From Candidatus Enterosoma merdigallinarum (GTDB lineage: Bacteria > Bacillota_I > Bacilli_A > RFN20 > CAG-288): DNA of 64,000 bases. Where the stretch lies: positions 20,730-84,729 of the forward strand of contig DVNL01000008.1 in NCBI GenBank assembly GCA_018714385.1. The letters run 5' to 3'. The translations under genes and the position numbers were made by a program. The notes under the pieces are model-generated. The model was not told where the DNA came from and ran no database searches. It saw only the letters and a list, made by a program, of their open reading frames with translations. Of this stretch, positions 1 through 64,000 are shown in pieces; within the stretch, counting starts at the first letter, position 1, and the number at the start of each line of letters is the position of its first letter.

Positions 1-674
<674 letters not shown>

Positions 675-697
<23 letters not shown>

Positions 698-1970
698 AGC
701 GATAGACGACGTTGCCGTCGACGAACGACATGACGACCCGACCTTGGACTTCCTTGCCTTGATAGGGCGTGTTGCGCCCCTTGGATAGGAAGTCTGCCTT
801 TTCGATCCGATAATGCTCTTCCGGGTCGAAGAGGAAGAAGGAACTTTCTTGTCCCGGGGAGAGGCTTCCGACATTTCGGAGCCCGAAGCGCTCGGCCGGC
901 TTTTTGGCCATCCGCTCGATCAGCTCCGGAAGGGTCAGCGCCTTTTTGCCCAGAACGAGATCGGTATAGAGGACGGGAAGGGAAGTTTCCAGTGAGACAA
1001 TCCCGAAGGGGGCCTCCTTCCAGCCTTTTTTCTTCTCGTCCTCGGTGTGCGGCGCATGATCGGATGCGATGAAGTCTATTGTGCCATCCTTCAAGGCTTG
1101 AACGAGGGCGTCTCTGTCCTCTTTTCTTTTCAATGGCGGAGACATCTTGAAGTTCGTATCGATGACATCATCCTGCGTCAATGTCAGATGGTGGCATGTC
1201 GCCTCGCCTGTGACATCCACGCCTTCCCTCTTGCCTTTTGCGATGGCTTCGATTGTCTGTTTCGCCGAGACGTGGCAGATGTGGATGTGCCCGCCGTAAC
1301 GCTTTGCCATCTCGATATAGAAGGCGGCCTGGGTGCTTTCGGCCTCGTTTGTCATGCCGCCGTGGAAACCCAGCTTCTCTGCCTTCTCCCCCTCAAAAAG
1401 GATGCGCTCCTTTCTTTCCAGGGATTTGTCCTCGCAGTGGAGGCTGATGATCGCTCCCGTCTCCTCAGAGAAGGAAAAAGCCTTTTTCAAGAGCTTTTCG
1501 TCCTCTGTGCTCTCTCCGCCATCGTCGCTGAATCGATGGAAGCCGAGGCCATAGAGGGCCTTCATGTCGACAAGCGTCTTTCCTTTCTGGTTCTCCGTCA
1601 GGCTGGCATAGGGATGGCAGTGGACGTTTTCTCTTTCGCGGAGCCTTTCAAGATAGTATTTCCCTGTCTCGACGTCATCGGGACAAGGATCGACGTTGGG
1701 CATCGGGAAGATATGGAGGAAGCCGCCTTTTGCGGCAGCCAGGGTCCCTGTCTCGATCGTCTCCTTCCGGGTCAGGCCGGGATCGCGGAGATGGACGTGG
1801 ACATCGACCAGAGAAGGGAGAAGAAGCAGGCCTCTTCCGTCGATTCGGGGTACGTCCTTCTCGTCGAAGCTATCCGCGATGGCGAGGATCGCCTTCTCGG
1901 AAAAAAAGACTTCCCCTCTGCGGACAGTGGATCCGGTGAGGAGAAGTACGTTTTCCAATATCTTTTTCAT
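675..1970 (-). CDS. pyrC: dihydroorotase
   Basis: 431-aa ORF with a metal-binding DVHVHLRDPG motif and amidohydrolase-fold motifs. It sits between pyrB and carA. Confidence 0.9.
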
Positions 1971-2893
1971 CAGAACCTCCAGGGAAGGGAAGAGATGTCT
2001 TCCGGGAAACGGGAAAAGCCCAAGGCCTTCTTGATGGCCGCCTTGCGGACGAAGACGCCGTTGTGCATCTGTCGGAAGATGACGGATCTGGGACTTTCGA
2101 CGAGATCCGAGTCGATCTCGATGCCGCGGTTGACCGGGGCGGGATGCATGATGATGGCGTTCTCCTTCATTTTTTCGTAGCGCTTCTTGGTCAGACCGAA
2201 ACGCTCATGATATTCCTCGTCCGAAAGGGACATGGGGATCGTCAGACGCTCCCTTTGGATGCGAAGGAGCATGACGACGTCGCTGACTTCGATGGCCTTG
2301 TCCAGGTCGACGAAGGGAAAACCTTCCCGCTCGAATTCCGCAGGGCCGGAGAAGAAGACATCTGCGCCGAACATCCTAAGGGCATCGAAGTCGCTCTTGG
2401 CGACGCGGGAGTGGAGGATGTCCCCGACGATGCAGACTTTCAATCCGGAGAGATGGCCGAAGTGCTCCAGCATCGTGTAGAGGTCAAGAAGGCACTGGGT
2501 CGGGTGGTCGCCTTTTCCGTCGCCGGCGTTGATGACGGGGATGGAAAGCGAGTCGAGCTTTTCATAGTAGGCGTCCTCCGGCGAGCGGATGACTAGGAGG
2601 GAATAGCCGATGGACTCCAGGGTCTTGCAGGTGTCGTAGAGGCTTTCGCCTTTCATGACGCTGGATGCCGAGGCCTCGATGTCCGCCCTTTTCAATCCGA
2701 GCGTGGCTTCGGCATAGGCGAAAGAATAATGGGTCCGGGTCGAGTTCTCAAAAAAAAGATTGGCGACAGGTCCTCTTTGTGAACCGATTTGCCAATCCGT
2801 GTATTTCTTTTGGAAGAGAAAAGCCTCTTGAAGGAGATGAATCGTCCCCTCCTTTCCGAGCGCGGTCATGGTCAGAAGGCTGTTTGGATTCAT
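1970..2893 (-). CDS. pyrB: aspartate carbamoyltransferase catalytic subunit
   Basis: 307-aa ORF with the STRTHYSF carbamoyl-phosphate binding motif and HPTQ / ATCase-OTCase family signatures. Its stop overlaps the pyrC start. Confidence 0.9.
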   Translation of the reverse strand: MNPNSLLTMTALGKEGTIHLLQEAFLFQKKYTDWQIGSQRGPVANLFFENSTRTHYSFAYAEATLGLKRADIEASASSVMKGESLYDTCKTLESIGYSLLVIRSPEDAYYEKLDSLSIPVINAGDGKGDHPTQCLLDLYTMLEHFGHLSGLKVCIVGDILHSRVAKSDFDALRMFGADVFFSGPAEFEREGFPFVDLDKAIEVSDVVMLLRIQRERLTIPMSLSDEEYHERFGLTKKRYEKMKENAIIMHPAPVNRGIEIDSDLVESPRSVIFRQMHNGVFVRKAAIKKALGFSRFPEDISSLPWRF

Positions 2894-3017
2894 GTCTACC
2901 TCCTAGACATTTCACAAAATCATATCATTATTTCGACTGGAGGGCAAAGAAAAAATGAACTTTTTCCGGTGGACGGCCAAAGACACCTTCCGAAGCGGGA
3001 AATGCTAGAATAAAGGC

Positions 3018-4355
3018 ATGGATTTTTGCATGGAAATCCCGGAGGGGGCAAGGACGATAATCGATGTCCTTGCCCGTCGCGGAAAAGAAGCCTATCTCGT
3101 CGGCGGTTGCGTGAGGGACGCCCTTTTGGGACGTCGACCGAGCGATTACGATATCGCCACCTCCGCCACGCCCCAGGAAGTCCTTTCCTGTTTTCCGAGA
3201 ACCATCGCCACAGGCCTGAAACACGGCACGGTGACTGTTTTGATGGGAAAGGAAAGCTATGAAGTGACGACCTTCCGCATCGATGGAGAGTATGCGGACA
3301 ACAGGCACCCGCTTTCCGTCACCTTCACACCATCGTTGGCCGAGGATTTGCGAAGAAGGGATTTCACCATAAACGCGATGGCGTATTCCCCCAAAGAGGG
3401 TTTGGTCGATCTTTTTGGGGGAAGGCAGGATCTCAAAGGAAGGGAAATCCGTGCCGTCGGCTTGGCAAGGCAACGCTTCCAAGAGGACGCCTTGCGGATC
3501 TTGCGGGCGATCCGATTTTCCGCCCAGCTGGGTTTCGAACTGGAGGGAAAGACGGAAGAGGCCTGTGCCTTAGAGGCGTTTCGGCTCGAAAATGTCTCCT
3601 CGGAACGCATCCGCGACGAATTGATGAAGATCCTTCTTTCCGATCATCCCGAAAAACTCGAAGAAGCCTATCGCCTGGGATTGACAAGATATTTTCTTCC
3701 CGAGTTCGATTCGATGATGGCGACGACCCAAGAGACACCATACCATCGTCTCGATGTCGGACACCACACTTTGGAGGCGATAGGGCACGCTCCGAAGGAT
3801 AAGATCATTCGTCTGACGATGCTTTTCCACGATGCCGGAAAACCATCGACGAAGACATTCGACGAGAAGGGGATCGCCCATTTCTATGGCCATGCGTTTG
3901 AAAGCGCGAAGATCGCCGGGAAGGCCCTGCGCCGTCTCAAGTTTCCCAATGCCGTGGTCCAGGAAGTCTTTTTTCTCGTCCTTCACCACGGGGATGTCGT
4001 CGTGCCGACTGAAAAGGCCGTCCGGAGGGCGATCGCAAAGATCGGAAAAGAACGTTTCCCGGCTTTCTTGACGATCCAGGAGGCGGACATTCTCTCCCAG
4101 AGCGACATGGCAAGAGTGGATCATCTGGCACGTCTTTCTGCCGTCGAGAAGTTGTGGGAGGCGGAAAAGGACAAAGCGGAATGCTTCGGCCTGAAGGATT
4201 TGGCCGTGGATGGAAACGATTTGATTGCTTGTGGTGTTGAAAAGGGCCCTGAAATAGGAAAAATATTGAATAATATGTTGAAATATGTCATTGACAATCC
4301 CGACAAAAATAAAAAAGGCTACCTTTTGAACCATCTCTCGTCATTTTCTCGATGA
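3018..4355 (+). CDS. cca: CCA-adding tRNA nucleotidyltransferase with C-terminal HD domain
   Basis: GGCVRDALLG...DYDIAT polymerase-beta nucleotidyltransferase head, RRDFTINAMAY motif, and a C-terminal HD (H..HD) domain. Confidence 0.85.
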   Translation: MDFCMEIPEGARTIIDVLARRGKEAYLVGGCVRDALLGRRPSDYDIATSATPQEVLSCFPRTIATGLKHGTVTVLMGKESYEVTTFRIDGEYADNRHPLSVTFTPSLAEDLRRRDFTINAMAYSPKEGLVDLFGGRQDLKGREIRAVGLARQRFQEDALRILRAIRFSAQLGFELEGKTEEACALEAFRLENVSSERIRDELMKILLSDHPEKLEEAYRLGLTRYFLPEFDSMMATTQETPYHRLDVGHHTLEAIGHAPKDKIIRLTMLFHDAGKPSTKTFDEKGIAHFYGHAFESAKIAGKALRRLKFPNAVVQEVFFLVLHHGDVVVPTEKAVRRAIAKIGKERFPAFLTIQEADILSQSDMARVDHLARLSAVEKLWEAEKDKAECFGLKDLAVDGNDLIACGVEKGPEIGKILNNMLKYVIDNPDKNKKGYLLNHLSSFSR

Positions 4356-4453
4356 TTCTTTTTTCGATTTTGTTTTTCCCGGATTTTCTTTTGGAAGCGA
4401 AAAACAGGAAGTCTGTTGCATCGATGGGATGTTGTGATATTTTAAGAAAGAAA

Positions 4454-5164
4454 ATGATCAAAATCGCCATTGTGGAGGACGAAGAGAGCCATCGTCTCCT
4501 TCTTCAGCGCTATGTGGAACGTTTTGCCTCGGAAGCATCCATCGAGGTCCAAACGACGCTTTTCAAGGACGGATTGAGCTTTCTGGCGGAATATGACACG
4601 GGATTTCAAATCGTCTTCATGGATATCGCCATGCCCGGCATGGACGGCCTGGAAACGGCCAAGAGGCTCCGCTCCAGGGATTCCGATGCCATTCTCGTTT
4701 TCGTCACCAGCCTGGCGAATTACGCCTTGAAGGGATACGAGGTCGATGCCATGGACTTTCTGGTCAAGCCCATCGACTATTTCCCCTTCTATCATCGGAT
4801 GGAAAGGGCAGTCCGGCTTTGCGCCAAGAAGCAGAAGATCTCTCTTTTTCTTCCGACTTCCGACGGCAAAGTGCGCGTGCAGCTGGAGGATGTCCGTTTT
4901 GTCGAAAGCCAGCTTCACTATCTCATATATCATGTCGGCAAGGAGAGCTATCGAATCCGGGGCTCCCTGAAAGATCTTCCCGACAGTCTCGGAAAACTGC
5001 CTTTCGTCCGGTCCTCCAATTCTTTTCTGGTGAACCTCTCCTATGTCGACAGGGTGCAGGGGGAAAGCCTGACCCTGCAAGGCGGGGAGGTCCTCCCCAT
5101 CTCCCGGTCTCGGAAGAAGGAGTTCCTGGAAGCCTTGGCCGTCTTCTACGGTGACAGGAAATGA
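4454..5164 (+). CDS. LytTR-family response regulator (AgrA/ComE-like)
   Basis: Receiver domain (KIAIVEDEE...FMDIAMPGMDG...LVKP) followed by a C-terminal LytTR DNA-binding domain. The start was chosen at the internal Met preceding the receiver domain. Confidence 0.85.
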   Translation: MIKIAIVEDEESHRLLLQRYVERFASEASIEVQTTLFKDGLSFLAEYDTGFQIVFMDIAMPGMDGLETAKRLRSRDSDAILVFVTSLANYALKGYEVDAMDFLVKPIDYFPFYHRMERAVRLCAKKQKISLFLPTSDGKVRVQLEDVRFVESQLHYLIYHVGKESYRIRGSLKDLPDSLGKLPFVRSSNSFLVNLSYVDRVQGESLTLQGGEVLPISRSRKKEFLEALAVFYGDRK

Positions 5165-6483
5165 TCGGCTTTTTCGTGCAGCTCATCGTGCCTCTGGCAT
5201 TGATGTTCTATCGCTTTCCACGCAAGAAGGCTTTTTGGCTTTGGTTGCTTCCGCAGCTTGCCGTCGAACTGACCATCAGCATCTTTTTCAGAACGCCCGA
5301 TGCTCTCACGTTCTTCCCCGAGCCGGTCAGCGTCTTTCTCTACTATCTTCTCTGTTATCTTTTTTCCTTCCTTTTGGTCCTTCTTCCGTTCAAGCTGAAT
5401 GTCTTCCGGACGCTGTTCTTTTGGACGGGAGCCATGGTCGTCCAGAATTTCGGACACCATTTCTACGGGCTTATCATGCGCCTTGCCGGCATCCCGCTTG
5501 CCAACCAGTATGACGACGTCACCTATCTTCTCGTCCTTACGGCCGTCTATATCGTTCTCTATGCCCTCTTCTACCTTTTGATCCTCCGCAAGCTTCGCGT
5601 CGAGGACCTGCAGCGCATCCCGAGAGTCTCCACCCTTCTCCTTTCGATGTCCTTCCTGACCATCATGATCGTCTTGGGAATCTATATTCGCCATTTCAAC
5701 AGCGACATTCTCGAGAACGGTTCGGTCGCCATGGTCTACGAGCTCTATTCCTCCATCCTCGCCGGCATGATTCTCTTCATCCAGTTCGGCATCTTCCGAA
5801 ATGCGAGGCTCGAGGAGGGGAACCGGGAACTTCAGATGCGGCTTGAGGCCGAGACACGCTACTACAGTATGGCGAGAGAGAACATGGAGCGCATCAACAT
5901 GCTCTCCCATGACCTGAAGCATCGTCTGATGGAACTTCAGAGCTCGGACAGTACTCGCAAGCAGGGAGAGCTGAAGGATTTGGAAAAGCAGGTGGACATC
6001 TACGACGCCATGGTCGAGAGCGGAAACGAGGCCCTGGACTATCTTTTGACGGAAAAGATGCGCCAGTGCCGGGAAAGGAACATCGATTTCTCTCTCCTGG
6101 TAGACGGAGCGGCCTTTTCCTTCATCGGGACGGGGGACCTCTGTTCCCTTTTCGGAAACGCCCTGGACAATGCCATCGAGGAGCAGGAGAGGGTGGAGGA
6201 AGGGAAAAGGCGTATTTTCCTTCGCGCCGTGAAGAACCGCGGGATGAGCCACATCCATGTGGAGAACGCCTGCCATGCCAGACCGGTCTTTGAAAACGGC
6301 TTTCCCAAGTCCACAAAGGCCGGAAAAGGCCACGGATATGGGACCAAGAGCATGCTTTTCCTCACGGAGAAATACGGCGGCAATCTGACGATGGTTTATC
6401 GAAACGGCCAGTTCATGGTCGACATTTTCATTCCTCTCCCTGCCGAAAATGCCAAAAACGACACCGAATCTGCCACGAAATAG
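5161..6483 (+). CDS. membrane sensor histidine kinase, AgrC/HPK10-like (GHKL ATPase)
   Basis: Six to seven N-terminal TM helices, then SHDLKH (H-box) and GNALDNAIE...GHGYGTKSM HATPase motifs. The gene is translationally coupled to the upstream RR (ATGA overlap). Confidence 0.85.
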   Translation: MIGFFVQLIVPLALMFYRFPRKKAFWLWLLPQLAVELTISIFFRTPDALTFFPEPVSVFLYYLLCYLFSFLLVLLPFKLNVFRTLFFWTGAMVVQNFGHHFYGLIMRLAGIPLANQYDDVTYLLVLTAVYIVLYALFYLLILRKLRVEDLQRIPRVSTLLLSMSFLTIMIVLGIYIRHFNSDILENGSVAMVYELYSSILAGMILFIQFGIFRNARLEEGNRELQMRLEAETRYYSMARENMERINMLSHDLKHRLMELQSSDSTRKQGELKDLEKQVDIYDAMVESGNEALDYLLTEKMRQCRERNIDFSLLVDGAAFSFIGTGDLCSLFGNALDNAIEEQERVEEGKRRIFLRAVKNRGMSHIHVENACHARPVFENGFPKSTKAGKGHGYGTKSMLFLTEKYGGNLTMVYRNGQFMVDIFIPLPAENAKNDTESATK

Positions 6484-6555
6484 CGAAAAGTGGCTCTACG
6501 ATGCAAATAATGCCAAAAAGGAGAAAGGGCTTTCAGAAGGACCTATAATGGTGGC

Positions 6556-7380
6556 ATGAAGAACGAGAAAAAGTTTCTTGCATTGGCCCTATCGATTCTT
6601 GCCCTGACGTCCTCTTGCGATGCTTTCGCCACGTCCAACGGGAACGAGTATGCCCCCGAAAGACAGCAGGCGAAGGAAAACATCCTCAACGGAAAGACGC
6701 TCTACTTCTTGGGAAGCTCCGTCACCTTGGGGATGCGAAGCAAGGAGTGCGCGATCCCGGACTATCTCTCTGCCATCGACGGCATGAACTGCGTGAAGGA
6801 TGCCGTGAGCGGAACGACGCTCATTTCCGAGGAAGAAGGGGATTCCTATTATGCCAGGCTGGTCCATTCCGATAGGTTCGACAAGAACGCGAGAATCGAC
6901 GCCTTCGTTCTTCAGCTTTCCACCAACGACGCACAGCATGACAGGATCGAGAAGTGGGGAACCATCACGGCGGATGATGTCTTCTCTCCCGATGCCTTCG
7001 ACATCCATACGACCTATGGTGCCATCGAGAGCATCCTGGCCTATGTCGAAAAGACATGGGATTGTCCGATCTACATCTATACCAACGCCTATTTCGGGGA
7101 TGAGGGGCTCCGCTCCATCGGGAACACCAAAGGATCCGATTATGCCAAGCTTGTCGATGGGGCCAAAGAGATCGTCGCCAAATACGACGGGAAAGAAGGC
7201 TACGAGGTCCGTCTGGTCGACCTCTTCAACGATGAGGCCTTCAATGACATCTCCGACGACGACTATCGCTTCTACATGGCGGATGCCATCCATCCCTATC
7301 GGACAGGCTACCTCTATTGGTGGACGCCCTATTTCGAAAAAGTCCTCTTGGAGGACTTCGCCGAGGAAGAGAAGGTTTAA
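6556..7380 (+). CDS. probable lipoprotein, SGNH/GDSL-like hydrolase
   Basis: Signal peptide with a lipobox-like LTSSC. GSSVT (GDS-like block I) and DAIHP (block V D-x-x-H) are both present. Confidence 0.65.
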   Translation: MKNEKKFLALALSILALTSSCDAFATSNGNEYAPERQQAKENILNGKTLYFLGSSVTLGMRSKECAIPDYLSAIDGMNCVKDAVSGTTLISEEEGDSYYARLVHSDRFDKNARIDAFVLQLSTNDAQHDRIEKWGTITADDVFSPDAFDIHTTYGAIESILAYVEKTWDCPIYIYTNAYFGDEGLRSIGNTKGSDYAKLVDGAKEIVAKYDGKEGYEVRLVDLFNDEAFNDISDDDYRFYMADAIHPYRTGYLYWWTPYFEKVLLEDFAEEEKV

Positions 7381-7491
7381 GAGCTGCGAAGCTTTTAAAT
7401 AGCAACAACGGAAAAGGCCTTCACCGGTAAGTCTTTTCTGATTGCCAATTAGGTAATTCATCGGAAAGTTGACCGATGAGAAAGGACAAAC

Positions 7492-10400
7492 ATGATCAAA
7501 GACATTCTCAAGAATCAGAAGATCTGGCGTCCTGTCGCTTCCGTCTGCCTGCTTGTCAACATCTTGGCGATAGCGGGAAATGCGGTCACGCAGGAATGGT
7601 CCGGCTACATCAACAAGTTCCTCAACATCCAAGGAACGGCCATCGTCGATGACGACAATGCCGACAAGGACACCACCTACTTCAAGAGCGACTTCTCCTC
7701 CTATACCGACGTCCGCGACAACGCCAGAAACATCGCCCAACAAGTCCAGGACGAGGGCACGGTCTTGATGACCAACAAGGAGAACGCCTTGCCTCTTGCC
7801 AAGAAGAGCAAGGTGACCTTCTTCTCCTATTCCACCGTCGACATCGCCTATGGCGGAACGGGTTCGGGCGGCGTCACTGCCAGCGAGGAGAGGGAAATCG
7901 ATCTTCCCAAGGCCTGCGCTGCCGACGGCCGTCTGGAAATGAACCAGCAGATGTACAACTTCTACAAAGGGAAGCTCGATGAAGGCTATCAGGCGTCCAA
8001 TGGTCAGATCACCAGAAAGTCCGGCGGCGGCTGGGGGCCTAGCGCCACCCCCGTTTCCTTCCAGGTGCCCGAGATCAACGCCAGCGAATTCACCAATGAC
8101 CTCAAGGAAAGTTTCAACGACTATTCCGATGCCGCCATCTTCGTCCTGACCCGCATCGGCGGCGAGGGAAACGATCTCATCACCACCAGCGCGACTCCGG
8201 ATGCCGACAAGTACCTGGCCTTGACCGAGGACGAGAAATCCGTCCTCCAGGCGATGAAAGAGGGCCCCTTCAAGAAGAGGATCGTCCTCGTCAACACCTT
8301 CAACACGCCGGAACTCGGCTGGCTTGACGAATACGATATCGATGCCTGCCTCTACATCGGCGGACCGGGCGAATGCGGCCTGGATTCGGTCGTCGACATC
8401 CTCGTCGGCAACGTCAATCCCTCCGGAAAGCTTGCCGACACCTACGCCTATGACACCTTCTCCTCGCCGGCCATGCAGAACTATGGCGACTTCACTTTCG
8501 CCAATGCCGACAGCATCGCCAATGCCGACTCGCAGAAGTACTTGATGTACAACGAAGGCATCTATGTCGGCTACCGCTATTACGAGACCCGTTACGAAGA
8601 CAGCGTCCTCGGACGCGGAAACGCCTCCTCGACAACAGGGACCTTCGCCTCCGATAGCGGATGGGACTATGCCGAGGAAGTCCAGTTCCCCTTCGGTCAC
8701 GGACTCTCCTACACGACCTTCGAAGAGAGCATCACCGGATTCGAGGTCGATGCGAAGAACAAGAGCGCGACGATGACCGTCAGCGTCACCAACATGGGCG
8801 ACGTCGCCGGCAAGCATACCGTCGAACTCTACGGACAGGCGCCCTACAAGGCAGGAGGCATCGAGAAGGCCGCCGTCCAGCTCATCGGATTCGGCAAGAC
8901 CGAAAGCCTTGCCCCCGACCAGTCGGGCACCGTCGAACTGGAGATCGACCTGAGCGATCTTGCCAGCTACGACTACAAGGGAGCCAAGACGTACGTCATG
9001 GAGGACGGGACTTACTACTTCGCCCTTGGCGAAAGCGCTCACGATGCCTTGAACAACATCCTCGACATGAAGGGCAAGACCGTCAGCGACGGCATGGATG
9101 CGGAAGGCGATTCCTCTCTCGTTCGGGAATGGAACAAGTCCGGCGACGAGGCCGACTACTCCCTCTCCGCTACGCTCAACGAGATCACCAACCAGTTCGA
9201 GACGGCCGACATCAACTACTATGGCGAGGGCAAGGACATCGTCACCTACCTGAGCCGCAACGATTGGCAGGGAACCTGGCCCAAGAACATGGCCGGCTAC
9301 ACCGCCCCGGCTAAGATGATCGCCGACATGGATGCTCTCTACAGCCCGACGAACAATCCCAGCGCCTATCAGCCTAGCGACAAGGACACCTCCTCCATCA
9401 CCACGGGATCGACCGCGACGCAGTACAACATCGCCATGATGCGCGGACGCGACTATGACGACGAGAACTGGGATGTCCTTCTCGATCAGATATCCATCCA
9501 GGAGATGGCCGATTTCAACAAACAGGGCAGAAGCGCCATCAAGTCCATCGGCCTTCCCGAGACGACTGCCGTCGACGGACCTGCCGCCTGGACGAAATCC
9601 CACTACAAGGAAAAGTACGATGACTACAGCGAGAATGCCAAGGTCACCGAAGAGGCGATGGTCCTCTATCCGACGGAGACTGTCATCGCCGGGACATGGA
9701 ACGTCGATCTGACCCACAAGCTTGGCGTCAGCTTTGGAGAAGAAGGCCTCTGGGGTGGCGGAGTCGGCTGGTATGGCCCTGCCGCCAACATTCACCGCAC
9801 GCCTTATTCCGGACGTAACTTCGAATACTATTCCGAAGATGGCTTCATCTCCGGAAAGCTTGCCGAAGCCGAGACGAAGGGCGCCATGGAAAAGGGCGTC
9901 ATCCCTTACCTGAAGCACTTCTTCCTCAACGATCAGGAAACCAACCGTATCGGTGTCTGCACCTTCTCAAACGAGCAGGCCATCCGTGAAGTCTACCTCC
10001 GCGCCTTCCAGGATGCCTTCGAGACGACAGGAGAAGACGACAAGGCCTGCACCGGCGTCATGGGCGCCTTCAACCGCCTTGGCGTCACCTGGACCGGCCA
10101 CTACTCCAACCTTTGGAAGAACGTCATGGCCAAGGAGTGGGGCTTCACCGGCAATGTCACGACCGACTTCGGGCAGAAACCGCAGTCTTTGATGGATCCT
10201 CTTCTCGCCTACGATGCCGGAACCACGATGTTCTGCACTTCCGGAAGCTCCTTCTCCGAAATCGTCGCGCCGAGGGCTTCCACCGATCTGAAATTGCTGA
10301 CCAACATGCGTGAAGCCACACATCGCATCCTCTACAACTTCTCCAACTCCCTCGCCATGAACGGCCTTTCTTCCACCTCCCGCATCGTCGACATCACCAC

Positions 10401-10518
10401 GTGGTATGAAGCGGCCTTGATCGCCCTCATCGCCGTCAGCGCCGTCGGCATGGTCGGTTCCATCGGTCTCATCGGCTACTCGACTATCGATTCCCTCAGA
10501 AAGAAGGAGGAAAACTAA
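7492..10518 (+). CDS. membrane-anchored glycoside hydrolase family 3-like protein (catalytic barrel near the C-terminus; N- and C-terminal TM segments)
   Basis: 1008 aa. It has an N-terminal signal anchor. KHFFLNDQETNR and GNVTTDFG, the GH3 substrate-binding and nucleophile-region motifs, lie at about residues 800-890. There is an Fn3-like stretch, VSVTNMGDVAGKHTVELY. The C-terminus is a hydrophobic anchor, LIALIAVSAVGMVGSIGLIGY. It is a paralogue of 43507-46674. Confidence 0.8.
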   Translation: MIKDILKNQKIWRPVASVCLLVNILAIAGNAVTQEWSGYINKFLNIQGTAIVDDDNADKDTTYFKSDFSSYTDVRDNARNIAQQVQDEGTVLMTNKENALPLAKKSKVTFFSYSTVDIAYGGTGSGGVTASEEREIDLPKACAADGRLEMNQQMYNFYKGKLDEGYQASNGQITRKSGGGWGPSATPVSFQVPEINASEFTNDLKESFNDYSDAAIFVLTRIGGEGNDLITTSATPDADKYLALTEDEKSVLQAMKEGPFKKRIVLVNTFNTPELGWLDEYDIDACLYIGGPGECGLDSVVDILVGNVNPSGKLADTYAYDTFSSPAMQNYGDFTFANADSIANADSQKYLMYNEGIYVGYRYYETRYEDSVLGRGNASSTTGTFASDSGWDYAEEVQFPFGHGLSYTTFEESITGFEVDAKNKSATMTVSVTNMGDVAGKHTVELYGQAPYKAGGIEKAAVQLIGFGKTESLAPDQSGTVELEIDLSDLASYDYKGAKTYVMEDGTYYFALGESAHDALNNILDMKGKTVSDGMDAEGDSSLVREWNKSGDEADYSLSATLNEITNQFETADINYYGEGKDIVTYLSRNDWQGTWPKNMAGYTAPAKMIADMDALYSPTNNPSAYQPSDKDTSSITTGSTATQYNIAMMRGRDYDDENWDVLLDQISIQEMADFNKQGRSAIKSIGLPETTAVDGPAAWTKSHYKEKYDDYSENAKVTEEAMVLYPTETVIAGTWNVDLTHKLGVSFGEEGLWGGGVGWYGPAANIHRTPYSGRNFEYYSEDGFISGKLAEAETKGAMEKGVIPYLKHFFLNDQETNRIGVCTFSNEQAIREVYLRAFQDAFETTGEDDKACTGVMGAFNRLGVTWTGHYSNLWKNVMAKEWGFTGNVTTDFGQKPQSLMDPLLAYDAGTTMFCTSGSSFSEIVAPRASTDLKLLTNMREATHRILYNFSNSLAMNGLSSTSRIVDITTWYEAALIALIAVSAVGMVGSIGLIGYSTIDSLRKKEEN

Positions 10519-10519
10519 G

Positions 10520-10954
10520 ATGGCTTTCATCAAGAAATTCCTGTCCACCAAGGCCAGCGGATTCTACTTCGCCCTTGCCAGTCTTCTCTTCGGCCTTCTT
10601 GCCCTCATCGTCTACACGGCCAGAGGAGGAAACAGCTATTCGCCCGTCTCTACCGCCGCCGTCGTCATACTCGTCTTTGCCGTCCTGACGAATGTCGTCG
10701 TCCTGATCAAGGACTTCGGCCTTCTTGCCTATGTCCCCTACATTCTCTATGTCGTCACACTCGGCGTCTGGCTCAACTCCGAGATGCTCTATCTCTCCAA
10801 TGTCATGACCGCCATCGACAACAACGCCCTCGATCCGGCCTGGATCTGCATGGTCGTCTTCCTCGTCCTTGCCATCGCCGCCGGCTTTGCCGCCACGATC
10901 ATGAAGATCTCCAAGCCCAAGAACAAAGTCGAGACAGTCGTCGAGGAAAAGTAG
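10520..10954 (+). CDS. small polytopic membrane protein (paralogue of 46675-47184)
   Basis: 144 aa with four hydrophobic segments. It starts 2 nt after the GH3 stop. A similar gene follows the second GH3 paralogue. Confidence 0.6.
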   Translation: MAFIKKFLSTKASGFYFALASLLFGLLALIVYTARGGNSYSPVSTAAVVILVFAVLTNVVVLIKDFGLLAYVPYILYVVTLGVWLNSEMLYLSNVMTAIDNNALDPAWICMVVFLVLAIAAGFAATIMKISKPKNKVETVVEEK

Positions 10955-11083
10955 TCCTGACGATGATCGCACCCCTGTCCGCCTCGGGCAGGGGTGTTTT
11001 TTGTCCGGAAGGCTTTGCCTTGCGCGCAGGAATACTATAAAATGGCAATAGTTTCCGGGACGTTTTCTTGCGAGGGCTCTTTT

Positions 11084-12397
11084 ATGGAAATGTTCAACAA
11101 CGTCGTCTGGTGGATAAACATCGTCGTCATCATTCTCGTCGGCTCCTGCTTTGTCTTCCAGCTCCTTTTCATGGCGCTCTTCTTCCTCAAGCCGAGGCGC
11201 TACAAGAAGGCGGAGAAGTTTCACGACTTCACCTTCATCCTCCGTGCCAGGAACGAGGAGGAGGTCATCGGCGACTGCATCGACTCCTGTCTGAAAGTCG
11301 ACTACCCGGCGGAAAAGAAGCACGTCGTCGTCTTCTGCCACAACTGCTCCGACAGGACGGCACAGATCGCAAGGGAACACGGCGCGAGGGCGATAGAGAT
11401 ATTCGACGACCATCCCGACCACCAGAAGGCGAGCTATTGCATGTACCATGGCATGAACGAGCTGAAGAAGGACGGGGAAGGCGCCTATGAGTACTTTCTC
11501 TTCATCGATGCCGACAACCAGGTCGACAGGAACTATCTTCGCGCCTGCAACGATGCCGTCGACGACGGGGTGGAGCTGGGAAGGACATTCGAGAACAGCA
11601 AGAACCTCACCGACAACATCCTCTCCTGCATGACGGGCCTCTGGTATGCCAGGGACGATCGTTTCGCCTGCCGGGGAAGGAGCGCATTGGGCTTTGGCTG
11701 CGTGATGAACGGCTGTGCCTCCCTGGTCAAGGCGGAATATGCCCTGTCGTGGGATGCGATGTCCACTTCCGACGACATCGAATTCACCATCAACCGCCTT
11801 CTGAAGGACGAGAAGAAGGTCGAATACATCGACGAGGCGGTCGTCTACGAAGACCAGCCGACGACCTTGGACGATATCTTCAAGCGGAACTCCCGCATGG
11901 GAAACGGCCTGAACAAGCTCTTCTGGTCCAAAGGCGTCCGCTGCTTCAAGATGTTCTTCAAGAACCTCTTCCGCAAGGACATGGACATGGGGACGAAATT
12001 CACCTATCTCGACCAGTTCTTCAATCTCGCGACCATACCGGCGGCCTTCCTTGCCGTCGCCTGGTTCCCGCTTTACTACATTTACACCCTCATCTGGGTC
12101 GGAATCCAAGGCCCTTTGACGATATATGGACTTGGCACGTTCGGCCTGAGATGGTTCCTTCTCTTTATCGTCATCGTTGTCGCCTGCTGCTATATCGTTC
12201 CCTTCCTCATCCAGCCTTTCGTCTCTTACCTTGCCGAAAAGAAGAGGCTCATCGTCACGAACAAGAAGGTCCTCTGGTCCTCGATCCTGCTTTTCCCCTT
12301 CTTCATGATCATCAACGCCATCGCCATCATCAAGGGCATCCTCACCAAGCCGAAATGGCAGAAGCTCAAGCGCAGCAAGACGAAGGTCGAACAATAA
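11084..12397 (+). CDS. membrane glycosyltransferase family 2 (processive synthase-like)
   Basis: N-terminal TM, then a GT-A fold with the FIDADN (DxD) motif and C-terminal TM helices. The start was chosen at the Met preceding the first TM; ORF-track alternative is 10994. Confidence 0.7.
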   Translation: MEMFNNVVWWINIVVIILVGSCFVFQLLFMALFFLKPRRYKKAEKFHDFTFILRARNEEEVIGDCIDSCLKVDYPAEKKHVVVFCHNCSDRTAQIAREHGARAIEIFDDHPDHQKASYCMYHGMNELKKDGEGAYEYFLFIDADNQVDRNYLRACNDAVDDGVELGRTFENSKNLTDNILSCMTGLWYARDDRFACRGRSALGFGCVMNGCASLVKAEYALSWDAMSTSDDIEFTINRLLKDEKKVEYIDEAVVYEDQPTTLDDIFKRNSRMGNGLNKLFWSKGVRCFKMFFKNLFRKDMDMGTKFTYLDQFFNLATIPAAFLAVAWFPLYYIYTLIWVGIQGPLTIYGLGTFGLRWFLLFIVIVVACCYIVPFLIQPFVSYLAEKKRLIVTNKKVLWSSILLFPFFMIINAIAIIKGILTKPKWQKLKRSKTKVEQ

Positions 12398-13119
12398 TGA
12401 AGGAGATCTGCTTTCTTTTCATCCACGGCATTGCCGGGTCGCCTCGCGTCTTCGATTTTCTCAAGACGTCCCTTCCTTCCGGGGTGGACGTCTTTTTCCA
12501 TGTCCTTTCCGGTCACGGAGAGGACAGCCGGTCCTTCGGAAGGAAAGGCTATCCTCTTTGGCGGAAGGAAGTCCTCCGCCGTGCGGACATCCTGCTTTCG
12601 GAATATCGCCGCATCGTCCTCGTCGGCCATTCCATGGGCTGCCTCCTCTCGATGGAGATCGCCCTTTCCTGTCCGGACAGGGTTTCTTACCTGTTCCTTC
12701 TTTGCCCGCCTTTGAAGATAGGCGTCCGTCCTGTCCCGATGCTCTCCAGCATGGCGCGAGTGCTTTTTGCAAGGCCGCCGAGAGACGAGGCGATGGCTGC
12801 CTCCTGGCGATGTTCGGGCCTTCCCCTTTCGCGGAATCCCTTTTCCTATATCCCATGGGCAAGGCCTTTTTGCAGCCTTCTTTGGAACATTCCGAAGGTG
12901 CGGAAAAGGATCGGGAATCTTTCGGTCCCCTATCTGGCTTTTCTGGCCGGAAAGGACGAGCTTGTCTCGATCAAGGCCATCCGTCATCTTCCTCCCGTGG
13001 GCAAGACGGTCCTCCTTCCGGAATCCGGACATTATCTTTTCTCGCCGGAGGAAGAAAAGACGATCCGGATGGCCTTTTCCGATTTCGTCTCAAATGGGTA
13101 TCATTTTCCCGCATGCTAG
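12397..13119 (+). CDS. alpha/beta-hydrolase fold esterase/lipase
   Basis: FIHGIAGS and the GHSMG nucleophile elbow. The ATG overlaps the GT2 TAA (TAATG). Confidence 0.7.
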   Translation: MKEICFLFIHGIAGSPRVFDFLKTSLPSGVDVFFHVLSGHGEDSRSFGRKGYPLWRKEVLRRADILLSEYRRIVLVGHSMGCLLSMEIALSCPDRVSYLFLLCPPLKIGVRPVPMLSSMARVLFARPPRDEAMAASWRCSGLPLSRNPFSYIPWARPFCSLLWNIPKVRKRIGNLSVPYLAFLAGKDELVSIKAIRHLPPVGKTVLLPESGHYLFSPEEEKTIRMAFSDFVSNGYHFPAC

Positions 13120-13150
13120 GGTATAATCCTTTTTGGAGGTCAACCTAGAA

Positions 13151-13378
13151 ATGAAAGCGTGGTTCAACAGCTGCTCCAGACTCGTCCAGGTCATCCTTCT
13201 TCTCATCCCTGTCGTCAACTGGATCGTGGAAATTCTTGTCCGCGGAGACGAGTTCCTTCACACCAAGGGCCTTATCGATCTGGTCATGCTCATCCTTGCC
13301 GTCCTCTCCGTCGGTATTCTCGGCTGGGTGGATTTGGTCTGGTCCCTGCTCTTCAAGCATCTCATCTTCGCAAAGTAA
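13151..13378 (+). CDS. small membrane protein (2 TM)
   Basis: GGAGG 11 nt upstream of the ATG and a TATAAT at 13122-13127. Two hydrophobic helices, then terminator hairpin 13391-13415. Confidence 0.5.
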   Translation: MKAWFNSCSRLVQVILLLIPVVNWIVEILVRGDEFLHTKGLIDLVMLILAVLSVGILGWVDLVWSLLFKHLIFAK

Positions 13379-13390
13379 GCCAAAGAGGAA

Positions 13391-13415
13391 ATGGGGGAAA
13401 CCCCATTTTTTCTTT
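13391..13415 (+). terminator. rho-independent terminator
   Basis: ATGGGGgaaaCCCCAT followed by TTTTTT. Confidence 0.6.
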
Positions 13416-13542
13416 TGACTGTTGTGCGATGGTTCGGATTCAAAATTGTTCAAAAAACAAATGTTTGCTTTAAATATATAAATTTCAGAAAATAGTATCT
13501 GCACTCAAGTTCTCTTTTTTGCGTTGAAAGGATTATCCGAAA

Positions 13543-14628
13543 ATGAAAAAAATGAAATTCCTCCTGCTCGTCCCTGCCCTTTTGCTCTGCGCCTGCCAAG
13601 GGGAGACCTCCTCGGCGACGCCTTCTCTTCCTCCGGCTTCGAGCGGGAGTCCTTCTTCAAGTCCCTCCTCGTCTTCTCCCTCCTCCTCGTCTTCCAAAGG
13701 CCCCGTCCAGGTGGAGATACCGACCTATGACGGCATTCCCGGGACCCCTTCGCCGATCCTCCTTCAGGGCGAGGCGCCGAAAGACTATGAGGGCGTTTCG
13801 CCTCTGGATGTCATCGATGATGGCTTCAAGGCCTATACCCTGATCGACCACAGGCTGGCGAACACGAATTACTATTGCACCATGAACGGCGTCGTCGACG
13901 TCAATGTCGACATCGTCGGCATGCACTATTCCCAGAACGTATCCAGCGTCAAGGCCTTCGTCGGCACCACAGGCGTCAGCCAGGCCGTCGCTCTCTCCAA
14001 GGACACTTTCGCAAACCTTTCCGTCAACAACGTCGAACAGCGCCTTGAGGACGTGAGGAAGGGATATTACGGTTACCGCCGCGGCATCGCCTCCACCAGC
14101 TGGATCGACGAGGAGACCGGCCTCGGCCATGTCCAGGATTGGGAAGAGAAGGACATCTCCGTCAATTCCCGTCCCACGTTCCTCGACACCTTCGGGCACG
14201 ATCTTTGCGGCGTGACGAACTATTACGTCCCCGATTCAGGATACGTGAGCCTGACGCGGGCGGCCTATGAGGAGGGCAAATACACCTTCGACTTTGAATT
14301 CTCGACGAGCGAGGAGAAAAACGCCGGCAAGTATTATCTTCGCGAGCAGCAGCACATGATGTCCACGAGCGGATCGGGCATCACGTCCAGCATGGTGGAG
14401 CTCTCCATCCGCACCTTGGCGGCAAGCATCGTCGTCGACGAGACTTTCCTCCCCATTTCCATGCATGTCGAAGAGACTTACCAGGCTAGCCTCCAGGCTT
14501 TCGACCTCGTCCGTCTCACCTCCAGCTTCGACACGAAATTCGTCTCCTTCGAGGGCGAGGACATTCCCGATGCCTATGTGGAGGACATTTTCGACGAGAC
14601 CCTGTCCAGCCTGCGGGAGGTCGCCTGA
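13543..14628 (+). CDS. lipoprotein of unknown function with Ser/Pro-rich linker
   Basis: Signal peptide plus lipobox (LLLCAC), then a low-complexity S/P linker and a globular domain of about 280 aa. The stop overlaps the ABC gene start (ATGA). Confidence 0.65.
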   Translation: MKKMKFLLLVPALLLCACQGETSSATPSLPPASSGSPSSSPSSSSPSSSSSKGPVQVEIPTYDGIPGTPSPILLQGEAPKDYEGVSPLDVIDDGFKAYTLIDHRLANTNYYCTMNGVVDVNVDIVGMHYSQNVSSVKAFVGTTGVSQAVALSKDTFANLSVNNVEQRLEDVRKGYYGYRRGIASTSWIDEETGLGHVQDWEEKDISVNSRPTFLDTFGHDLCGVTNYYVPDSGYVSLTRAAYEEGKYTFDFEFSTSEEKNAGKYYLREQQHMMSTSGSGITSSMVELSIRTLAASIVVDETFLPISMHVEETYQASLQAFDLVRLTSSFDTKFVSFEGEDIPDAYVEDIFDETLSSLREVA

Positions 14629-17018
14629 TGATTTCTCTGAAGTCCCTCCACAAGCTTTACCGCGTCAAGGGGCAGGCTCCCGTCGAGGCCCTGAAAGGCA
14701 TCGATCTCACGCTTCCCGGCACAGGTTTCGTCTTCATCCTCGGAAAGAGCGGATCGGGAAAGTCGACCCTTCTCAACGTCCTGGGAGGCCTGGACTCCTT
14801 CGACGAAGGCGACCTGATCCTGTTTGGCAAGTCGGCGAAGACGTTCACGATGAAGGACTACAATTCCTATCGGAGCGAATACGTCGGCTTCATCTTCCAG
14901 GAATACAACATCCTTCCGCACCAGACCGTCTACGAAAACGTCGCCCTCGCTCTTCAGATCCAAGGCAAGAGCCCGAGCGAGAAGGACATCGAGGAGATTC
15001 TTTCCAAGGTCGGGATCCTCGATCTCAAGGACAGGAAGCCCGGCCAGCTTTCCGGCGGCCAGAAGCAGCGTGTCGCCATCGCAAGAGCCTTGGTCAAGAA
15101 ACCCAAGGTCATCCTGGCCGATGAGCCGACCGGTGCCTTGGACAGCCAGAACACGAAAGACATCTTCGACCTTCTTTCCGAACTGAGCCGGGAGTGCCTT
15201 GTCGTCTGCGTCACCCATGACGGGGCATATGCCGAGAGATATGCCGACAGGATCGTCCGTCTCAAGGAAGGAAGGATCATCGGCGACTATGTCAAAAGCC
15301 GCGAGGAGAAAAAGACCGTCGCCGGTTCGGACAACGTCTACGTCCTGTCCAAGGGCCTCTATGAGATTCCGGAGCCGGACAAGGTCACCGGAGCCGATCT
15401 TACCGCCATCCTCGAATCGACCAAGGACGTTCCGGGAAAGGCCTATTACGCCTATGGCGAGACCATCCGTCTTCCCGTCGATCTGATCGAAGGGGACGAC
15501 TCGGAGAAGATCCCTTACGGCTTCCTTGAGAGGGATCCTTTTCTCGCGGACAAGAAGGAAGACACGCTTTCCTACAAGAGCGGCAATTCTCATCTGTCTT
15601 TGTTGACCATCCTGAAGATGGGGGCAGAGAATATCACCCATGGCATCACCCGCCTTTGCATCACGATCGTCCTGTCCATCATGGCCTTCACGATGCTCGG
15701 CGTCGTCTCCGCCGTCTCCTCCTTCGATGCCTCCGGTGCCTTTGCCTCTTCCCAGGAAATCTATTCCCAACACATGACCGCCATCACCAAGGTGTTCCGC
15801 GACGACGGGGAGGAATCGACTTCCGGCAGTCAGAACATGACGGAGCAGGACTTTGCTATCGTCCGTGAGCGGTTTGAAGAGGCCCTTCCTTCCTATCGCG
15901 CCATCGGCGCCTCGCTCTCTGCCGACCTCCTCGCTACGGACTTCGAAGGATCGGACACCTATTTCCGCACGGCTCTTTATACCGCGACTGCTCTTCCTTC
16001 AAACTATGACTTCGCCTCCCTCGACTATGATATTGTCGGTTCCCTTCCCAAAGGGAAGGATGAAGTCCTTCTCACCAATTATCATTACGAGCTTTTCTCC
16101 CGTGCAGGCGTCCGCTTCGCCGACGGAGATTCCCTTGCCGCCTCTTCGTTCGCCCCATCCGACCTCGTCGGAAAATCCCTCTTCCTTTCCTCCGGCGGGA
16201 ATGCCTCGCCTTTCGTCGTCTCCGGCATCCTCATGACCGAGCTTTCCGGCGAGGATCTGGAGAAGGCCTTCACCGCCGAGAACTACAATCGGGACGTCAT
16301 CTCCTTCGCTTCCATCGTCCGCAACTACTACAATTACGGACCGGCCCTGACCTGCTATCTCACTGAGGAGGCTCTTCGGGACGGGACAGTCCGGTCGACT
16401 TTGATGATGAACGGCTCCATTTCCTTCGCCCTGGTCCCTAGCCGGGAATCGGCCGCACTCAAGGACATCTACGGATTCGCCCAGGAGACCTTCCCTTTCG
16501 CCGACTACGACAGCGCCCTGGAGGAGAACTTCGTCAAGAAGTCCTACGTGCCGTCCACGCCGGTCTATACTTCTCTCAACGGGGCATCGTTCAAGAATGC
16601 CTTCTCCACCATCAGCCTGATCGGAATCTATGCGGCAATTGCCCTTGCCGTCCTCTCCGTCCTCATCACGATGAACTATATGTTCACGTCGATCTCCTTC
16701 AAGAAGGAAGAGATCGGTGTCCTCAAGGGACTCGGCGCCAGAAGCACCGACATCTTCGGGATCTTCGCCATCCAGGCCGTCATCCTGGGCGTCTTCAACT
16801 TCGCCCTGGCCTCTCTTCTCTCCTTCTTCGTCATCGGGTTCCTGGACGGCTTCCTGCAGAACTTCTTCGCCATCCCCCTTCACCTGATCGGATTCAACTA
16901 CGTCACGGCGCTCCTTTTGCTTCTCGTCTCGGTCCTGGTCGCCCTTCTTGCCGCTTTGATCCCCTCCTATTCCATCGCGTCGATGAAGCCGGTCGATGCC
17001 ATGAAGCGCGGCGAGTGA
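14628..17018 (+). CDS. MacB-type ABC transporter, fused ATPase and FtsX-like permease
   Basis: Walker A GKSGSGKST, signature LSGGQKQR and Walker B ILADEPT, then a large extracytoplasmic domain and C-terminal TM helices of FtsX/MacB type. Confidence 0.85.
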   Translation: MISLKSLHKLYRVKGQAPVEALKGIDLTLPGTGFVFILGKSGSGKSTLLNVLGGLDSFDEGDLILFGKSAKTFTMKDYNSYRSEYVGFIFQEYNILPHQTVYENVALALQIQGKSPSEKDIEEILSKVGILDLKDRKPGQLSGGQKQRVAIARALVKKPKVILADEPTGALDSQNTKDIFDLLSELSRECLVVCVTHDGAYAERYADRIVRLKEGRIIGDYVKSREEKKTVAGSDNVYVLSKGLYEIPEPDKVTGADLTAILESTKDVPGKAYYAYGETIRLPVDLIEGDDSEKIPYGFLERDPFLADKKEDTLSYKSGNSHLSLLTILKMGAENITHGITRLCITIVLSIMAFTMLGVVSAVSSFDASGAFASSQEIYSQHMTAITKVFRDDGEESTSGSQNMTEQDFAIVRERFEEALPSYRAIGASLSADLLATDFEGSDTYFRTALYTATALPSNYDFASLDYDIVGSLPKGKDEVLLTNYHYELFSRAGVRFADGDSLAASSFAPSDLVGKSLFLSSGGNASPFVVSGILMTELSGEDLEKAFTAENYNRDVISFASIVRNYYNYGPALTCYLTEEALRDGTVRSTLMMNGSISFALVPSRESAALKDIYGFAQETFPFADYDSALEENFVKKSYVPSTPVYTSLNGASFKNAFSTISLIGIYAAIALAVLSVLITMNYMFTSISFKKEEIGVLKGLGARSTDIFGIFAIQAVILGVFNFALASLLSFFVIGFLDGFLQNFFAIPLHLIGFNYVTALLLLLVSVLVALLAALIPSYSIASMKPVDAMKRGE

Positions 17019-17109
17019 TCCTTTCGGCCAAAAACACGTCTTTTTGCTTTCAAGGCATTCTCTTTTAAAGAAAGTTGTCTTAGAATAAAAGACAAGGAGA
17101 ATTGTGAGA

Positions 17110-17496
17110 ATGGTGATCGACAAAGAACTGGCAATGAAGATCTGGGAAGCTATCTACGGCGACAAGGAGGTCGTCCCCGATTGCTTTGGCGCCTACATGA
17201 AGAAGGACGCCTATTCCGACGAGGCGGTCCTCTGCACTTCCTCCCGCGATGGCCGTGTCTACGACTACAGCTGGACACTCGCCCGTCTCAATCCTACGGA
17301 CGTCGACAATCTCAACAACCTCGAGCCGATGATGCGGCTTTCCGCCCTGGAGATCTCGGACTATCCCGAGTTCGTCGTCCGCGGCAAGAAATACAAGGTC
17401 GTCAAGACGCTCGGCTACGACGGCTACGGCATCGAGGATGCCGACGGCAAGCGCGTCGACTGGAAGGCCCGCGAGAAGCGGATGTTCTCCAAGTAA
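17110..17496 (+). CDS. hypothetical protein
   Basis: AAGGAG 10 nt upstream of the ATG. Terminator hairpin at 17514-17538. No recognisable motifs. Confidence 0.5.
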   Translation: MVIDKELAMKIWEAIYGDKEVVPDCFGAYMKKDAYSDEAVLCTSSRDGRVYDYSWTLARLNPTDVDNLNNLEPMMRLSALEISDYPEFVVRGKKYKVVKTLGYDGYGIEDADGKRVDWKAREKRMFSK

Positions 17497-17513
17497 CTTT
17501 CTTCTGTCTCTTC

Positions 17514-17538
17514 GGGGATCCTTCGGGATCCCTTTTTG
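17514..17538 (+). terminator. rho-independent terminator
   Basis: GGGGATCC-ttc-GGGATCCC followed by TTTTT. Confidence 0.6.
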
Positions 17539-17707
17539 CTGACAAAGAAAAGGAAATGTCTTTTTGCTTCGGTCTTTGGAAGACGAAAAGCATTATAAAT
17601 GTTCCCTTTTGTCACAATTGTAAGCCATTTCACGAAGCAGACCGAGACACAAGGCATAAAATGAAGACGTCCGGAATCGTTCCGGAAGAAAAAGAGGAAT
17701 AAACAAA

Positions 17708-18148
17708 ATGGCCAAGAAAACCGTCAAGAAGGTTGACATAATCAAGACTCCCGAGGGCATCTGCCTCAACGAAAAGTCTTTCGGCAAGGTCCACGAGCTG
17801 GAGAAGAAGACGTCCATCTTCGGCGTCGAGGAGTATATCTATCGCGGCAAGCTCCACCAGGGCGAAATCACGTTCGTCGGCGGAGAAGGCCTCAAGGACG
17901 TCTATCCCACCAAGGAAGGCGAGAACCACGGCTACACCCTCGAAGGCGAAGCCCAGAAGCTTTTCCAGGCCGAGAACGCCCTTGTCCGCCACTCCGAGAG
18001 CGAAGACAGGGACTTCGTCTATGTCAATCCCCGTTCCGTCCTGAAGTTCGTCGGCGACAGCCGCAAGAACTATGAGATCCACATCCGCATCTACGACAAC
18101 TGCTACGGCAACGGCAACAATCGCTGGGTTGTCATCTTCGCCAAGTAA
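17708..18148 (+). CDS. hypothetical protein
   Basis: 146-aa ORF with an upstream AAGAGGAATAAACAAAATG. It is followed by a bidirectional terminator. Confidence 0.5.
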   Translation: MAKKTVKKVDIIKTPEGICLNEKSFGKVHELEKKTSIFGVEEYIYRGKLHQGEITFVGGEGLKDVYPTKEGENHGYTLEGEAQKLFQAENALVRHSESEDRDFVYVNPRSVLKFVGDSRKNYEIHIRIYDNCYGNGNNRWVVIFAK

Positions 18149-18154
18149 GCATAG

Positions 18155-18185
18155 AAAAAGGGAGCTTTCCGGCTCCCTTTCTTTC
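18155..18185. terminator. bidirectional rho-independent terminator
   Basis: AAAAAGGGAGC-tttcc-GGCTCCCTTTCTTT between convergent genes. Confidence 0.65.
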
Positions 18186-18193
18186 GATCGGCC

Positions 18194-18331
18194 TCAGTCG
18201 ATCTTTTCGAAGTCGCTCGCGGGGGCGCCGCAGAGAGGGCAGACGTAGTCTTCCGGCAGCTCCTCGTCCTCAATCTCCACGATGTATCCGCAGAGCAGGC
18301 ACTTGAAGTGGTGCAGTTTCTTTTCTTCCAT
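18194..18331 (-). CDS. rubredoxin
   Basis: 45 aa with two CxxC knuckles (CLLCGY...CPLCGA) and a strong SD, AAGGAGG, upstream. Confidence 0.85.
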   Translation of the reverse strand: MEEKKLHHFKCLLCGYIVEIEDEELPEDYVCPLCGAPASDFEKID

Positions 18332-18448
18332 TTCGTTGCCTCCTTTGTTCCATTTAAGCACTTTTTCTTGTCGTAGGAAAGCTTTTTGCATCTCGCAAAG
18401 GCTTTCGATGCTAGAATGGAAAAGTTTTCGTGACATCGGGAGGTGAAC

Positions 18449-19087
18449 ATGGTGATAGTCATCGGCGGCATGATCGGCCTCGGGAAGACGACGACGGCGA
18501 AGATCCTTTCCGAAAGGCTTTCCTTGCCTGTCTACTACGAATCGGTCGAAGGGAACAAGGTCCTTCCCCTCTTCTACAAGGCAAGTCGAGAAGAGAAGGA
18601 GAGGAACCGGTATCCGTTTTTGCTCCAGCTTTCCTTCCTGTCCAATCGCTATGGTTCCATCCGGAAGGCACTCTTGGAGGACAATGCCATCCTGGACAGG
18701 TCCATCTACGAGGATAGCTATTTTGCCTCCAGGAATCATGATCTCGGCAACATCTCCGACCTGGAGATGGAAATCTACGACAACCTCCTCGACCAGCTCC
18801 TCTCGGCATTGAAGAGCCTTCCCAAGAAGGCACCGGACGTCATGGTCTATCTCAAGGGCAGCTTCGACACCGTCCTGAAGCGCATCGCCGCCCGCGGCCG
18901 TTCTTTCGAATTGGGAGAGGAGCTTGTCTCCTACTACCATTTCCTGTGGGAGGATTACGACCGTTGGGTCATGGATGCCTACAAGGCTTCCCCGATCATC
19001 GTCCTCGACGTCGACAAGGTGGACATCCAGGAGAATCCGAAAGACCTGGCCTTGCTTCTGGAGGCCTTGCAGCCCTATCGCAAATGA
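18449..19087 (+). CDS. deoxynucleoside kinase (dGK/dAK/dCK family)
   Basis: P-loop GGMIGLGKTT, ERS-like SIYED, and an arginine-rich lid RIAARGR. GGGAGG 6 nt upstream of the ATG. Confidence 0.8.
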   Translation: MVIVIGGMIGLGKTTTAKILSERLSLPVYYESVEGNKVLPLFYKASREEKERNRYPFLLQLSFLSNRYGSIRKALLEDNAILDRSIYEDSYFASRNHDLGNISDLEMEIYDNLLDQLLSALKSLPKKAPDVMVYLKGSFDTVLKRIAARGRSFELGEELVSYYHFLWEDYDRWVMDAYKASPIIVLDVDKVDIQENPKDLALLLEALQPYRK

Positions 19088-19722
19088 ACAAGGGTTTCTT
19101 CCGCGACGTCCGGCTTTCGGACCTCGATGCTCTTGTCTCCCTGACGGCACAGAGCCTGGACTTTTCCCGATACTGCGACACCGAGGAAAAGTGCCTTGCC
19201 TTCGGACGCGGCTTCGTCCTGCGCCATCTCTGCGAGAGCGCCTTTGCCCAAGTCTATGAAGGGGAAGGCGAGGTCAAGGGCGTCCTTTTGGGGACGATCG
19301 AGAAAGCCCTTCTTCTTTTCGACGCCTCTTTGTCAAAAGAGGCGGAGAGACAATATGCCATCGCCTTCGGTCCGGACCGGGGAAAAGACATTTATGGCGA
19401 GGCCTGCGAGGGGATGAAGAAGGCGACCGGCCTCTCTTTTTCCGGCGAAGTCACGCTGCTTTCCCTGAAAAGCGAGGCGAGAGGCAAAGGATTGGCCAGA
19501 AGCCTTCTCAAGGCCTATTGTCGGGAGGTTCTCAAGTATTGGAACGGCAAGCCCATCTATCTCTATTCGGACACCGATTGCAACTACGGGTTCTATCCGC
19601 ACGTCGGATTCAAGAAGCTCGGCGAGAGGACGATCGATTTCGATCTCGGTCCCGAGAGGAACGGGCTGTTGACCTGTTTCCTCTTCGTCGCTGACCCGAA
19701 GATTCTTGTTGCAAATCTCTGA
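19084..19722 (+). CDS. GNAT-family N-acetyltransferase (putative)
   Basis: ATGA overlap with the kinase gene. A GNAT motif-A-like RGKGLARSLL is present. Confidence 0.55.
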   Translation: MNKGFFRDVRLSDLDALVSLTAQSLDFSRYCDTEEKCLAFGRGFVLRHLCESAFAQVYEGEGEVKGVLLGTIEKALLLFDASLSKEAERQYAIAFGPDRGKDIYGEACEGMKKATGLSFSGEVTLLSLKSEARGKGLARSLLKAYCREVLKYWNGKPIYLYSDTDCNYGFYPHVGFKKLGERTIDFDLGPERNGLLTCFLFVADPKILVANL

Positions 19723-19751
19723 GAGGCCGTGTATAGTACTCTCCGTATCGA

Positions 19752-19794
19752 GCGGGTCTACCCATGCAACCCCGCTTAAAACATTAACAGGGGG
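19752..19794 (+). ncRNA. preQ1 class I riboswitch (candidate)
   Basis: GCGGG-UCUACCCAUGCAA-CCCCGC hairpin followed by the A-rich tail UUAAAACAUUAACAGGGGG. The arrangement lies immediately 5' of a queT-like gene and closely resembles known preQ1-I aptamers (stem CUGGG...CCCAG, tail UUAACAAAACAAGG). Confidence 0.55.
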
Positions 19795-19802
19795 CTTTTT
19801 TC

Positions 19803-20420
19803 ATGACAACACGGACGAACGACGGGACGAATGTCGAGGTCAGGGAGAAGGAGGGGTTCTTTCGCGCCTACCTCCATTGCTTCCGCCTCAAGACGAAGGA
19901 CATTGCGGCAAACGCCATCATCGCGGCGCTCTACATCGCCTTGACCTATGCCTTCTACTTCATGTCCTACGGGCAGTTTCAATGCCGGATAAGCGAATTC
20001 CTGACACTTCTCTGCTTCTTCAATCCGAACTACGCCATCGGACTGACCATCGGCTGCGCCTTGTCCAACATCTACTCCATCCAGGCCGGTTTCCTCGGAC
20101 CGATGGACATCCTCTTCGGAAGCCTTGCGACGCTTCTTTCCTGCCTATTGATGCCTCTGACACGGAATCTCTTTGCCGCCAGCCTTCTTCCCGGTCTCTT
20201 CAACGGCTTCATCCTCTCTGCCGAGTTCACCTTCATTCTCGGCCCGACGGACGGATCCGCCTTGTCTGTCTACTACTGGGTCCAATTCGGCTGGATACTC
20301 TTGGGCGAGCTTGTCGCCGTCAGCGTCCTCGGCTATATGCTCTTTATGGCGATGGCAAAGAAAGTCGGTGGTTTCTACAATGTCATCAACGCAAAACTGA
20401 ACACGGAATTCAAATTCTGA
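19803..20420 (+). CDS. queT: queuosine precursor transporter (ECF-type S component)
   Basis: 205-aa polytopic membrane protein with typical QueT family features, in a riboswitch context. Confidence 0.7.
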   Translation: MTTRTNDGTNVEVREKEGFFRAYLHCFRLKTKDIAANAIIAALYIALTYAFYFMSYGQFQCRISEFLTLLCFFNPNYAIGLTIGCALSNIYSIQAGFLGPMDILFGSLATLLSCLLMPLTRNLFAASLLPGLFNGFILSAEFTFILGPTDGSALSVYYWVQFGWILLGELVAVSVLGYMLFMAMAKKVGGFYNVINAKLNTEFKF

Positions 20421-20423
20421 ACT

Positions 20424-20465
20424 AAAAAAGCATCTCCGAAGTTGACAACAGGAGATGCTTTTTTC
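20424..20465. terminator. bidirectional rho-independent terminator
   Basis: AAAAAAGCATCTCC...GGAGATGCTTTTTT between convergent queT and rarA. Confidence 0.7.
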
Positions 20466-20467
20466 TG

Positions 20468-21751
20468 CTATTTCTTTTTGCTTTCTATGGCGATTCTCTT
20501 GGCTTCCTTGATGGATGTCGCCTTCTTCAGGGCACGAAGTTTCTCCCTTTGCTCCATCAAGGCCCTTTCATATTTTCCATTCCCCCATCCATGGAAGAGC
20601 TCCAAGCCTTCCATGCCTTCGGGCAAATAGACGAGATGTGACCAGACTTCGGGATCGGAATAGTCGTATTGCTCCTCCTTCGGCGTGCCGTATGTCTTCA
20701 ACCGCAGATAGCTTCGGACACGGGTAGGCTTTTCGTCGATGAGGGCGCTAGCCTCCTGGACGGCCTGATAGGAGGCCTTCGATTTCGGCGAGAGGGCGAG
20801 ATCGCAGACCGAGAAGGACAGCGGGATCATCGCTTCCGGCATGCCGACCTCCCGGGCCACGAGGCAAGCGTGATAGCACCGGTCGACGGCCTGGGGGTTG
20901 GCCAATCCGACATCTTCGTAGGCAGTGACAAGAAGGCGTCGAATGAGCCCTTCCAAGTCTCCGCCTTTGAGGAGCTTTGCCAGATAATAGACGGCGGCGT
21001 CGACGTCGCTTCCGCGAATCGACTTTTGCAGGGCGGAGACAGTGTCGTAGTGCTCGTCCTCGTCTTTGTCCGTCAGATAGTTCGGGGCGATCGCGACCGA
21101 TCGGACATCTTCGAGCGTGATGCGATGGCTCTTCGAGAAGGAGAGGGCGATCGCCTCCAGCTGATTGTAGGCGAAACGAAGATCCCCGGAGGACATGGCG
21201 GCCAGGTGCTCGAGGCCGTCTTTGTCGAATTCCCGCTGACCGGAGAGTCCTTTCTTGCTTTCCAAGGCTCTTTCCAAGCCAGTCAGAATGTCTTCTTTGG
21301 ACAGAGGCATCGACTCAAGAAGCCGTGTCCGGGAACGGATCGCGGGATTGAGGGAGATGAGGGGATTGGCCGTCGTGCAGCCGATGAGGTAGAAGTCGCC
21401 GTTTTCGAGATGGGGCAGAAGAAGATCCTGCTTCCCCTTGTCGAGACGGTGGATTTCGTCGATGATGACGATGGCCGGGTTGAACCGTATCGCTTCCTGG
21501 AAGGCGGCCTCCATCCGGCTCTTGTTGTCCAACACCGCATTGAGTTTCACCGAATAGGCATCGAAAGAGTTGGCGAAAGCTTGGGCGAGGGTGGTCTTGC
21601 CCGTTCCCGGCGGGCCATAGAAGATCATGGATACCAAGGCCCGATTCTCCAGGAGATTGTTCAGGAAGGCCTTTATCTTTTCCTGCCCGAGAACCTCCTC
21701 AATCTTTTCGGGACGCATGCGGAAGGCTAGGGGCTTATCGATCATTTCCAA
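20468..21751 (-). CDS. rarA: replication-associated recombination protein A (AAA+ ATPase)
   Basis: GPPGTGKTT Walker A, IIDEIHR Walker B, and the MgsA C-terminal domain. Confidence 0.9.
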   Translation of the reverse strand: MEMIDKPLAFRMRPEKIEEVLGQEKIKAFLNNLLENRALVSMIFYGPPGTGKTTLAQAFANSFDAYSVKLNAVLDNKSRMEAAFQEAIRFNPAIVIIDEIHRLDKGKQDLLLPHLENGDFYLIGCTTANPLISLNPAIRSRTRLLESMPLSKEDILTGLERALESKKGLSGQREFDKDGLEHLAAMSSGDLRFAYNQLEAIALSFSKSHRITLEDVRSVAIAPNYLTDKDEDEHYDTVSALQKSIRGSDVDAAVYYLAKLLKGGDLEGLIRRLLVTAYEDVGLANPQAVDRCYHACLVAREVGMPEAMIPLSFSVCDLALSPKSKASYQAVQEASALIDEKPTRVRSYLRLKTYGTPKEEQYDYSDPEVWSHLVYLPEGMEGLELFHGWGNGKYERALMEQREKLRALKKATSIKEAKRIAIESKKK

Positions 21752-22556
21752 TCTCCTCGATGGCGATTTCGAAGATTCGACGCATTGTCTTTTCGCTCTT
21801 CTTCGCCGTCTCTATGACTTCCTCGTCGGTGATTTTCCCTTCCTTCATGCCGCAGGCATAGTTGGTGATGAGGGAGAGGGCGACATTGCGGATGCCCATG
21901 TGACGAGAGGCGAGGGCTTCGATCGCCGTGGACATACCGACGGCATCGGCTCCCAGCGTCTTTGCCATGCGAATCTCGGCGCGTGTCTCGAATTGTGGAC
22001 CGGGGAATTGCAAGAAAACGCCTCGACGGGCCGGGATGGCCTCCTTTTCCGCTCTGGCCTCGATCTTCTTTGCCAGGACAGGATCATAGACATCGGACAT
22101 GTCTGGAAAACGAGGCCCAAGTTCCTCTTCGTTTTTCCCCCGCAACGGGGAAGGGACAAAACAGGCGATATGGTCCTCGACGATCATCACCTCGCCTGGC
22201 GCAAAGCTGATGCCGCCGACGGCATTGGTCAAAAGCAGGGTCTTGATCCCGAGCAAGCCGAGAAGCCGTTCGGGAAGGGTACATTCCTCCGGGGAATAGC
22301 CTTCGAAGTAATGAAGCCTTCCGTCCATGACGACGCAGGGCATGCCGCCGATCCTGCCGAAGAGATAGCGGCCGCGATGGTTCTTGTTGGTGCAGACAGG
22401 ATGACCGGGGATGTCCCGATATTCCAAAATCGTCTCGACGGTCACGTAATCTTGGAGATAGGAGAGACCAGAGCCTAGAACGATGCCTAGAAGAGGCGCC
22501 TTATCCCATAGCCCTTTGATGAAGTCCCGCATCGCAAGAAGATTTTGGTAATCCAT
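21735..22556 (-). CDS. punA: purine nucleoside phosphorylase (PNP/MTAP family I)
   Basis: GIVLGSGL phosphate loop, LLLTNAVGG, and the ETRAE / MSTAIEA motifs. Confidence 0.9.
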   Translation of the reverse strand: MDYQNLLAMRDFIKGLWDKAPLLGIVLGSGLSYLQDYVTVETILEYRDIPGHPVCTNKNHRGRYLFGRIGGMPCVVMDGRLHYFEGYSPEECTLPERLLGLLGIKTLLLTNAVGGISFAPGEVMIVEDHIACFVPSPLRGKNEEELGPRFPDMSDVYDPVLAKKIEARAEKEAIPARRGVFLQFPGPQFETRAEIRMAKTLGADAVGMSTAIEALASRHMGIRNVALSLITNYACGMKEGKITDEEVIETAKKSEKTMRRIFEIAIEEIGNDR

Positions 22557-22625
22557 GTCGTTTTTCCTCTAGAATATTCTACTCTATCGAAGCGATTTTT
22601 GCTTGCCATGGGGTATAATGTTTTT

Positions 22626-23081
22626 ATGCGTCTTTTGATTCAAGAATGCCTTCGCGGCAGTGTCACCGTCGATGGTGAGGTCGTCTCCCGAATCGGGCGA
22701 GGCGAAGTCGTTTTTGTCGGCTTCACAATCGGCGACGATGAGAAAATCATCGACAAAATGATCGACAAGCTCCTAAAGCTTCGTATATTTGCGGACAAGG
22801 AAGGGAAGACGAACCTGCCTTTTTCGGAAATCGATGGGGAGATGCTTCTCGTCAGTCAATTTACTCTTTATGCTGATTTGACAGGCGGAAACCGTCCTTC
22901 TTTCGTCAAGGCTCTGCCTTCCAAAGAATCGCAGCCGCTCTTCGAGAAATTCCTCGTCAAGATGGAGGAAAGGCTGCCAGGGCGTTGCCACAAAGGAATT
23001 TTCGGAGCCGATATGAAGGTGGAACTTGTCAATGACGGTCCGTTCACCATTCTTTTGGACAGCAAGGAGCTTTGGGGATGA
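22626..23081 (+). CDS. dtd: D-aminoacyl-tRNA deacylase
   Basis: MRLLIQE start and the SQFTL...GNRP motif. Confidence 0.85.
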   Translation: MRLLIQECLRGSVTVDGEVVSRIGRGEVVFVGFTIGDDEKIIDKMIDKLLKLRIFADKEGKTNLPFSEIDGEMLLVSQFTLYADLTGGNRPSFVKALPSKESQPLFEKFLVKMEERLPGRCHKGIFGADMKVELVNDGPFTILLDSKELWG

Positions 23082-24217
23082 AGAAACGCGTCTTGCTCGG
23101 TCTGTCCGGAGGCGTGGATTCCGCTGTTGCCGCCTATATGCTTCTCCTCCAAGGATATGATGTCACCGGATGCTTCATGCGGAATTGGGATTCCATCGCG
23201 AACAACGACATTCTCGGAAATCCGACCCTCTCTGGCACCAAGTGCTCCCAGGAGCTCGACTACGACGATGCCGCGGCGACGGCCTTCGAGCTTTCGATTC
23301 CCATCCTCCGCAAAGATTTCGTCGACGAATACTGGAAGGACGTCTTCCAATATTTCCTGGACACGTACCGCAAGGGCTATACGCCTGACGCGGATGTTTT
23401 CTGCAACAAGTATATCAAGTTCGGATCCTTCCTCGATTTCGCCAAGAAATCCGGCTTCGACATGATCGCGATGGGCCACTATGCCAAAAGGATCGACGAA
23501 AACGGGGAAAGCCACCTCTATAAGGCTTTCGACAAGAACAAGGATCAGTCCTATTTTCTGGGACAGATCAGCACGGAGCAGCTCTCCTGCTGTCTTTTCC
23601 CCCTGGAATCCATGACCAAGCAGGAGGTCCGTCAGAAGGCGGAGATGCTCAATCTCACCGTGGCAAAGAAGAAGGACTCCACGGGAGTGTGCTTCATCGG
23701 AGAGAGAAACTTCAAGGAATTCCTCGCCAACTATCTCCCGGCCAAACCCGGTCCCATCGTCGACATCGCCACGGGAAACCGCATCGCGACGCACGACGGC
23801 GTGCTCTATTACACCGTCGGGCAGCACAAAGGACTGAACATCGGCGGCTTGAAGGGATACAAGGCATTGCCTTTCTTTGTCGTCGGAAAGGATGTCGGAA
23901 GGAACATCCTCTATGTCGCTCAGGAAGACGAAAACGAATACCGTTTTTCCTATGGCTGCCTGCTTTCCAACTTCAACTGGATCGGAAGCGACCTTCCCGA
24001 AGGTCCCCTGTCCTGCAATTGCAAGTTCCGCTATCGCGGAAAGGACATGCCCGTCCGGCTTGAGATTCTCAAGGGCGGAGAGGCCAGACTGTCCTATCCG
24101 CGCTATTCCTATGTCGCCAAAGGCCAGATCGCCTGTCTCTACCTCGGGGAGAGGCTCCTTGCCAGCGGCATCATCGAGAAGACATACGATGTCGATGGGG
24201 AGGAGATTCCCTATTGA
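23072..24217 (+). CDS. mnmA: tRNA-specific 2-thiouridylase
   Basis: PP-loop SGGVDS and MnmA central and C-terminal domains. Confidence 0.9.
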   Translation: MGMKKRVLLGLSGGVDSAVAAYMLLLQGYDVTGCFMRNWDSIANNDILGNPTLSGTKCSQELDYDDAAATAFELSIPILRKDFVDEYWKDVFQYFLDTYRKGYTPDADVFCNKYIKFGSFLDFAKKSGFDMIAMGHYAKRIDENGESHLYKAFDKNKDQSYFLGQISTEQLSCCLFPLESMTKQEVRQKAEMLNLTVAKKKDSTGVCFIGERNFKEFLANYLPAKPGPIVDIATGNRIATHDGVLYYTVGQHKGLNIGGLKGYKALPFFVVGKDVGRNILYVAQEDENEYRFSYGCLLSNFNWIGSDLPEGPLSCNCKFRYRGKDMPVRLEILKGGEARLSYPRYSYVAKGQIACLYLGERLLASGIIEKTYDVDGEEIPY

Positions 24218-24295
24218 CGGAGGAAACACTTGCAAAGAGTGTCCACTTTCGATAGAATCTTATTCGGCACTTTTCAGAAAAAGAGGTGATTTCAT

Positions 24296-24466
24296 TTGCC
24301 AAGAACAGCTGTCAGGGACGGCGAGACTCTCGACGACGCGATGAAGAGATTCAAGCGTCAGGTCAACAAAGCCGGAACCATCGCGGACTACCGCAAGCAT
24401 GACTTCTTCCTCAAGAAGGGTCTCAAGCGGAAGCTGAAGAGCGAGAACGCAAGAAGGAAGCACTGA
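24296..24466 (+). CDS. rpsU: 30S ribosomal protein S21
   Basis: TTG start 7 nt after AAGAGGTGA. The 56-aa product LPRTAVRDGETLDDAMKRFKRQVNKAGTIADYRKHDFFLKKGLKRKLKSENARRKH matches the S21 family. It is not in the ORF track because it is under 60 aa. Confidence 0.8.
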   Translation: MPRTAVRDGETLDDAMKRFKRQVNKAGTIADYRKHDFFLKKGLKRKLKSENARRKH

Positions 24467-24476
24467 TCGCTTCCAT

Positions 24477-24517
24477 GAAAAAACGTCATCCCGCCTGGCG
24501 AGGTGACGTTTTTTTGT
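24477..24517. terminator. bidirectional terminator
   Basis: AAAAAACGTCAC...GTGACGTTTTTTT. Confidence 0.6.
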
Positions 24518-24524
24518 GCTGTTT

Positions 24525-25574
24525 TCATTCGGAGAGGACGATGTCGAAGCTTTCGTCGATGAATTCATAGACCGTCGTGAAGTAGGTGACGGGATCGCGC
24601 AGGTAGCTTTCGGCGTGTCCGGCACCCTTGACGACGAGCTTTTCCTTCCGTCCCTCCGTCTTGGCGGCGTAGAGGGTGTCGAGCATCTCGAAGGGGACGA
24701 AGGTGTCCTTGTCGCCGTGGATGAAGAGCATGGGGAGCGTGGAACGGGAGAGGGCCTCGAGGCTGTTTGCCTCCTTGAAGCCGTAGCCGGCCTGGAGCGA
24801 GCTTAGGGCGTTTGCGGTGTAGAGGAAGGGGAAGGGAGGAAGGCCGAAGAGGAAGTCCAGCTCGTGCTCGAAGATGTCCCAGACGGAAGTATAGCCGCAA
24901 TCTTCGACGAAGCATTTGACCGAGGCGGGAAGCTCCAGTCCGGAAGTCATCATGGTCGTCGCCCCGCCCATGCTGACGCCAGTGATGAGGATGTTGGCCG
25001 ACGGATCCCTTTCGTCGATGAGATCGATCCAGCCGAGGATGTCCTTGGAGTCGAGATAGCCCATGCCGATGTACTCGCCTTCGCTCTCGCCGCACGCCCG
25101 CATGTCGGGAAGAAGGCAGTTGAAGTTCATCTTGTCGCAATAGACGTAGGCGAGGTCGTTGTTGGAGGAGGAGACGGAGCGGTATCCGTGGATGAGGATG
25201 GCATAGTTGTGGCTTTCCGCCTGGGCATGGTAGAGGGTGCCCTTCAGGGAAAGGCCTTCCTGAGACTCGATGGCGACGCTTTCGCTCTCGACTTCCTCAA
25301 GCCAGGCATTCGTCGCCTCGCGGAAGCTTTCCCTGTTGGAAGCGACGATCCTGTCGTCCTCCGTCTCCGCATTGCCGGCGGAGGGATCCAGATTGGTGGA
25401 GAAGTCGTCCTGTCTCTTGAGGGCGAACTGGAGCAGGTATTCGCCGACTCCGAAGCTTGCCGCGACGAGGACGATGAAGAGGGATAGCACGGCGATCACG
25501 GCGATGCGAACACGTCTCAGGCGGGCTTTCTTCTTGTCGAGCCCCTTTGTCAGTATTTTCAGTTTTCTGTTCAT
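24525..25574 (-). CDS. membrane-anchored alpha/beta hydrolase (S9/BD-FAE-like)
   Basis: N-terminal TM, the GVSMGG nucleophile elbow, and an HG...D/H catalytic triad region. Confidence 0.7.
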   Translation of the reverse strand: MNRKLKILTKGLDKKKARLRRVRIAVIAVLSLFIVLVAASFGVGEYLLQFALKRQDDFSTNLDPSAGNAETEDDRIVASNRESFREATNAWLEEVESESVAIESQEGLSLKGTLYHAQAESHNYAILIHGYRSVSSSNNDLAYVYCDKMNFNCLLPDMRACGESEGEYIGMGYLDSKDILGWIDLIDERDPSANILITGVSMGGATTMMTSGLELPASVKCFVEDCGYTSVWDIFEHELDFLFGLPPFPFLYTANALSSLQAGYGFKEANSLEALSRSTLPMLFIHGDKDTFVPFEMLDTLYAAKTEGRKEKLVVKGAGHAESYLRDPVTYFTTVYEFIDESFDIVLSE

Positions 25575-25672
25575 TTTCTCTTACCTCGCGAGGATTATCT
25601 TAGTTTACGTCCGAGAAGAGAGAAATGTTAAGGGATCGCGGAAAAGAGAGAATGAAAGCGCAACCGAATCGG

Positions 25673-26737
25673 CTAGAATTCGATGCCGTCCTCCGAAAGA
25701 TCGATGTTCGTCAAGGACGAGGCCTCGAGATTGAGAGAGATCAGGGATTCATAGGTCGCTTTCGTCCCGGCCTTCGCTTTCAGAAGGAAGCCCGACCCGG
25801 AGGCGTTGGCGGCCTTGTATTTGCGGATGAAGCCGTTGAAGCTCTTGGTCGTCTCCTGATAGATTTCCGTGTACGTCGTGTAGGCATGATAGCTGTAGGT
25901 CAAGAGCTTTTTGAACTCGGCGAGGTCGAACTTCTTGCTCCCGGCCTGGCTGGGGATAGAGACCAGATAGGCCTTCACCTGCTTTTTCATCTCCGCAAGC
26001 AGGTTGGCGCTGCCGGAGTAGGACTGCCCGAGGTATTTGTACTTCTGGCTGTGGATCCCTTGGGTCTGGATGGGCTCGAAAAGGTCGTCGTAGGCCGTTC
26101 CGGAATCCCGATATTCCACCTGGATCTCGGGAGTGAGCTTCTGGGCCTTGTCGCCGACGGTGCCGATGCTATAGACTTCGTCGACGACCGTGACGGGAAT
26201 GCCCTTTCCGGGATCGAAGACAGGCGTTGCCTGGATCGCGGCATTCTTCAATAGCTTTCTCCGGTAGTCCAGAGTCAAAGAGGCGGAGATGTCCGGATTG
26301 CTTTCCGCAGCCATCGTGAAGAGGATCTGGTGGCCGAAAGCCTTCTTGCACTCGAAGGTGATCCGGGAGGCGGAGGAATCAAGCTCGTAAGTCATGTAGT
26401 CCTCAAGCGTCTTGCCGTTAGACCAGTCTGCGCTTTCCTTCCCGGCCTCGGGGGCACTGTTCCATTCTAACTTGCAATTGAAGTTTTCGTCTTTCGCCGA
26501 TGCCGGTTCGAGCGTATAGAGGATTTCTTTTCTCACTGTTCCGTCTTTTCCTTCTGTCTCCAGGACGGATTGGAAGCGGATGTTGTCTATCGGCCTGACG
26601 TTCAGCGTGTCCGAAATGCCTTCTTGGCCGAATGAGAAGTCCGTGAATCCCTTCGTCAGGGTGGCAAAACCACCCAAGACGGTGAGGGAGAGGCAGAAAG
26701 AGGCCAATCCCACGGTCAGCTTGCTTCTTTTTGTCAT
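25673..26737 (-). CDS. secreted/membrane-anchored hypothetical protein
   Basis: AAGGAGAGCAC SD before the internal Met. Signal-anchor sequence, no recognisable domain. Confidence 0.55.
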   Translation of the reverse strand: MTKRSKLTVGLASFCLSLTVLGGFATLTKGFTDFSFGQEGISDTLNVRPIDNIRFQSVLETEGKDGTVRKEILYTLEPASAKDENFNCKLEWNSAPEAGKESADWSNGKTLEDYMTYELDSSASRITFECKKAFGHQILFTMAAESNPDISASLTLDYRRKLLKNAAIQATPVFDPGKGIPVTVVDEVYSIGTVGDKAQKLTPEIQVEYRDSGTAYDDLFEPIQTQGIHSQKYKYLGQSYSGSANLLAEMKKQVKAYLVSIPSQAGSKKFDLAEFKKLLTYSYHAYTTYTEIYQETTKSFNGFIRKYKAANASGSGFLLKAKAGTKATYESLISLNLEASSLTNIDLSEDGIEF

Positions 26738-26844
26738 GTGCTCTCCTTTCCAAGCATGTTCAACCAGTCTTGGGAGGAAAGCGGACAAAAAGAAAGCGGA
26801 CAGCAAAAAAGGAGGGCGTCAGAGCCCTCCTTTGGAAGAACGGT

Positions 26845-28821
26845 TCAGCGGGTCTCAAGGATAGCCAGGAGCTTTTCGGCCACCTTCTCGGGGGTGAAGC
26901 CGAAATCCTCAAGAAGGGTAGAGAGGCTTCCGGACTTTCCGTACGTGTCGATGGAGAGGACGTGGGCGGCATATTTGTAGAGCATGTCGCCTTTGCCCAT
27001 CTCGATATAGACGCGACGGCCGTAGTCCTTTCCGAGGACGTCGTCCTGATAGCTCTTATCCTGCCTGTCGAAGAGGCTCGTGCAGGGCATGGAGACGACG
27101 CGGCAATCGATGCCTTTCTCCAAGAGAAGCTTGCGGGTCTCGACGGCGAGGGGGACTTCGCTTCCGGAGGCGACGAGGACCAGATCCGGCTGGCTCTTTT
27201 CTTCCTTTTCCAGGACGTAAGCGCCTTTTCCGACGGCATCGAAGGAGGAAAGCCTTTCGAGAGGGAGGGCCTGGCGGGAGAGGATGATGGCGGAGGGGTT
27301 CGCGGTGTTGGCGAAGGCAAGGCGATAGCTTGCGGCACATTCACGGCTGTCGCAAGGTCGATAGACGTCGACGCCCGGGATGGTGCGGAGCATGGTCAGT
27401 TGCTCGATAGGCTCGTGGGTCGGGCCGTCCTCGCCGACGGCGATGGAGTCGTGGCTGAAAAGGTAGACAAGAGGCAATCTTTCCAGGGCGGACATGCGGA
27501 TGGCCGACTTCATGTAGTCGGCGAAGACGAGGAAGGATCCGACATAGGTCCTCAGGCCGCCATGAAGAAGGATGCCGTTTGCGATGGAGGCCATGGCGAA
27601 TTCGCGGATGCCGAAGCGGATGTTCTTTCCCTCGGGATGTTCCGGCGTCATGTCCTGGAGGCCGGGGATGCGGGTCTTCACCGAGTCGGCGACGTCGGCC
27701 GAACCGCCGACGAGAACGGGGATGGACTGATAGAGGAGCTCCAGAAGGCTCTGGGAGGTGTCCCTGGAGGCTTCCTTGAATCCCTCGGGATAGACGGGAG
27801 CGGCCTTGAAGAGGTCGTGGGAGACATCGCTATGGAGATATTTCTCGTACTGCAGATAGCTTTCCGGATGGTCCTTGCGATAGAGGGCAAGGCCGCTCTT
27901 GTAGGCGGCAAGCCTCTTCTCGCCCCTTTCGGCGAAGGTCTCGCGGAAGATATCGTAGACTTCCTGCGGGATCTCGAACTCGCCATAGGGATAGCCGAGG
28001 TTCTTCTTCGTCTGGAGGACTTCCTCGGGGCTGAAGGCCTTGCCATGGCTCTTGTGGGATCCAGCATAGGGGGATCCGTAGCCAATCACCGTGTGGCAGA
28101 CGATGAGGGTCGGCTTGCTCTTGGCATTCTTGGCAAGGGCGATAGCCTTGCTGATGCTTTCGACGTCGTTTCCGTCCTTTACGTCAAGGACGTTCCAACC
28201 GGCGGCTTCAAAGCGAAGAGAGACATTCTCGACGGAGGAATCGGAGAGGGGACCGTCGAGGGTGCAATCGTTCCGGTCGTAGAGGACGATGAGCCGATTC
28301 AGCTTCTGGATTCCGGCAAAGGAGATGGCTTCCTGGCTGATGCCTTCCTCCAAACAGCCGTCGCCGACAAGACAATAGGTGTAGTGGTCGAAGAGCCTAT
28401 CGCCTTCCGGGTAGAGGGCACGGAGATGCCTTTCGGCCAAGGCGAGACCCGTCGCCTGGGCGATGCCTTGCCCCAGAGGGCCGGCCGTGCAGTCGATGCC
28501 GGCGGTATGGCCGAATTCGGGATGCCCCGGCGTGAGGGAGTCGATCTTTCTAAAGGCCTTGAGCTGATCCATCGGGATGGGATAGCCGGCGAGATGGAGG
28601 AGGGCATAGAGAAGGGCGGAAGCATGTCCGGCGGAAAGGACGAAGCGGTCCCTGTCGATCCAGCTGGAATCGCTGGGGGCGGCATTGAGATGGTCTTTGT
28701 AGAGGGCATAAAGCAATGGCGCGGCAGAAAGGGCAATGCCGGGATGACCGCTCTTGGCATGGCAGATCATGTCCAGCGAGAGCGCTCGCAATGCGTTGAC
28801 GGCTAATGTGTCTTTGTTCAT
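26845..28821 (-). CDS. tkt: transketolase
   Basis: GHPG, GDGC...EG TPP-binding motifs, full length 658 aa. Confidence 0.9.
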   Translation of the reverse strand: MNKDTLAVNALRALSLDMICHAKSGHPGIALSAAPLLYALYKDHLNAAPSDSSWIDRDRFVLSAGHASALLYALLHLAGYPIPMDQLKAFRKIDSLTPGHPEFGHTAGIDCTAGPLGQGIAQATGLALAERHLRALYPEGDRLFDHYTYCLVGDGCLEEGISQEAISFAGIQKLNRLIVLYDRNDCTLDGPLSDSSVENVSLRFEAAGWNVLDVKDGNDVESISKAIALAKNAKSKPTLIVCHTVIGYGSPYAGSHKSHGKAFSPEEVLQTKKNLGYPYGEFEIPQEVYDIFRETFAERGEKRLAAYKSGLALYRKDHPESYLQYEKYLHSDVSHDLFKAAPVYPEGFKEASRDTSQSLLELLYQSIPVLVGGSADVADSVKTRIPGLQDMTPEHPEGKNIRFGIREFAMASIANGILLHGGLRTYVGSFLVFADYMKSAIRMSALERLPLVYLFSHDSIAVGEDGPTHEPIEQLTMLRTIPGVDVYRPCDSRECAASYRLAFANTANPSAIILSRQALPLERLSSFDAVGKGAYVLEKEEKSQPDLVLVASGSEVPLAVETRKLLLEKGIDCRVVSMPCTSLFDRQDKSYQDDVLGKDYGRRVYIEMGKGDMLYKYAAHVLSIDTYGKSGSLSTLLEDFGFTPEKVAEKLLAILETR

Positions 28822-28864
28822 AAGACCTCCAATATGTTCACGGGTATTCTATCATAAAAGCCAT

Positions 28865-28896
28865 GAAAAAAGGCGGAAGCCAAAGGCTTCCGCCTT
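28865..28896 (-). terminator. rho-independent terminator (minus strand)
   Basis: GGCGGAAGCC-aaa-GGCTTCCGCC with a T-run on the minus strand, downstream of trmL. Confidence 0.6.
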
Positions 28897-29073
28897 TCCC
28901 TAAGGACGAGGGACATTTTCCCTTGATTTAAGTTGTTAAGGACCGCAACGGGCGTTTGGGATTCCTATTCGAGGATAGGCTTTCGACGCTGCGCCGGCAT
29001 ATAGGCCCAAGAGACATGTGTGTCGGAAAGCCGCTTGTGTCCTAGGTTCTTTAAGTATAGAGAAGCCTTGTCT

Positions 29074-29601
29074 TCAATGCAAGATGGCTTCCTCGCCCTT
29101 GATCGTCTCTTGCAATGCGAGTCCGGGGTATCCCTGCTGTCTGTTGACTTCTCCCGCCACGATGCTGACAGAGTCGGAAAGATTGAGGCTTCTGGCATTG
29201 ATGGCCATGGGGATGCGCATGGTTCTCGATATGTTCCTTTCCAGCAATTCCCTCGGAAGACCTGAAGATTCCTTTCCGAACATATAGAACTGGTCCGCCG
29301 TCGAATCGGACAGGTCGAAGTCGGAATAGATGTTCGGCGAATATCGGGTGACGAAGTAGGAAAGGTAGTGGACATGCTTTGCGAGAAAGGCCTCCAAGGA
29401 GGGATACCTTTCGATGGGAAAGCCTTTTGCATAGTCCATCCCCGCCCTCTTCAGGCTCTTGTCGTCGAGCTGAAAAGAAGTCGGGCCGATGATCGTTAGC
29501 GAAAAATCCATCGCCATGCAAAGCCGGATGATGTTCCCCGTGTTACCGGGCTTCTCCGGCTGGAAGAGGACGATCTTTCTCACCGGGTGAAGGGGGCGCA
29601 C
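29074..29601 (-). CDS. trmL: tRNA (cytidine/uridine-2'-O)-methyltransferase, SpoU family
   Basis: Has the PEKPGNTGNIIR motif and a SPOUT knot region with the MFGKESSGLP motif. The true start may be the internal GTG (29583). Confidence 0.75.
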   Translation of the reverse strand: MRPLHPVRKIVLFQPEKPGNTGNIIRLCMAMDFSLTIIGPTSFQLDDKSLKRAGMDYAKGFPIERYPSLEAFLAKHVHYLSYFVTRYSPNIYSDFDLSDSTADQFYMFGKESSGLPRELLERNISRTMRIPMAINARSLNLSDSVSIVAGEVNRQQGYPGLALQETIKGEEAILH

Positions 29602-31346
29602 TGCCTCTTGAGGTAGGCGAGAAGTTCGGGATCGTTCTCCAGGTGTTTGGAGAGCTTTTCAAAGACGAGGGCGAGATAGTCGTTGAGCCAGGAGAGCTCG
29701 CCGTCGTCGAGCATCGTCACGTCGATGCCTTTCCTGTCGTAAGGGCAATAGGTGATCGTCTCGAATTCCAGGAAATCGCCCTGGTCGGTGACACCATGCT
29801 CCTTTACGAGAAGCTCGTTTTCAAGCCGGATGCCATACTTTCCTTCCTTGTACACGCCCGGTTCGATGGTGATGACATGGCCGGGAAGAAGGATGCCCTT
29901 GTCGTCCCGCTGCGGGGAATCGTAGTAGCGGAAGCCGATGGGGCCTTCATGGACCGGCCCCATGTAGCTGACGCCGTGTCCCGTGCCGCATTTGTAGTCG
30001 AGCCCTTCCCGCCACATGACTTCCCTGGCGGCGATGTCGATGCTGTGTCCCGTGCAGCCGCGCATGAAGATCTGTCGCGAGAGAGAAATCTGGCTCTTGA
30101 GGGTCAGCGTATAGTCGTGGATGACTTCCTCTGTCGGCTTCGCCAGGAAGGTCCGGGTTATGTCGGTCGTCCCGCCGTAGTACTGTCCGCCGGAATCCAC
30201 AAGGAGGGTGAGGCTGTCCTTGGTGAAGAGGGAATGGCTTTCCGCGGTCGGGGCATAGTGCATCATCGGGCCGTTGCTGTCTGCCGCGGCGATGGTCTCG
30301 AAGGAAAGGTCGTAACACCCTTCTCCGCGAAGACGGATGCCGTCGAGATAGCTTGCCGCCTCCAGCTCGTCGATGTCCCTTTCGGGCAGGTTGTCCTCCA
30401 AGAATTTCATGAGGCGAAGGACGGCTATGCCGTCGATCTCATGGATGCGCAGGGTGTTCTCGATCTCTCGCGGCCCCTTCACGGCTTTCCGGAGATAGGC
30501 CGGGGAGAGGGAAAGGACCTTGTTTTTGACCGCACCATAGATGCGGGCATTGGTCCTTTTGGGATCGACGAGGACCTTTTCCGTCCTCTCCTTGAGGAAG
30601 GAGAAGATGCTTTCATAGGGGTGGACGGCGATTCTGTCCGTGTCAAAATCTGCGGGAATCTTGTCCGGATCGATGAAAAGATCGACCTTTCCTCCCTCGG
30701 AAAGGAAAAGATAGGAGTAGAACACCGGGGTATAGGGGATGTCCCTTCCTCGGTAGCCCAGGACATAGGCGATGTCGTCGAGCGCCGTCAGGACGAGGCT
30801 TTCCGCCCCGGCCTTGCGCGCATCCTCCAGAAGAAGGGAGACCCGTTCGTCCAGGCTCGTCGAAAGGAGAGCCGGGTCGACCCGGAATATCTTCTCTTTC
30901 GGAAGAGAGGGAAGATCCTTGACGAGGAAGGAATAGTCGATGGAGTAGATCGGCTTGTCCTTTCCGGCGTAGTAGCGCCTCAGGTCGTCGATGGAGCACA
31001 TGGCGGTATCGATTCCAAGCGGATAGAGGTCTTCGTCCTTGACGCGGTCGAAGAGGTTCTTCACGCCGGGATGGCCATCCTTGACCAGGAGGCAGGAGGA
31101 ACCTTCCAGCTCCTTCTCCGCTTCGATCCAATAGCGGCCGTCGGTATAGATTTCATAGCTGTCCAGGGTGACAAAAAGCGTGCCGTCCTGGCCGCGGAAG
31201 GGACAGAAGTATTTCCGCATGGCACCATAACGGTCGCAGTAGGATTCCGACATATGGGGGTCGGTAGCCGGGATGATATAGGCCCTCAGTCCGTCCCTGC
31301 GCATCCTGTCCTGGAGCGTCTTGATTCGTTCATCGAAAATGTTCAT
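29580..31346 (-). CDS. Xaa-Pro aminopeptidase (M24B family)
   Basis: Creatinase/prolidase N-terminal domains, then a pita-bread domain with metal ligands (HGVSYM...E...E). Start at the Met with a GAAGGAGG SD. Confidence 0.8.
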   Translation of the reverse strand: MNIFDERIKTLQDRMRRDGLRAYIIPATDPHMSESYCDRYGAMRKYFCPFRGQDGTLFVTLDSYEIYTDGRYWIEAEKELEGSSCLLVKDGHPGVKNLFDRVKDEDLYPLGIDTAMCSIDDLRRYYAGKDKPIYSIDYSFLVKDLPSLPKEKIFRVDPALLSTSLDERVSLLLEDARKAGAESLVLTALDDIAYVLGYRGRDIPYTPVFYSYLFLSEGGKVDLFIDPDKIPADFDTDRIAVHPYESIFSFLKERTEKVLVDPKRTNARIYGAVKNKVLSLSPAYLRKAVKGPREIENTLRIHEIDGIAVLRLMKFLEDNLPERDIDELEAASYLDGIRLRGEGCYDLSFETIAAADSNGPMMHYAPTAESHSLFTKDSLTLLVDSGGQYYGGTTDITRTFLAKPTEEVIHDYTLTLKSQISLSRQIFMRGCTGHSIDIAAREVMWREGLDYKCGTGHGVSYMGPVHEGPIGFRYYDSPQRDDKGILLPGHVITIEPGVYKEGKYGIRLENELLVKEHGVTDQGDFLEFETITYCPYDRKGIDVTMLDDGELSWLNDYLALVFEKLSKHLENDPELLAYLKRQCAPFTR

Positions 31347-31360
31347 GTCTGGCCTCCTTC

Positions 31361-32797
31361 TCAATAGGCTCTCGCATAGTAAATGACTTGGTCGCATTCC
31401 TTTCCGGAGAGGGGATCGGTATCGGCGAATTTCTTTTCGTCGAAGGGAATGACTCTTGGCGTGGCGGAGAATTCGGCTTTCATCTTCTCTTCATCTTCGC
31501 TCTCGCCTGTCGTCATCATCTTGCAGAAGCCCTTGTGGCTGGAGAGGACGTCTTTGACTTCTTCGTAGGTCGTGCAGGGATAGATATGGGAGTGCAGGTA
31601 GTCGTAGGCCTTCTTGTACATGCCTTGCTGGATCTCGTCGAGAAGGTCGGGGATGACCTCCGCGGCCCTTTCCAAGGGGATCTGCCTCTTTTCGCCGCTG
31701 TAGCGGATGGAGAGGGAGAGGACGCCTTTTTCGAGATCCTTCGGCCCGATTTCGATGCGGAGAGGAATGCCTTTCATCTCGTATTGGCTGAACTTCCAGC
31801 CAGGGGTCTTGTCCGAATCGTCCAGAAGGACGCGGACACCCTTTTCTTCGAGGGCATGGCAGAGCGTATGGCAGGCTTGGCGGACTTCGGCGCTCGTCTC
31901 CATGCGGATGGGGATGATGACGCTCTGGATTGGGGCGACACGAGGAGGAAGGACGAGACCTTCATCGTCGCCGTGGACCATGATCAGGGCGCCGAGAAGC
32001 CTCGTGGAGACGCCCCAGGAGGTGTAGTGGGGATATTTCAGCTGGTTGTCCTTGTCGAGGAAGCGGATGTTGAAGCATTCGGGGAAACCTGTTCCCAGAT
32101 AGTGGGTCGTTCCGCATTGGAGGGCCTGGCCATCCGGCATCAGGGCCTCGATGGTGTAGGTCTCCTCGGCGCCGGCGAATTTCTCGCTGTCGGGCTTTCT
32201 TCCCATGACGAAAGGAATGGCCAGGACATCTTTTCCGAGATCGTTGTAGACCCGAAGGATGGAGAGGGCGAATTGTTTGGCCTCTTCCTTGGAATAGTGG
32301 AGCGTATGGCCTTCCTGCCAGAGGAATTCGGCGCCGCGAAGGAAGGGACGGGTCGTCTTTTCCCAGCGCACGACGGAGCACCACTGGTTGTATTTCACGG
32401 GCAGGTCGTTATAGGAGTGGACGATGTCCTTGAAATGGTCGGAGAAGAGGCATTCGGAGGTGGGACGGACGACCATCGTCTCGGTGAGGTCCTTTCCTCC
32501 GCCCTGGGTGACGAGGGCGCATTCCGGGGCGAAGCCCTTGACGAAATCCTTCTCCTTGTTGAGAAGGCTGGTGGGGATCAGCGTGGGCATATAGACGTTT
32601 CTCGCACCGAGGGCCTTGAAGCGTTTGTCCAGATAGGACTGGACTTCTTCCCAGAGGGAATAGCCGTCGGGACGATAGACGATGAAGCCTTTCGTCTTGG
32701 CATAGGACATGAGTTCTGCCTTCAGGCAGACGTCGGTGTACCATTTGGCGAGGTCGTCGCTTTTGGAACAGATGAACTTCACTTTCTTGTCAGCCAT
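31361..32797 (-). CDS. proS: prolyl-tRNA synthetase, archaeal/eukaryotic-type (class IIa, no editing insertion)
   Basis: 478 aa with class II motifs 1-3, an anticodon-binding domain and a C-terminal zinc-binding extension. Confidence 0.9.
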   Translation of the reverse strand: MADKKVKFICSKSDDLAKWYTDVCLKAELMSYAKTKGFIVYRPDGYSLWEEVQSYLDKRFKALGARNVYMPTLIPTSLLNKEKDFVKGFAPECALVTQGGGKDLTETMVVRPTSECLFSDHFKDIVHSYNDLPVKYNQWCSVVRWEKTTRPFLRGAEFLWQEGHTLHYSKEEAKQFALSILRVYNDLGKDVLAIPFVMGRKPDSEKFAGAEETYTIEALMPDGQALQCGTTHYLGTGFPECFNIRFLDKDNQLKYPHYTSWGVSTRLLGALIMVHGDDEGLVLPPRVAPIQSVIIPIRMETSAEVRQACHTLCHALEEKGVRVLLDDSDKTPGWKFSQYEMKGIPLRIEIGPKDLEKGVLSLSIRYSGEKRQIPLERAAEVIPDLLDEIQQGMYKKAYDYLHSHIYPCTTYEEVKDVLSSHKGFCKMMTTGESEDEEKMKAEFSATPRVIPFDEKKFADTDPLSGKECDQVIYYARAY

Positions 32798-32816
32798 GGT
32801 GTTTTCTCCTTTTCGG

Positions 32817-34553
32817 TCATGCTAGGTTTTTCTTCAGTTCGTCCAGCTCGTCTTCATCGATCTCTTCGGGACGGGAGGAAGGCTGTCCGAGCGAGCTTGC
32901 CTGGAAGAGGCTGCCCCCATAGTGGGCGCATAGCTCGATCTGACTGTTGTTCTGGAGATCGCAATAGAGGATCGGGATGGAAAGAGGCTTGTAGTCCGAT
33001 TCGATCAGCTGGAAGGTCGCCAGCGCCGAGGCGTCGCCCATCCTTCCCGTGAATTCCTTGCCGACGACGACATAGGAGAAGAGGCGGAGAAGACGGTTCG
33101 GAAGGAGGGAGGTGGCATTGGCGATGCGGATGGCAAGAGAGAATCCCCTCTTCTTGAGCTCGCCGAGCTTGTCGATCATCTGCTTGAGGTTTGGAAGGGA
33201 CGGGAGCAGGTCGCTCTCCCTCAGGCAGAGGACCAAGTCGTAATGGCGGGCATCGTTGTGTCCGAGGGCCTTGACCAGACCGTCGAGAGAGGAGTAGATG
33301 ACGGGAAGCAACAGGCTGATGCGGTCTTTTCTTTCCGCTAGGATGGCATCGAGCCTCTTGGCGATCGAGGAGACGATGGCTTCGCTCCCACCCCGGATCG
33401 ATTCGGCGATGCGCAAGATCTCGGAAAAGTCGCGAATGGATGTGCCGTATGAGAGGACTTCCAATAGATAGAGAGAACGTTGGAAGGAGCGGATGTCCAG
33501 GGAAGGGAGGAAGAAGAGACGGAACGTCTCGTTTCGGATGAACATCTGTATCTCTTCCTTGTCCGTCTTTCGCTTCCTTTCTTTCTGGAAGAAATCCTGG
33601 TCATAGAAGAGGATGTCGTTCGGGAAGTCGCCCTTCTTGATGGCTTCGCACATCAGTTGGCACTGTTCCTTCGCCTTTTTGTAGTCCTTCTGGAAGAAGG
33701 TCCCCGTGGAGAGGCCGATGGCGAAGCGGACTTTCGTGTCCGGCCGGGAACGGTTGATCTCCTGGCGAATCTTCGTCTCCAGAGTGTCGGCAAACTGCAT
33801 GCACATCGCCTTGGACATGTTCAGAGTGGACATGAGGAAGAAGTCGTTGTCGCTGAAGGCGAGAAGGCGCCTCTCCTTCCCAAGATAGCCGCCGAGCATG
33901 TCGAGGGTGAGCCGGCTCAGTTCCATCAATTCCCGGTAGCTGTCCGTTCCCTTGTTCTTCTCGTCGACATAGAGAGAGATGAAGTAGCACGAGGCCATGC
34001 TGTTGGGGTCGCTGGCAGCCAGGAAGCTTTCCGCCTCTTCGGGAGAAGTGAACATATATTTCGCCCGGCGTCTCTTGCTGGCATTCTGTCCAAAGGCGGT
34101 GAAGGGCAACAAATGGCTTTCGAAATGGATGAGACACTTTTCACGGTTGATTCCGGTCAGCTCCAGGATGGAAGGTATCGCCTTTCCTTTGATGTGAATC
34201 TTGACGTCCGCCTGGATGAAATCCCGTCTGTTTTTCCCGGATATGATGTCGTCGAGCCAGTTTCTCACTTGATAGGAGTCGCTCGTCTGGAACTGGGAGA
34301 CGAATTCCTTTTCGGAGAGTTCCTTGCGACGCAGAAGATTGTTCCGGTCGAAGAAAAAGAATGTCTTTTTGCCGTAGTCATAGGTGTAGATCCGGATGTT
34401 GCTGTCGTTTATCTTTCTATGTCGATGGAAGAGGACCGTCGCAAAAAGAAGGATCGCGATCGCCAAAAGGAAGGCGAGAATCAGCAGGGCGATCATCCAT
34501 CCGCCATAGAACCATCCGGGGGAGTTTATCAAGGCAAACAAAACGTTGTTCAT
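32817..34553 (-). CDS. membrane-anchored hypothetical protein with possible degenerate EAL-like C-terminal region
   Basis: N-terminal TM, 578 aa. The C-terminal ELCAHYGGSLFQ weakly resembles the end of EAL domains, and no catalytic motifs are intact. Confidence 0.5.
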   Translation of the reverse strand: MNNVLFALINSPGWFYGGWMIALLILAFLLAIAILLFATVLFHRHRKINDSNIRIYTYDYGKKTFFFFDRNNLLRRKELSEKEFVSQFQTSDSYQVRNWLDDIISGKNRRDFIQADVKIHIKGKAIPSILELTGINREKCLIHFESHLLPFTAFGQNASKRRRAKYMFTSPEEAESFLAASDPNSMASCYFISLYVDEKNKGTDSYRELMELSRLTLDMLGGYLGKERRLLAFSDNDFFLMSTLNMSKAMCMQFADTLETKIRQEINRSRPDTKVRFAIGLSTGTFFQKDYKKAKEQCQLMCEAIKKGDFPNDILFYDQDFFQKERKRKTDKEEIQMFIRNETFRLFFLPSLDIRSFQRSLYLLEVLSYGTSIRDFSEILRIAESIRGGSEAIVSSIAKRLDAILAERKDRISLLLPVIYSSLDGLVKALGHNDARHYDLVLCLRESDLLPSLPNLKQMIDKLGELKKRGFSLAIRIANATSLLPNRLLRLFSYVVVGKEFTGRMGDASALATFQLIESDYKPLSIPILYCDLQNNSQIELCAHYGGSLFQASSLGQPSSRPEEIDEDELDELKKNLA

Positions 34554-34670
34554 TTGTTAAATATAGACAAAATATTATATACATAACTTGAGCGCCGGGA
34601 CAAAGAAAGATAGAAAAGGAAAGTTTTTTGTATTATAGTAGTCACGTCGTAGAGAAAAGAGGTAACAAAT

Positions 34671-34913
34671 ATGGACATCTATGCCAAGCTCAAGGAGCTT
34701 CTCTCCAAGCAAGTCCGTCAGAAAAAGTTCGATGTCGAGAAGATCACGCCCGAGACGCGTCTTGAAGATCTCGGTCTCGATTCCTTGGACACGGCCGAGC
34801 TTCTCATCAATATCGAGCAGGAGTTCAACCTTCCCGAAGTCACCCAGGACGAGATGCTCGATGTCAAGACAGTCGAGGATGTCAAGAACCTCATCGAGAA
34901 GAAGAGAGCTTAA
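34671..34913 (+). CDS. acyl carrier protein
   Basis: 80 aa with the DLGLDSLDTAEL phosphopantetheine attachment motif. Confidence 0.8.
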   Translation: MDIYAKLKELLSKQVRQKKFDVEKITPETRLEDLGLDSLDTAELLINIEQEFNLPEVTQDEMLDVKTVEDVKNLIEKKRA

Positions 34914-34966
34914 ATCCTCTAAAACTGTTGCATTGCATCCCTTGATTTGATATATTGTTCACCGCT

Positions 34967-35042
34967 GCCTACTTAGCTCAGTTGGTAGAGCAACCGGCTG
35001 TTAACCGGTAGGTCGTAGGTCCGAGTCCTACAGTAGGCGCCA
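34967..35042 (+). tRNA. tRNA-Asn (GTT)
   Basis: GCCTACT/AGTAGGC acceptor stem, GTTCGAATC-like T-loop, anticodon loop CUGUUAA, and an encoded CCA. Confidence 0.85.
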
Positions 35043-35054
35043 TCTCCGTTTTCA

Positions 35055-35130
35055 GGCCTGGTGGAGAAGCGGTTAACTCACATCCCTTTCAAGGATGCAT
35101 TCACGGGTTCAAACCCCGTCCAGGTCACCA
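35055..35130 (+). tRNA. tRNA-Glu (TTC) (anticodon assignment tentative)
   Basis: GGCCUGG/CCAGGUC acceptor, T-arm ACGGGUUCAAACCCCGU, anticodon loop CUUUCAA, and an encoded CCA. Confidence 0.7.
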
Positions 35131-35368
35131 CATTTGACAAAAACCTATAATGTTTAAACATTATAGGTTATTTTTTTACCAAATCTTACCGATTTGTGCT
35201 CGTTATGTCGTATTTTAAAGTCTTGGGGGCCCATCTCAAGCACCAAAATCAGTCAAAAATACCGCTAAAATTTCGAACCACCGCAATAGCACTTCGGGTT
35301 CGAACATTCGCAAACACAATAAAAGCCTCCCATGGCATAGGGTCAAACTATATCGAGAGAGGCTCTTT

Positions 35369-36500
35369 TTATTTGCTGATGTAAATTCCGAAGTTGCACG
35401 TGAACCAAGTGCATCTAATCTTATATCTATAGGTTTCTATGAACTTCATGGTTATGGATTGCGGGTTGTAGGGGAGATTGTCCAAATTATCTGAACCGAC
35501 CACGAATATTAGCCTGTCTCTATTGATGACTATCATTTTCTTGAACAATTTCCTGAAATCGTAGTCGCCAATCTTATCAGTTGCAGGAAATTTATGCAGT
35601 TCCTTGATGATCTCGTGCACCCTCGTTTCGGGATTTGCCTCGATCAGCCATTCGTTTTCCAACACCGCCTTTTCATCAGAAAGCTCGTTTATGTTCTTCC
35701 TTAGATATTCCTTGATGGCGTCGAATGCATCTCCGGAAAGCCCATCGTATTGAAGGAGTTTGTCTCGTTGTTCACCAAGTTCTTTGGTTAAGGCATCTAT
35801 CCTTTCCTTTTTCTCTATGAGGCTCTTGTCACTGAACGCATCCAATAGTTCCTTCTTGAACTCGTTTTCGTTAGCGAGCAGCTTCTTCACCATCGATAGG
35901 ATTATCTCGTCTAGGTGTTTTACGAACACGGACTCGCTTTCCTTGCTCGTGGAGCAGTAGAGGGCCTCGTTTCCGTGGTTTCATTTCCTGAAGTATGGGC
36001 TCCTGCAGTAAGGGCAATATCCGAAGGCTGTATAGGAGTTGGTATGGTTGTAGGTGTTCCTTCACGTAATGTTATATTTCTCGGCGAGGCTCTTCATCAT
36101 TTCCTGCGCCCCATGTAGACCTGCTTGCTTACAATAGGTGTCGATTATCACCTTGTCTAACTTCCCGTCGTTGTTATGCCTTTTCTGAGTCAATGCGTTT
36201 TCGGTATAGGTCTTTTGGAGTATCACCATCCCGCAGTATTTCTCGTTTCTAAGTATCTGCCTGATGCTTTGCCCTGACCAACGAGACAATCCGGTTTGTG
36301 TAAGGATGTGGTTTTCCTCTAGGTAGTCGCTTATCTCACCGGTGTTCTTGCCGGCAAGGTGCATTATGAAGATGTCCTTCACGTATTTGGCCTCGCATTC
36401 CTCGATCACGATGTTCCTATCCTTGTCGAACTTGTACCCGAATAGCTGGTTGGCGTTTATGAAGAATTTGCCGTCTCTTATCCTTTTCTGGCAGGTGAAT
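35369..36500 (-). pseudogene. large serine recombinase remnant (frameshifted; catalytic N-terminal domain missing)
   Basis: Three reading-frame pieces are present: a recombinase domain and a zinc-ribbon/coiled-coil C-terminal domain (ILRNEKYCGMV...; LANENEFKKELLDAFSDK...). They lie immediately 3' of tRNA-Glu. Confidence 0.6.
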
Positions 36501-36682
36501 TTGTGTTTTAAGCCTAAGAAAAGAGGTCAGTTTAAAGAAGAGAATAACTTGTTTTAGAGCAAAAAATGCCTTTCAAGGCAAAGAATTGCACTACGCTAAA
36601 AATTATTATAGAAAAACTGTCACGTTTCCAATTGCACAGTAAAAATAAATATTGGGTATCGTATAATAGTTATAAAGTTAGT

Positions 36683-37231
36683 ATGAAAAGGATAATTTTG
36701 CTTTTTAAATCAATCCTCTGTTTGACCGTTCTCAGTTCTTGTGCCGTGTCTGAAGACGACAATAGCTCGACACGTGGCGGAAAAGAATTCACCGGCCCGT
36801 TAATTTCGGGAATCTATGAATTCGATTCGTATGCTGAACTCGAGTCCTTTTATGAAGTCTATAGAATTAAAAATACCGAAGAGTTTCTGGTTCTTAATCT
36901 TGATAGTCTCGAGCATGATGTCGAGTATTATTTCGTTTCTGGCGGTGTAAACAGCCACGTTATTCATGAGAAAACATATGACTATGATTTTCCGAATCCT
37001 TCCTTCGTGATTTCAATTGACGGTATGTCTCTCTATCTTTTTGATATATCCCAAGTCGATCGGCCGGATGACCCGAATCACTTTGTTCAAGCGGATGAAA
37101 GCGATGATTATCGATATCATTTTTATATAGATGAATTTGAAGTCGGGATGCTGCAATCTGAAAACATGGTGGAAGCGGATTTGATTGACTATTTAGATAA
37201 TGAATTTATTAAGGCTTTCGACAACATTTAG
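36683..37231 (+). CDS. small lipoprotein, unknown function (island)
   Basis: Signal peptide plus lipobox LSSC, about 42% GC, and a TATAAT upstream. Confidence 0.55.
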   Translation: MKRIILLFKSILCLTVLSSCAVSEDDNSSTRGGKEFTGPLISGIYEFDSYAELESFYEVYRIKNTEEFLVLNLDSLEHDVEYYFVSGGVNSHVIHEKTYDYDFPNPSFVISIDGMSLYLFDISQVDRPDDPNHFVQADESDDYRYHFYIDEFEVGMLQSENMVEADLIDYLDNEFIKAFDNI

Positions 37232-37500
37232 TATTTACGAAATTTTTTCACTTAGCGTCTCTAATATACTTGCTGAAATTTTAATTAAGAGGACAATAAA
37301 ATATCTGCTTTGATCTAAATTGTTGCGCGACTCGATTATAGAGATAGGGCTAATCGCTTCAGAGATAGTTATTGTTTTGCCAATTCAATTGAAAACTATG
37401 AACGAGACGTAAAAGGGACTTGCATGCGACTGGCTCGAGCCCGATTTGACACATACTGAAACGATAACTTAATATGATCCTCAAAGTGGGGGCACAACGT

Positions 37501-38034
37501 ATGGGACTCAAAAATAGGCTGATTTCTACGTCAATGCTACTATTGTGTTCATGCTGTTTTGCCTCATGCACTGCGAAACAGAATCTCCAAACCGTCTCTT
37601 TCGATGTGTCCCGCGATATTTCTAGCATTTCCAATGACGACTATAAGCCATCTGTACATGTATTTGAAAACAGAGAGGAACTGGTCGATTTTGCCAGCGT
37701 CTACCCGTATGATCCGGGAGAGGATTTTTATGCTGATATTGAACATTTTGAGACAAAATTCGGATTTGCCAATCATTTAATCGTGTATTTTGGACAAATG
37801 CTGAATGTAGCGACTTCCGTTAAGGCTTATATTGACGAAACAGAAAATGAAAAAATAGTCATTACATTTGAATACGATGTGCCGGAGTCGGATACGTATC
37901 TTCCCGCTGACTCTTATTTCGATGAATTTTACCTGGTGGAAAAAGGTGATCTCGGTGGCCAAAGAAAGACGGTAACAATCAAGATTGGAAACAAAGTCGT
38001 TTATACCGAGAGTTTCGACGAGAATATTTTGTGA
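37501..38034 (+). CDS. small lipoprotein, unknown function (island)
   Basis: Signal peptide with a C-rich lipobox region LLCSCCFASC. AT-rich. Confidence 0.5.
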   Translation: MGLKNRLISTSMLLLCSCCFASCTAKQNLQTVSFDVSRDISSISNDDYKPSVHVFENREELVDFASVYPYDPGEDFYADIEHFETKFGFANHLIVYFGQMLNVATSVKAYIDETENEKIVITFEYDVPESDTYLPADSYFDEFYLVEKGDLGGQRKTVTIKIGNKVVYTESFDENIL

Positions 38035-38164
38035 TTTTAGGATATTGGCAACAATGCTTCAATCTTTCCCGCTTAGCTGCATGGCGTCAAAACTTGGCTA
38101 TACCGCTTATTTTTATGTAGAATAATAAAAATATTGTTAATAAGTATTAGGGGAGGAAGAGGCG

Positions 38165-38710
38165 ATGAGAAACGGAAAATGCGGAGTGAAATTGTCCATG
38201 GCATTTTTGGCTATGCTGTTTGGCTGCCGTGGAGAAATGCCGCTGGACTTTGTTCCCGAACGCGTCTATGGCCTCTATACAGCCCCTCTTCATGTCATGG
38301 ATGGATTGGGGTACTCCCCCTACAAAGACAAGCGAATCTTTAATTCTATCGAGGAAGTCGAGACCTTCTTCCTGGATGAATCTCGTTTCAGCGTCGGCTG
38401 GTCTCGTCCGGAAGTCTTTGATGTCATCGCTTCGGAAGTGGATTTCTCGAGCGTTTCTCTTCTTGCCTTTGTACAGGAGGAGGGGACGGGATCGTATGTC
38501 CACTATGTCCAAAAGGAGGGGAATGTGATCACCGTCCATGCTTTCTGCGGCGAGGTCGTGACGAACGATATCGCCTGCGACTATTTGATGATCGCCGTCG
38601 AGAAAGACGCCGAAGCGGAAGAATTCGATGTGTCTTACTGCTACCAAGTCCTTGACGAAGCGGAAAGGGCTGAGCTTCATAACGCCTATCCGGATACGTT
38701 CCGTTTCTAG
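38165..38710 (+). CDS. small lipoprotein, unknown function (island)
   Basis: Strong SD GGGGAGGAAGAGG and lipobox LFGC. Confidence 0.55.
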   Translation: MRNGKCGVKLSMAFLAMLFGCRGEMPLDFVPERVYGLYTAPLHVMDGLGYSPYKDKRIFNSIEEVETFFLDESRFSVGWSRPEVFDVIASEVDFSSVSLLAFVQEEGTGSYVHYVQKEGNVITVHAFCGEVVTNDIACDYLMIAVEKDAEAEEFDVSYCYQVLDEAERAELHNAYPDTFRF

Positions 38711-38720
38711 AGAACGTTCG

Positions 38721-39215
38721 ATGACAGAAATGAAAGTCATGGATCGGGACTGCCTTCTTAGAGAATTGGATCCGATTGAAGACTTGGAAGAGGCGGCTGA
38801 CCTTTTTGACAAGGCCTTTTCAAGAGAGCCATGGAATGACGACTGGCATGATCGTTCCCTCCTCTTGACTTATCTTCGAGAGCTCCTCGACGAAAACAAT
38901 GCTTTGGCATATGGCCTGTTCAGGGAGGAGAGGCTCATCGGGCTTTGCCTGGGGAGGAAAGTGCATTTCTATCAAGGCATCCAATTCCGCATCGACGAGA
39001 TCTGCATCGATCCTTCCTTGCAAGGGAAGGGATATGGAAGCCTCCTTCTTTCCAAGGTGGAGAAAGCCTGCCGCAAGGAAGGGATCTCCTATCTTCTACT
39101 CGTGACGGAAAGGGACTATCCGGCTTATTCCTTTTATCGGAAGAATGGCTTTGATCCGTTGGAGAAGAGCGTCACGCTGTGCAAGAAGATCAAAGACGAA
39201 GAAGAAAGCGCTTAA
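38721..39215 (+). CDS. GNAT-family N-acetyltransferase
   Basis: Motif A QGKGYGSLLL plus motif B. Confidence 0.75.
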   Translation: MTEMKVMDRDCLLRELDPIEDLEEAADLFDKAFSREPWNDDWHDRSLLLTYLRELLDENNALAYGLFREERLIGLCLGRKVHFYQGIQFRIDEICIDPSLQGKGYGSLLLSKVEKACRKEGISYLLLVTERDYPAYSFYRKNGFDPLEKSVTLCKKIKDEEESA

Positions 39216-39502
39216 AAACATAACGGCTTCATCGATGTACTCTCTGTTTTCATTTGCGAAGAATAGTCGGAAGTGACGTGGAAAAGATCTTGAAAAACCT
39301 GGGATGGATGATCAACGGACAATCAATAAAGAAAGAAAACAATCATAGCAATCGCTTACATTTTTTGAATTCAATTTCAAAAGGGCAAAAACATGATTGA
39401 ACATGATTGAAGATGACTGAATCGGCAAACTAAAAGATTTTTACTCAATGTGCCAATCAAAGCCGTAAAAGGCAGTTGGGATTTGTTATATTTTTATCGA
39501 TT

Positions 39503-40957
39503 ATGAAATGCATTGCAGTGGATATCGGCGCGACGAGCGGCCGGGTGATGACCGTCACTTATGAAAACGGTATCTTCTCCTATCGGGAAGACAAGAGGTT
39601 CGTCAATCGCATCTATGACGACGGCGGAACCCTCCGATGGGATTTCCCCTTGCTCCTTGATAACATCGTCTCGGGAATCCACGAGGCACTAAGGAAGGAT
39701 CCCGCCATCCGCACTGTCGGGATTGACACGTGGGCCGTCGACTACGGCATGATAGATTCAGAAGGCAAACTCCTCGAGGATCCTGTCTGCTATCGCGACG
39801 CGCACAGCTTTGAAAGCCGAAAGAGACTTCTTGAAAAGATTCCGTTTGCCGAAATCTACAAGATCGCCGGCATCCAGGATCTCCATTTCAATACGATCTA
39901 TCAGCTTTACGGAAGAAAAGAGGAGCCGAACTTCGCCCGGGCCAAAAAGCTTCTCCTCATCCCGGATCTGATCGCCTATTGCTTGGGCGGGGAGATGTGG
40001 ACTGAATATACAAATCTCTCGACGACATCCCTATTCGATCCCGTCCATGACGAGATTTCACCCGTCCTTTGCGATGCGATCGGAGTCGACAGGAATCTCT
40101 TTCCGCCGATAATCCATCCCGGAGAAAGCTATGGGACGCTTTCAAGAAAGATTTTTCCGGAGCTTGAACACGATGTCCGAATCCTTGCCGTCCCTACCCA
40201 CGACACGGCGAGCGCCGTTTTGGGCACGGATGGCTTCGGGGAATTCGCCTACTTGTCAAGCGGGACGTGGTCTCTCATCGGAACGGAACTCGATCATCCT
40301 ATAATTGACGAAAGATCTCTCAAGGCCAATTTCACGAACGAATTGGGATATGGAAAGACAGTCCGCTTCTTGAAAAACACCATGGGCATGTTCATCGCAA
40401 ACGAGATCCGGAAAAACTTCCTGGATTTGGAAGACCCGATCGAAGTCGAAGACATCGTCCCACTTGTCAGCAAGGAAAAGGAAATCGATGTCTATATCGA
40501 TCCGGACGATCCGAGCTTGGAGACGCCGGGAGACATGATACATAAGGTAAATGCCTATCTTGCCAGGACAGGGCAGGAAAAGCTCGAGAGCAAGGGAGCC
40601 TTCCTCAAGGTCATCTACCAGTCCATGGCCCTGAACTATCGCTGCGCCTTGGACAGGCTCACGACGTTGAGGGGGAAGAACTTCGAGTCTCTTCTCATCG
40701 TCGGCGGGGGAAACCAGGCCGTCGTTCTCGACCAGTTCGCGGCAAATGCGACGGGCCTTCCGGTCGAGACGGGCCCGATCGAGGCGACCGTCCTTGGCAA
40801 CGCCCTCTGTCAGATGATCGCTTTGGGCGAGATTCCGGACAAGGAAGAGGGGAGGAAACATATTCGAGACTCCATCTCCGTCAAGACGTATCTGCCCAAG
40901 GAGAGGGCTTTGTGGGAGAGGAAATACGAGACGTTCCGTCGCATCACGGGAAAGTGA
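39503..40957 (+). CDS. rhaB: rhamnulokinase (FGGY family)
   Basis: AVDIGATSGR N-terminal FGGY motif and the GGG...N C-terminal motif. It is adjacent to rhaA and rhaD. Confidence 0.85.
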   Translation: MKCIAVDIGATSGRVMTVTYENGIFSYREDKRFVNRIYDDGGTLRWDFPLLLDNIVSGIHEALRKDPAIRTVGIDTWAVDYGMIDSEGKLLEDPVCYRDAHSFESRKRLLEKIPFAEIYKIAGIQDLHFNTIYQLYGRKEEPNFARAKKLLLIPDLIAYCLGGEMWTEYTNLSTTSLFDPVHDEISPVLCDAIGVDRNLFPPIIHPGESYGTLSRKIFPELEHDVRILAVPTHDTASAVLGTDGFGEFAYLSSGTWSLIGTELDHPIIDERSLKANFTNELGYGKTVRFLKNTMGMFIANEIRKNFLDLEDPIEVEDIVPLVSKEKEIDVYIDPDDPSLETPGDMIHKVNAYLARTGQEKLESKGAFLKVIYQSMALNYRCALDRLTTLRGKNFESLLIVGGGNQAVVLDQFAANATGLPVETGPIEATVLGNALCQMIALGEIPDKEEGRKHIRDSISVKTYLPKERALWERKYETFRRITGK

Positions 40958-40966
40958 GGAAAGAAA

Positions 40967-42226
40967 ATGGAAGAAAAGATTGAAAAAGCGTATCGACTTG
41001 CGAAAGAGGCGTATGCCAAGATTGGCGTCGACACGGACAAGGCCATCGAGAAGCTGGACCAGGTGCCCATCTCGATCCAGTGCTGGCAGGCTGACGACAT
41101 TCAGGGATTCGTCAACAGCAATGCGCTCACGGGCGGAATCCAGGTCACCGGGAACTATCCCGGAAAGGCGAGGAATTTCCAGGAGCTGACGCAGGATCTT
41201 GAAAAGGTCTTTTCGCTCGTCCCCGGAAAGAAGAAGGTCAATCTCCATGCCATCTATGTCACTAGACCCTTGGAAGGGAGGGACATCGACGCCCTCGTAC
41301 CCGAGGACTTTGCTGGGTGGGTGGAATTCGCAAAGAAAAACGGCGTGGGACTGGACTTCAATCCCACCTGCTTCTCCCATCCGATGTTCAAGGACAATTT
41401 CTCCCTTGCCTCCCCGGATGAGGAAGTCCGTTCTTTCTGGGTCCGCCATGCCAAGGCCTGCGTTCGCATCGGCGACTATTTCGGAAAGGCCCTGGGCGAG
41501 AAGTGCGTCACCAACATCTGGATTCCCGACGGCATGAAGGACGATCCCTATTCCCACCTCGAGGCACGCAAGAGACTGACGACTTCCCTCGACGAGATTC
41601 TCGCCACGGACTATGACCACAGCGATGAAATCCTCGCTGTCGAGAGCAAGTTCTTCGGCATCGGGGCCGAGAGCTACACCGTTGGAAGCTCCGAGTTCTA
41701 TCTGGGCTATGCGGCCAAGAACCAGATCGCCCTCTGCCTCGACTCCGGCCATTTCCATCCCAATGAATTCATTTCCGACAAGCTGTCCTCCGCTCTCCTC
41801 TACGTTCCGGAGATTCTTCTCCACATCTCCCGTCCGGTCAACTGGGACAGCGACCATGTCGTCACCGACACCGACGAGCTCAACCACATCATGGAAGGTC
41901 TCGTCCGGGATGGCCTTTTGGACAGGACCCATATCGGCCTGGACTTCTTCGATGCCACGATCAACCGCATCGCGGCCTACGTCATCGGCATCCGTTCCAC
42001 CCAGAAGGCCCTGCTCAAGGCTTTCCTCGAGCCGACCGAATATCTGCTCGGAAAGGAAAAGGCTTTGGACTATACCGAAAGGCTTGCCCTGGTCGAGGAG
42101 CTGAAGTCCTATCCGTGGGGCGATGTCTATGCCTATTATCTTGCCAAGAACGGCATTCCCAATCACGATTGGCTCGATGCCGTCAAGGCTTACGAGAAGG
42201 AAGTCCTGGAAAAGAGAGGAAACTGA
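40967..42226 (+). CDS. rhaA: L-rhamnose isomerase
   Basis: 419 aa with typical RhaA length, motifs and operon context. Confidence 0.85.
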   Translation: MEEKIEKAYRLAKEAYAKIGVDTDKAIEKLDQVPISIQCWQADDIQGFVNSNALTGGIQVTGNYPGKARNFQELTQDLEKVFSLVPGKKKVNLHAIYVTRPLEGRDIDALVPEDFAGWVEFAKKNGVGLDFNPTCFSHPMFKDNFSLASPDEEVRSFWVRHAKACVRIGDYFGKALGEKCVTNIWIPDGMKDDPYSHLEARKRLTTSLDEILATDYDHSDEILAVESKFFGIGAESYTVGSSEFYLGYAAKNQIALCLDSGHFHPNEFISDKLSSALLYVPEILLHISRPVNWDSDHVVTDTDELNHIMEGLVRDGLLDRTHIGLDFFDATINRIAAYVIGIRSTQKALLKAFLEPTEYLLGKEKALDYTERLALVEELKSYPWGDVYAYYLAKNGIPNHDWLDAVKAYEKEVLEKRGN

Positions 42227-42228
42227 GT

Positions 42229-43032
42229 ATGAACAAGAGAATCGTCGAACTGCCGACCGTCCGCGAGGTCATCCGTTGCGCGAGCAACATGTATCGTCTC
42301 GGCTGGGACGAGAGAAACGGCGGCAACATCTCCGTCATCATCGATCCGGAGGAATATCGCGGCTATCTTCCCGAGAAGCCCGTCCGTACCTTCGAACTCG
42401 GTTTCGATGCGACGCCCCTCATCGGGCGCGTCTTCGTCGTGACCGGGACGGGAAAGTATTTCAAGAACGTCGACTATGCCCCGGAAGTCAACCTCGGCAT
42501 CGTCCGCATCGGCAAGGATGGAAGGATCGCCGAGCTCCTTTGGGGCTTTGAGGACGGCGGAAGGCCCACAAGCGAATTCCCGACCCACCTGATGAACCAC
42601 ATCGCCCGCCTTTCCGTCAATCCCAAGAACCATGTCGTCATGCACTGCCATGCCACCCATGCCCTGGCGCTGACCTACGTCCTTCCCGAGGACGAGGACG
42701 AGATCACCAAGACCCTTTGGCGCATGTCCACCGAATGCATCGTCGTCTTCCCTGAAGGCGTCGGGCACCTCCCCTGGATGGTCTGCGGCGGAAACGAGAT
42801 CGGCGAGGCGACAGCCAGGAAGGCCCTCCACTATCGCGTCGTCTTCTGGGGGATGCACGGCATCTTCGCCATGGGCGACGACCTCGACGAAGCCTTCGGC
42901 CTTGTCGAGACGGTCGAGAAGGCGAGCCAGATCTACTTCCTCACCCAGGACCACGTGCGCCAATCCATCACGGACGAGCAGCTCAGAAAGCTCGCCGAGG
43001 CCTTCAAGGTCGACTACAAGAAAATCATCTAG
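42229..43032 (+). CDS. rhaD: rhamnulose-1-phosphate aldolase (class II aldolase)
   Basis: Class II aldolase/adducin fold with metal-binding His residues (HCHATH...H). Confidence 0.8.
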   Translation: MNKRIVELPTVREVIRCASNMYRLGWDERNGGNISVIIDPEEYRGYLPEKPVRTFELGFDATPLIGRVFVVTGTGKYFKNVDYAPEVNLGIVRIGKDGRIAELLWGFEDGGRPTSEFPTHLMNHIARLSVNPKNHVVMHCHATHALALTYVLPEDEDEITKTLWRMSTECIVVFPEGVGHLPWMVCGGNEIGEATARKALHYRVVFWGMHGIFAMGDDLDEAFGLVETVEKASQIYFLTQDHVRQSITDEQLRKLAEAFKVDYKKII

Positions 43033-43506
43033 TTCTGCTTTGAATAAGCCGTCTTTCTTCGCCGTCTAGGGAAACCTCCTTCCCGGGCGGCTTTTTCTTT
43101 TGTCTGTAAAGCACTTCCAAAGCTACTTCTTTGGCCGTTGCAGGAAGGAATCGGATTGGGAAGCGTATGTCAAAGGAGCGACTTCTGGACCAAAGAGGCG
43201 ACGAAAAAGACAGAATAGGAGCGATAAAGCGATTTCAAAACAAATGATTGGCATTCAAAGATTGTGACACGGATAGAAAAACGCTGATTGAAAATGAGCG
43301 AAACTGCTCATCAAGGCCAAATTATATGACGCTTAACCGATTTTGCTCTCAACTTGAAAGGAAATAAGCGTTATTTGTATCTCTTGTGCTAAAGTAGCAT
43401 TGCCTTGAAAGCGCTTGTAAACTGCTAGCGCCATTCTCTGACAAGGAGAGGGTGGAATACCAAGCGATTCCGGGCGGAAAAATCAAACCCAACAAGGAGG
43501 GGAAAC

Positions 43507-46500
43507 ATGATTTTTAACAAAAAGCACGTCCCTGTCTTCCGTGGTTTGGCGGCGACGACTTTCTCACTTGCCGTCCTCGCTACCATGGGCTATGGCATCG
43601 CGGACACGTGGAGAAGCACGGTCGATGCGGCCTTGGGGACCACATCCTATGAAATCAGTGCCAACTCCGAACCCCGCTACAAGTCTGACTACACCAAAGC
43701 AGACGATCTGATGAATGAGCTGAAGGAGATTTCCGTTCAGGAAGGTATCGACGGCACGGCGATTCTTAAGAACGACAAAAACGCTCTGCCTCTTGCCTCC
43801 AAGGCCAAGATCAATCTCTGGGGCAGTGGTTCCTACAATCTTTATCGCGGCATGAACCAGGCTAAAAACAGCGATGCGGTCGATCTCGTCGGCGCTCTCA
43901 AGACAGCCGGATTCACTCTCGATCCCACTCTGGAAGCCATTTATACCGAAATCAATGAGGAACAGGTTGTCGAGTCCTCCGGATGGGGCGGACCGAGAAT
44001 TGATCCGAAGTATCCAAACCAGAGTGCTCCGGCCTATGATGTCTATTCGATCCGTGAAGTCAATCCTTCCAAGTTCACTCAGGAAGGCTTTGGAACGGCA
44101 GCTTCCGGCTGGGCCTCTTCCTTGACCGGCGATGTCAACATCGTCACCTTCACTCGTCCGGGCGGCGAGGGCAACACCTACAAGCCTGGTGCGACCACGG
44201 ATTCCGACGGCAACCCCCTCGATCAGAATCCTCTCGCCTTCTCTCCCGATGAATTGGCGGTCATCGATGCCGCAAAGGCCACAGGCAAGCCTGTCATCGT
44301 CCTTCTGAACACCTCTTGCCAGTTCGAGCTTGGCCCGATCGTCAAGGGCGGCGAGCACGAAGTCGATGCCATCGCCTATATCGGCCTTCCCAACGACTAT
44401 CAGTGCACGGGTATCGTCAAGGTCCTCGCCGGCGAAGAGAACGCCACGGGCGCCCTTGCGGACACCTATGCCACCTATTCCACAAGCTCCCCTTCCATGA
44501 TGAACTTCGGCGGCGATATGTATTCCGACTATGAGACGGTCGCCACGACGGCCGGCCAGGATCCTCGTTGGAACATCGACATCGCAAATGAAGGCGCCGG
44601 ATCTTTCGGCGGCAGCGTCACCTACAACGGCGGCATGTACTATGTCGAGGCCGAGGGCATCTACACGGGATACAACTATTACGAAACCCGCTATTACGAT
44701 TCCATCGCCAACCCCGGCTACAACGCCGCTTCCGATGCCGGTCTCTATGCCAGCACGGGAACGTGGAACTACGACGATGAAGTCTGCTACACCTTCGGCT
44801 ACGGCCAGAGCTATCTGGACTACACCGAGGAACTTCGCAGCATCGATGTCCAGCTCGATCCCGCCGGCTACATCACGGCCGTCGTCCGCGTCACCAATAC
44901 CAGCGACAAGGCCGGCCGGTTCCGCACGGAACTCTATGTCAACGCCCCCTATACTGAATATGACAGGGAAAACCTTGTTGAGAAGAGCGCCATCCAGTTC
45001 CTGAATTCCGCCAAGACCAAGGTCATTCAGCCTGGCGCCTTCGAGGATGTCACCATCCGCGTGCCCAGCAAGTACCTCGCCTCCTATGATGCCAACGGCT
45101 ATGGCACCTATATCCTCGATGGCGGCGAATATGTCTTCGCTCTCGGAAACGGCGCCCACGAGGCCGTCAACAACGTCCTTGCCCATCAGGGACACGATGT
45201 CGAAGGCGAAGAGAGCGAAGTCAAGACCTGGAGCGGAATCCGTTCCGGAACCGTCGACTACACTACCTTCAGCCGTACCGCTTCCGGCGGACAGGTCACC
45301 AACAAGCTCGAGAAGACCGATATCAACTACTATCTCTCCGACGAGGACCAGATCACCTACCTCTCCAGACAGGATTGGAAGGGAACCTATCCCGTCGATT
45401 TCAACAAGATCAACGACGGCAAGGGATTCACGCTCGCTGACTCGCCGAAGAAGGACGAGTGGATCAAGGAGCTCCGCAACGAGCAGTACACCGTCAAGAC
45501 CGACGAGCCCGTCGAGAACATGGACGGCGTCGACAATGGCTGGACCTGGGAGAACATGCCCGGCGATGCCATCAACGACATCAACCATCCGTTCTGGGAT
45601 GAATATGTTGAGCAGATTCCTGCCGAGGAAGCTCTCGGTGCCATCGCCCACGGCGGAAGCCAGGCCGACGAGCTGACCGGTGCCGAAAACCCGATCGTCA
45701 AGCAGTACGACGGCCCTGCTGGCTTCAACAACCAGACCCTCTCCACCAACAACGGCGATCCCGAGACCGATCCTTACTATGTCGATCCCGAGAGCGAGGC
45801 CGGAAAGTTCAAGGACAACATCCACTCCCAGACTCTCTCCGGTTCCTCCTTCAACCCTGCCCTTGCCTATCGCTGGGGAAGAGCCCTCGGCAACTTCGGC
45901 CTCTGGGCCAGCGTCTACAACGTCTGGGCTGCCGGTCTCAACGTCCACAGAAACCCCTACAATGGCCGTAACATCGAATATCTCTCCGAAGACGCCATGC
46001 TGACCAACATCTGGGGTAGCGAATTCATCCGCGCCACCCGCGAGATGGGAATCCTCGTCGGCCCCAAGCACCTTGGTTTCAACGACCAGGAGTACAATAG
46101 AGCCGGCGTCAGCGCTTACATGACCGAGCAGAAGGCCCGTCAGACCGACCTCAGAGCCTTTGAGGGATCCATAGCGGAAGGCGGTGCCCTCGGCTATATG
46201 TGCGCCTTCAACAGAATGGGTGCCACCAACGTCTCCCACTATGCCGAACTCCATCGTGACCTCATCCGCGGCGAGTGGGGCTTCAAGGGCCTGATCACCA
46301 CCGACATGATGAACAACGCCTACTACTTCAACCCCGAATCCTGCGCCATGGCCACCATCACCATGATGGCCGACTTCGCCGGAAACAACTCTCACCTCAA
46401 CATGGGAGCCGATGGCAAGGATGCCACCTGGACCTATCTCTCTCCCGAAGCCATCGAGAACGACCAGACTCTCGTCGATGCCTCCAGAGACGCCATGAAG

Positions 46501-46674
46501 TATCAGCTCTATGCCTTCGCCAACACCGCCATCAAGAACATCTCCACCGTCCGTGTCACGCCGTTCTGGGAGACGGCCCTCATCGCCCTCATCGCCGTCA
46601 CCTTCACGCTTGCTGCCGCTTCCACCGTCGCCCTTGCTCTCAGCTATGTTCTGGATAAAAAGGAGCAAAACTAA
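43507..46674 (+). CDS. membrane-anchored glycoside hydrolase family 3-like protein (paralogue of 7492-10518)
   Basis: 1055 aa with an N-terminal signal anchor. KHLGFNDQEYNR and GLITTDMM motifs lie in the C-terminal third. The C-terminal hydrophobic anchor LIALIAVTFTLAAASTVALAL is present. Confidence 0.8.
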   Translation: MIFNKKHVPVFRGLAATTFSLAVLATMGYGIADTWRSTVDAALGTTSYEISANSEPRYKSDYTKADDLMNELKEISVQEGIDGTAILKNDKNALPLASKAKINLWGSGSYNLYRGMNQAKNSDAVDLVGALKTAGFTLDPTLEAIYTEINEEQVVESSGWGGPRIDPKYPNQSAPAYDVYSIREVNPSKFTQEGFGTAASGWASSLTGDVNIVTFTRPGGEGNTYKPGATTDSDGNPLDQNPLAFSPDELAVIDAAKATGKPVIVLLNTSCQFELGPIVKGGEHEVDAIAYIGLPNDYQCTGIVKVLAGEENATGALADTYATYSTSSPSMMNFGGDMYSDYETVATTAGQDPRWNIDIANEGAGSFGGSVTYNGGMYYVEAEGIYTGYNYYETRYYDSIANPGYNAASDAGLYASTGTWNYDDEVCYTFGYGQSYLDYTEELRSIDVQLDPAGYITAVVRVTNTSDKAGRFRTELYVNAPYTEYDRENLVEKSAIQFLNSAKTKVIQPGAFEDVTIRVPSKYLASYDANGYGTYILDGGEYVFALGNGAHEAVNNVLAHQGHDVEGEESEVKTWSGIRSGTVDYTTFSRTASGGQVTNKLEKTDINYYLSDEDQITYLSRQDWKGTYPVDFNKINDGKGFTLADSPKKDEWIKELRNEQYTVKTDEPVENMDGVDNGWTWENMPGDAINDINHPFWDEYVEQIPAEEALGAIAHGGSQADELTGAENPIVKQYDGPAGFNNQTLSTNNGDPETDPYYVDPESEAGKFKDNIHSQTLSGSSFNPALAYRWGRALGNFGLWASVYNVWAAGLNVHRNPYNGRNIEYLSEDAMLTNIWGSEFIRATREMGILVGPKHLGFNDQEYNRAGVSAYMTEQKARQTDLRAFEGSIAEGGALGYMCAFNRMGATNVSHYAELHRDLIRGEWGFKGLITTDMMNNAYYFNPESCAMATITMMADFAGNNSHLNMGADGKDATWTYLSPEAIENDQTLVDASRDAMKYQLYAFANTAIKNISTVRVTPFWETALIALIAVTFTLAAASTVALALSYVLDKKEQN

Positions 46675-47184
46675 ATGAAGCTCGATATCAAGAAAATCCT
46701 GACCCCTGGAGGAATCCTTCTTGCCGCAACCGTCATCCTCGGCATCGTCTCCCTCATCATCTACGGCGTCAACGTCTCTAGCGTCGGCTATTTCCAAGGC
46801 CTCGGCAGCGGCGCTGTCGTCGCCACGGGCATCCTGGCCGTCCTCTTCGGCGTCGTCGCCATCGCTTCCTCCCTCTTCCACTTTGACGGCATCGTCGGCA
46901 AGATCGTCGACGGCCTCAGAAGCGTCCTGAGCATCCTCGTCCCCGTCCTTCTCATGGTCTGCCTCCTCTCCTTCATCTCCATCCGCGCCGAAGGCCTTGC
47001 CTTCATCTACGGCTCGGATGCCAATGCCCTCGAGGAAGTCCAGTCGCCGGAAAACATGGCCAGCGCCAGCACCGCCATCACCGGCTTCATCTTCTTCGGC
47101 ATCTCCGCCATCTTTGGCATCGTCGCCTCCTTCTTCAACATCCCTAAGAAGGAAAGGGAAGCCGTCAGCGAACAGCAGGCCTAA
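46675..47184 (+). CDS. small polytopic membrane protein (paralogue of 10520-10954)
   Basis: The ATG directly abuts the GH3 stop. Four hydrophobic segments. Confidence 0.6.
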   Translation: MKLDIKKILTPGGILLAATVILGIVSLIIYGVNVSSVGYFQGLGSGAVVATGILAVLFGVVAIASSLFHFDGIVGKIVDGLRSVLSILVPVLLMVCLLSFISIRAEGLAFIYGSDANALEEVQSPENMASASTAITGFIFFGISAIFGIVASFFNIPKKEREAVSEQQA

Positions 47185-47256
47185 GTCGATTCGACATAAC
47201 CTCTACGGCTGGTGAAATTTAACTTCGCCAGCCGTTTTATTGAAAAGGAGAATGAT

Positions 47257-49803
47257 ATGGTCCAGATCGATTCCTTCCGCGTCGAGGACAGGGAAAAAGG
47301 CCTTGTCACGGACAAGAGACATCCCCGCTTCTCTTTCGCCTTCTCTTCCGACAGGGAGAACGTCTTCCTGAGGAAGGCCGAAATCCGACTCGCCGGCGAG
47401 TCATTTGATGCGACGTCCCAGGTCTTCGTCCCCTATCCGGGCAAGGCCTTGAAGGCGCATACCGACTATGTCGCCTCCCTCTTTATCGAGACGGAAGACG
47501 GCGACAAAGCCGAGAAAGAAGTCCTTTTCCGGACCGGGAAGCTCGACTTGCCTTGGAAGGGAAGATGGATCACCGACGGGGAATATGTCTTCAAGGAGAA
47601 AGCCATTTCCCCGAAAGTCATGACATTCTGCAAGATCTTCCGCGCGGGAAAGACGGCCCGGAAGGCCGAGATCTTCTCCACGGCCCTTGGCATCTATGAC
47701 CTTCTCCTCAACGGAAAGAGGGTCTTCGACCGGTACCTCGCGCCAGGATACACCTCCTATCCCAGCCATCTCCAGTACCAGGTCAGCGACATCACCGCTC
47801 TCCTCAAGGAGGAGAACGAACTTCTCGTCCCCGTCAGCGGCGGATGGGCGGTCGGAAGCTTCGTCATGTCCAGGAAGAACCGCATCTATGCCAAGAGGCA
47901 GGCCCTTCTTCTTGAGATCCGCATCGAATACGAAGACGGAAGCCTCGAGACGATCGTCTCCGACGAAAGCTTCGACGTCACGATGGATGGCCCCTACAGG
48001 AAGGCCGACATCTATGACGGCGAGGATTATGATGCCCGGAAGGACTACTCGAAGGTCGCCTTCCACAAGGCCTCTTTCGAGACGGTGAAGCTCCATCCGT
48101 CCATAGAGGCCGAATACGGCCTCCCAGTCGTCGGGCACGAAAGGCTCGATCCGGTCTCCGTCAAGGCGATGGAAGACGGCGCCTTGGTCTATGATTTCGG
48201 CCAGAACTTCGCCGGCATCGTCCACCTTCACATCCTAAACGCCAAAGAGGGACAGGAGATCGACGTCCGCCATGCCGAGATTCTCCGCGAGGACGGCCAT
48301 ATCAATGTCGCCCTATTGAGGAGTGCCAAGCAGCAGATCCGCTATTTCTGCAAGGCGGGAGAGCAGGACTACCACCCCACCTTGACCTACATGGGATTCC
48401 GCTATGTCGAGATAAGAGGCATCGCCAAGGAAGATGTCGATGTCTATGCCAGAGCCCTCTACTCGGACATGCCCTTGACGGGAAGCTTCTCTTGCTCCGA
48501 CGAGAGGATAAACAGGCTTCACGAGAACATCGTCTGGTCGAGCCGCTCCAACTTCGTGGACATCCCGACAGACTGCCCGCAGAGAGACGAAAGGATGGGA
48601 TGGACGGGCGACATCGCTCTCTTCAGTCCCGTCGCCACCTATCTCTTCCAGATGAACGGCCTTTTGGAGAAGTGGCTTCTTGACCTCAAGAGCGAACAGA
48701 GGAAGACCGGCGCCATCCCGACGACGGTCCCGCACAAGGGCTACGGCTTCCCGGAGACCTTCCCCACGGTCGCTTGCGACTTCTGGGGCGATGCCGCCCT
48801 CCTTGTCCCTCTTGCCATGTACAACAGCTACGGGAACAGGAAGATCGTCGAAGACCTCTATCCTACGATGAAGGGGTATGTCGATGCCTGCCTCTTCTGG
48901 GCACGTCTTTTCTCCTTCGGGAAGAAACGCTATATCTGGAAGAGTTTGGATTTCATCCACTTCGGAGACTGGGTCGCCCCAGGGCAGAGCATGGCGGAAT
49001 GCCAGTCCCGCCATCCTTGGACGGCGACAGCTTCCCTTTTCAATACATCGCGCTTGCTTTCTCGGTTTGCCACCTTGCTTGGAAAGAAAGAGGATGCCAA
49101 AAAGTATGACGCCATTTCAAAGAAGGTTGCCGATGCCTATCAGTCTGTCTTCTTCGACGACAACGGACGGCTTAGGAAGAAGGAATTCCAGACGGGCTAC
49201 GTCCTTCCTCTCTATTTCGGCATGCTCACGCCGGATATGCGGAAGAAGGCTTCTGACAGGCTTGCAAAGCTCGTAAAGGAAAACGGCTATCGCATCGCCA
49301 CCGGCTTCCCGGGGACGCCCTACATCCTCTTTGCCCTGTGCGACAACGGACACAAGGAGGAGGCCATCAAGATGCTCCTCAACGAGAAGAACCCGTCCTG
49401 GCTCCATGAGGTCGTCACCGGCGGGACCACCATCTGGGAACGCTTCGACGGCCTGGACGACGGTGGGAAGCTCAACGTCCCGGAGGACGGGACGGGAGGC
49501 ATGATCTCCTTCAATCACTATGCTTCCGGCGCCGTCGGGGACTTCTTCTATCGCAGGCTTCTCGGCATCGAGCCGAAGGAGCCTGGCTACAAGGCCTTCA
49601 CGGTCGAGCCTGTCTTCTTCGACGAGATTCCCTCCTGCAAAGGAAGCGTCCTGACGCCCTATGGCCGCATCGCCGTCAGCTACGACCGCAAGGAAGGCCA
49701 TATCGAAGTTCTCGTCCCGGCCAACACGCGTTGCACCCTCCTTCTGGATGGGGAAAGAAAAGAACTGACAAGCGGAAGACATCGCTTCGAGCTGACGCGC
49801 TAG
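47257..49803 (+). CDS. alpha-L-rhamnosidase (GH78)
   Basis: Bac_rhamnosid N-terminal domains, then a six-hairpin catalytic domain (DIPTDCPQRDERMGWTGD). Confidence 0.85.
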   Translation: MVQIDSFRVEDREKGLVTDKRHPRFSFAFSSDRENVFLRKAEIRLAGESFDATSQVFVPYPGKALKAHTDYVASLFIETEDGDKAEKEVLFRTGKLDLPWKGRWITDGEYVFKEKAISPKVMTFCKIFRAGKTARKAEIFSTALGIYDLLLNGKRVFDRYLAPGYTSYPSHLQYQVSDITALLKEENELLVPVSGGWAVGSFVMSRKNRIYAKRQALLLEIRIEYEDGSLETIVSDESFDVTMDGPYRKADIYDGEDYDARKDYSKVAFHKASFETVKLHPSIEAEYGLPVVGHERLDPVSVKAMEDGALVYDFGQNFAGIVHLHILNAKEGQEIDVRHAEILREDGHINVALLRSAKQQIRYFCKAGEQDYHPTLTYMGFRYVEIRGIAKEDVDVYARALYSDMPLTGSFSCSDERINRLHENIVWSSRSNFVDIPTDCPQRDERMGWTGDIALFSPVATYLFQMNGLLEKWLLDLKSEQRKTGAIPTTVPHKGYGFPETFPTVACDFWGDAALLVPLAMYNSYGNRKIVEDLYPTMKGYVDACLFWARLFSFGKKRYIWKSLDFIHFGDWVAPGQSMAECQSRHPWTATASLFNTSRLLSRFATLLGKKEDAKKYDAISKKVADAYQSVFFDDNGRLRKKEFQTGYVLPLYFGMLTPDMRKKASDRLAKLVKENGYRIATGFPGTPYILFALCDNGHKEEAIKMLLNEKNPSWLHEVVTGGTTIWERFDGLDDGGKLNVPEDGTGGMISFNHYASGAVGDFFYRRLLGIEPKEPGYKAFTVEPVFFDEIPSCKGSVLTPYGRIAVSYDRKEGHIEVLVPANTRCTLLLDGERKELTSGRHRFELTR

Positions 49804-49812
49804 ATATCTCTG

Positions 49813-49850
49813 GCCATCCCGCCCCTTTCCTCGGGATGGCTTTTTCTTTT
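49813..49850 (+). terminator. rho-independent terminator
   Basis: GCCATCCCG...CGGGATGGC followed by TTTTT. Confidence 0.7.
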
Positions 49851-49880
49851 GCCACCTGAAGATCCCGTCTTCTTCGGCCG

Positions 49881-49918
49881 AAAAAAAAGCGGCCTATTTT
49901 TCAGGCCGCGGTTTTTTC
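49881..49918. terminator. bidirectional terminator
   Basis: A8-GCGGCCT-atttttc-AGGCCGC-GGTTTTTT. Confidence 0.65.
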
Positions 49919-49929
49919 TTTCTTTCCGT

Positions 49930-50691
49930 TTATTTGTTGATCATCCGGAATCCTTTGGCGAGATAGGGTTCGATCGTCTGGTCGTTGGCGTTTGTGAAGA
50001 TGGCGTCATAGTTGTCCAAAGTCTCCACACGGTAGACGAAGGAGGAATCGAACTTGTTCCTGTCGATGAGGAGATAGCGCCTGTCCGCCCTCTTGAAGGC
50101 GCTGCGCTTTATCTGCATGCACTCCATCGTCGTCTCGTAGGATCCGTCAAGACGGACGCCGGCGCAGGAGGAGAAGAAGACGTCGACGTGGAACTTCTCC
50201 ATCATCTCGGTGGTAAGGCTGCCGTCGGTCGAGTAGGAATTGTACTGGATGTTTCCGCCCAGGAAGATGACGTTGACGCCGCTCTTGTTGGACAGCTTGA
50301 CGGCGATCTGGAGACCGTTTGTGATGACCGTCTTGTAGGCGAAGTCCATCCTCTCTGCCAAGGCGAGGCAGGTGGAGGAATTGTCGATGAAGGCGGAGTT
50401 GAACTCCGGTATCTTGTCCATGGCGATGGAGACGGTCTTCTCCTTGTCGTTGGCGTTCTTCTCGATACGGACGAAGATGTTCACTTCGTTGGAGGCGTCC
50501 AGGAAGACCGCGCCGCCGTGCGTCCTCTGGATGAGGCCGAGCTTGCTCATCTCGGCGAGGTCTCTTCTGACGGTTGCCGGGGAAACGTAAAGAACTTTTC
50601 CAAGCTCGTCCACCGTCGCCCGATTGTGCTCCTTGAGGTAGTCGGCGATCAGCTTGAAGCGCTCCGAAGAGAACATATTCTTGCTTTCCAT
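49930..50691 (-). CDS. DeoR-family transcriptional regulator
   Basis: N-terminal HTH_DeoR (ELGKVLYVSPATVRRDL) and a C-terminal DeoR sugar-binding domain. Confidence 0.85.
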   Translation of the reverse strand: MESKNMFSSERFKLIADYLKEHNRATVDELGKVLYVSPATVRRDLAEMSKLGLIQRTHGGAVFLDASNEVNIFVRIEKNANDKEKTVSIAMDKIPEFNSAFIDNSSTCLALAERMDFAYKTVITNGLQIAVKLSNKSGVNVIFLGGNIQYNSYSTDGSLTTEMMEKFHVDVFFSSCAGVRLDGSYETTMECMQIKRSAFKRADRRYLLIDRNKFDSSFVYRVETLDNYDAIFTNANDQTIEPYLAKGFRMINK

Positions 50692-50964
50692 GGGAAATCT
50701 CCTTGTCTGTCCCTATTTTATGCGCAAAGTTGAACAAAGAAAACAAAAATTGATCATTGTTCTTTCCAAACGAGCGGAAACGAGCATAGGATTTTCGACA
50801 AAGAAAAAGGGGGGCAGGCGGCATGAAAGAGTTTACAAAAATGCCATCGTTGCAGGGATTATGGCAATTCAGGAAAGGCAGTGGACAGAGGGCTTATCGA
50901 GAAACTAAAATACTATGTAACCGCTTTTAGGCGGGAAACAACATCAAGGAAAGGAGGAATTGAC

Positions 50965-52989
50965 ATGGCTGAAGCAGAACAGCAGCAACAGAAGAAAAGC
51001 CTGTTCGACAACCCGTTGTTGTCCACCAAAGTCAAATCCGCAAAAGTGAAGATCTTCCCCGAAGGTGGCCTCGGCTACTTCATCGGGCCCACCCTCGCCC
51101 TTCTCTCCAATTCGATTCTCAGCTCCTACCTCAACCGCTACATGACCGATGTCCTCGGCCTGACGGGCACCTATCTCACCTTGCTCCCGGTCATCTCCGT
51201 CATCTTCGTCGTCCTGGGCAACATCCTGGTCGGCCGCTTGATGGACCACAGCCGGACGAGGGCCGGAAAGGCAAGACCGCTCATCCTTCTTTCCATTCCC
51301 CTTTCGATTCTCGCTCTTCTGTTCCTCTTCATCTTCACCCCGGTAGCATTCAAGGATAATCCGGCACATCCCGGTCTGACGGTGGGCGATCCTTCAATAG
51401 CGACGTTGGCTCTATTCGCTGTCGGCTATAACCTCTGGTTCGCCGTCGCCTATCCGTTCTACTTCACGAACCATTCTGCCCTGATCAACCTTTCCACCCG
51501 AAACTCCAAGGACAGATCGCTCCTCGCCACCATCTCCAACGCCACCGCCCTCGCCGCCATGGGTCTCACCTCCATGGTCCTTCCCTTCTTCGTCGGCCTT
51601 CTCTTCAACGAGACCAAGTTCGACAAGGTGACCGGGGCAGAGCTCGCTGCCGATGCGACGGGCGAAAACGTCATCTCGATCGTCAATGCCGAGCCTTCCT
51701 TCAATGCCTGGCGTATCTTCATCATCGCTTTGATCGTCATCACGGTCATCGGCTGCCTTGTCGAATACTATTTCACCCGTGAGAGAATCACGGAGGAATC
51801 CTTCTCCCTGAAGAAGGAAGAGGCGGCAAACGAACCCGCCAAGAAGGCCCTTCCTGTCAAGGAGCAGTTCAACATCTGCGCCAAGGACAAGTTCTGGTGG
51901 ATCATGATGGGCTTCTTCTTCCTCTATCAGCTCGGCGGCATGCTCAAGAACGTCTCTCAAACCTATTATTGCCAGTCTTGGTTTGCCATCGACGGTGTCT
52001 ACTCCTCCACTAACGGCGGAACCTTCCAGGGCACCCTCTCCATCATCGGCGCCATCCCGACGGCCCTTGGCATGGTCATCGTCTGGCCTTTGGCCAATAA
52101 GATCGGCAAGGGGACTTCCATCTTCTTCGGTGCGATCTTGGCCGTCATCGGCGGCGCCATCGGTTTCATCGCCCCGGACAACTTCGCCGTCGTCACCACG
52201 TCCTTCGTCCTCAAGGCCTTGGGTTCCACCCCGGCCATGTATATCTCTCTCGCCCTCCTTGCCGACGTCCTCGACCATCAGGAGGCGCTCAACGGAGCCA
52301 GGACAGACGGTCTGACGATGACGATCTACGGCGCCATCATGGCCGGCATGACCGGCATTGCAAACGGCATCCTCAATGCCGCCCTCACTGCCACCAACTA
52401 CTCCGTCGACAACCTCACCGACCCCGCACTCCGCTCCGCCCTCCTCTGGATCTTCATCGGCGGAGAAACCCTCTGCTATGTCGGCATCTTCATCCTCTTC
52501 TTCTTCATGAAAGTCGAGAAGTACTCCGACCTCGACCACAAGGCGATCGAGGATGACCAGCGTTCTCTCGCCATGGCCAAGGGCGAGGAATACATCCCCG
52601 CTCAGGTCCGTCTCGAGATGGAGGAAGAGCAGTCCAACAAGGATGCCTGGGAAGCCGAGAAGGCTGAGCTGAAGAACCGCTGCGAGAAGAAGAACCTCAA
52701 CTACGAAGAGGAACTGAAGAAGCTCGAGGAGGACAAGGCGGCCAAGGAACAGCTTGCCGCGGCAAAGAAGCAGGAGAACGAAGAAAAGAAGGCTGCCGCC
52801 AAGAAGGCCAAGGACGATGCCTTCAAGGCCAAGCTCGATGCCATGAGCGCCGAAGAAAGGGCGGCCTACGACGAGAAGCAGAAGATCAAGGAAGAGAAGC
52901 ATGCCGCCTACCTGGAGAAGGTCGCAGGCGACTTCGCAAACCTCCGTCAGGCTCATGCCGAAGAGCGCGAGAAGTATCTCGCCTATTAA
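50965..52989 (+). CDS. GPH-family (MelB-like) glycoside:cation symporter with about 170-aa charged coiled-coil C-terminal extension
   Basis: AAGGAGG SD. Twelve TM MFS_2 core of about 500 aa, then a K/E/A-rich low-complexity tail. Confidence 0.75.
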   Translation: MAEAEQQQQKKSLFDNPLLSTKVKSAKVKIFPEGGLGYFIGPTLALLSNSILSSYLNRYMTDVLGLTGTYLTLLPVISVIFVVLGNILVGRLMDHSRTRAGKARPLILLSIPLSILALLFLFIFTPVAFKDNPAHPGLTVGDPSIATLALFAVGYNLWFAVAYPFYFTNHSALINLSTRNSKDRSLLATISNATALAAMGLTSMVLPFFVGLLFNETKFDKVTGAELAADATGENVISIVNAEPSFNAWRIFIIALIVITVIGCLVEYYFTRERITEESFSLKKEEAANEPAKKALPVKEQFNICAKDKFWWIMMGFFFLYQLGGMLKNVSQTYYCQSWFAIDGVYSSTNGGTFQGTLSIIGAIPTALGMVIVWPLANKIGKGTSIFFGAILAVIGGAIGFIAPDNFAVVTTSFVLKALGSTPAMYISLALLADVLDHQEALNGARTDGLTMTIYGAIMAGMTGIANGILNAALTATNYSVDNLTDPALRSALLWIFIGGETLCYVGIFILFFFMKVEKYSDLDHKAIEDDQRSLAMAKGEEYIPAQVRLEMEEEQSNKDAWEAEKAELKNRCEKKNLNYEEELKKLEEDKAAKEQLAAAKKQENEEKKAAAKKAKDDAFKAKLDAMSAEERAAYDEKQKIKEEKHAAYLEKVAGDFANLRQAHAEEREKYLAY

Positions 52990-53000
52990 GCGCCGATTCT

Positions 53001-53040
53001 GAAAAAACTGGGGCCGGGCCTTCGGGCTTGGCCCTTTTTC
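53001..53040 (+). terminator. rho-independent terminator
   Basis: GC-rich hairpin followed by TTTTT. Confidence 0.6.
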
Positions 53041-53066
53041 GTTTTCCCATCTGCTATACTGAAGCC

Positions 53067-54563
53067 ATGCCATATCCCAAGGCCTTCAAGAGGAAAGAGA
53101 TCAAGAGGGAAAGCCGGCCTCTGTTGCGTCGGCACTATTTCCGGACGGTCATCATGGCCTTCCTGGTCCTCTTCACCGTGGCGGGAACGTTCAACAGCTC
53201 CCTTCTGGATTTCGTCTCCGACAGCGAGTCGGGGACGAACTTCACCTTTCTTTTGGAAATCGTCCGCTTCTACGTCCCGGACTTTTTGACGGGAGAGAGC
53301 CCGTCGACGCTTTTTCTCGGCCTTCTTCTGGCCTCTCTCTGCAATACCTTTCTGGCCTTCTTCACGTTTCCCCTTGCCATCGCCTCCAGGATCTATGCCA
53401 CCGGGTTTGAGAACGCGACGCAGATCTTCTATGTCCTCTTTTTCCTTCTTCTCTACGTTGCCTTCATCTTCTTCGTCCTGAATCCCCTCCATGTCGGAAG
53501 CCTTCGCTACTTCCTGGAGAAGGGGCGGGGAAACGACGGGAAGAACTATCTCTTCTCGGCCTTTGGAAGCTACTACAAGAACGTCGTCCTGGTGAAACTC
53601 TACCAGTTCTTCCTCACCGCGTTGTGGTCCTTGACGATCGTCATGGTCCCGGTCAAATACTACGAATACAGCCAAGTGGACTATATCCTGTCGGAGAATC
53701 CTTCCCTCTCCCCGCAGAATGCCATCCTCCTTTCCAAGGAACTCACGCGGGGACACAAATGGCAGCTCTTCCTTCTGGACCTTTCCTTTCTCGGCTACAA
53801 CATCCTCTCCCTCTTCACCCTGGGCCTTCTTGACGCCCTTTTCACCAATCCCTACAAGGAAATCGCCAAGGGCAAGGCCTACGACGGATTGAAGGCCGCC
53901 CTCTATCGGCGGAACCTCCTCTTCGCCTTGAACTACGACATCGTCAATCCCAGGAACAAGGAAGGCATCCTCCTGAGGCGGGAGGTGGATTACGACTGCC
54001 CCTATTCCTTCGCCGATTTGATCCTCATCTTCTTCGTCGTCTCCTTCATCGGCTGGTGCTGGGAAGTCCTCCTGCATCTTGTCCAGGATGGGACCTTCGT
54101 CAACAGGGGCACCCTCTGGGGGCCCTACCTTCCCATCTACGGCACAGGCGGTGTCGTCGTGCTTCTGCTTCTGAAGGGAACGAGGGGAAAGCCCATCCTC
54201 TCCTTCTTCCTCTCCATCGCCATCTGCCTGACGATCGAATATTTCACGGGCTGGTTCCTGGAGACCTTCCGCGGCCTCAAGTACTGGGACTATTCCGACA
54301 TGCCCTTCAATCTCCACGGTAGGATCTGCCTCTATGGCGGCCTTGTCTTCGGCATGGCCTGCATCCTCATGATCTACGTGGTCGGCCCTTTCCTGTATCA
54401 GCTTCTCTCCCCGATCCCCGGCAAGGTCAAATGGGGCATCGGCATCGCCTTGATTGCCGTCATCCTCGTCGATGCCGTCGTCTCCCATTTCTACCCAAAC
54501 CAGGGAGAGGGCATCACCACGCCCGTAAACGCCCTCCTCAGGCTCTTTTCACCCCTTTCCTGA
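53067..54563 (+). CDS. polytopic membrane protein (DUF975-like N-terminal half fused to CmpB/DUF1113-like C-terminal half)
   Basis: About 10 TM helices. The GPYLPIYGTGG motif is typical of the putative-ABC-transporter-type-IV family. Confidence 0.5.
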   Translation: MPYPKAFKRKEIKRESRPLLRRHYFRTVIMAFLVLFTVAGTFNSSLLDFVSDSESGTNFTFLLEIVRFYVPDFLTGESPSTLFLGLLLASLCNTFLAFFTFPLAIASRIYATGFENATQIFYVLFFLLLYVAFIFFVLNPLHVGSLRYFLEKGRGNDGKNYLFSAFGSYYKNVVLVKLYQFFLTALWSLTIVMVPVKYYEYSQVDYILSENPSLSPQNAILLSKELTRGHKWQLFLLDLSFLGYNILSLFTLGLLDALFTNPYKEIAKGKAYDGLKAALYRRNLLFALNYDIVNPRNKEGILLRREVDYDCPYSFADLILIFFVVSFIGWCWEVLLHLVQDGTFVNRGTLWGPYLPIYGTGGVVVLLLLKGTRGKPILSFFLSIAICLTIEYFTGWFLETFRGLKYWDYSDMPFNLHGRICLYGGLVFGMACILMIYVVGPFLYQLLSPIPGKVKWGIGIALIAVILVDAVVSHFYPNQGEGITTPVNALLRLFSPLS

Positions 54564-54656
54564 CCGCACTTTTCTTTGCAATCCCTTAATCCGTTCTTAA
54601 CTATTCCTTTTCGTTTTGCTATAGTGATTCCGTTCATTGGACTGAGGGAAAAGCAC

Positions 54657-55841
54657 ATGATCCACGCCTTGCAAGACGTTATGGAAGTCAACTACGTGAC
54701 GATCGGCCAATTCTTCTCCCTTCTCTCCTCCTCCCCCCTTCTTGTCGTCACGATCCTTCTTGCCCTCGGCGTCGTCTTTATCAACGGATGGACCGATGCC
54801 CCCAACGCCGTCGCTACCTGCATCTCCACCCGTGCCATCTCCCCGAAGAAGGCCATCGTCATGGCTGCCGTTTTCAATTTCATCGGCGTCATGCTCTTCG
54901 CCCTTTTCGCCGCGGGCGTCGCCGAGTCGATCGCCGGCCTTGTCGACTTCGGAGATCTCACCAGCGCCGAAAACGCCAAGGATGCCCTCGTCGGCATATC
55001 CTCCGGCATGGTCGGCGTCGTCAGCTGGGGCATCCTCGCCTGGGCCTTCGGCGTCCCGTCGAGCGAATCCCACGCCCTCATCGCCGGTCTGACCGGTGCC
55101 TGCTTTGCCATGATGGCCATGGGGAAGGAGGTCGCCCCTGGTGCGGGAAGCTGGACGAACGTCGGCATCGGCTTTGTCGTCTCCTCCCTCCTTGGCGCGG
55201 CCTTGGGCTTCCTTGTCGTCAAGGGCATCGAAAGATGCTGCCGGAACATGGTCCGGCGGAAGACGACACTCTTTTTCAAGTGGGCCCAGATCGCCTCGGC
55301 CGCCGGAATGGCCCTCGCCCATGGCGCCCAGGACGGATTGAAATTCATCGGCATCGTCTATCTCGCCCTCTTTTTGGGGTCCATCGCCTATCCCGAGGCG
55401 ATGCTCCAGGGAGGGATCCAGTATGTCCTCTCCAATCCGACCATGCCGGGCTTTGCCATGGAGTTCCTCCATGCCCCGGTCTTCCTCTGGCTTCCGGTCC
55501 TGGTCTCGCTTGTGATGGGACTCGGGACTTCCGTCGGCGGCTATCGTATCATCAAGAAGGTCGGCATGGGCATGGTCGACCTGGAGCCCTATCAGGGCTT
55601 TGCCACGGATATCTCCGCCTTCGTCGCCCTCATCCTCTCCTCCGCCCTTTCCTGGCCCGTCTCCACCAGCCAGGTGAAGACCTGCTCCATCGTCGGCGTG
55701 GGCCTTTCCAAGGGGGCGAAGAGAGTCAACTGGCGCGTGGCCCTGGACATGGTCCTGACATGGGTCTTCACCTTCCCGGGCTGCATCCTGATCGGTTTCG
55801 TGATGTGTTACATCCTCTTTGCCATACCGGGCATCTATTGA
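54657..55841 (+). CDS. pit: inorganic phosphate transporter, PiT family
   Basis: Duplicated PHO4 repeats (GWTDAPNAVAT...; AHGAQDG). Confidence 0.85.
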   Translation: MIHALQDVMEVNYVTIGQFFSLLSSSPLLVVTILLALGVVFINGWTDAPNAVATCISTRAISPKKAIVMAAVFNFIGVMLFALFAAGVAESIAGLVDFGDLTSAENAKDALVGISSGMVGVVSWGILAWAFGVPSSESHALIAGLTGACFAMMAMGKEVAPGAGSWTNVGIGFVVSSLLGAALGFLVVKGIERCCRNMVRRKTTLFFKWAQIASAAGMALAHGAQDGLKFIGIVYLALFLGSIAYPEAMLQGGIQYVLSNPTMPGFAMEFLHAPVFLWLPVLVSLVMGLGTSVGGYRIIKKVGMGMVDLEPYQGFATDISAFVALILSSALSWPVSTSQVKTCSIVGVGLSKGAKRVNWRVALDMVLTWVFTFPGCILIGFVMCYILFAIPGIY

Positions 55842-55860
55842 GGAAAAGGAGAAACGAAAG

Positions 55861-56499
55861 ATGGGTATCTTCAAGAAGGAAAAATCGAACTATTTCTTCG
55901 ACCAGTTCGCCTTGGTGGGATCCTACTCCCTGAAGGCGATGGACAAGCTCAAGGAAGGCCTCTCAGACTTCCCGGAGGTCGACGTCAACGCCTGGAAGAA
56001 CGCCGTCCACGCCATCGAGCACGAGGCAGACGGCATCAAGCACGAGACGGAGGAGAGGCTCGCCAAGGAGTTCATGACCCCCATCGACAGGGAGGACATC
56101 TTCATGCTTCTGGACAACCTCGACGATCTCACCGACGCCATCGACGAGATCTCCTACAAGCTCTACCTCCGCGACTATCGCCAGCTTCCCGAGGGGACGG
56201 ATGTCTTCGTCGATGTCGCCTACAGGGCGGTCCAAGCCGTCCAGGACGTCTTGAAGAATCTCAACTCCCTGACCAACAAGAAGCTCATGGATCCCCTCAT
56301 CGGCAAGGTCAAGGGCCTCGAGGAGAAGGCCGACCATATTTACGAGGAGCACGTCCACGCCCTCTACAAGACGGTCAACAACAGCAACTATCTCGACATC
56401 CGCCTGGCGGAGAAGGTCTACGGCCTCTTCGAGTACGTGACCGACCAGTGCCGGAACGTCACCAAGACCGTCGAGATCATCATGTATAAGAATCTCTAG
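55861..56499 (+). CDS. PhoU-like/DUF47 Pit accessory protein
   Basis: AAGGAG SD. YkaA/Pit-accessory family helical protein immediately after pit. Confidence 0.75.
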   Translation: MGIFKKEKSNYFFDQFALVGSYSLKAMDKLKEGLSDFPEVDVNAWKNAVHAIEHEADGIKHETEERLAKEFMTPIDREDIFMLLDNLDDLTDAIDEISYKLYLRDYRQLPEGTDVFVDVAYRAVQAVQDVLKNLNSLTNKKLMDPLIGKVKGLEEKADHIYEEHVHALYKTVNNSNYLDIRLAEKVYGLFEYVTDQCRNVTKTVEIIMYKNL

Positions 56500-56504
56500 C
56501 GGGA

Positions 56505-56531
56505 AGAGAAGGGCCTTTGGGCCCTTTTTCC
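56505..56531 (+). terminator. rho-independent terminator
   Basis: GAAGGGCC-tttg-GGCCCTTTTTC. Confidence 0.7.
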
Positions 56532-56860
56532 TTACAGGAAAGCATCCCCTCCATCCCCGGGGCAAGAAGGATGAGGGTCAATCGGTATAGACAATGAGGC
56601 TTGTTTGTCTATATAAACTGACACGGGAAAGGCTGAAAATGAGAAAGCAATCGGGGGGGGGTATTTGAGATAGCACTTTCGGCGAAAAGTGCGACCGGAT
56701 GACCAGGACGTTTTTATTCAAAATTGCGGAAGAAATCGTGAAAAATCGAATTCTTTCCTTAAGGAGTCGTCATTGTTCTATGATATCAAGTCTGACAAAC
56801 AGGATGAAAGAATTTGACACATTACAGATTTTTACAAAAAAATTGGGGAATGTTAATAGA

Positions 56861-56890
56861 TTGACAAATTTTGATTAGGAACCCTAAAAT
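56861..56890 (+). promoter_or_regulatory. sigma-70-type promoter (TTGACA-18-TAAAAT)
   Basis: Consensus -35 and near-consensus -10 elements about 80 nt upstream of the first gene of the SipW cluster. Confidence 0.5.
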
Positions 56891-56903
56891 TCTAATCAAC
56901 ACC

Positions 56904-56930
56904 TGACGTTTTCATGGGTCGAAAACGTCA
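56904..56930 (+). promoter_or_regulatory. perfect 10-bp inverted repeat TGACGTTTTC-N7-GAAAACGTCA (candidate operator / 5'-UTR hairpin)
   Basis: Starts about 7 nt after the predicted +1 of the promoter above. It is not followed by a U-run, so it is not a terminator. Confidence 0.45.
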
Positions 56931-56971
56931 CGCGGTGTTTCAGAAAGGGTTTTAGGTTAGGAGGTCATTTT

Positions 56972-57754
56972 ATGTCCAGAAAACATGCAGCGCTCGTCTT
57001 CGTTCCGCTCCTTTCGGGTGCGGCGATCATCGGCGCCGGCTTCTCCACGTGGTACTTCACGCAGAGCAGCGAAGTCATCACCAACCAGTTCTCCGCCCAG
57101 ATCGAGGCGGCCCGTCTTCCCGGCGGCGTCTTCACCTTTGCCTCCGAGACGACGATCAACTTCGACCAGAACGAGATTTCCTATTTCGGCACGACCGATG
57201 CCTTCGTCGGCTTTGGCTATGTCCAGCATGCCGCGGCGGAGGAAATCCAAGTCGAGTTCTCCCAGGACAAGGAAGGAAACAAGGCAGGTGTCGTCGCCGA
57301 ATGGGGATATGTGAACGATACCGGTGACTACAAACCGGCCAACGATATCGCCACTTACCTCCAGACTCTCGATCTTGGAACGCCCGATGTCGGCTACTAC
57401 ACCATCGAGGATACGGAGTCGGAGAGCAAATCGCTTGTCTACGAGGTCTACTATGTCGTCTTCACAAACGGGAACAACCATGCGACTGAGCTTCTCGATG
57501 CTTTCAAGACCGCTCTTGCTGCTGCCCAGTTCCAGGATGTCGAAGGCAATGAGATGACCCTTCGTGCTGCTGCCGAGCTTCCTGAAAGAAACACTCTCAC
57601 CATCAACGACCTTCCTCTTCCTTCCTATGCGGGTACTTTCGACAGGACCGACTATACTGCCTATTCTGCATTCCGTGAAAAGGTCGAGAAGAAGCTGACG
57701 CTTCGCTTCTCGACGTATGCCATCACGACCAATCCGACCGAAACAAACAACTGA
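56972..57754 (+). CDS. secreted protein with SipW-cognate-type signal peptide (member A)
   Basis: AGGAGG SD. N-terminus MSRKHAALVFVPLLSGAAIIGAGFSTWYF shares its motif with four downstream proteins. Confidence 0.6.
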   Translation: MSRKHAALVFVPLLSGAAIIGAGFSTWYFTQSSEVITNQFSAQIEAARLPGGVFTFASETTINFDQNEISYFGTTDAFVGFGYVQHAAAEEIQVEFSQDKEGNKAGVVAEWGYVNDTGDYKPANDIATYLQTLDLGTPDVGYYTIEDTESESKSLVYEVYYVVFTNGNNHATELLDAFKTALAAAQFQDVEGNEMTLRAAAELPERNTLTINDLPLPSYAGTFDRTDYTAYSAFREKVEKKLTLRFSTYAITTNPTETNN

Positions 57755-57794
57755 TCGTCCGTTTTTTCGAGAGTGACAAGGAAAGGAGGCAGGA

Positions 57795-58730
57795 ATGGAA
57801 GGCCAATCCCAGCTTTATACCGTAGCCAGCGTGATCGGCGTCATCGTCATCTTTGCCATGGCAGCCTGCTTTGCCATCCTCTTCGCCGTCTATGCCAACC
57901 AGAAGATCAAGAATCTTCGCGGCGGCCTCGACGACGAGAACCTCGGCAAGGACCTCGACAGGATGATGGGACGATATCTCGATCGCTCCTTCAACAAATA
58001 TCGCAGAAGAGCATCCCATGCGAGGGATGCCGTGGACGAGCCGGAGTTTTCCGGCCCCGACAGCAAGGTCGAGGACGGTCTCTACACATTGAGCCTCAAG
58101 GACTGCCAGAGAGGCAGCACCTTCCTGGTCCGGCTAGGCAACGTGCTCTATGCCATCTTCATCGTCGCCTGTCTCGCCTTTGCCGCCTTCGGCATCTACA
58201 TGAACACGACCGACCAGCCCATCTTCATCAACAACACGTCCTACATCGTCATCCAGACCGGATCGATGGAGGAGGCGAATCCGGACAACGAATATCTCCT
58301 AGAGAACGACCTCGACGATCAGATCAAGCAGTATTCCCTCATCGGGATCGAGCACACCGACTTCGACAAGGTCGAGCTCTACGATGTCATCGCCTTCCAC
58401 GACAGCGACGGCAACATCATCGTCCACAGGGTCGTCGGCATCCATGACGACGACGGAGAAAGGACGCTTCAGACAAGAGGCGACAGCAACAACGCCTCCA
58501 TGGATGACGAGATGGCCATCGCCAAGAAGGACTTCATCGGCACCTACGACGGCTATCAGAACTACGGCTTAGGCATCACCGTCACTTATCTGCGCTCGAC
58601 TCTCGGCATCATCGCCTTATGTGGATTCGGTCTCTTCCTGTTGGCCTATTCCATCACCGACGGCCTCATCGACAAGGCCTATCAGGAAAGGATTGGCGGC
58701 ATTGCCAAAGAGTGGGACTACAAGAAGTAG
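57795..58730 (+). CDS. sipW: signal peptidase I, SipW/Sec11-type (S26B), with extended N-terminal region
   Basis: TGSMEEANP (Ser box), IVHRVVGI (His box) and RGDSNNASMDD (GDNN box) motifs. C-terminal TM as in SipW, plus an extra N-terminal TM and about 100-aa insert. Confidence 0.7.
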   Translation: MEGQSQLYTVASVIGVIVIFAMAACFAILFAVYANQKIKNLRGGLDDENLGKDLDRMMGRYLDRSFNKYRRRASHARDAVDEPEFSGPDSKVEDGLYTLSLKDCQRGSTFLVRLGNVLYAIFIVACLAFAAFGIYMNTTDQPIFINNTSYIVIQTGSMEEANPDNEYLLENDLDDQIKQYSLIGIEHTDFDKVELYDVIAFHDSDGNIIVHRVVGIHDDDGERTLQTRGDSNNASMDDEMAIAKKDFIGTYDGYQNYGLGITVTYLRSTLGIIALCGFGLFLLAYSITDGLIDKAYQERIGGIAKEWDYKK

Positions 58731-58788
58731 GGACGAGACGAACAAAGGTTAAAATTCGGGCATGGCCCGTCAGAAAGGAAACAAGAAT

Positions 58789-59418
58789 ATGAGAAACAAG
58801 ATGCTGGGTATCCTCCTTCCCGTCCTCGCCGGAGTGGCCGTCATCGGCACGGGCTTCTCCACGTGGTATTTCGTGACCGGAGCCGATACCACCGGAGACC
58901 AAAACCTTAAGGTGCAGCTTGCTGCTGCTGCGGAGATTGGAAATTTGAGAATCACGAACAATCCTGCTCCTACGACGCTTCATCTTGATGCTTCTAATGA
59001 CACCGACACCGGCATCCATCTCGGAACGGTTTCGGAGAGCAGCGTCTTTACGCAGGCCGCGAACGATAACATCAACTGGTCTTACACTTACCAAGCCAGC
59101 ACAACGGATCTCGACAAACATCCTGTACTTACCGTCGATGTCAAAATCAACATCATTACGACATATATCGGCATCGATTTGAACGGTGAGGATCATGGCT
59201 ACACCAGCACGATTACTTCAAATAGTGCTTATCAATGGACAAAGGATGTTCGCCCTGCTTCCTATTCTGCTTCTGGCGAGAAAACGATTGAAGGTTCAAT
59301 CCCCTTCAAATTTACTTGGACAGATGAACCTACAAGCTTCTCTGAATGGAGTGCTTTGGATTCTCTTGTCGAGAACGCCACGCTGACTATCAAGCTTTCT
59401 CCGGATTGGGTTGCTTAA
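58789..59418 (+). CDS. secreted protein with SipW-cognate-type signal peptide (member B)
   Basis: N-terminus MRNKMLGILLPVLAGVAVIGTGFSTWYF. ORF-track alternative start is 58762. Confidence 0.6.
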   Translation: MRNKMLGILLPVLAGVAVIGTGFSTWYFVTGADTTGDQNLKVQLAAAAEIGNLRITNNPAPTTLHLDASNDTDTGIHLGTVSESSVFTQAANDNINWSYTYQASTTDLDKHPVLTVDVKINIITTYIGIDLNGEDHGYTSTITSNSAYQWTKDVRPASYSASGEKTIEGSIPFKFTWTDEPTSFSEWSALDSLVENATLTIKLSPDWVA

Positions 59419-59481
59419 CTTTTGACTTCTTTCCGGAAGGAGGGGGATTCCTCCTCTCTTTCCGGACACATTGAAAAGAAC

Positions 59482-60177
59482 ATGGGAAGAAACCGAATTT
59501 TAGGAATGGCCATCGCCTTGACTTCCGGTCTCGCCATCGTCGGGACTGGGTTTTCGGTGTTCTACTATGTCCAAGGTGCGGAGGCGAATGTCGGTGGCGA
59601 GGGCGGCATTCCTGTCTCGCTTGCGAAAGCCACGACGGGAACTTTCCAAATCGCCTTGGGGACAGATTCTACCCTTGTCTTTGATTCGACACGTTCGGCG
59701 GCCCACAAGAACAGGCCGGCGATTTCTTGGGAGGACAAAGAAGGCCTTGAGACCGGAATCGACGGGCATTTCCTTCATGTCCAGCTCAAGTTCGATCCGC
59801 AGGGCGGAACGAAGACGTCCATCGACTTCGTCGGTACGGTCTCTGTCAAGATCACCTTCCCTCAGGGACTTTTCGAATACGTCCTGCTGGACAAGAGCCT
59901 CACCAGCGAAATCGGAAGCGAGTGGCAAGATACCACCGATAATCCGTCGATGACTTCCACCGCGACCTATTCTTCGGACTCATCGTTGACTATCGATACC
60001 AACGGAAAATGGCTTAACGTCCCCTTCCCACTTGCCTATGATGTTGATAGTGTCAGTGGCGAGGCCACTACATGGGAACCTTCCACTGAGGAAGAATGGG
60101 AGGCGCTTCATGCCTTCAATGATGAGAAGATAACGGTTGAAGTTTCCACGCAGGAAGAAACGGGGGTGACCGCATGA
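59482..60177 (+). CDS. secreted protein with SipW-cognate-type signal peptide (member C)
   Basis: N-terminus MGRNRILGMAIALTSGLAIVGTGFSVFYY. The ORF track offers an upstream TTG (59422), but that start would include an SD-like hairpin. Confidence 0.55.
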   Translation: MGRNRILGMAIALTSGLAIVGTGFSVFYYVQGAEANVGGEGGIPVSLAKATTGTFQIALGTDSTLVFDSTRSAAHKNRPAISWEDKEGLETGIDGHFLHVQLKFDPQGGTKTSIDFVGTVSVKITFPQGLFEYVLLDKSLTSEIGSEWQDTTDNPSMTSTATYSSDSSLTIDTNGKWLNVPFPLAYDVDSVSGEATTWEPSTEEEWEALHAFNDEKITVEVSTQEETGVTA

Positions 60178-60842
60178 GGATCGACAAGATTTTGCGCATC
60201 GCCCTTCCCCTTCTTGCCGGGACGGCCCTGATCGGGACGGGGTATTCTATATTCTCCTTCGCCAACCTCAGCACGTCGGCGACTTTCGATACGAACGGTC
60301 CTGCTGTTTCCGTTTCCGGAAAGGCGGATGTCGGGACATTGGAAGTGAAGCCTGTCCAGCAGAATGTCAATATTAGTTCTAGCGGAGTCACCGTCACCTA
60401 TTCTGAATTCACGATGGCCAAGTATTTGATCATCATGCAGAACCGCGTTTATTTGAATTTCTCCCATTTTGAACTGACGTATACGCCTCCTGCCACCAGT
60501 TGGGAGGATGGAATAACGATTCCTGTCGTCATCACGGCCAAGATGGTTTTGAGCGGCAAACTGCCCGAATACTTCCATTCCAACGCCTGGACAAAGGACC
60601 AGGCCAATTCGGGAACCTATCTTTTCACAGTTGGAACGTATGATGTCAAGGAAGGTGAGCCGACTGTCGTTCATCAGATTTCTCCGACCCTTGAATACAA
60701 CGAAGGAAAAGATCCTCAGGAGATGGCGGACGTCCTCAGAATCCAAAATGATATTATTGCCGATACCAATAGCGTCGTGTCCTTCACCTTCACGGCAAGT
60801 CTGAGAAGCGATCTGCCGATTGAAGAGACGCCCGGTGCCTAG
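60174..60842 (+). CDS. secreted protein with SipW-cognate-type signal peptide (member D)
   Basis: ATGA overlap with the previous gene. N-terminus MRIDKILRIALPLLAGTALIGTGYSIFSF. Confidence 0.6.
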   Translation: MRIDKILRIALPLLAGTALIGTGYSIFSFANLSTSATFDTNGPAVSVSGKADVGTLEVKPVQQNVNISSSGVTVTYSEFTMAKYLIIMQNRVYLNFSHFELTYTPPATSWEDGITIPVVITAKMVLSGKLPEYFHSNAWTKDQANSGTYLFTVGTYDVKEGEPTVVHQISPTLEYNEGKDPQEMADVLRIQNDIIADTNSVVSFTFTASLRSDLPIEETPGA

Positions 60843-60859
60843 GAAAGGAGGATGAAGAA

Positions 60860-63139
60860 ATGCGCAAGAACAGATTCTGGTTGTCATTGAGCTTTGCCTT
60901 CGTTCTTCTCCTGACTCTCGTGGGAACGGGCTTCGGTCTCTTTTATGTCGGCGATACGGATCCTGTCTCGGTCGACAATATCGGAACGCGGGTTGACGAT
61001 ATAGAAGAGAACTATATTCTCAAGGATGCCGGTGTCGGACAGGAGAGCTATTACGACGTCTATTTCTTCTGCACGCCATATGCGGCCCAAGTGGACCCTA
61101 GCCGTTTGATTGAGTTGGCGCCTGGCACTGGTGGCAATGGATACGATAGTGCCGTGCGGTTTTACTGGTGGGATGGAGGGACGGCAGCACAGGAGTCGCA
61201 GCCATCAAAGTCAAATTATGGACAAAATGGATGGAGAAAAATACGAGTTTATCGTTCTATTTCTGCTGAACAGTTCAACAATATCGGAACTCCGGTTGCA
61301 GGAAAGGGAAATATGTCAGCGGAGAGCGGTGGCGCCACCCCCTATTGGGACTGTGACACTCAAAACGGGCAGGATAAATATTGGCCGTTGGATTTTTCTG
61401 GATGGACTGCCAATAGGCAAGCGGCAAGCAACACTATCAATTTCAATTCTGGAGCCTATAATCAAGGAAATTTTGATTATGTCGATGCTTTTTCTCCATT
61501 ATCGCAAATTGATTCTGGGAATGAAGACGGCTCAACGGCCGAAAACAACGTCATCTATTTGTATCCTATTTTTACCACCGGAAAGGATTACAGCCGCAGT
61601 GCAGATTTGGATAATACGCTTCATCAGCAACCCGCTATGCGTTTGTCTTTTTCGTATTCAAATGGCTATGAGGGCAAAGGACATTATTTTTTCTCTCAAG
61701 ATGGCGAAGATAATTCGGCAATGTATACTTACAAAAACTTGATTGTTGGCAAAGATGATCTTGGAAAGTATAGTTTTGAAGTCACACCAATGTCGTGGTC
61801 TTCTCAGTACGAACTTGGTTGGAGGGGTTGGGAAAAAACGGACACAGTATCTATGAGTGGAGCATGGGCTTCCACTGGAAATTATCAACTGGTTGATATG
61901 CCAGGAACATATAACATTTCTGTTCGGCTTTATAATCAAGCATATAATAGAAAAAATGAGGATTTGGATAGTTTTGCCTCCACTTCTTATAAGAATGCTT
62001 CTGAAAGCCCGGAGAGTGGTGTCGTTGTTAAAAAGTATGTTTTAACTAATATCGATCTCAGCGCAAGCACAAAGTCGGCGATTGAATCTGATGGATGTGA
62101 CATTATTGAAAATGGTGGAGATACTTCTGAAGCCCCCACACCATGGGAAGATGCCACCCTTAGTTTTGGTTTACCTTCAAACCATAGTGGCTATAGTGGC
62201 TTCCTTTGCTACATTCAGGTCGAACGTGTCTATGAGTTCCATCTATTAGGTGGACCTTATGGGACATTCAACTATGATGAGACTCAGTATTTCTATGAGG
62301 GCGAAATCGGTGTTACGGATACGGATGCGAAGACTAGGACGTTTGGCTTGAACAACGTGTATTTTGATGCTTCCGAAAGAACGTTCACGGATACCTATGT
62401 CGGTGTCGGAGACGAAAACCGGATCGGCATTTTCAGAAACAACGTCTTTACTATCGACTTCATGAACACGGTATGGGCGAATAATATACAGGCCTTCACC
62501 GCTGACGAGTTGGCGGCGATAAATTCGTATGCAACTAATACATATCATGAAGAAAAACCAAATTATGTCTCTATCGATGAAAACGGCATTCTTCAAAAGG
62601 CGGTCGCCAAGATAAATTCCACTGATACGGACTATGACTATGAACTTTCGAACGTCAGTAATCCCGAGGCCGTTCGAACGCTTTTGAAAATAACGGAAAC
62701 AGGTTTCTACAATTTCCGAATCCAGGTCAAGTTTAAGAGTACTGCCAGCACAACCGATCTTGAAAGCTATGTGGAATCCATCAAGATTGCTGTCTCCCCA
62801 GTCAAGAGCGATTACTTTGTGAAAATCTATCGGAACGATAGTTTCGACAGACTTTATTCCGATGCTAGCGGAAAGAATGGGTTCATCGATCATAATGATC
62901 ATAATGGGACATTGTCAGGTAGGAACGAACTTCTTTATGTCGCCAATTTCAATGAATTCGGATCTCCCTTGTCTGAAATGCGCTTCCGCTCTCCGGGCAA
63001 TGCGGACAACCCGGACGCCTGGGTTCCATATGAGGAAATTCTGAGAACTTATCCTACCATTCGTGATCACGTCACCAAAAATGCCGTCGATCCCAACATG
63101 ATCCTCGAAAAGAATTACGTGTTTTACGTTTCGAATTAA
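60860..63139 (+). CDS. large (759 aa) secreted protein with SipW-cognate-type signal peptide (member E)
   Basis: GAAAGGAGG SD. N-terminus MRKNRFWLSLSFAFVLLLTLVGTGFGLFYV. Long Asn/Tyr/Thr/Gly-rich, beta-rich-looking body. Confidence 0.6.
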   Translation: MRKNRFWLSLSFAFVLLLTLVGTGFGLFYVGDTDPVSVDNIGTRVDDIEENYILKDAGVGQESYYDVYFFCTPYAAQVDPSRLIELAPGTGGNGYDSAVRFYWWDGGTAAQESQPSKSNYGQNGWRKIRVYRSISAEQFNNIGTPVAGKGNMSAESGGATPYWDCDTQNGQDKYWPLDFSGWTANRQAASNTINFNSGAYNQGNFDYVDAFSPLSQIDSGNEDGSTAENNVIYLYPIFTTGKDYSRSADLDNTLHQQPAMRLSFSYSNGYEGKGHYFFSQDGEDNSAMYTYKNLIVGKDDLGKYSFEVTPMSWSSQYELGWRGWEKTDTVSMSGAWASTGNYQLVDMPGTYNISVRLYNQAYNRKNEDLDSFASTSYKNASESPESGVVVKKYVLTNIDLSASTKSAIESDGCDIIENGGDTSEAPTPWEDATLSFGLPSNHSGYSGFLCYIQVERVYEFHLLGGPYGTFNYDETQYFYEGEIGVTDTDAKTRTFGLNNVYFDASERTFTDTYVGVGDENRIGIFRNNVFTIDFMNTVWANNIQAFTADELAAINSYATNTYHEEKPNYVSIDENGILQKAVAKINSTDTDYDYELSNVSNPEAVRTLLKITETGFYNFRIQVKFKSTASTTDLESYVESIKIAVSPVKSDYFVKIYRNDSFDRLYSDASGKNGFIDHNDHNGTLSGRNELLYVANFNEFGSPLSEMRFRSPGNADNPDAWVPYEEILRTYPTIRDHVTKNAVDPNMILEKNYVFYVSN

Positions 63140-63150
63140 GACATTCTTGA

Positions 63151-63648
63151 ATGGAAGAAGAGAAGAATCTCGACTTTCTTATCGGTTTGTCCAGAGAGGA
63201 ATACGAGGCCGAGTTTGCGCGTTCGGATCGTCTTCAGGAAAAGAACGGCATCTTCCTCTCCTTGATGGGGACCTTGCTTTCCATCGTCCTTGTTTCTTTT
63301 CCCTATTCTGAGTTTTCAAAGACCATGGGCAATTGGTATGCCATCGCCCTCCTGATTGTCTTCCTGCTTTCCGTTGTCTGCTTTTTCATCGGTCTTCTTT
63401 TTCTCTGTTCCGCCGTTTTTTTGACTCAGACGAAACGCCTGAACCACAATGTCTTCTCAGAAAAATATGTCGTGAGGGACACGATTTCGGTCAAAAAGAA
63501 GATTCTTTCGGATATGCAGGATATCGTTCGCTTCAACAAAGAAAAGAATGACAAGATCGCAAAACGTTTTTCTCTCGGCATCCGTTTTTCGATTCCGTCT
63601 ATGATTGCCGTCTTGATTCTGTTTATTGTCATTTCTTTTGTTATTTGA
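63151..63648 (+). CDS. membrane protein, unknown function
   Basis: 165 aa with two to three TM segments, directly after the cluster. Confidence 0.45.
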   Translation: MEEEKNLDFLIGLSREEYEAEFARSDRLQEKNGIFLSLMGTLLSIVLVSFPYSEFSKTMGNWYAIALLIVFLLSVVCFFIGLLFLCSAVFLTQTKRLNHNVFSEKYVVRDTISVKKKILSDMQDIVRFNKEKNDKIAKRFSLGIRFSIPSMIAVLILFIVISFVI

Positions 63649-63676
63649 TACAAGCTTTTTAAAGGAGAAAAGGAAA

Positions 63677-63805
63677 ATGAATTGGTTTATGTCGGAAGAA
63701 TTGAATTTTGATGGTTTTGACCCTGAGCCGGAAGATTCTCCGATCGTGGTTTTAGACAAGAAAAAAGAGGAAGAGAAAGGGGAGGAAGAAAAGAAGGCGG
63801 CCTGA
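63677..63805 (+). CDS. small acidic protein (42 aa), hypothetical
   Basis: AAAGGAGAAAAGG SD 6 nt from the ATG. Product MNWFMSEELNFDGFDPEPEDSPIVVLDKKKEEEKGEEEKKAA. Confidence 0.3.
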   Translation: MNWFMSEELNFDGFDPEPEDSPIVVLDKKKEEEKGEEEKKAA

Positions 63806-63875
63806 CAAACTTTCATGTCTCGCCTATTTCCGATAGTCGATGTGATAAAATAATTGAGTTATTGGAGGTTTAACA

Positions 63876-64000
63876 TGACCAAGTTAGTTCTTATCCGTCA
63901 TGGCGAGAGCGAGTGGAACAAGCTCAACCTGTTCACCGGCTGGACGGATGTCGACCTTTCCGAGAAGGGACACGAGGAAGCGACCAATGCCGGAAAGCTC
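63876..64000 (+). CDS. gpmA: 2,3-bisphosphoglycerate-dependent phosphoglycerate mutase (N-terminal fragment; continues beyond window)
   Basis: [20 protein letters not shown] catalytic His motif. Confidence 0.8.

Follow-up and report, generated by a model that had tools for sequence, protein, structure and literature searches.

Two predicted membrane-anchored glycosidases of the permuted GH3 subfamily, each encoded next to a small 4-TM protein, one copy beside a LytTR two-component system and the other in a rhamnoside locus

Two cassettes lie in the window, the whole 64,000-nucleotide stretch of DNA analysed here, and each comprises a gene for a GH3 protein (big1, big2) followed by a gene for a small membrane protein (small1, small2). 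Copy 1 and its surroundings contain the following features.

4454..5164, + strand: LytTR-family response regulator (Pfam Response_reg and LytTR), with homologues upstream of GH3 in most related loci
5161..6483, + strand: polytopic sensor histidine kinase (HATPase_c_5, PF14501; TM scan)
6446..6519, + strand: three phased direct repeats of the LytTR-box type (aaaaTGCCAaaaa, aatcTGCCAcgaa, aataaTGCCAaaaa)
6545..6550, + strand: TATAAT, a -10-like hexamer just 5' of the GDSL gene, read from the sequence
6556..7380, + strand: GDSL/SGNH-type esterase (Pfam Lipase_GDSL_2 falls short of its cut-off, E 2.6e-5); the signal sequence resembles that of a lipoprotein
7492..10518, + strand: big1, predicted permuted GH3 exo-glycosidase, 1008 aa (Pfam, TM scan, AF2 model)
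10520..10954, + strand: small1, 4-TM partner of no known family, 144 aa (TM scan, AF2)
10969..10997, + strand: intrinsic terminator, 13-bp stem with 9 G-C pairs and a T-rich tail (TTTTTTGT)
11084-12397: membrane GT2 (Pfam GT2 families)
12397-13119: alpha/beta hydrolase (ORF confirmed)
13133-13378: 2-TM ORF, with TATAAT at 13122-13127

Copy 2 and its surroundings contain the following.

39476-40957, + strand: rhaB-like FGGY kinase, upstream of big2
40967-42226, + strand: L-rhamnose isomerase RhaA, upstream of big2
42229-43032, + strand: class II aldolase (rhaD), upstream of big2
43507..46674, + strand: big2, permuted GH3 paralogue, predicted to be C-terminally anchored, 1055 aa
46675..47184, + strand: small2, 4-TM partner remotely homologous to small1 (profile comparison), 169 aa
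47205..47235, + strand: terminator-like hairpin between small2 and the GH78 gene, 12 pairs followed by TTTATT
47257-49803, + strand: GH78 alpha-L-rhamnosidase, downstream of small2
49849-50733, + strand: 294-aa ORF with no function assigned
50881-52989, + strand: MFS_2/GPH-type glycoside transporter

Alignment of big1 and big2 disclosed an end-to-end match with 30% identity (E 8e-123), in agreement with the initial annotation, which had described two paralogous proteins of about 1000 aa at these ORFs. Pfam mapping placed Glyco_hydro_3_C at residues 90-361, an Fn3-like domain at 442-516, and the Glyco_hydro_3 barrel at 721-893 of big1; the corresponding segments of big2 are 86-330, 491-548 (weak, below the cut-off), and 780-937. 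Barrel and sandwich scored 45.3 and 79.2 bits in big1 and 43.0 and 55.9 bits in big2, exceeding the gathering cut-offs of 27 and 31, respectively. Precomputed Pfam annotation gave the identical order (PF01915, PF14310, PF00933) in 120 of the 120 homologues listed. The inverted order of sandwich, Fn3-like domain, and barrel in both proteins demonstrates a permutation; the canonical order was not found, and the 650-aa N-terminal extension that had been offered as an alternative is discarded.

The sandwich domain of big1 carries the acid/base Glu-225 and the barrel carries the nucleophile Asp-892. Asp-892 aligns with Asp-242 of T. neapolitana Bgl3B and Glu-225 with its Glu-458, which we take to be the nucleophile and the acid/base of that enzyme, respectively. 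Asp-892, Glu-225, Arg-769, Lys-808, and His-809 (big1 numbering) are invariant in 97 homologues. The permutation breakpoint corresponds to the interdomain linker of canonical GH3 enzymes, big1 residue 68 being equivalent to Bgl3B residue 315 and the barrel ending at approximately Bgl3B residue 306. The N- and C-terminal ends of the ectodomain are therefore expected next to each other. Comparisons with NCBIfam equivalogs did not indicate a substrate specificity, as every score was far under its cut-off.

A Foldseek search with the AF2 model of big1 (pLDDT 82) returned permuted GH3 structures as the best full-length matches (5K6L-O and 5WUG/5WVP; 957-985 columns, E ~1e-44), whereas canonical GH3 structures aligned over ~435-610 columns. 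This subfamily is already published with crystal structures, namely GlyA1 (PDB 5K6L-5K6O; Ramirez-Escudero et al. 2016, PMC5104943), and further members are BrGH3A (PMC11233000) and the Paenibacillus barengoltzii enzyme 5WUG/5WVP. The permuted order is thus known, and the earlier description of the arrangement as not a textbook one overstated this part. GlyA1 and the two proteins share the order (alpha/beta)6 sandwich, FnIII, (alpha/beta)8 barrel and both catalytic residues, Asp and Glu, although big1 is only ~22% identical to GlyA1. GlyA1 was described with an extra C-terminal domain, and a term search of that paper found no mention of a signal peptide, transmembrane segment, or anchor (PMC5104943). 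In comparison, big1 and big2 appear to add an N-terminal export or anchor segment and a C-terminal TM helix, and two clades of the family add a tetraspan partner.

A Kyte-Doolittle scan predicted a C-terminal TM segment in both big1 and big2. In big1, this helix (971-997) follows a juxtamembrane TWY motif and is followed by a KKEEN tail; by our own tally, ~70 of 80 related GH3 proteins likewise have a C-terminal TM segment and, behind it, a basic tail. These predictions support the proposed tethering of the glycosidases to the membrane. At the other end, big1 has a basic tail and a hydrophobic segment (~14-33), its counterpart in big2 is weaker, under the scan threshold yet visible, and both elements recur in most of the 80 related proteins. 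At the end of the segment lies a conserved small-x-small-G motif that would suit signal peptidase I, and the segment therefore could be a cleaved signal peptide instead of a second anchor. The proposal of anchors at both ends is accordingly supported at the C-terminus, whereas the N-terminal segment may or may not be an anchor.

As the initial annotation had stated, a small gene abuts each GH3 gene, with a gap of 1 nt between big1 and small1 and 0 nt between big2 and small2, and each product has approximately four TM segments in the Kyte-Doolittle scan. The Shine-Dalgarno sequences of the small genes, AAGGAGG for small1 and AAGGAG for small2, lie within the final codons of big1 and big2, respectively, suggesting that each GH3 is translationally coupled to its 4-TM protein. 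The AF2 model of small1 is a four-helix bundle (pLDDT 83.6). The proteins small1 and small2 exhibited no significant similarity by BLASTP and are related only by profile comparison (small1 group against small2 group, 92.8% probability over 130 columns; reversed controls, 2.6%). A threshold of E<=1e-3 gave 622 representative clusters (50% identity) for the small family, and one of E<=1e-10 gave 190, with nearly all members 130-170 aa long. The family has no Pfam or NCBIfam model, and the Pfam matches listed were assorted TM families at chance level only. An LrgA/CidA-like identity was considered and rejected, LrgA being absent among the Pfam matches listed at E<=1 for small1, small2, and 25 other members.

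In every locus with a resolved arrangement, the match to the small-family HMM lies directly 3' of a permuted GH3 gene, and all seven look-ups begun from small-protein homologues (7/7) led to the same position. The partner is present in 24 of the 27 members of two neighbouring GH3 clades and in 0 of ~70 GH3 proteins elsewhere, and its position is kept across Bacillota and Actinomycetota. This co-occurrence bears out the notion of a dedicated, conserved small partner, and gene adjacency together with co-inheritance suggests that it physically associates with the GH3. The partner tracks the GH3 clade and not the two-component system described next; big2 has a partner without an adjacent two-component system, and most system-linked GH3 proteins are without a partner.

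Upstream of copy 1, and overlooked in the initial annotation, lies a two-component system consisting of a regulator with receiver and LytTR domains and a membrane kinase with a HATPase_c_5 domain, all taken from precomputed Pfam annotation of the identical contig. The best NCBIfam match of the regulator was BtsR, below the cut-off. The regulator ORF opens at 4352, and the ATG at 4454 is its probable start. In the kinase, 6-7 TM segments were predicted within the first ~210 aa, with no large extracellular loop. This system is the most conserved neighbour of the GH3 family of copy 1: of 73 informative loci, 43 have the kinase and regulator genes upstream of GH3, on the same strand and within 2 kb, and a further 12 have them at another place in the locus. 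The order regulator-kinase-GH3 is found in the Pseudobutyrivibrio loci L023 and L025.

Direct repeats of ~9 bp with a 12-bp spacer, giving a 21-bp period, are the classical LytTR target arrangement, and the interval from the kinase gene to the GH3 operon is enriched in direct repeats spaced 21 bp apart. The repeats in the window are imperfect, agreeing at 7/9 positions, and the kinase ORF runs with its 3' end into part of them; their TGCCA cores start at 6450, 6471, and 6511, with spacings of 21 and 40 bp. In L001, L004, L006, L008, and L013, the stretch from the kinase gene to the gene that follows it contains a WTTTTGCCWA repeat spaced by 20-21 bp, and L014 has a less regular version (19-26 bp); perfect or near-perfect repeats at 20-21 bp were found in L004, L006, L007, L008, L011, L013, and L079. 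Upstream of big2, no comparable repeat was found. The GDSL gene opens the putative GH3 operon and occupies an equivalent position in L001, L002, L090, and L091. These data suggest that the two-component system regulates the GH3 operon via the candidate TGCCA repeats, and that copy 1 is part of a LytTR module and not of the neighbouring glycosyltransferase genes.

The LytTR-GH3 association was noted in passing in 2010 and is thus known: in Butyrivibrio proteoclasticus B316, secreted GH3 proteins with a C-terminal TM helix were reported beside LytTR regulators (Kelly et al. 2010, PMC2914790). The likeness to copy 1 lies in the LytTR regulator combined with an exported, C-terminally anchored GH3; the report is a one-sentence genomic remark in which the permuted order, kinase type, repeats, and partner are not described (PMC2914790). 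The metagenome GH3 beta-glucuronidase SN243, with a predicted N-terminal signal and C-terminal TM segment, was likewise read as cell-surface bound, with no permutation reported and no partner or two-component system described (bioRxiv 10.1101/2022.04.25.489410). At the level of regulation, copy 1 resembles LytSR-lrgAB, AgrCA, ComDE, and BtsSR, which also combine a LytTR regulator with a polytopic kinase and whose repeats ~21 bp apart and adjacent target operon have candidate counterparts in copy 1. LrgA has four TM helices, and the lrgAB operon thus likewise includes a small multi-TM protein; unlike in that system, the small proteins here do not match the LrgA family, and the output of copy 1 would be a glycosidase. 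AgrB-like or autoinducing-peptide genes were not seen.

The placement of copy 2 in a rhamnose/rhamnoside locus was confirmed by rhaB, rhaA, and rhaD upstream and by the GH78 and MFS_2 transporter genes downstream; the rhaB, rhaA, and aldolase trio also precedes the big2 orthologue in L090.

We interpret the two cassettes as anchored, permuted GH3 enzymes with a 4-TM subunit, copy 1 being the output of a LytTR system and copy 2 part of a rhamnoside operon, and assign this whole reading a probability of roughly 0.6. Each cassette would encode a catalytically competent, exo-acting beta-glycosidase that is exported and held by its C-terminal TM helix on the outer face of the cytoplasmic membrane. 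The small protein would be an integral-membrane subunit bound to the anchor or juxtamembrane region, where it may stabilise, position, or regulate the GH3; it would not act in transport, and signalling would not require it. In copy 1, the GDSL esterase, GH3, and small1 genes would form the output operon of the upstream regulator and kinase, with the regulator binding the candidate repeats at 6446-6519. In a plausible loop, enzyme present on the surface at a basal level frees a product, the kinase senses this product, and the operon is induced. Copy 2 would instead be wired into the rhamnose-catabolism, GH78, and GPH-transporter operon, its GH3 probably stripping a beta-linked sugar from rhamnosylated plant glycosides.

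An alternative that we consider unlikely is that the polytopic, AgrC-like kinase receives its extracellular input through the anchored GH3, with or without its tetraspan partner, substrate binding or turnover being relayed via TM-TM contacts in analogy to BceAB-BceS and SaePQ-SaeS. In these systems and in LiaF-LiaS, a kinase lacking an ectodomain depends on a partner membrane protein from the same locus. The kinase of copy 1 likewise has no sizeable extracellular loop, and its gene is adjacent and co-directional to GH3 in the 43 loci mentioned above; moreover, the TM-ectodomain-TM layout is like the sensing module of classical kinases, and the ends of the ectodomain are expected next to each other. 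The analogy is conceptual only, as no homology was found, and the 4-TM partner, unlike the accessories of intramembrane-sensing kinases, does not co-occur with the kinase; each occurs independently of the other, and the small family has no similarity to the kinase TM domain. Furthermore, the two-component link persists where other domains replace the C-terminal TM segment (L035, L043, L047, L036, L072), the catalytic residues are invariant as in working enzymes, and the repeats upstream of the GH3 operon already account for the linkage as that of regulator and target.

Still less probable is a role of the small protein as permease or channel, perhaps in oligomeric form, for import of the sugar or aglycone released by GH3. 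Its membrane-embedded nature, its strict adjacency to an exo-glycosidase, and extracellular loops slightly better conserved than the TM helices would fit such a role. However, it has only four TM helices in ~140 aa, and neither Pfam nor NCBIfam yielded a transporter family that it matches. A GPH transporter is already encoded in copy 2, larger proteins with 8-9 TM segments adjoin GH3 in other loci, and the partner is absent from ~70 related anchored GH3 proteins. The sole Foldseek resemblance is weak and to non-transporting auxiliary subunits: the top matches of small1 were eukaryotic tetraspans (TM-score 0.45-0.57, E 0.05 or worse), among them claudin-like TARP, Cav gamma, and MS4A/FcERI beta, which share with it a four-helix bundle, a similar size, and, in the first extracellular loop, a small beta element. 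A claudin/TARP/MS4A identity was rejected (best E 0.048, none reaching 0.001; identity 10-16%), and the likeness in the model is one of generic topology, not evidence of homology.

The genes downstream of copy 1 had led to the proposal that the GT2 synthesises a polymer which the GH3 and partner of copy 1 then remodel, the esterase and 2-TM peptide belonging to the same system, a reading to which we give very little credence. The GT2, the alpha/beta hydrolase, and the 2-TM ORF with its own TATAAT are indeed all present, and physical adjacency, seen in the window's genome only, favours the link. Comparative data already contradict it: in about 80 related loci, no homologue was present of the GT2, the hydrolase, the 81-aa protein, or the 361-aa protein, and the GT2, hydrolase, and 2-TM genes do not follow the cassette in the two closest relatives inspected (L090, L091). 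Among the loci without the GT2 and esterase is that of a close relative in which the homologue of the small protein shares 79% identity. Within the window, the strong terminator at 10969-10997 is predicted to end the GH3-small1 unit ahead of the GT2 gene, and a separate promoter-like site lies between small1 and GT2.

Finally, a chance origin of the small ORFs in G+C-rich DNA, which the missing family annotation and the lack of BLASTP similarity between them might suggest, is in practice refuted by the conservation of the family in size, length, and position, together with the confident small1 model and the Shine-Dalgarno sequence embedded ahead of each small gene.

The initial annotation described two gene pairs, and the open reading frames of both were confirmed as follows.

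7492-10518: big1, the GH3 (glycoside hydrolase family 3) gene of copy 1, 1008 aa
10520-10954: small1, its small partner, 144 aa
43507-46674: big2, the GH3 gene of copy 2, 1055 aa
46675-47184: small2, its small partner, 169 aa

The two large proteins aligned over their full length (30% identity, E 8e-123). Pfam placed Glyco_hydro_3_C at residues 90-361, an Fn3-like domain at 442-516 and the Glyco_hydro_3 barrel at 721-893 of big1, with the same order in big2. The late position of the barrel had been ascribed to either an inverted domain order or a long N-terminal extension; since the order sandwich, Fn3-like, barrel amounts to a circular permutation, the inverted order held in both copies and the extension was discarded. 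Two solved GH3s from a PDB sequence search, 5K6L (921 aa) and 5WUG (955 aa), likewise have their barrel in the second half of the chain. The first is GlyA1, presented as founding a novel GH3 subfamily of permuted topology (PMC5104943), and a 2024 study added another permuted enzyme, BrGH3A. When modelled with AF2 (pLDDT 82, pTM 0.85), big1 superimposed on the permuted GH3 structures over ~960 columns (E ~1e-44) and on canonical GH3s over only ~450 columns. The big1/big2-type GH3 is a new member of this already known subfamily.

Alignment with T. neapolitana Bgl3B matched D892 and E225 of big1 to D242 and E458, which we take to be the nucleophile and the acid/base, respectively. D892, E225, R769, K808 and H809 were invariant in an alignment of 97/97 family members, and this conservation, together with the match to Bgl3B, predicts that the permuted GH3s of both pairs are working enzymes. 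The subsite -1 aspartate of big1, D695 in the DGP motif, was Asn in 30/97 homologues, the other catalytic residues checked being invariant; this exchange may be a marker of substrate specificity. Residue 68 of big1 aligned with Bgl3B residue 315 and the barrel ended near Bgl3B 306 by extrapolated alignment, locating the permutation breakpoint in the short barrel-sandwich linker of canonical GH3s. From this interdomain position we infer that the N- and C-termini of the big1 ectodomain would leave the fold next to each other.

A homologue scan with one genome per species gave 80 loci, spread over Clostridia, Bacilli, Bifidobacterium, Coriobacteriia and Streptococcus, with GH3 homologues 34-68% identical. 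Hydropathy scans disclosed a C-terminal transmembrane (TM) segment in both big1 and big2, an N-terminal hydrophobic segment that was clear in big1 and weaker in big2, and ~4 TM segments in each of small1 and small2. By manual tally, ~70/80 related GH3s had a C-terminal TM segment flanked by an aromatic P/T-W-W/Y motif on its N-terminal side and a basic tail on the other, and most of the 80 also had an N-terminal basic tail and hydrophobic stretch (~18-27 residues in the examples inspected). With this charge distribution, both tails would be cytoplasmic and the enzyme extracellular. A conserved [A/S/G]-[I/V]-[A/G/S/T]-G motif compatible with signal peptidase I closes the N-terminal segment, which leaves two alternatives, cleavage as a signal peptide or retention as a second anchor. 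Of the double anchor first proposed, the C-terminal TM segment stood in both copies, and the N-terminal hydrophobic end also fits a cleaved signal peptide; the GH3s would be either doubly anchored or processed to keep only the C-terminal anchor. Such proteins were interpreted by Kelly et al. (2010) as secreted GH3s with a C-terminal TM helix (PMC2914790), and the SN243 paper likewise reads a GH3, with no permutation reported, as secreted with a C-terminal TM segment.

The small 4-TM gene abutting each GH3 proved, as suspected, to be conserved beside GH3 homologues elsewhere. Direct pairwise alignment of the partners failed, BLASTP finding no significant similarity between small1 and small2; the relation became visible when profiles of the two groups, built from positional homologues, were compared (92.8% probability over 130 columns, against 2.6% for reversed-sequence controls that keep the TM composition). 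All family HMM matches in ~1.2 Mb of locus DNA lay beside a permuted GH3. The small gene was directly 3' of the GH3 in 23/80 loci, the two being separated by -20 to +16 nt, and six further matches lay near GH3 copies in arrangements that were not resolved; context look-ups from the small-protein side found 7/7 directly after a GH3. On a rough neighbour-joining tree, the partner was present in 24/27 members of two neighbouring GH3 clades, those of big1 and big2 (the other three being one truncated member and two without a partner), and in 0/~70 other anchored GH3s. An exhaustive profile search returned 622 representative clusters at 50% identity (190 at E<=1e-10), which were almost all free-standing proteins 130-170 aa long. 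When small1, small2 and 25 homologues were scanned against Pfam and NCBIfam, no family matched. The reading of the small genes as spurious is effectively refuted, and the conserved tetraspan partner family is new.

AF2 models small1 (pLDDT 83.6) as a bundle of four helices whose first outer loop includes a small beta element. Homology to tetraspan auxiliary subunits was rejected, as Foldseek against the PDB gave weak matches only (E >= 0.05) and the look-alikes were eukaryotic, with no indication of function. Derivation from the kinase TM domain was rejected as well (hhalign probability <1%, equal to the reversed control). Outside the partner-bearing clades, a 193-aa 4-TM ORF at 10871-11452 of locus L017 abuts an anchored GH3 and gave no hit with the small-family HMMs; an unrelated membrane protein may occupy this place there. 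Tandem arrays of two to three anchored permuted GH3 paralogues per locus occur in Oscillospiraceae and Lachnospiraceae (L054 and L056 with three copies each, L055, L029, L031, L073), and there only the copy of the big2-like clade has a small partner.

In both window copies, a Shine-Dalgarno sequence for the small gene (AAGGAGG or AAGGAG) lies inside the last GH3 codons, ~9 nt 5' of the ATG.

10498-10519: embedded Shine-Dalgarno of copy 1, last codons K-K-E-E-N
46654-46674: embedded Shine-Dalgarno of copy 2, last codons D-K-K-E-Q-N

A hairpin terminator follows the small gene in both copies, and these signals together suggest that each GH3-small pair is translationally coupled and last in its transcript. 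The KKEE tail was considered as a cytoplasmic interaction motif and rejected, being conserved only within the close clade and encoded by codons that form the Shine-Dalgarno; its conservation in close homologues may reflect a dual constraint of coding and translation initiation.

This transcript end bears on the initial annotation's proposal that copy 1 is functionally linked to the neighbouring GT2 synthase and esterase. Between small1 and GT2 lie a terminator at 10969-10997 (13-bp stem, then a T-rich tail) and a promoter-like site at 11015-11043. None of the 80 related loci contained a homologue of the GT2, the alpha/beta hydrolase, the 81-aa 2-TM protein or the 361-aa lipoprotein, and in the closest relatives inspected, L090 (small homologue 79% identical) and L091, the genes after the cassette are unrelated to this set. 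The terminator and the comparative data contradict the link and effectively refute the polymer-remodelling model, so the tempting assignment of the GH3 to an operon with the GT2 is corrected here as wrong. The lipoprotein (long Ser/Pro-rich linker, no Pfam match) is followed by a fused, MacB-like ABC ATPase-FtsX permease of 796 aa, the two spanning 13543-17018.

Directly upstream of copy 1 is a two-component system, followed by candidate control sites.

4454-5164: LytTR response regulator
5161-6483: polytopic kinase with HATPase_c_5 domain
6450, 6471 and 6511: TGCCA cores
6545: TATAAT
6556: GDSL esterase gene

The kinase contains 6-7 TM segments and lacks any sizeable outer loop. A regulator-kinase pair preceded the GH3 in the same orientation by no more than 500 nt in 29 loci, was separated from it by one intervening gene in 14 more and lay elsewhere in the locus in 12 more; it was absent from 18 loci with enough upstream sequence, and seven were uninformative. 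In many loci the interval separating the kinase gene from its downstream neighbour carried direct repeats spaced 20-21 bp apart, perfect 9-mers in L004, L007, L011 and L079; spacing 21 was commonest among near-perfect pairs, a count inflated by overlapping windows. A WTTTTGCCWA motif is common to the big1 clade (L001, L004, L006, L008, L013, and less regular in L014). Classically, LytTR operators consist of ~9-bp repeats with a 12-bp spacer. In view of this layout, the GDSL, GH3 and small1 genes are read as an operon that the LytTR system would regulate through these candidate operator repeats. Other TGCCA-type 21-bp repeat matches in the window fell inside coding sequence only and are probably due to chance.

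Perfect 9-bp repeats at 21-bp spacing between the kinase gene and the GH3 were located at ~7884-7920 of L007 (GACCATTCT), ~1318-1350 of L011 (CAGCTTACG) and ~7874-7905 of L079 (TTACGAATT). They are unlike the TGCCA box, pointing to a probable divergence in operator specificity between paralogous LytTR systems. L090 and L091 both retain the complete module of five genes, regulator through small partner; in L090 it is closely preceded by an IS66-family transposase (306-2310). A LytTR-GH3 association was noted in a single sentence for Butyrivibrio proteoclasticus (PMC2914790), and our search for literature on LytTR with GH3 or glycoside hydrolases found only this 2010 remark, with no follow-up. 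The anchored GH3 with a LytTR system has thus been glimpsed before; the delimited five-gene module is new.

Copy 2 lies, as first described, in a rhamnose locus, with rhaB, rhaA and rhaD upstream and a GH78 alpha-L-rhamnosidase, an ORF without an assigned function and an MFS_2/GPH transporter downstream. Rhamnosylated beta-glycosides are a reasonable inference for its substrate from this gene context. No two-component system was found near copy 2, and a search of the sequence 5' of big2 and of the rha genes gave no TGCCA-type repeat with 21-bp spacing. L090 shares the rha-GH3 arrangement (13626-18432), only ~8.5 kb downstream of its copy 1 module versus ~33 kb in the window; the intervening DNA has been rearranged. 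Two loci with big2 relatives (L081, 7537-12952; L083, 7439-12866) carry three more genes after the cassette: one for a GH2 enzyme, one for a protein of 184-186 aa that overlaps its downstream neighbour and lacks a Pfam match, and one for a GH3 of canonical order. The whole resembles a more extensive glycoside-utilisation operon controlled by the same LytTR system.

While big2 has a partner and no adjacent two-component system, most system-linked GH3s have no partner. Because the partner tracks the GH3 clade and not the two-component system, we favour, with a probability of about 0.6, the partner as a membrane subunit of the anchored GH3 and the two-component system as a transcriptional controller. 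Alternatively, the GH3, with or without the partner, could be an ectodomain-bearing co-sensor for the AgrC-like kinase, which lacks an ectodomain of its own. This is unlikely, and weakened by the persistence of the two-component link in relatives that have other domains in place of the C-terminal TM helix (L035, L043, L047, L036, L072). Its elaborated form, in which the TM-ectodomain-TM GH3 and the tetraspan partner make up a detachable extracellular sensing module of the kinase, is similarly improbable. If true, a working glycosidase would be the receptor of a three- or four-component system sensing glycans or glycosides, widespread in Gram-positive gut bacteria, and the circular permutation would matter by joining both chain ends at the membrane. 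That the small partner is a transporter is unlikely.

To our knowledge, Gram-positive gut and rumen bacteria are without the SusC/D and hybrid two-component machinery of Bacteroides, and how they hold glycosidases at the surface and sense plant glycosides is poorly mapped. The module defined here, a LytTR regulator, a polytopic kinase and an anchored permuted GH3, joined in two clades by the tetraspan partner, is widespread, occurring in Clostridia, Bacilli, Bifidobacterium, Coriobacteriia and Streptococcus. Cultured carriers include Pseudobutyrivibrio xylanivorans DSM 14809 (L025, without the partner), Bifidobacterium asteroides ESL0199 (L014) and Blautia aquisgranensis CLA-JM-H16 (L066), both with it, and Thermophilibacter provencensis (L016). 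Should the partner be a true subunit, as favoured above, it would represent a novel type of accessory protein serving a surface CAZyme.

Elsewhere in the window, two tRNA genes (34967-35127) precede a low-G+C stretch at 35200-39400 (0.40-0.47 vs ~0.55 elsewhere), whose scanned ORFs had no Pfam match except a GNAT acetyltransferase; it may be an island integrated beside the tRNAs. A single 511-aa ORF at 53028-54563 joins DUF975 with a 'putative ABC-transporter type IV' (CmpB) domain.

Follow-up and report, generated by a model that had tools for sequence, protein, structure and literature searches.

Organization of the locus

Six genes on one strand, at positions 56972-63139 of the window (the whole 64,000-nucleotide stretch of Candidatus Enterosoma merdigallinarum DNA that was analysed), encode one signal peptidase of the S26B type and five proteins with a common N-terminal pattern, here called A to E (Table 1). 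The intergenic gaps, in the order A, peptidase, B, C, D and E, are 40, 31, 63, -4 and 17 nt. The open reading frames (ORFs) of A, the peptidase, B, D and E lie where a preliminary description of this DNA, in so far as it placed them, had put them. Two of its figures need correction. It gave C 232 aa, which becomes 231 aa when counted from the ATG at 59482, and it limited all gaps to 40 nt or less, which does not hold for the longer gap between B and C, where there is also a hairpin. A metagenome gene caller starts C at 59506. We prefer 59482 because the later start would drop the basic N-terminal region kept by the orthologues.

The hairpin exists but is larger than first described (59432-59466, with a 15-bp stem, instead of 59437-59460). 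Its folding energy is -27.1 kcal/mol (z = -4.55) and none of 200 shuffled sequences folds as well. A similar stem is found at the matching place in the closest relative (locus L002) and is absent from L003, L004 and L005. We considered and rejected a role as intrinsic terminator, since no T-run follows the stem, the terminator scan did not pick it up and conservation stops at L002.

The region initially described ends at 63805 and also includes, without discussing it, the 165-aa membrane-protein ORF that follows E. This ORF is absent from the close relative L003, and none of the other loci was seen to carry a counterpart behind its E-type gene; whether it belongs to the cassette is doubtful.

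Table 1. Features of the cassette and its surroundings (window coordinates)
Feature	Position (nt)	Strand	Comments
Promoter-like site	56861-56890	+	TTGACA, 18 nt, TAAAAT; 11 of 12 consensus matches; ~80 nt upstream of A; pattern match only
GGAGG ribosome-binding site	~56960-56964	+	Before gene A; read from the sequence
Gene A	56972-57754	+	260 aa; motif GAGFSTWYF at 57032-57058
SipW/Sec11-type (S26B) signal peptidase	57795-58730	+	311 aa
Gene B	58762-59418	+	218 aa; motif GTGFSTWYF at 58846-58872; main small-protein family
Stem-loop between B and C	59432-59466	+	15-bp stem, 5-nt loop, no T-run after it
Gene C	59482-60177	+	231 aa; motif GTGFSVFYY at 59542-59568; paralogue of B and D
Gene D	60174-60842	+	222 aa; motif GTGYSIFSF at 60234-60260; paralogue of C; 4-nt overlap with the end of C
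Gene E	60860-63139	+	759 aa; cognate-like motif GTGFGLFYV at 60923-60949
Multi-pass membrane-protein ORF	63151-63648	+	165 aa; 11 nt past E; weak matches to families of unknown function

The signal peptidase

The second gene encodes a SipW/Sec11-type (S26B) signal peptidase, as initially proposed, and this is supported both by family matches and by its catalytic residues. All 18 aligned homologues, the most distant at 26% identity, share Ser157 (TGSME), His211 (IVHRV) and Asp230 (RGDSNN) without exception, and the spacing from His to Asp is 19 residues. The Ser, His and Asp of the three boxes first recognised are conserved, although the third box is spelled GDSNN and not GDNN. Tjalsma and co-workers are said to have found in 2000 that the Ser, the His and the Asp of the GDNN box are essential in SipW.

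The protein matches the NCBIfam SipW model NF046067 (E = 3e-14, 52.9 bits against a cut-off of 190), TIGR02228 (E = 1.5e-12, 47.6 bits against 51.85) and Pfam Peptidase_S26 (PF10502; E = 0.0015, 18.9 bits against 22.9) and reaches none of these three curated cut-offs. Because the matches to NF046067 and TIGR02228 are significant (E = 1e-12 to 1e-14) yet below cut-off, the peptidase is, judged from its sequence, a divergent S26B subfamily and not a SipW equivalog. Its top sequence matches in the PDB are human SEC11A and SEC11C, with which the IVHRV and GD(S)NN boxes align. It is identical to HIU70710.1, annotated by NCBI as 'hypothetical protein', and is narrowly distributed (50 clusters at 90% identity).

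The unusual N-terminal extension remarked on in the preliminary description is real and conserved (a helix and a linker, residues 1-114). The predicted topology, derived from the positive-inside rule, comprises membrane helix 1 (~8-32), a basic cytoplasmic loop of ~85 residues (~33-114), membrane helix 2 (~118-137) and membrane helix 3 (~271-287), and would place the catalytic domain outside the cell.

Occurrence and host

In a genome scan using a profile from 10 peptidase sequences, the cassette recurs in ~28 gut metagenome-assembled genomes of reduced-genome Bacilli. Gene order is kept (a small protein, the peptidase, one to five small proteins and a protein of 700-950 aa) while the flanking genes vary. 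A motif-bearing small gene lies immediately upstream of the peptidase wherever the sequence reaches that far, and this comparison across genomes shows that co-conservation with the peptidase is strict, down to ~30% identity. The lineages concerned are RFN20, Anaeroplasmataceae-like and related gut Bacilli. Such a cassette is not described in the literature retrieved on TIGR04088 and on SipW in Mollicutes or RF39.

A published prediction at the family level attributes peptidoglycan deficiency to the family of the host. According to PMC10868615, the order RFN20 has no srtA/B and for this reason displays few surface proteins; walls that are thin or missing are predicted for the lineages in question. 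Pfam annotation of 20 other genes in the window gave no direct evidence of cell-wall status. An alternative route of surface display is plausible since the host family is predicted to be without peptidoglycan and the order is without sortases.

The N-terminal motif

All five flanking proteins share the N-terminal pattern first noted, in which basic residues and a hydrophobic stretch are followed by G-x-G-F-S-x-W-Y-F, starting at residue 21-29. Hydrophobic stretch and motif together occupy ~24 residues. In a logo of 63 small proteins the consensus residue occurs 57 times at G1, 61 at G3, 59 at F4, 54 at S5, 54 at W7 and 56 at F9. The motif is far better conserved than the mature domains, whose mean column identity is 17%. 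Degeneracy is greatest in the E-type proteins, whose motif reads S/G, F, G, F/L, S, Y, F, Y, F.

Six-frame translations of the window and 30 related loci (560 kb) contain 52 strict matches to the motif. All are on the strand of the peptidase gene, from 5 kb upstream to 6 kb downstream of it, and there are none outside the cassettes in these 560 kb (the window plus the 30 loci, with flanks extending at most 10 kb to either side). The frequency of the motif in the cassettes is far above chance and, as every strict match falls within a cassette, the peptidase therefore appears to have private substrates. With co-conservation in 28 loci, 52 matches inside and none outside, the cassette has the make-up of an operon that pairs a dedicated peptidase with putative cognate substrates.

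The enzyme might instead be an ordinary housekeeping signal peptidase, located by chance among secreted proteins, with the motif simply the general signal style of the lineage. These bacteria have reduced genomes (~1-1.4 Mb) in which only one signal peptidase I might have been retained, the annotated parts of the window showed no LepB-type gene and, if the genome has no other signal peptidase I, the cassette enzyme might be the housekeeping one. We nevertheless consider this improbable, given the confinement of the strict motif just described. In addition, other exported proteins in the window (for example, lipoproteins at 36.5-38.7 kb) carry ordinary signals, and the linkage of peptidase and motif outlasts complete turnover of the flanking genes.

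The flanking proteins

The preliminary description treated the five proteins as a single family. Full-length proteins do form one single-linkage BLAST cluster, helped by the common signal, but the mature parts split, and we softened the interpretation that all five are paralogues. The family stands for B, C and D, whose homology shows in profile comparison once signal and motif are removed (C/D cluster against main cluster: hhalign probability 97.6%, E = 2.8e-12). It does not include the mature part of A, which has no detectable kinship to B, C or D and resembles the small-protein family only weakly over its last ~40 residues (E = 0.054); nor does it include E, which shares the first ~55 residues with the small proteins and nothing beyond. 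The mature domain of A is particular to the Enterosoma-like clade (16 phmmer homologues only) and has no Pfam or NCBIfam match. The small-protein profile search retrieved at least 61 proteins, a figure that underestimates the breadth of the family. The same N-terminal module precedes mature domains that, judged by sequence comparison, fall into three unrelated classes (A; B/C/D; E), which is what a portable tag for sorting or assembly would be expected to show.

In the predicted structure, the mature domain of B is an Ig-like beta-sandwich and the N-terminal 45 residues are disordered. The best matches in a fold search, all weak, were Gram-positive pilins, macroglobulin domains, RbmA and EcpD. 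E has a conserved VDDIEENY box at residues 45-52, followed by a large beta-rich body with no known relatives and neither a von Willebrand A domain nor any Pfam domain. The mature domains are uncharacterised, as had been claimed: apart from the peptidase, no cassette protein is matched by Pfam or NCBIfam, and the homologues consulted are unnamed at source.

The best-studied biofilm fibres of Gram-positive bacteria (TasA, CalY, BsaA) rest on operons in which a SipW-type peptidase is paired with its own substrates. The five proteins were initially labelled 'TasA/camelysin-like', that is, divergent TasA/CalY jelly-roll subunits with a TIGR04088-class signal and TasA-like polymerisation. The order and sizes of A, the peptidase and B (260, 311 and 218 aa) recall tapA-sipW-tasA, and 24 columns of the signal peptide can be aligned with that of TasA. 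However, this hhalign comparison of the family profile with TasA (probability 42%) covers the signal peptide only, with ...VGGGT against ...VGsGF. None of the five N-termini matches the SipW-cognate signal model TIGR04088, the exp_by_SipW_III model TIGR04089, the BsaA family model TIGR04090 (these three at E up to 10) or the TasA/camelysin model NF046066, while the TasA positive control does give matches and reaches 38 bits with TIGR04088, a 34-position model with a threshold of 19 bits. A consensus-type A protein also fails to match TIGR04088 at E up to 10, and full-length scans with TIGR04089 and TIGR04090 gave nothing at E up to 1. A Pfam scan of 60 family members returned no Peptidase_M73 match and no other consistent match, and the small-protein family profile has no match among PDB sequences. 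Membership of the TasA/camelysin family is largely refuted; we regard a true TasA fibre as very improbable and the label as unsupported.

Another suggestion, that this is a type IV pilin-like or pseudopilin system or a cassette on a mobile element or phage, is hardly credible. The G|F junction is superficially like a prepilin cleavage site and the GC content of E (0.44-0.47) is below the window average (~0.55). The pilin reading is refuted by the anatomy of the proteins and the cassettes: the hydrophobic segment precedes the G-F junction instead of following it, and no cassette contains a prepilin peptidase, an assembly ATPase or a platform gene. A phage or mobile origin was rejected since relatives of the peptidase are absent from the viral contig collection; no recombinase adjoins the cassette.

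Proposed function

The locus is probably a self-contained cassette for export and surface assembly, centred on a private SipW/Sec11-type peptidase and the cognate substrates that belong to it, whose cleavage and polymerisation we infer. The five flanking proteins would be inserted via Sec by means of the basic region, a ~15-residue hydrophobic core and the G-x-G-F-S-x-W-Y-F motif, and the cassette peptidase would recognise and cut all five within the motif. The candidate sites are G-x-G|F and G-F-S|x, both of which fit the small-residue rule at -3/-1. Cleavage at G-F-S|x would place the invariant Trp/Phe at P2'. TasA has an aromatic residue at P2' (PMC10269814), and this is said to make it a poor substrate for ordinary LepB-type peptidases.

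The mature proteins would start with a conserved aromatic stub (..W-Y-F), followed by a ~10-residue polar linker and a conserved first strand. By analogy with known fibres, the Ig-like B, C and D would most likely join A and E in a polymer or complex at the cell surface, in which E may be a distal, adhesin-like component or a membrane-proximal end component. The argument for polymerisation is one of analogy; the N-terminal 45 residues of B, disordered in the model, are compatible with donor-strand exchange and not diagnostic of it. In fibres of that kind (TasA, AbpA, chaperone-usher pili, archaeal threads), each subunit uses its N-terminal strand to fill out the sheet of its neighbour. Assembly would need no sortase, usher or ATPase. 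A check for sorting signals found LPXTG-type signals missing from the C-termini and a sortase gene missing from the cassettes.

Subunits released in a wall-less cell would need an anchor, and the hydrophobic stretch with its aromatic belt could equally be an uncleaved signal-anchor. The proteins would then be type II anchored surface proteins, with the end of the motif as an aromatic belt at the membrane surface, and the peptidase would shed them in a regulated manner or process only some of them. The ~24 residues of hydrophobic stretch and motif can span a membrane, and AlphaFold predicts residues 2-31 of E as a single continuous helix (pLDDT 68-91 over the first 30 residues). The degeneracy of the E-type motif points the same way, and such anchoring would be the only kind open to a wall-less cell; the host family is predicted to be deficient in peptidoglycan and the order lacks sortases. 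On the other hand, a dedicated peptidase is conserved in every cassette and retains its catalytic residues. Positions 1, 3 and 5 of the motif are occupied by small residues and G-x-G breaks helices, both typical features of a signal-peptide cleavage region, and the corresponding region of B is modelled with pLDDT <50 and no helix. We consider uncleaved anchors unlikely on balance, and continue with the cleaved, assembling subunits that we favour.

The cassette seems to be a so far undescribed equivalent of the biofilm-fibre operons of TasA and BsaA, made of unrelated proteins. A more tentative proposal, possible but not one that we would press, is that it represents a new class of surface fibre that operates without cell wall or sortase in reduced-genome, often peptidoglycan-deficient gut Bacilli. 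The extended SipW-type peptidase would unmask an aromatic strand (..W-Y-F) that drives head-to-tail polymerisation of the Ig-like subunits, the 700-950-aa protein would be a tip adhesin or a membrane anchor, and the origin of the system would be separate from that of the TasA/BsaA/AbpA lineage.

In either case a known logic has been rebuilt from other parts. The signal motif is new and falls outside TIGR04088, the Ig-like subunits form a new family, the large protein has no detectable relatives and the peptidase carries an additional membrane and cytoplasmic module. Should the products prove to be surface fibres or adhesins, they would be prime candidates for the gut attachment of abundant, unstudied commensals. 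The motif provides a simple handle for finding such substrates and should also be useful for studying the specificity of S26B enzymes for aromatics just past the cleavage site.

Comparison with known systems

The layout parallels that of tapA-sipW-tasA, as originally suggested, and a parallel to sipW-bsaA-bsaB-bsaC is also supported. In tapA-sipW-tasA of B. subtilis and sipW-tasA-calY of B. cereus, as here, a dedicated S26B (archaeal/ER-type) peptidase lies beside or between its own exported substrates. The gene order A-peptidase-B, with its sizes, the special signal (a hydrophobic core running into V-G-x-G, with aromatics around a cleavage site that is putative here) and the lack of usher, sortase or ATPase are further likenesses to tapA-sipW-tasA. 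In contrast, the mature proteins here are unrelated to TasA or TapA by HMM, profile or fold search, and the motif is G-x-G-F-S-x-W-Y-F with no TIGR04088 match. The peptidase differs from SipW in having an extra conserved membrane helix, the ~85-aa cytoplasmic loop and ~14 additional residues between the Ser and His boxes. Moreover, the cassette ends in an orphan protein of 700-950 aa and its host is predicted to be wall-less.

The sipW-bsaA-bsaB-bsaC operon of C. perfringens (PMC11580942) likewise combines a SipW-type peptidase, several small subunits, a large terminal protein and secretion signals. Polymerisation of BsaA is attributed to subunits that donate a disordered segment at the N-terminus (PMC11580942). 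The present cassette differs in that there is no TIGR04090 match, E has no von Willebrand A or other Pfam domain, no conserved Asn-Glu-Lys isopeptide triad is evident and there are no type IV pilus genes nearby. Gram-positive sortase pilins (CppA, BcpA, RrgB) and the chaperone-usher subunit EcpD are also among the closest known systems.

For the catalytic domain, the best sequence matches are SEC11A/SEC11C and archaeal signal peptidase I (TIGR02228), and the Ser-His-Asp chemistry is alike. Those enzymes are general-purpose, whereas the peptidase described here has an added helix and loop, a narrow range and a constant linkage to motif-bearing genes.

Cassette structure

The cassette consists of six tightly spaced plus-strand genes spanning 56972-63139, as called by ORF prediction in the window (see table). 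The preliminary description of an operon joining a SipW-type peptidase to proteins with a shared motif is confirmed, and its figures stand apart from small points: protein C has 231 residues instead of 232, the conserved peptidase box is GDSNN rather than GDNN, and not all gaps are of 40 nt or less. From A to E they are 40, 31, 63, -4 and 17 nt. About 80 nt upstream of A lies a promoter-like site (TTGACA, 18 nt, TAAAAT), and a GGAGG ribosome-binding site precedes the ATG of A.

The proposed end at 63805 took in an additional ORF for a multi-pass membrane protein, which shows only weak matches to families of unknown function. Since the close relative L003, a locus from another genome, has no counterpart, this ORF probably does not belong to the cassette core. 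The GC content of E and the downstream sequence (window 60001-64000) is 0.44-0.47, against 0.52-0.53 for A, the peptidase gene and B. This may reflect the Asn/Tyr/Ser/Thr/Asp-rich composition of E or a different evolutionary history.

The 63-nt spacer between B and C includes a stem-loop with a 15-bp stem (-27.1 kcal/mol, z = -4.55). A GGAAGGAGG run is hidden within the structure, whose end is 16 nt away from the ATG of C. Lacking a T-run, it does not qualify as a classic intrinsic terminator. The related locus L002 (peptidase 82% identical) has a stem like it in this position, and none is present in L003, L004 and L005. One might speculate that the stem-loop influences how stable the mRNA is or how C is translated.

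Features of the window (coordinates are those of the window)
Feature	Coordinates	Strand	Remarks
GH3 glycosidase	7492-10518		1008 aa
Protein with N-terminal membrane helix	32817-34553	minus	578 aa
Low-GC stretch	34967-38812		GC 0.40-0.47
Putative serine recombinase fragment	35369-35929	minus
Putative serine recombinase fragment	36062-36409	minus
Small lipoprotein-like protein	36566-37231
Small lipoprotein-like protein	37474-38034
Small lipoprotein-like protein	38165-38710
MFS_2-type transporter	50881-52989
Gene A	56972-57754	plus	260 aa
Peptidase gene	57795-58730	plus	311 aa
Gene B	58762-59418	plus	218 aa
B-C stem-loop	59432-59466
Gene C	59482-60177	plus	231 aa
Gene D	60174-60842	plus	222 aa
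Gene E	60860-63139	plus	759 aa
Multi-pass membrane protein	63151-63648		165 aa; starts 11 nt after E

The signal peptidase

The peptidase (HIU70710.1, 100% match) carries the NCBI label 'hypothetical protein'. Its assignment to the signal peptidases was upheld by matches to the NCBIfam models SipW (E = 3e-14) and archaeal-type signal peptidase I (TIGR02228, E = 1.5e-12) and to Pfam Peptidase_S26 (E = 0.0015), all scoring below the curated cut-offs. The closest PDB sequences are human SEC11C and SEC11A, with which the IVHRV and GD(S)NN boxes align. Ser157, His211 and Asp230 are invariant in 18 homologues with identities down to 26%. The His-to-Asp spacing is 19 residues; in SipW these residues are reportedly His87 and Asp106 (in work ascribed to Tjalsma et al. 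in 2000), giving an identical spacing.

The family-model match begins at residue 115. Residues 1-114 add a membrane helix that is well conserved (F26, L29 and Y33 do not vary); after the helix come a G-x-(E/D)-D box, likewise conserved, and a basic loop. From the positive-inside rule, the N-terminus would lie outside, the loop inside (cytoplasmic), the catalytic domain outside and the C-terminus inside. With 50 clusters (90% identity) in a set of 5.8 billion proteins, the subfamily is small; none of the 50 has a Pfam annotation, and no relatives turned up in the viral contig collection. One database protein, P0005 (374 aa), is 90% identical to A over 82% of A and 98% identical to the peptidase over 55%; a frameshift or an assembly chimera joining the two neighbouring genes is the probable cause.

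The shared N-terminal motif

All five non-peptidase proteins begin alike. A few basic residues lead into a hydrophobic segment some 15 residues long, and then comes the motif G-x-G-F-S-x-W-Y-F: GAGFSTWYF in A, GTGFSTWYF in B, GTGFSVFYY in C, GTGYSIFSF in D and GTGFGLFYV in E. Among 63 small proteins of related loci, the consensus residue occurs in 57 (G1), 61 (G3), 59 (F4), 54 (S5), 54 (W7), 45 (Y8) and 56 (F9). In the large E-type proteins the motif is less strict (S/G, F, G, F/L, S, Y, F, Y, F).

We ran the strict pattern on six-frame translations of the window and 30 related loci (560 kb). All 52 matches lie on the strand of the peptidase gene, from 5 kb upstream to 6 kb downstream of it, and there are none beyond these limits in the 560 kb. 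The motif is therefore neither a chance occurrence nor a general signal-peptide style of the genome. The simplest reading would be that the cassette brings together a private signal peptidase and the substrates cognate to it.

These proteins are predicted to be cleaved within the motif by the cassette peptidase. The -3/-1 small-residue rule would fit two sites, G1-x-G3|F4 and G3-F4-S5|x6, with the invariant Trp/Phe falling at P2' in the second case. In TasA, an aromatic residue at P2' reportedly makes the protein a poor LepB substrate and dependent on SipW (PMC10269814); the same feature here would explain the need for a dedicated enzyme. After cleavage at either site the proteins would start with an aromatic N-terminus (..W-Y-F), which is conserved, and continue through a polar linker into a first strand that is conserved too.

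In the main rival reading the N-terminal segment, at any rate that of E, remains uncleaved and serves as a signal-anchor. AlphaFold draws the E N-terminus as one helix, and an anchor would make sense for a wall-less cell that needs a hold on its surface structure.

The mature proteins

None of A to E matches a Pfam or NCBIfam family, and there is no consistent Pfam match among 60 small-family or 23 E-type members. With signal and motif removed, B clusters with the majority of the small proteins encoded upstream or downstream in other loci (43 sequences). C and D group separately, and their group aligns to that of B in hhalign (97.6% probability, E = 2.8e-12). The A clade of the window (4 sequences) shows only a weak similarity in the last 40 or so residues (E = 0.054), and E has in common with the small proteins only the first 55 or so residues (signal, motif, linker and first strand). 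These comparisons define three kinds of mature domain behind one N-terminal module.

The module (motif, linker and first strand) is the best-conserved part of the proteins and is disordered in the monomer model of B. Conserved, common to three unrelated domains and disordered in B, it would fit what one expects of an assembly tag, for example a donor strand. Cleavage and assembly into a surface polymer or complex is thus the reading we favour: B, C and D would be its subunits, and A and E its end components.

Related loci and host

The genome scan, which took one genome per species, found 30 loci. About 28 have the same order: upstream small gene, peptidase, one to five motif-bearing small genes and a gene for a 700-950-aa protein that carries a variant of the motif and a VDDIEENY box with almost no variation. 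A motif-bearing small gene stands directly upstream of the peptidase wherever the locus sequence reaches that far. The loci vary in GC content, from 25% to 59%, and their neighbouring genes are entirely different; selection therefore acts on the linkage. Near the cassettes of related loci, no gene for an usher, sortase, ATPase or chaperone is conserved.

Some loci vary. In L023 (6475-12607) the order is small gene, 945-aa motif-bearing protein and peptidase, the peptidase domain forming the N-terminal part of an 883-aa ORF (a fusion). Two distant cassettes, L027 (395-3692) and L028 (6492-9795), carry three small genes ahead of the peptidase gene, and their motif is reduced (..S-I-G-F-S/A-x-W-I/F-I). 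Long acidic C-terminal tails occur in the related peptidases P0047 and P0048.

The host, Candidatus Enterosoma merdigallinarum, falls in GTDB genus UBA7642 (order RFN20, family CAG-288; PMC8035907). Further carriers are labelled Anaeroplasmataceae, 'uncultured Mollicutes', 'uncultured Bacilli' and Candidatus Caccosoma, the last (RFN20 family CAG-631) being predicted to be walled. The gut lineages in question are poorly known and probably wall-less.

Other features of the window

The low-GC stretch (about 0.55 elsewhere) follows tRNA-Asn and tRNA-Glu and resembles the remains of an integrated element. It includes two ORFs resembling serine recombinase fragments and three small proteins whose N-terminal hydrophobic stretch ends in Cys. 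The GH3 glycosidase has an unusual domain order: Glyco_hydro_3_C (residues 90-361), Fn3-like (442-516), then the Glyco_hydro_3 N-terminal domain (721-893). The transporter (MFS_2-type by the Pfam assignment in the contig annotation) has a very Lys/Glu/Ala-rich C-terminal tail of about 150 residues that looks like a coiled coil. The 578-aa protein has no Pfam match at E up to 1e-5.

Comparison with known SipW systems

The preliminary description was right about the kind of system, a SipW-type peptidase with cognate exported proteins; its TasA/camelysin-like label was not borne out. The TIGR04088 search that it proposed, extended to NF046066, TIGR04090 and TIGR04089, gave no match at E up to 10 for the N-termini of A to E or for a consensus-type A protein. 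The TasA control matched NF046066 (E = 9e-155), TIGR04088 (38 bits, cut-off 19) and, weakly, TIGR04090 and TIGR04089. In hhalign, the small-protein profile aligns with TasA over 24 signal-peptide columns only (42% probability; ...LALVGGGT against ...IVGsGF). With the HMMs silent and the alignment confined to the signal, we rejected membership of the TIGR04088 class and of the TasA, camelysin and BsaA families.

On the basis of those 24 columns the signal design is nevertheless TasA-like: the hydrophobic core enters V-G-x-G directly, with aromatics around the cleavage site. The cassette is not described in any paper found in our literature searches. What is new is the signal class, the subunit family, the orphan large protein and the extended peptidase, in poorly known gut lineages. 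The logic of a private peptidase with its own cognate substrates is that of tapA-sipW-tasA and of sipW-bsaA-bsaB-bsaC. The latter operon also ends in a large protein, BsaC, and the disordered N-terminal segment of BsaA has been proposed to enter the next subunit (PMC11580942).
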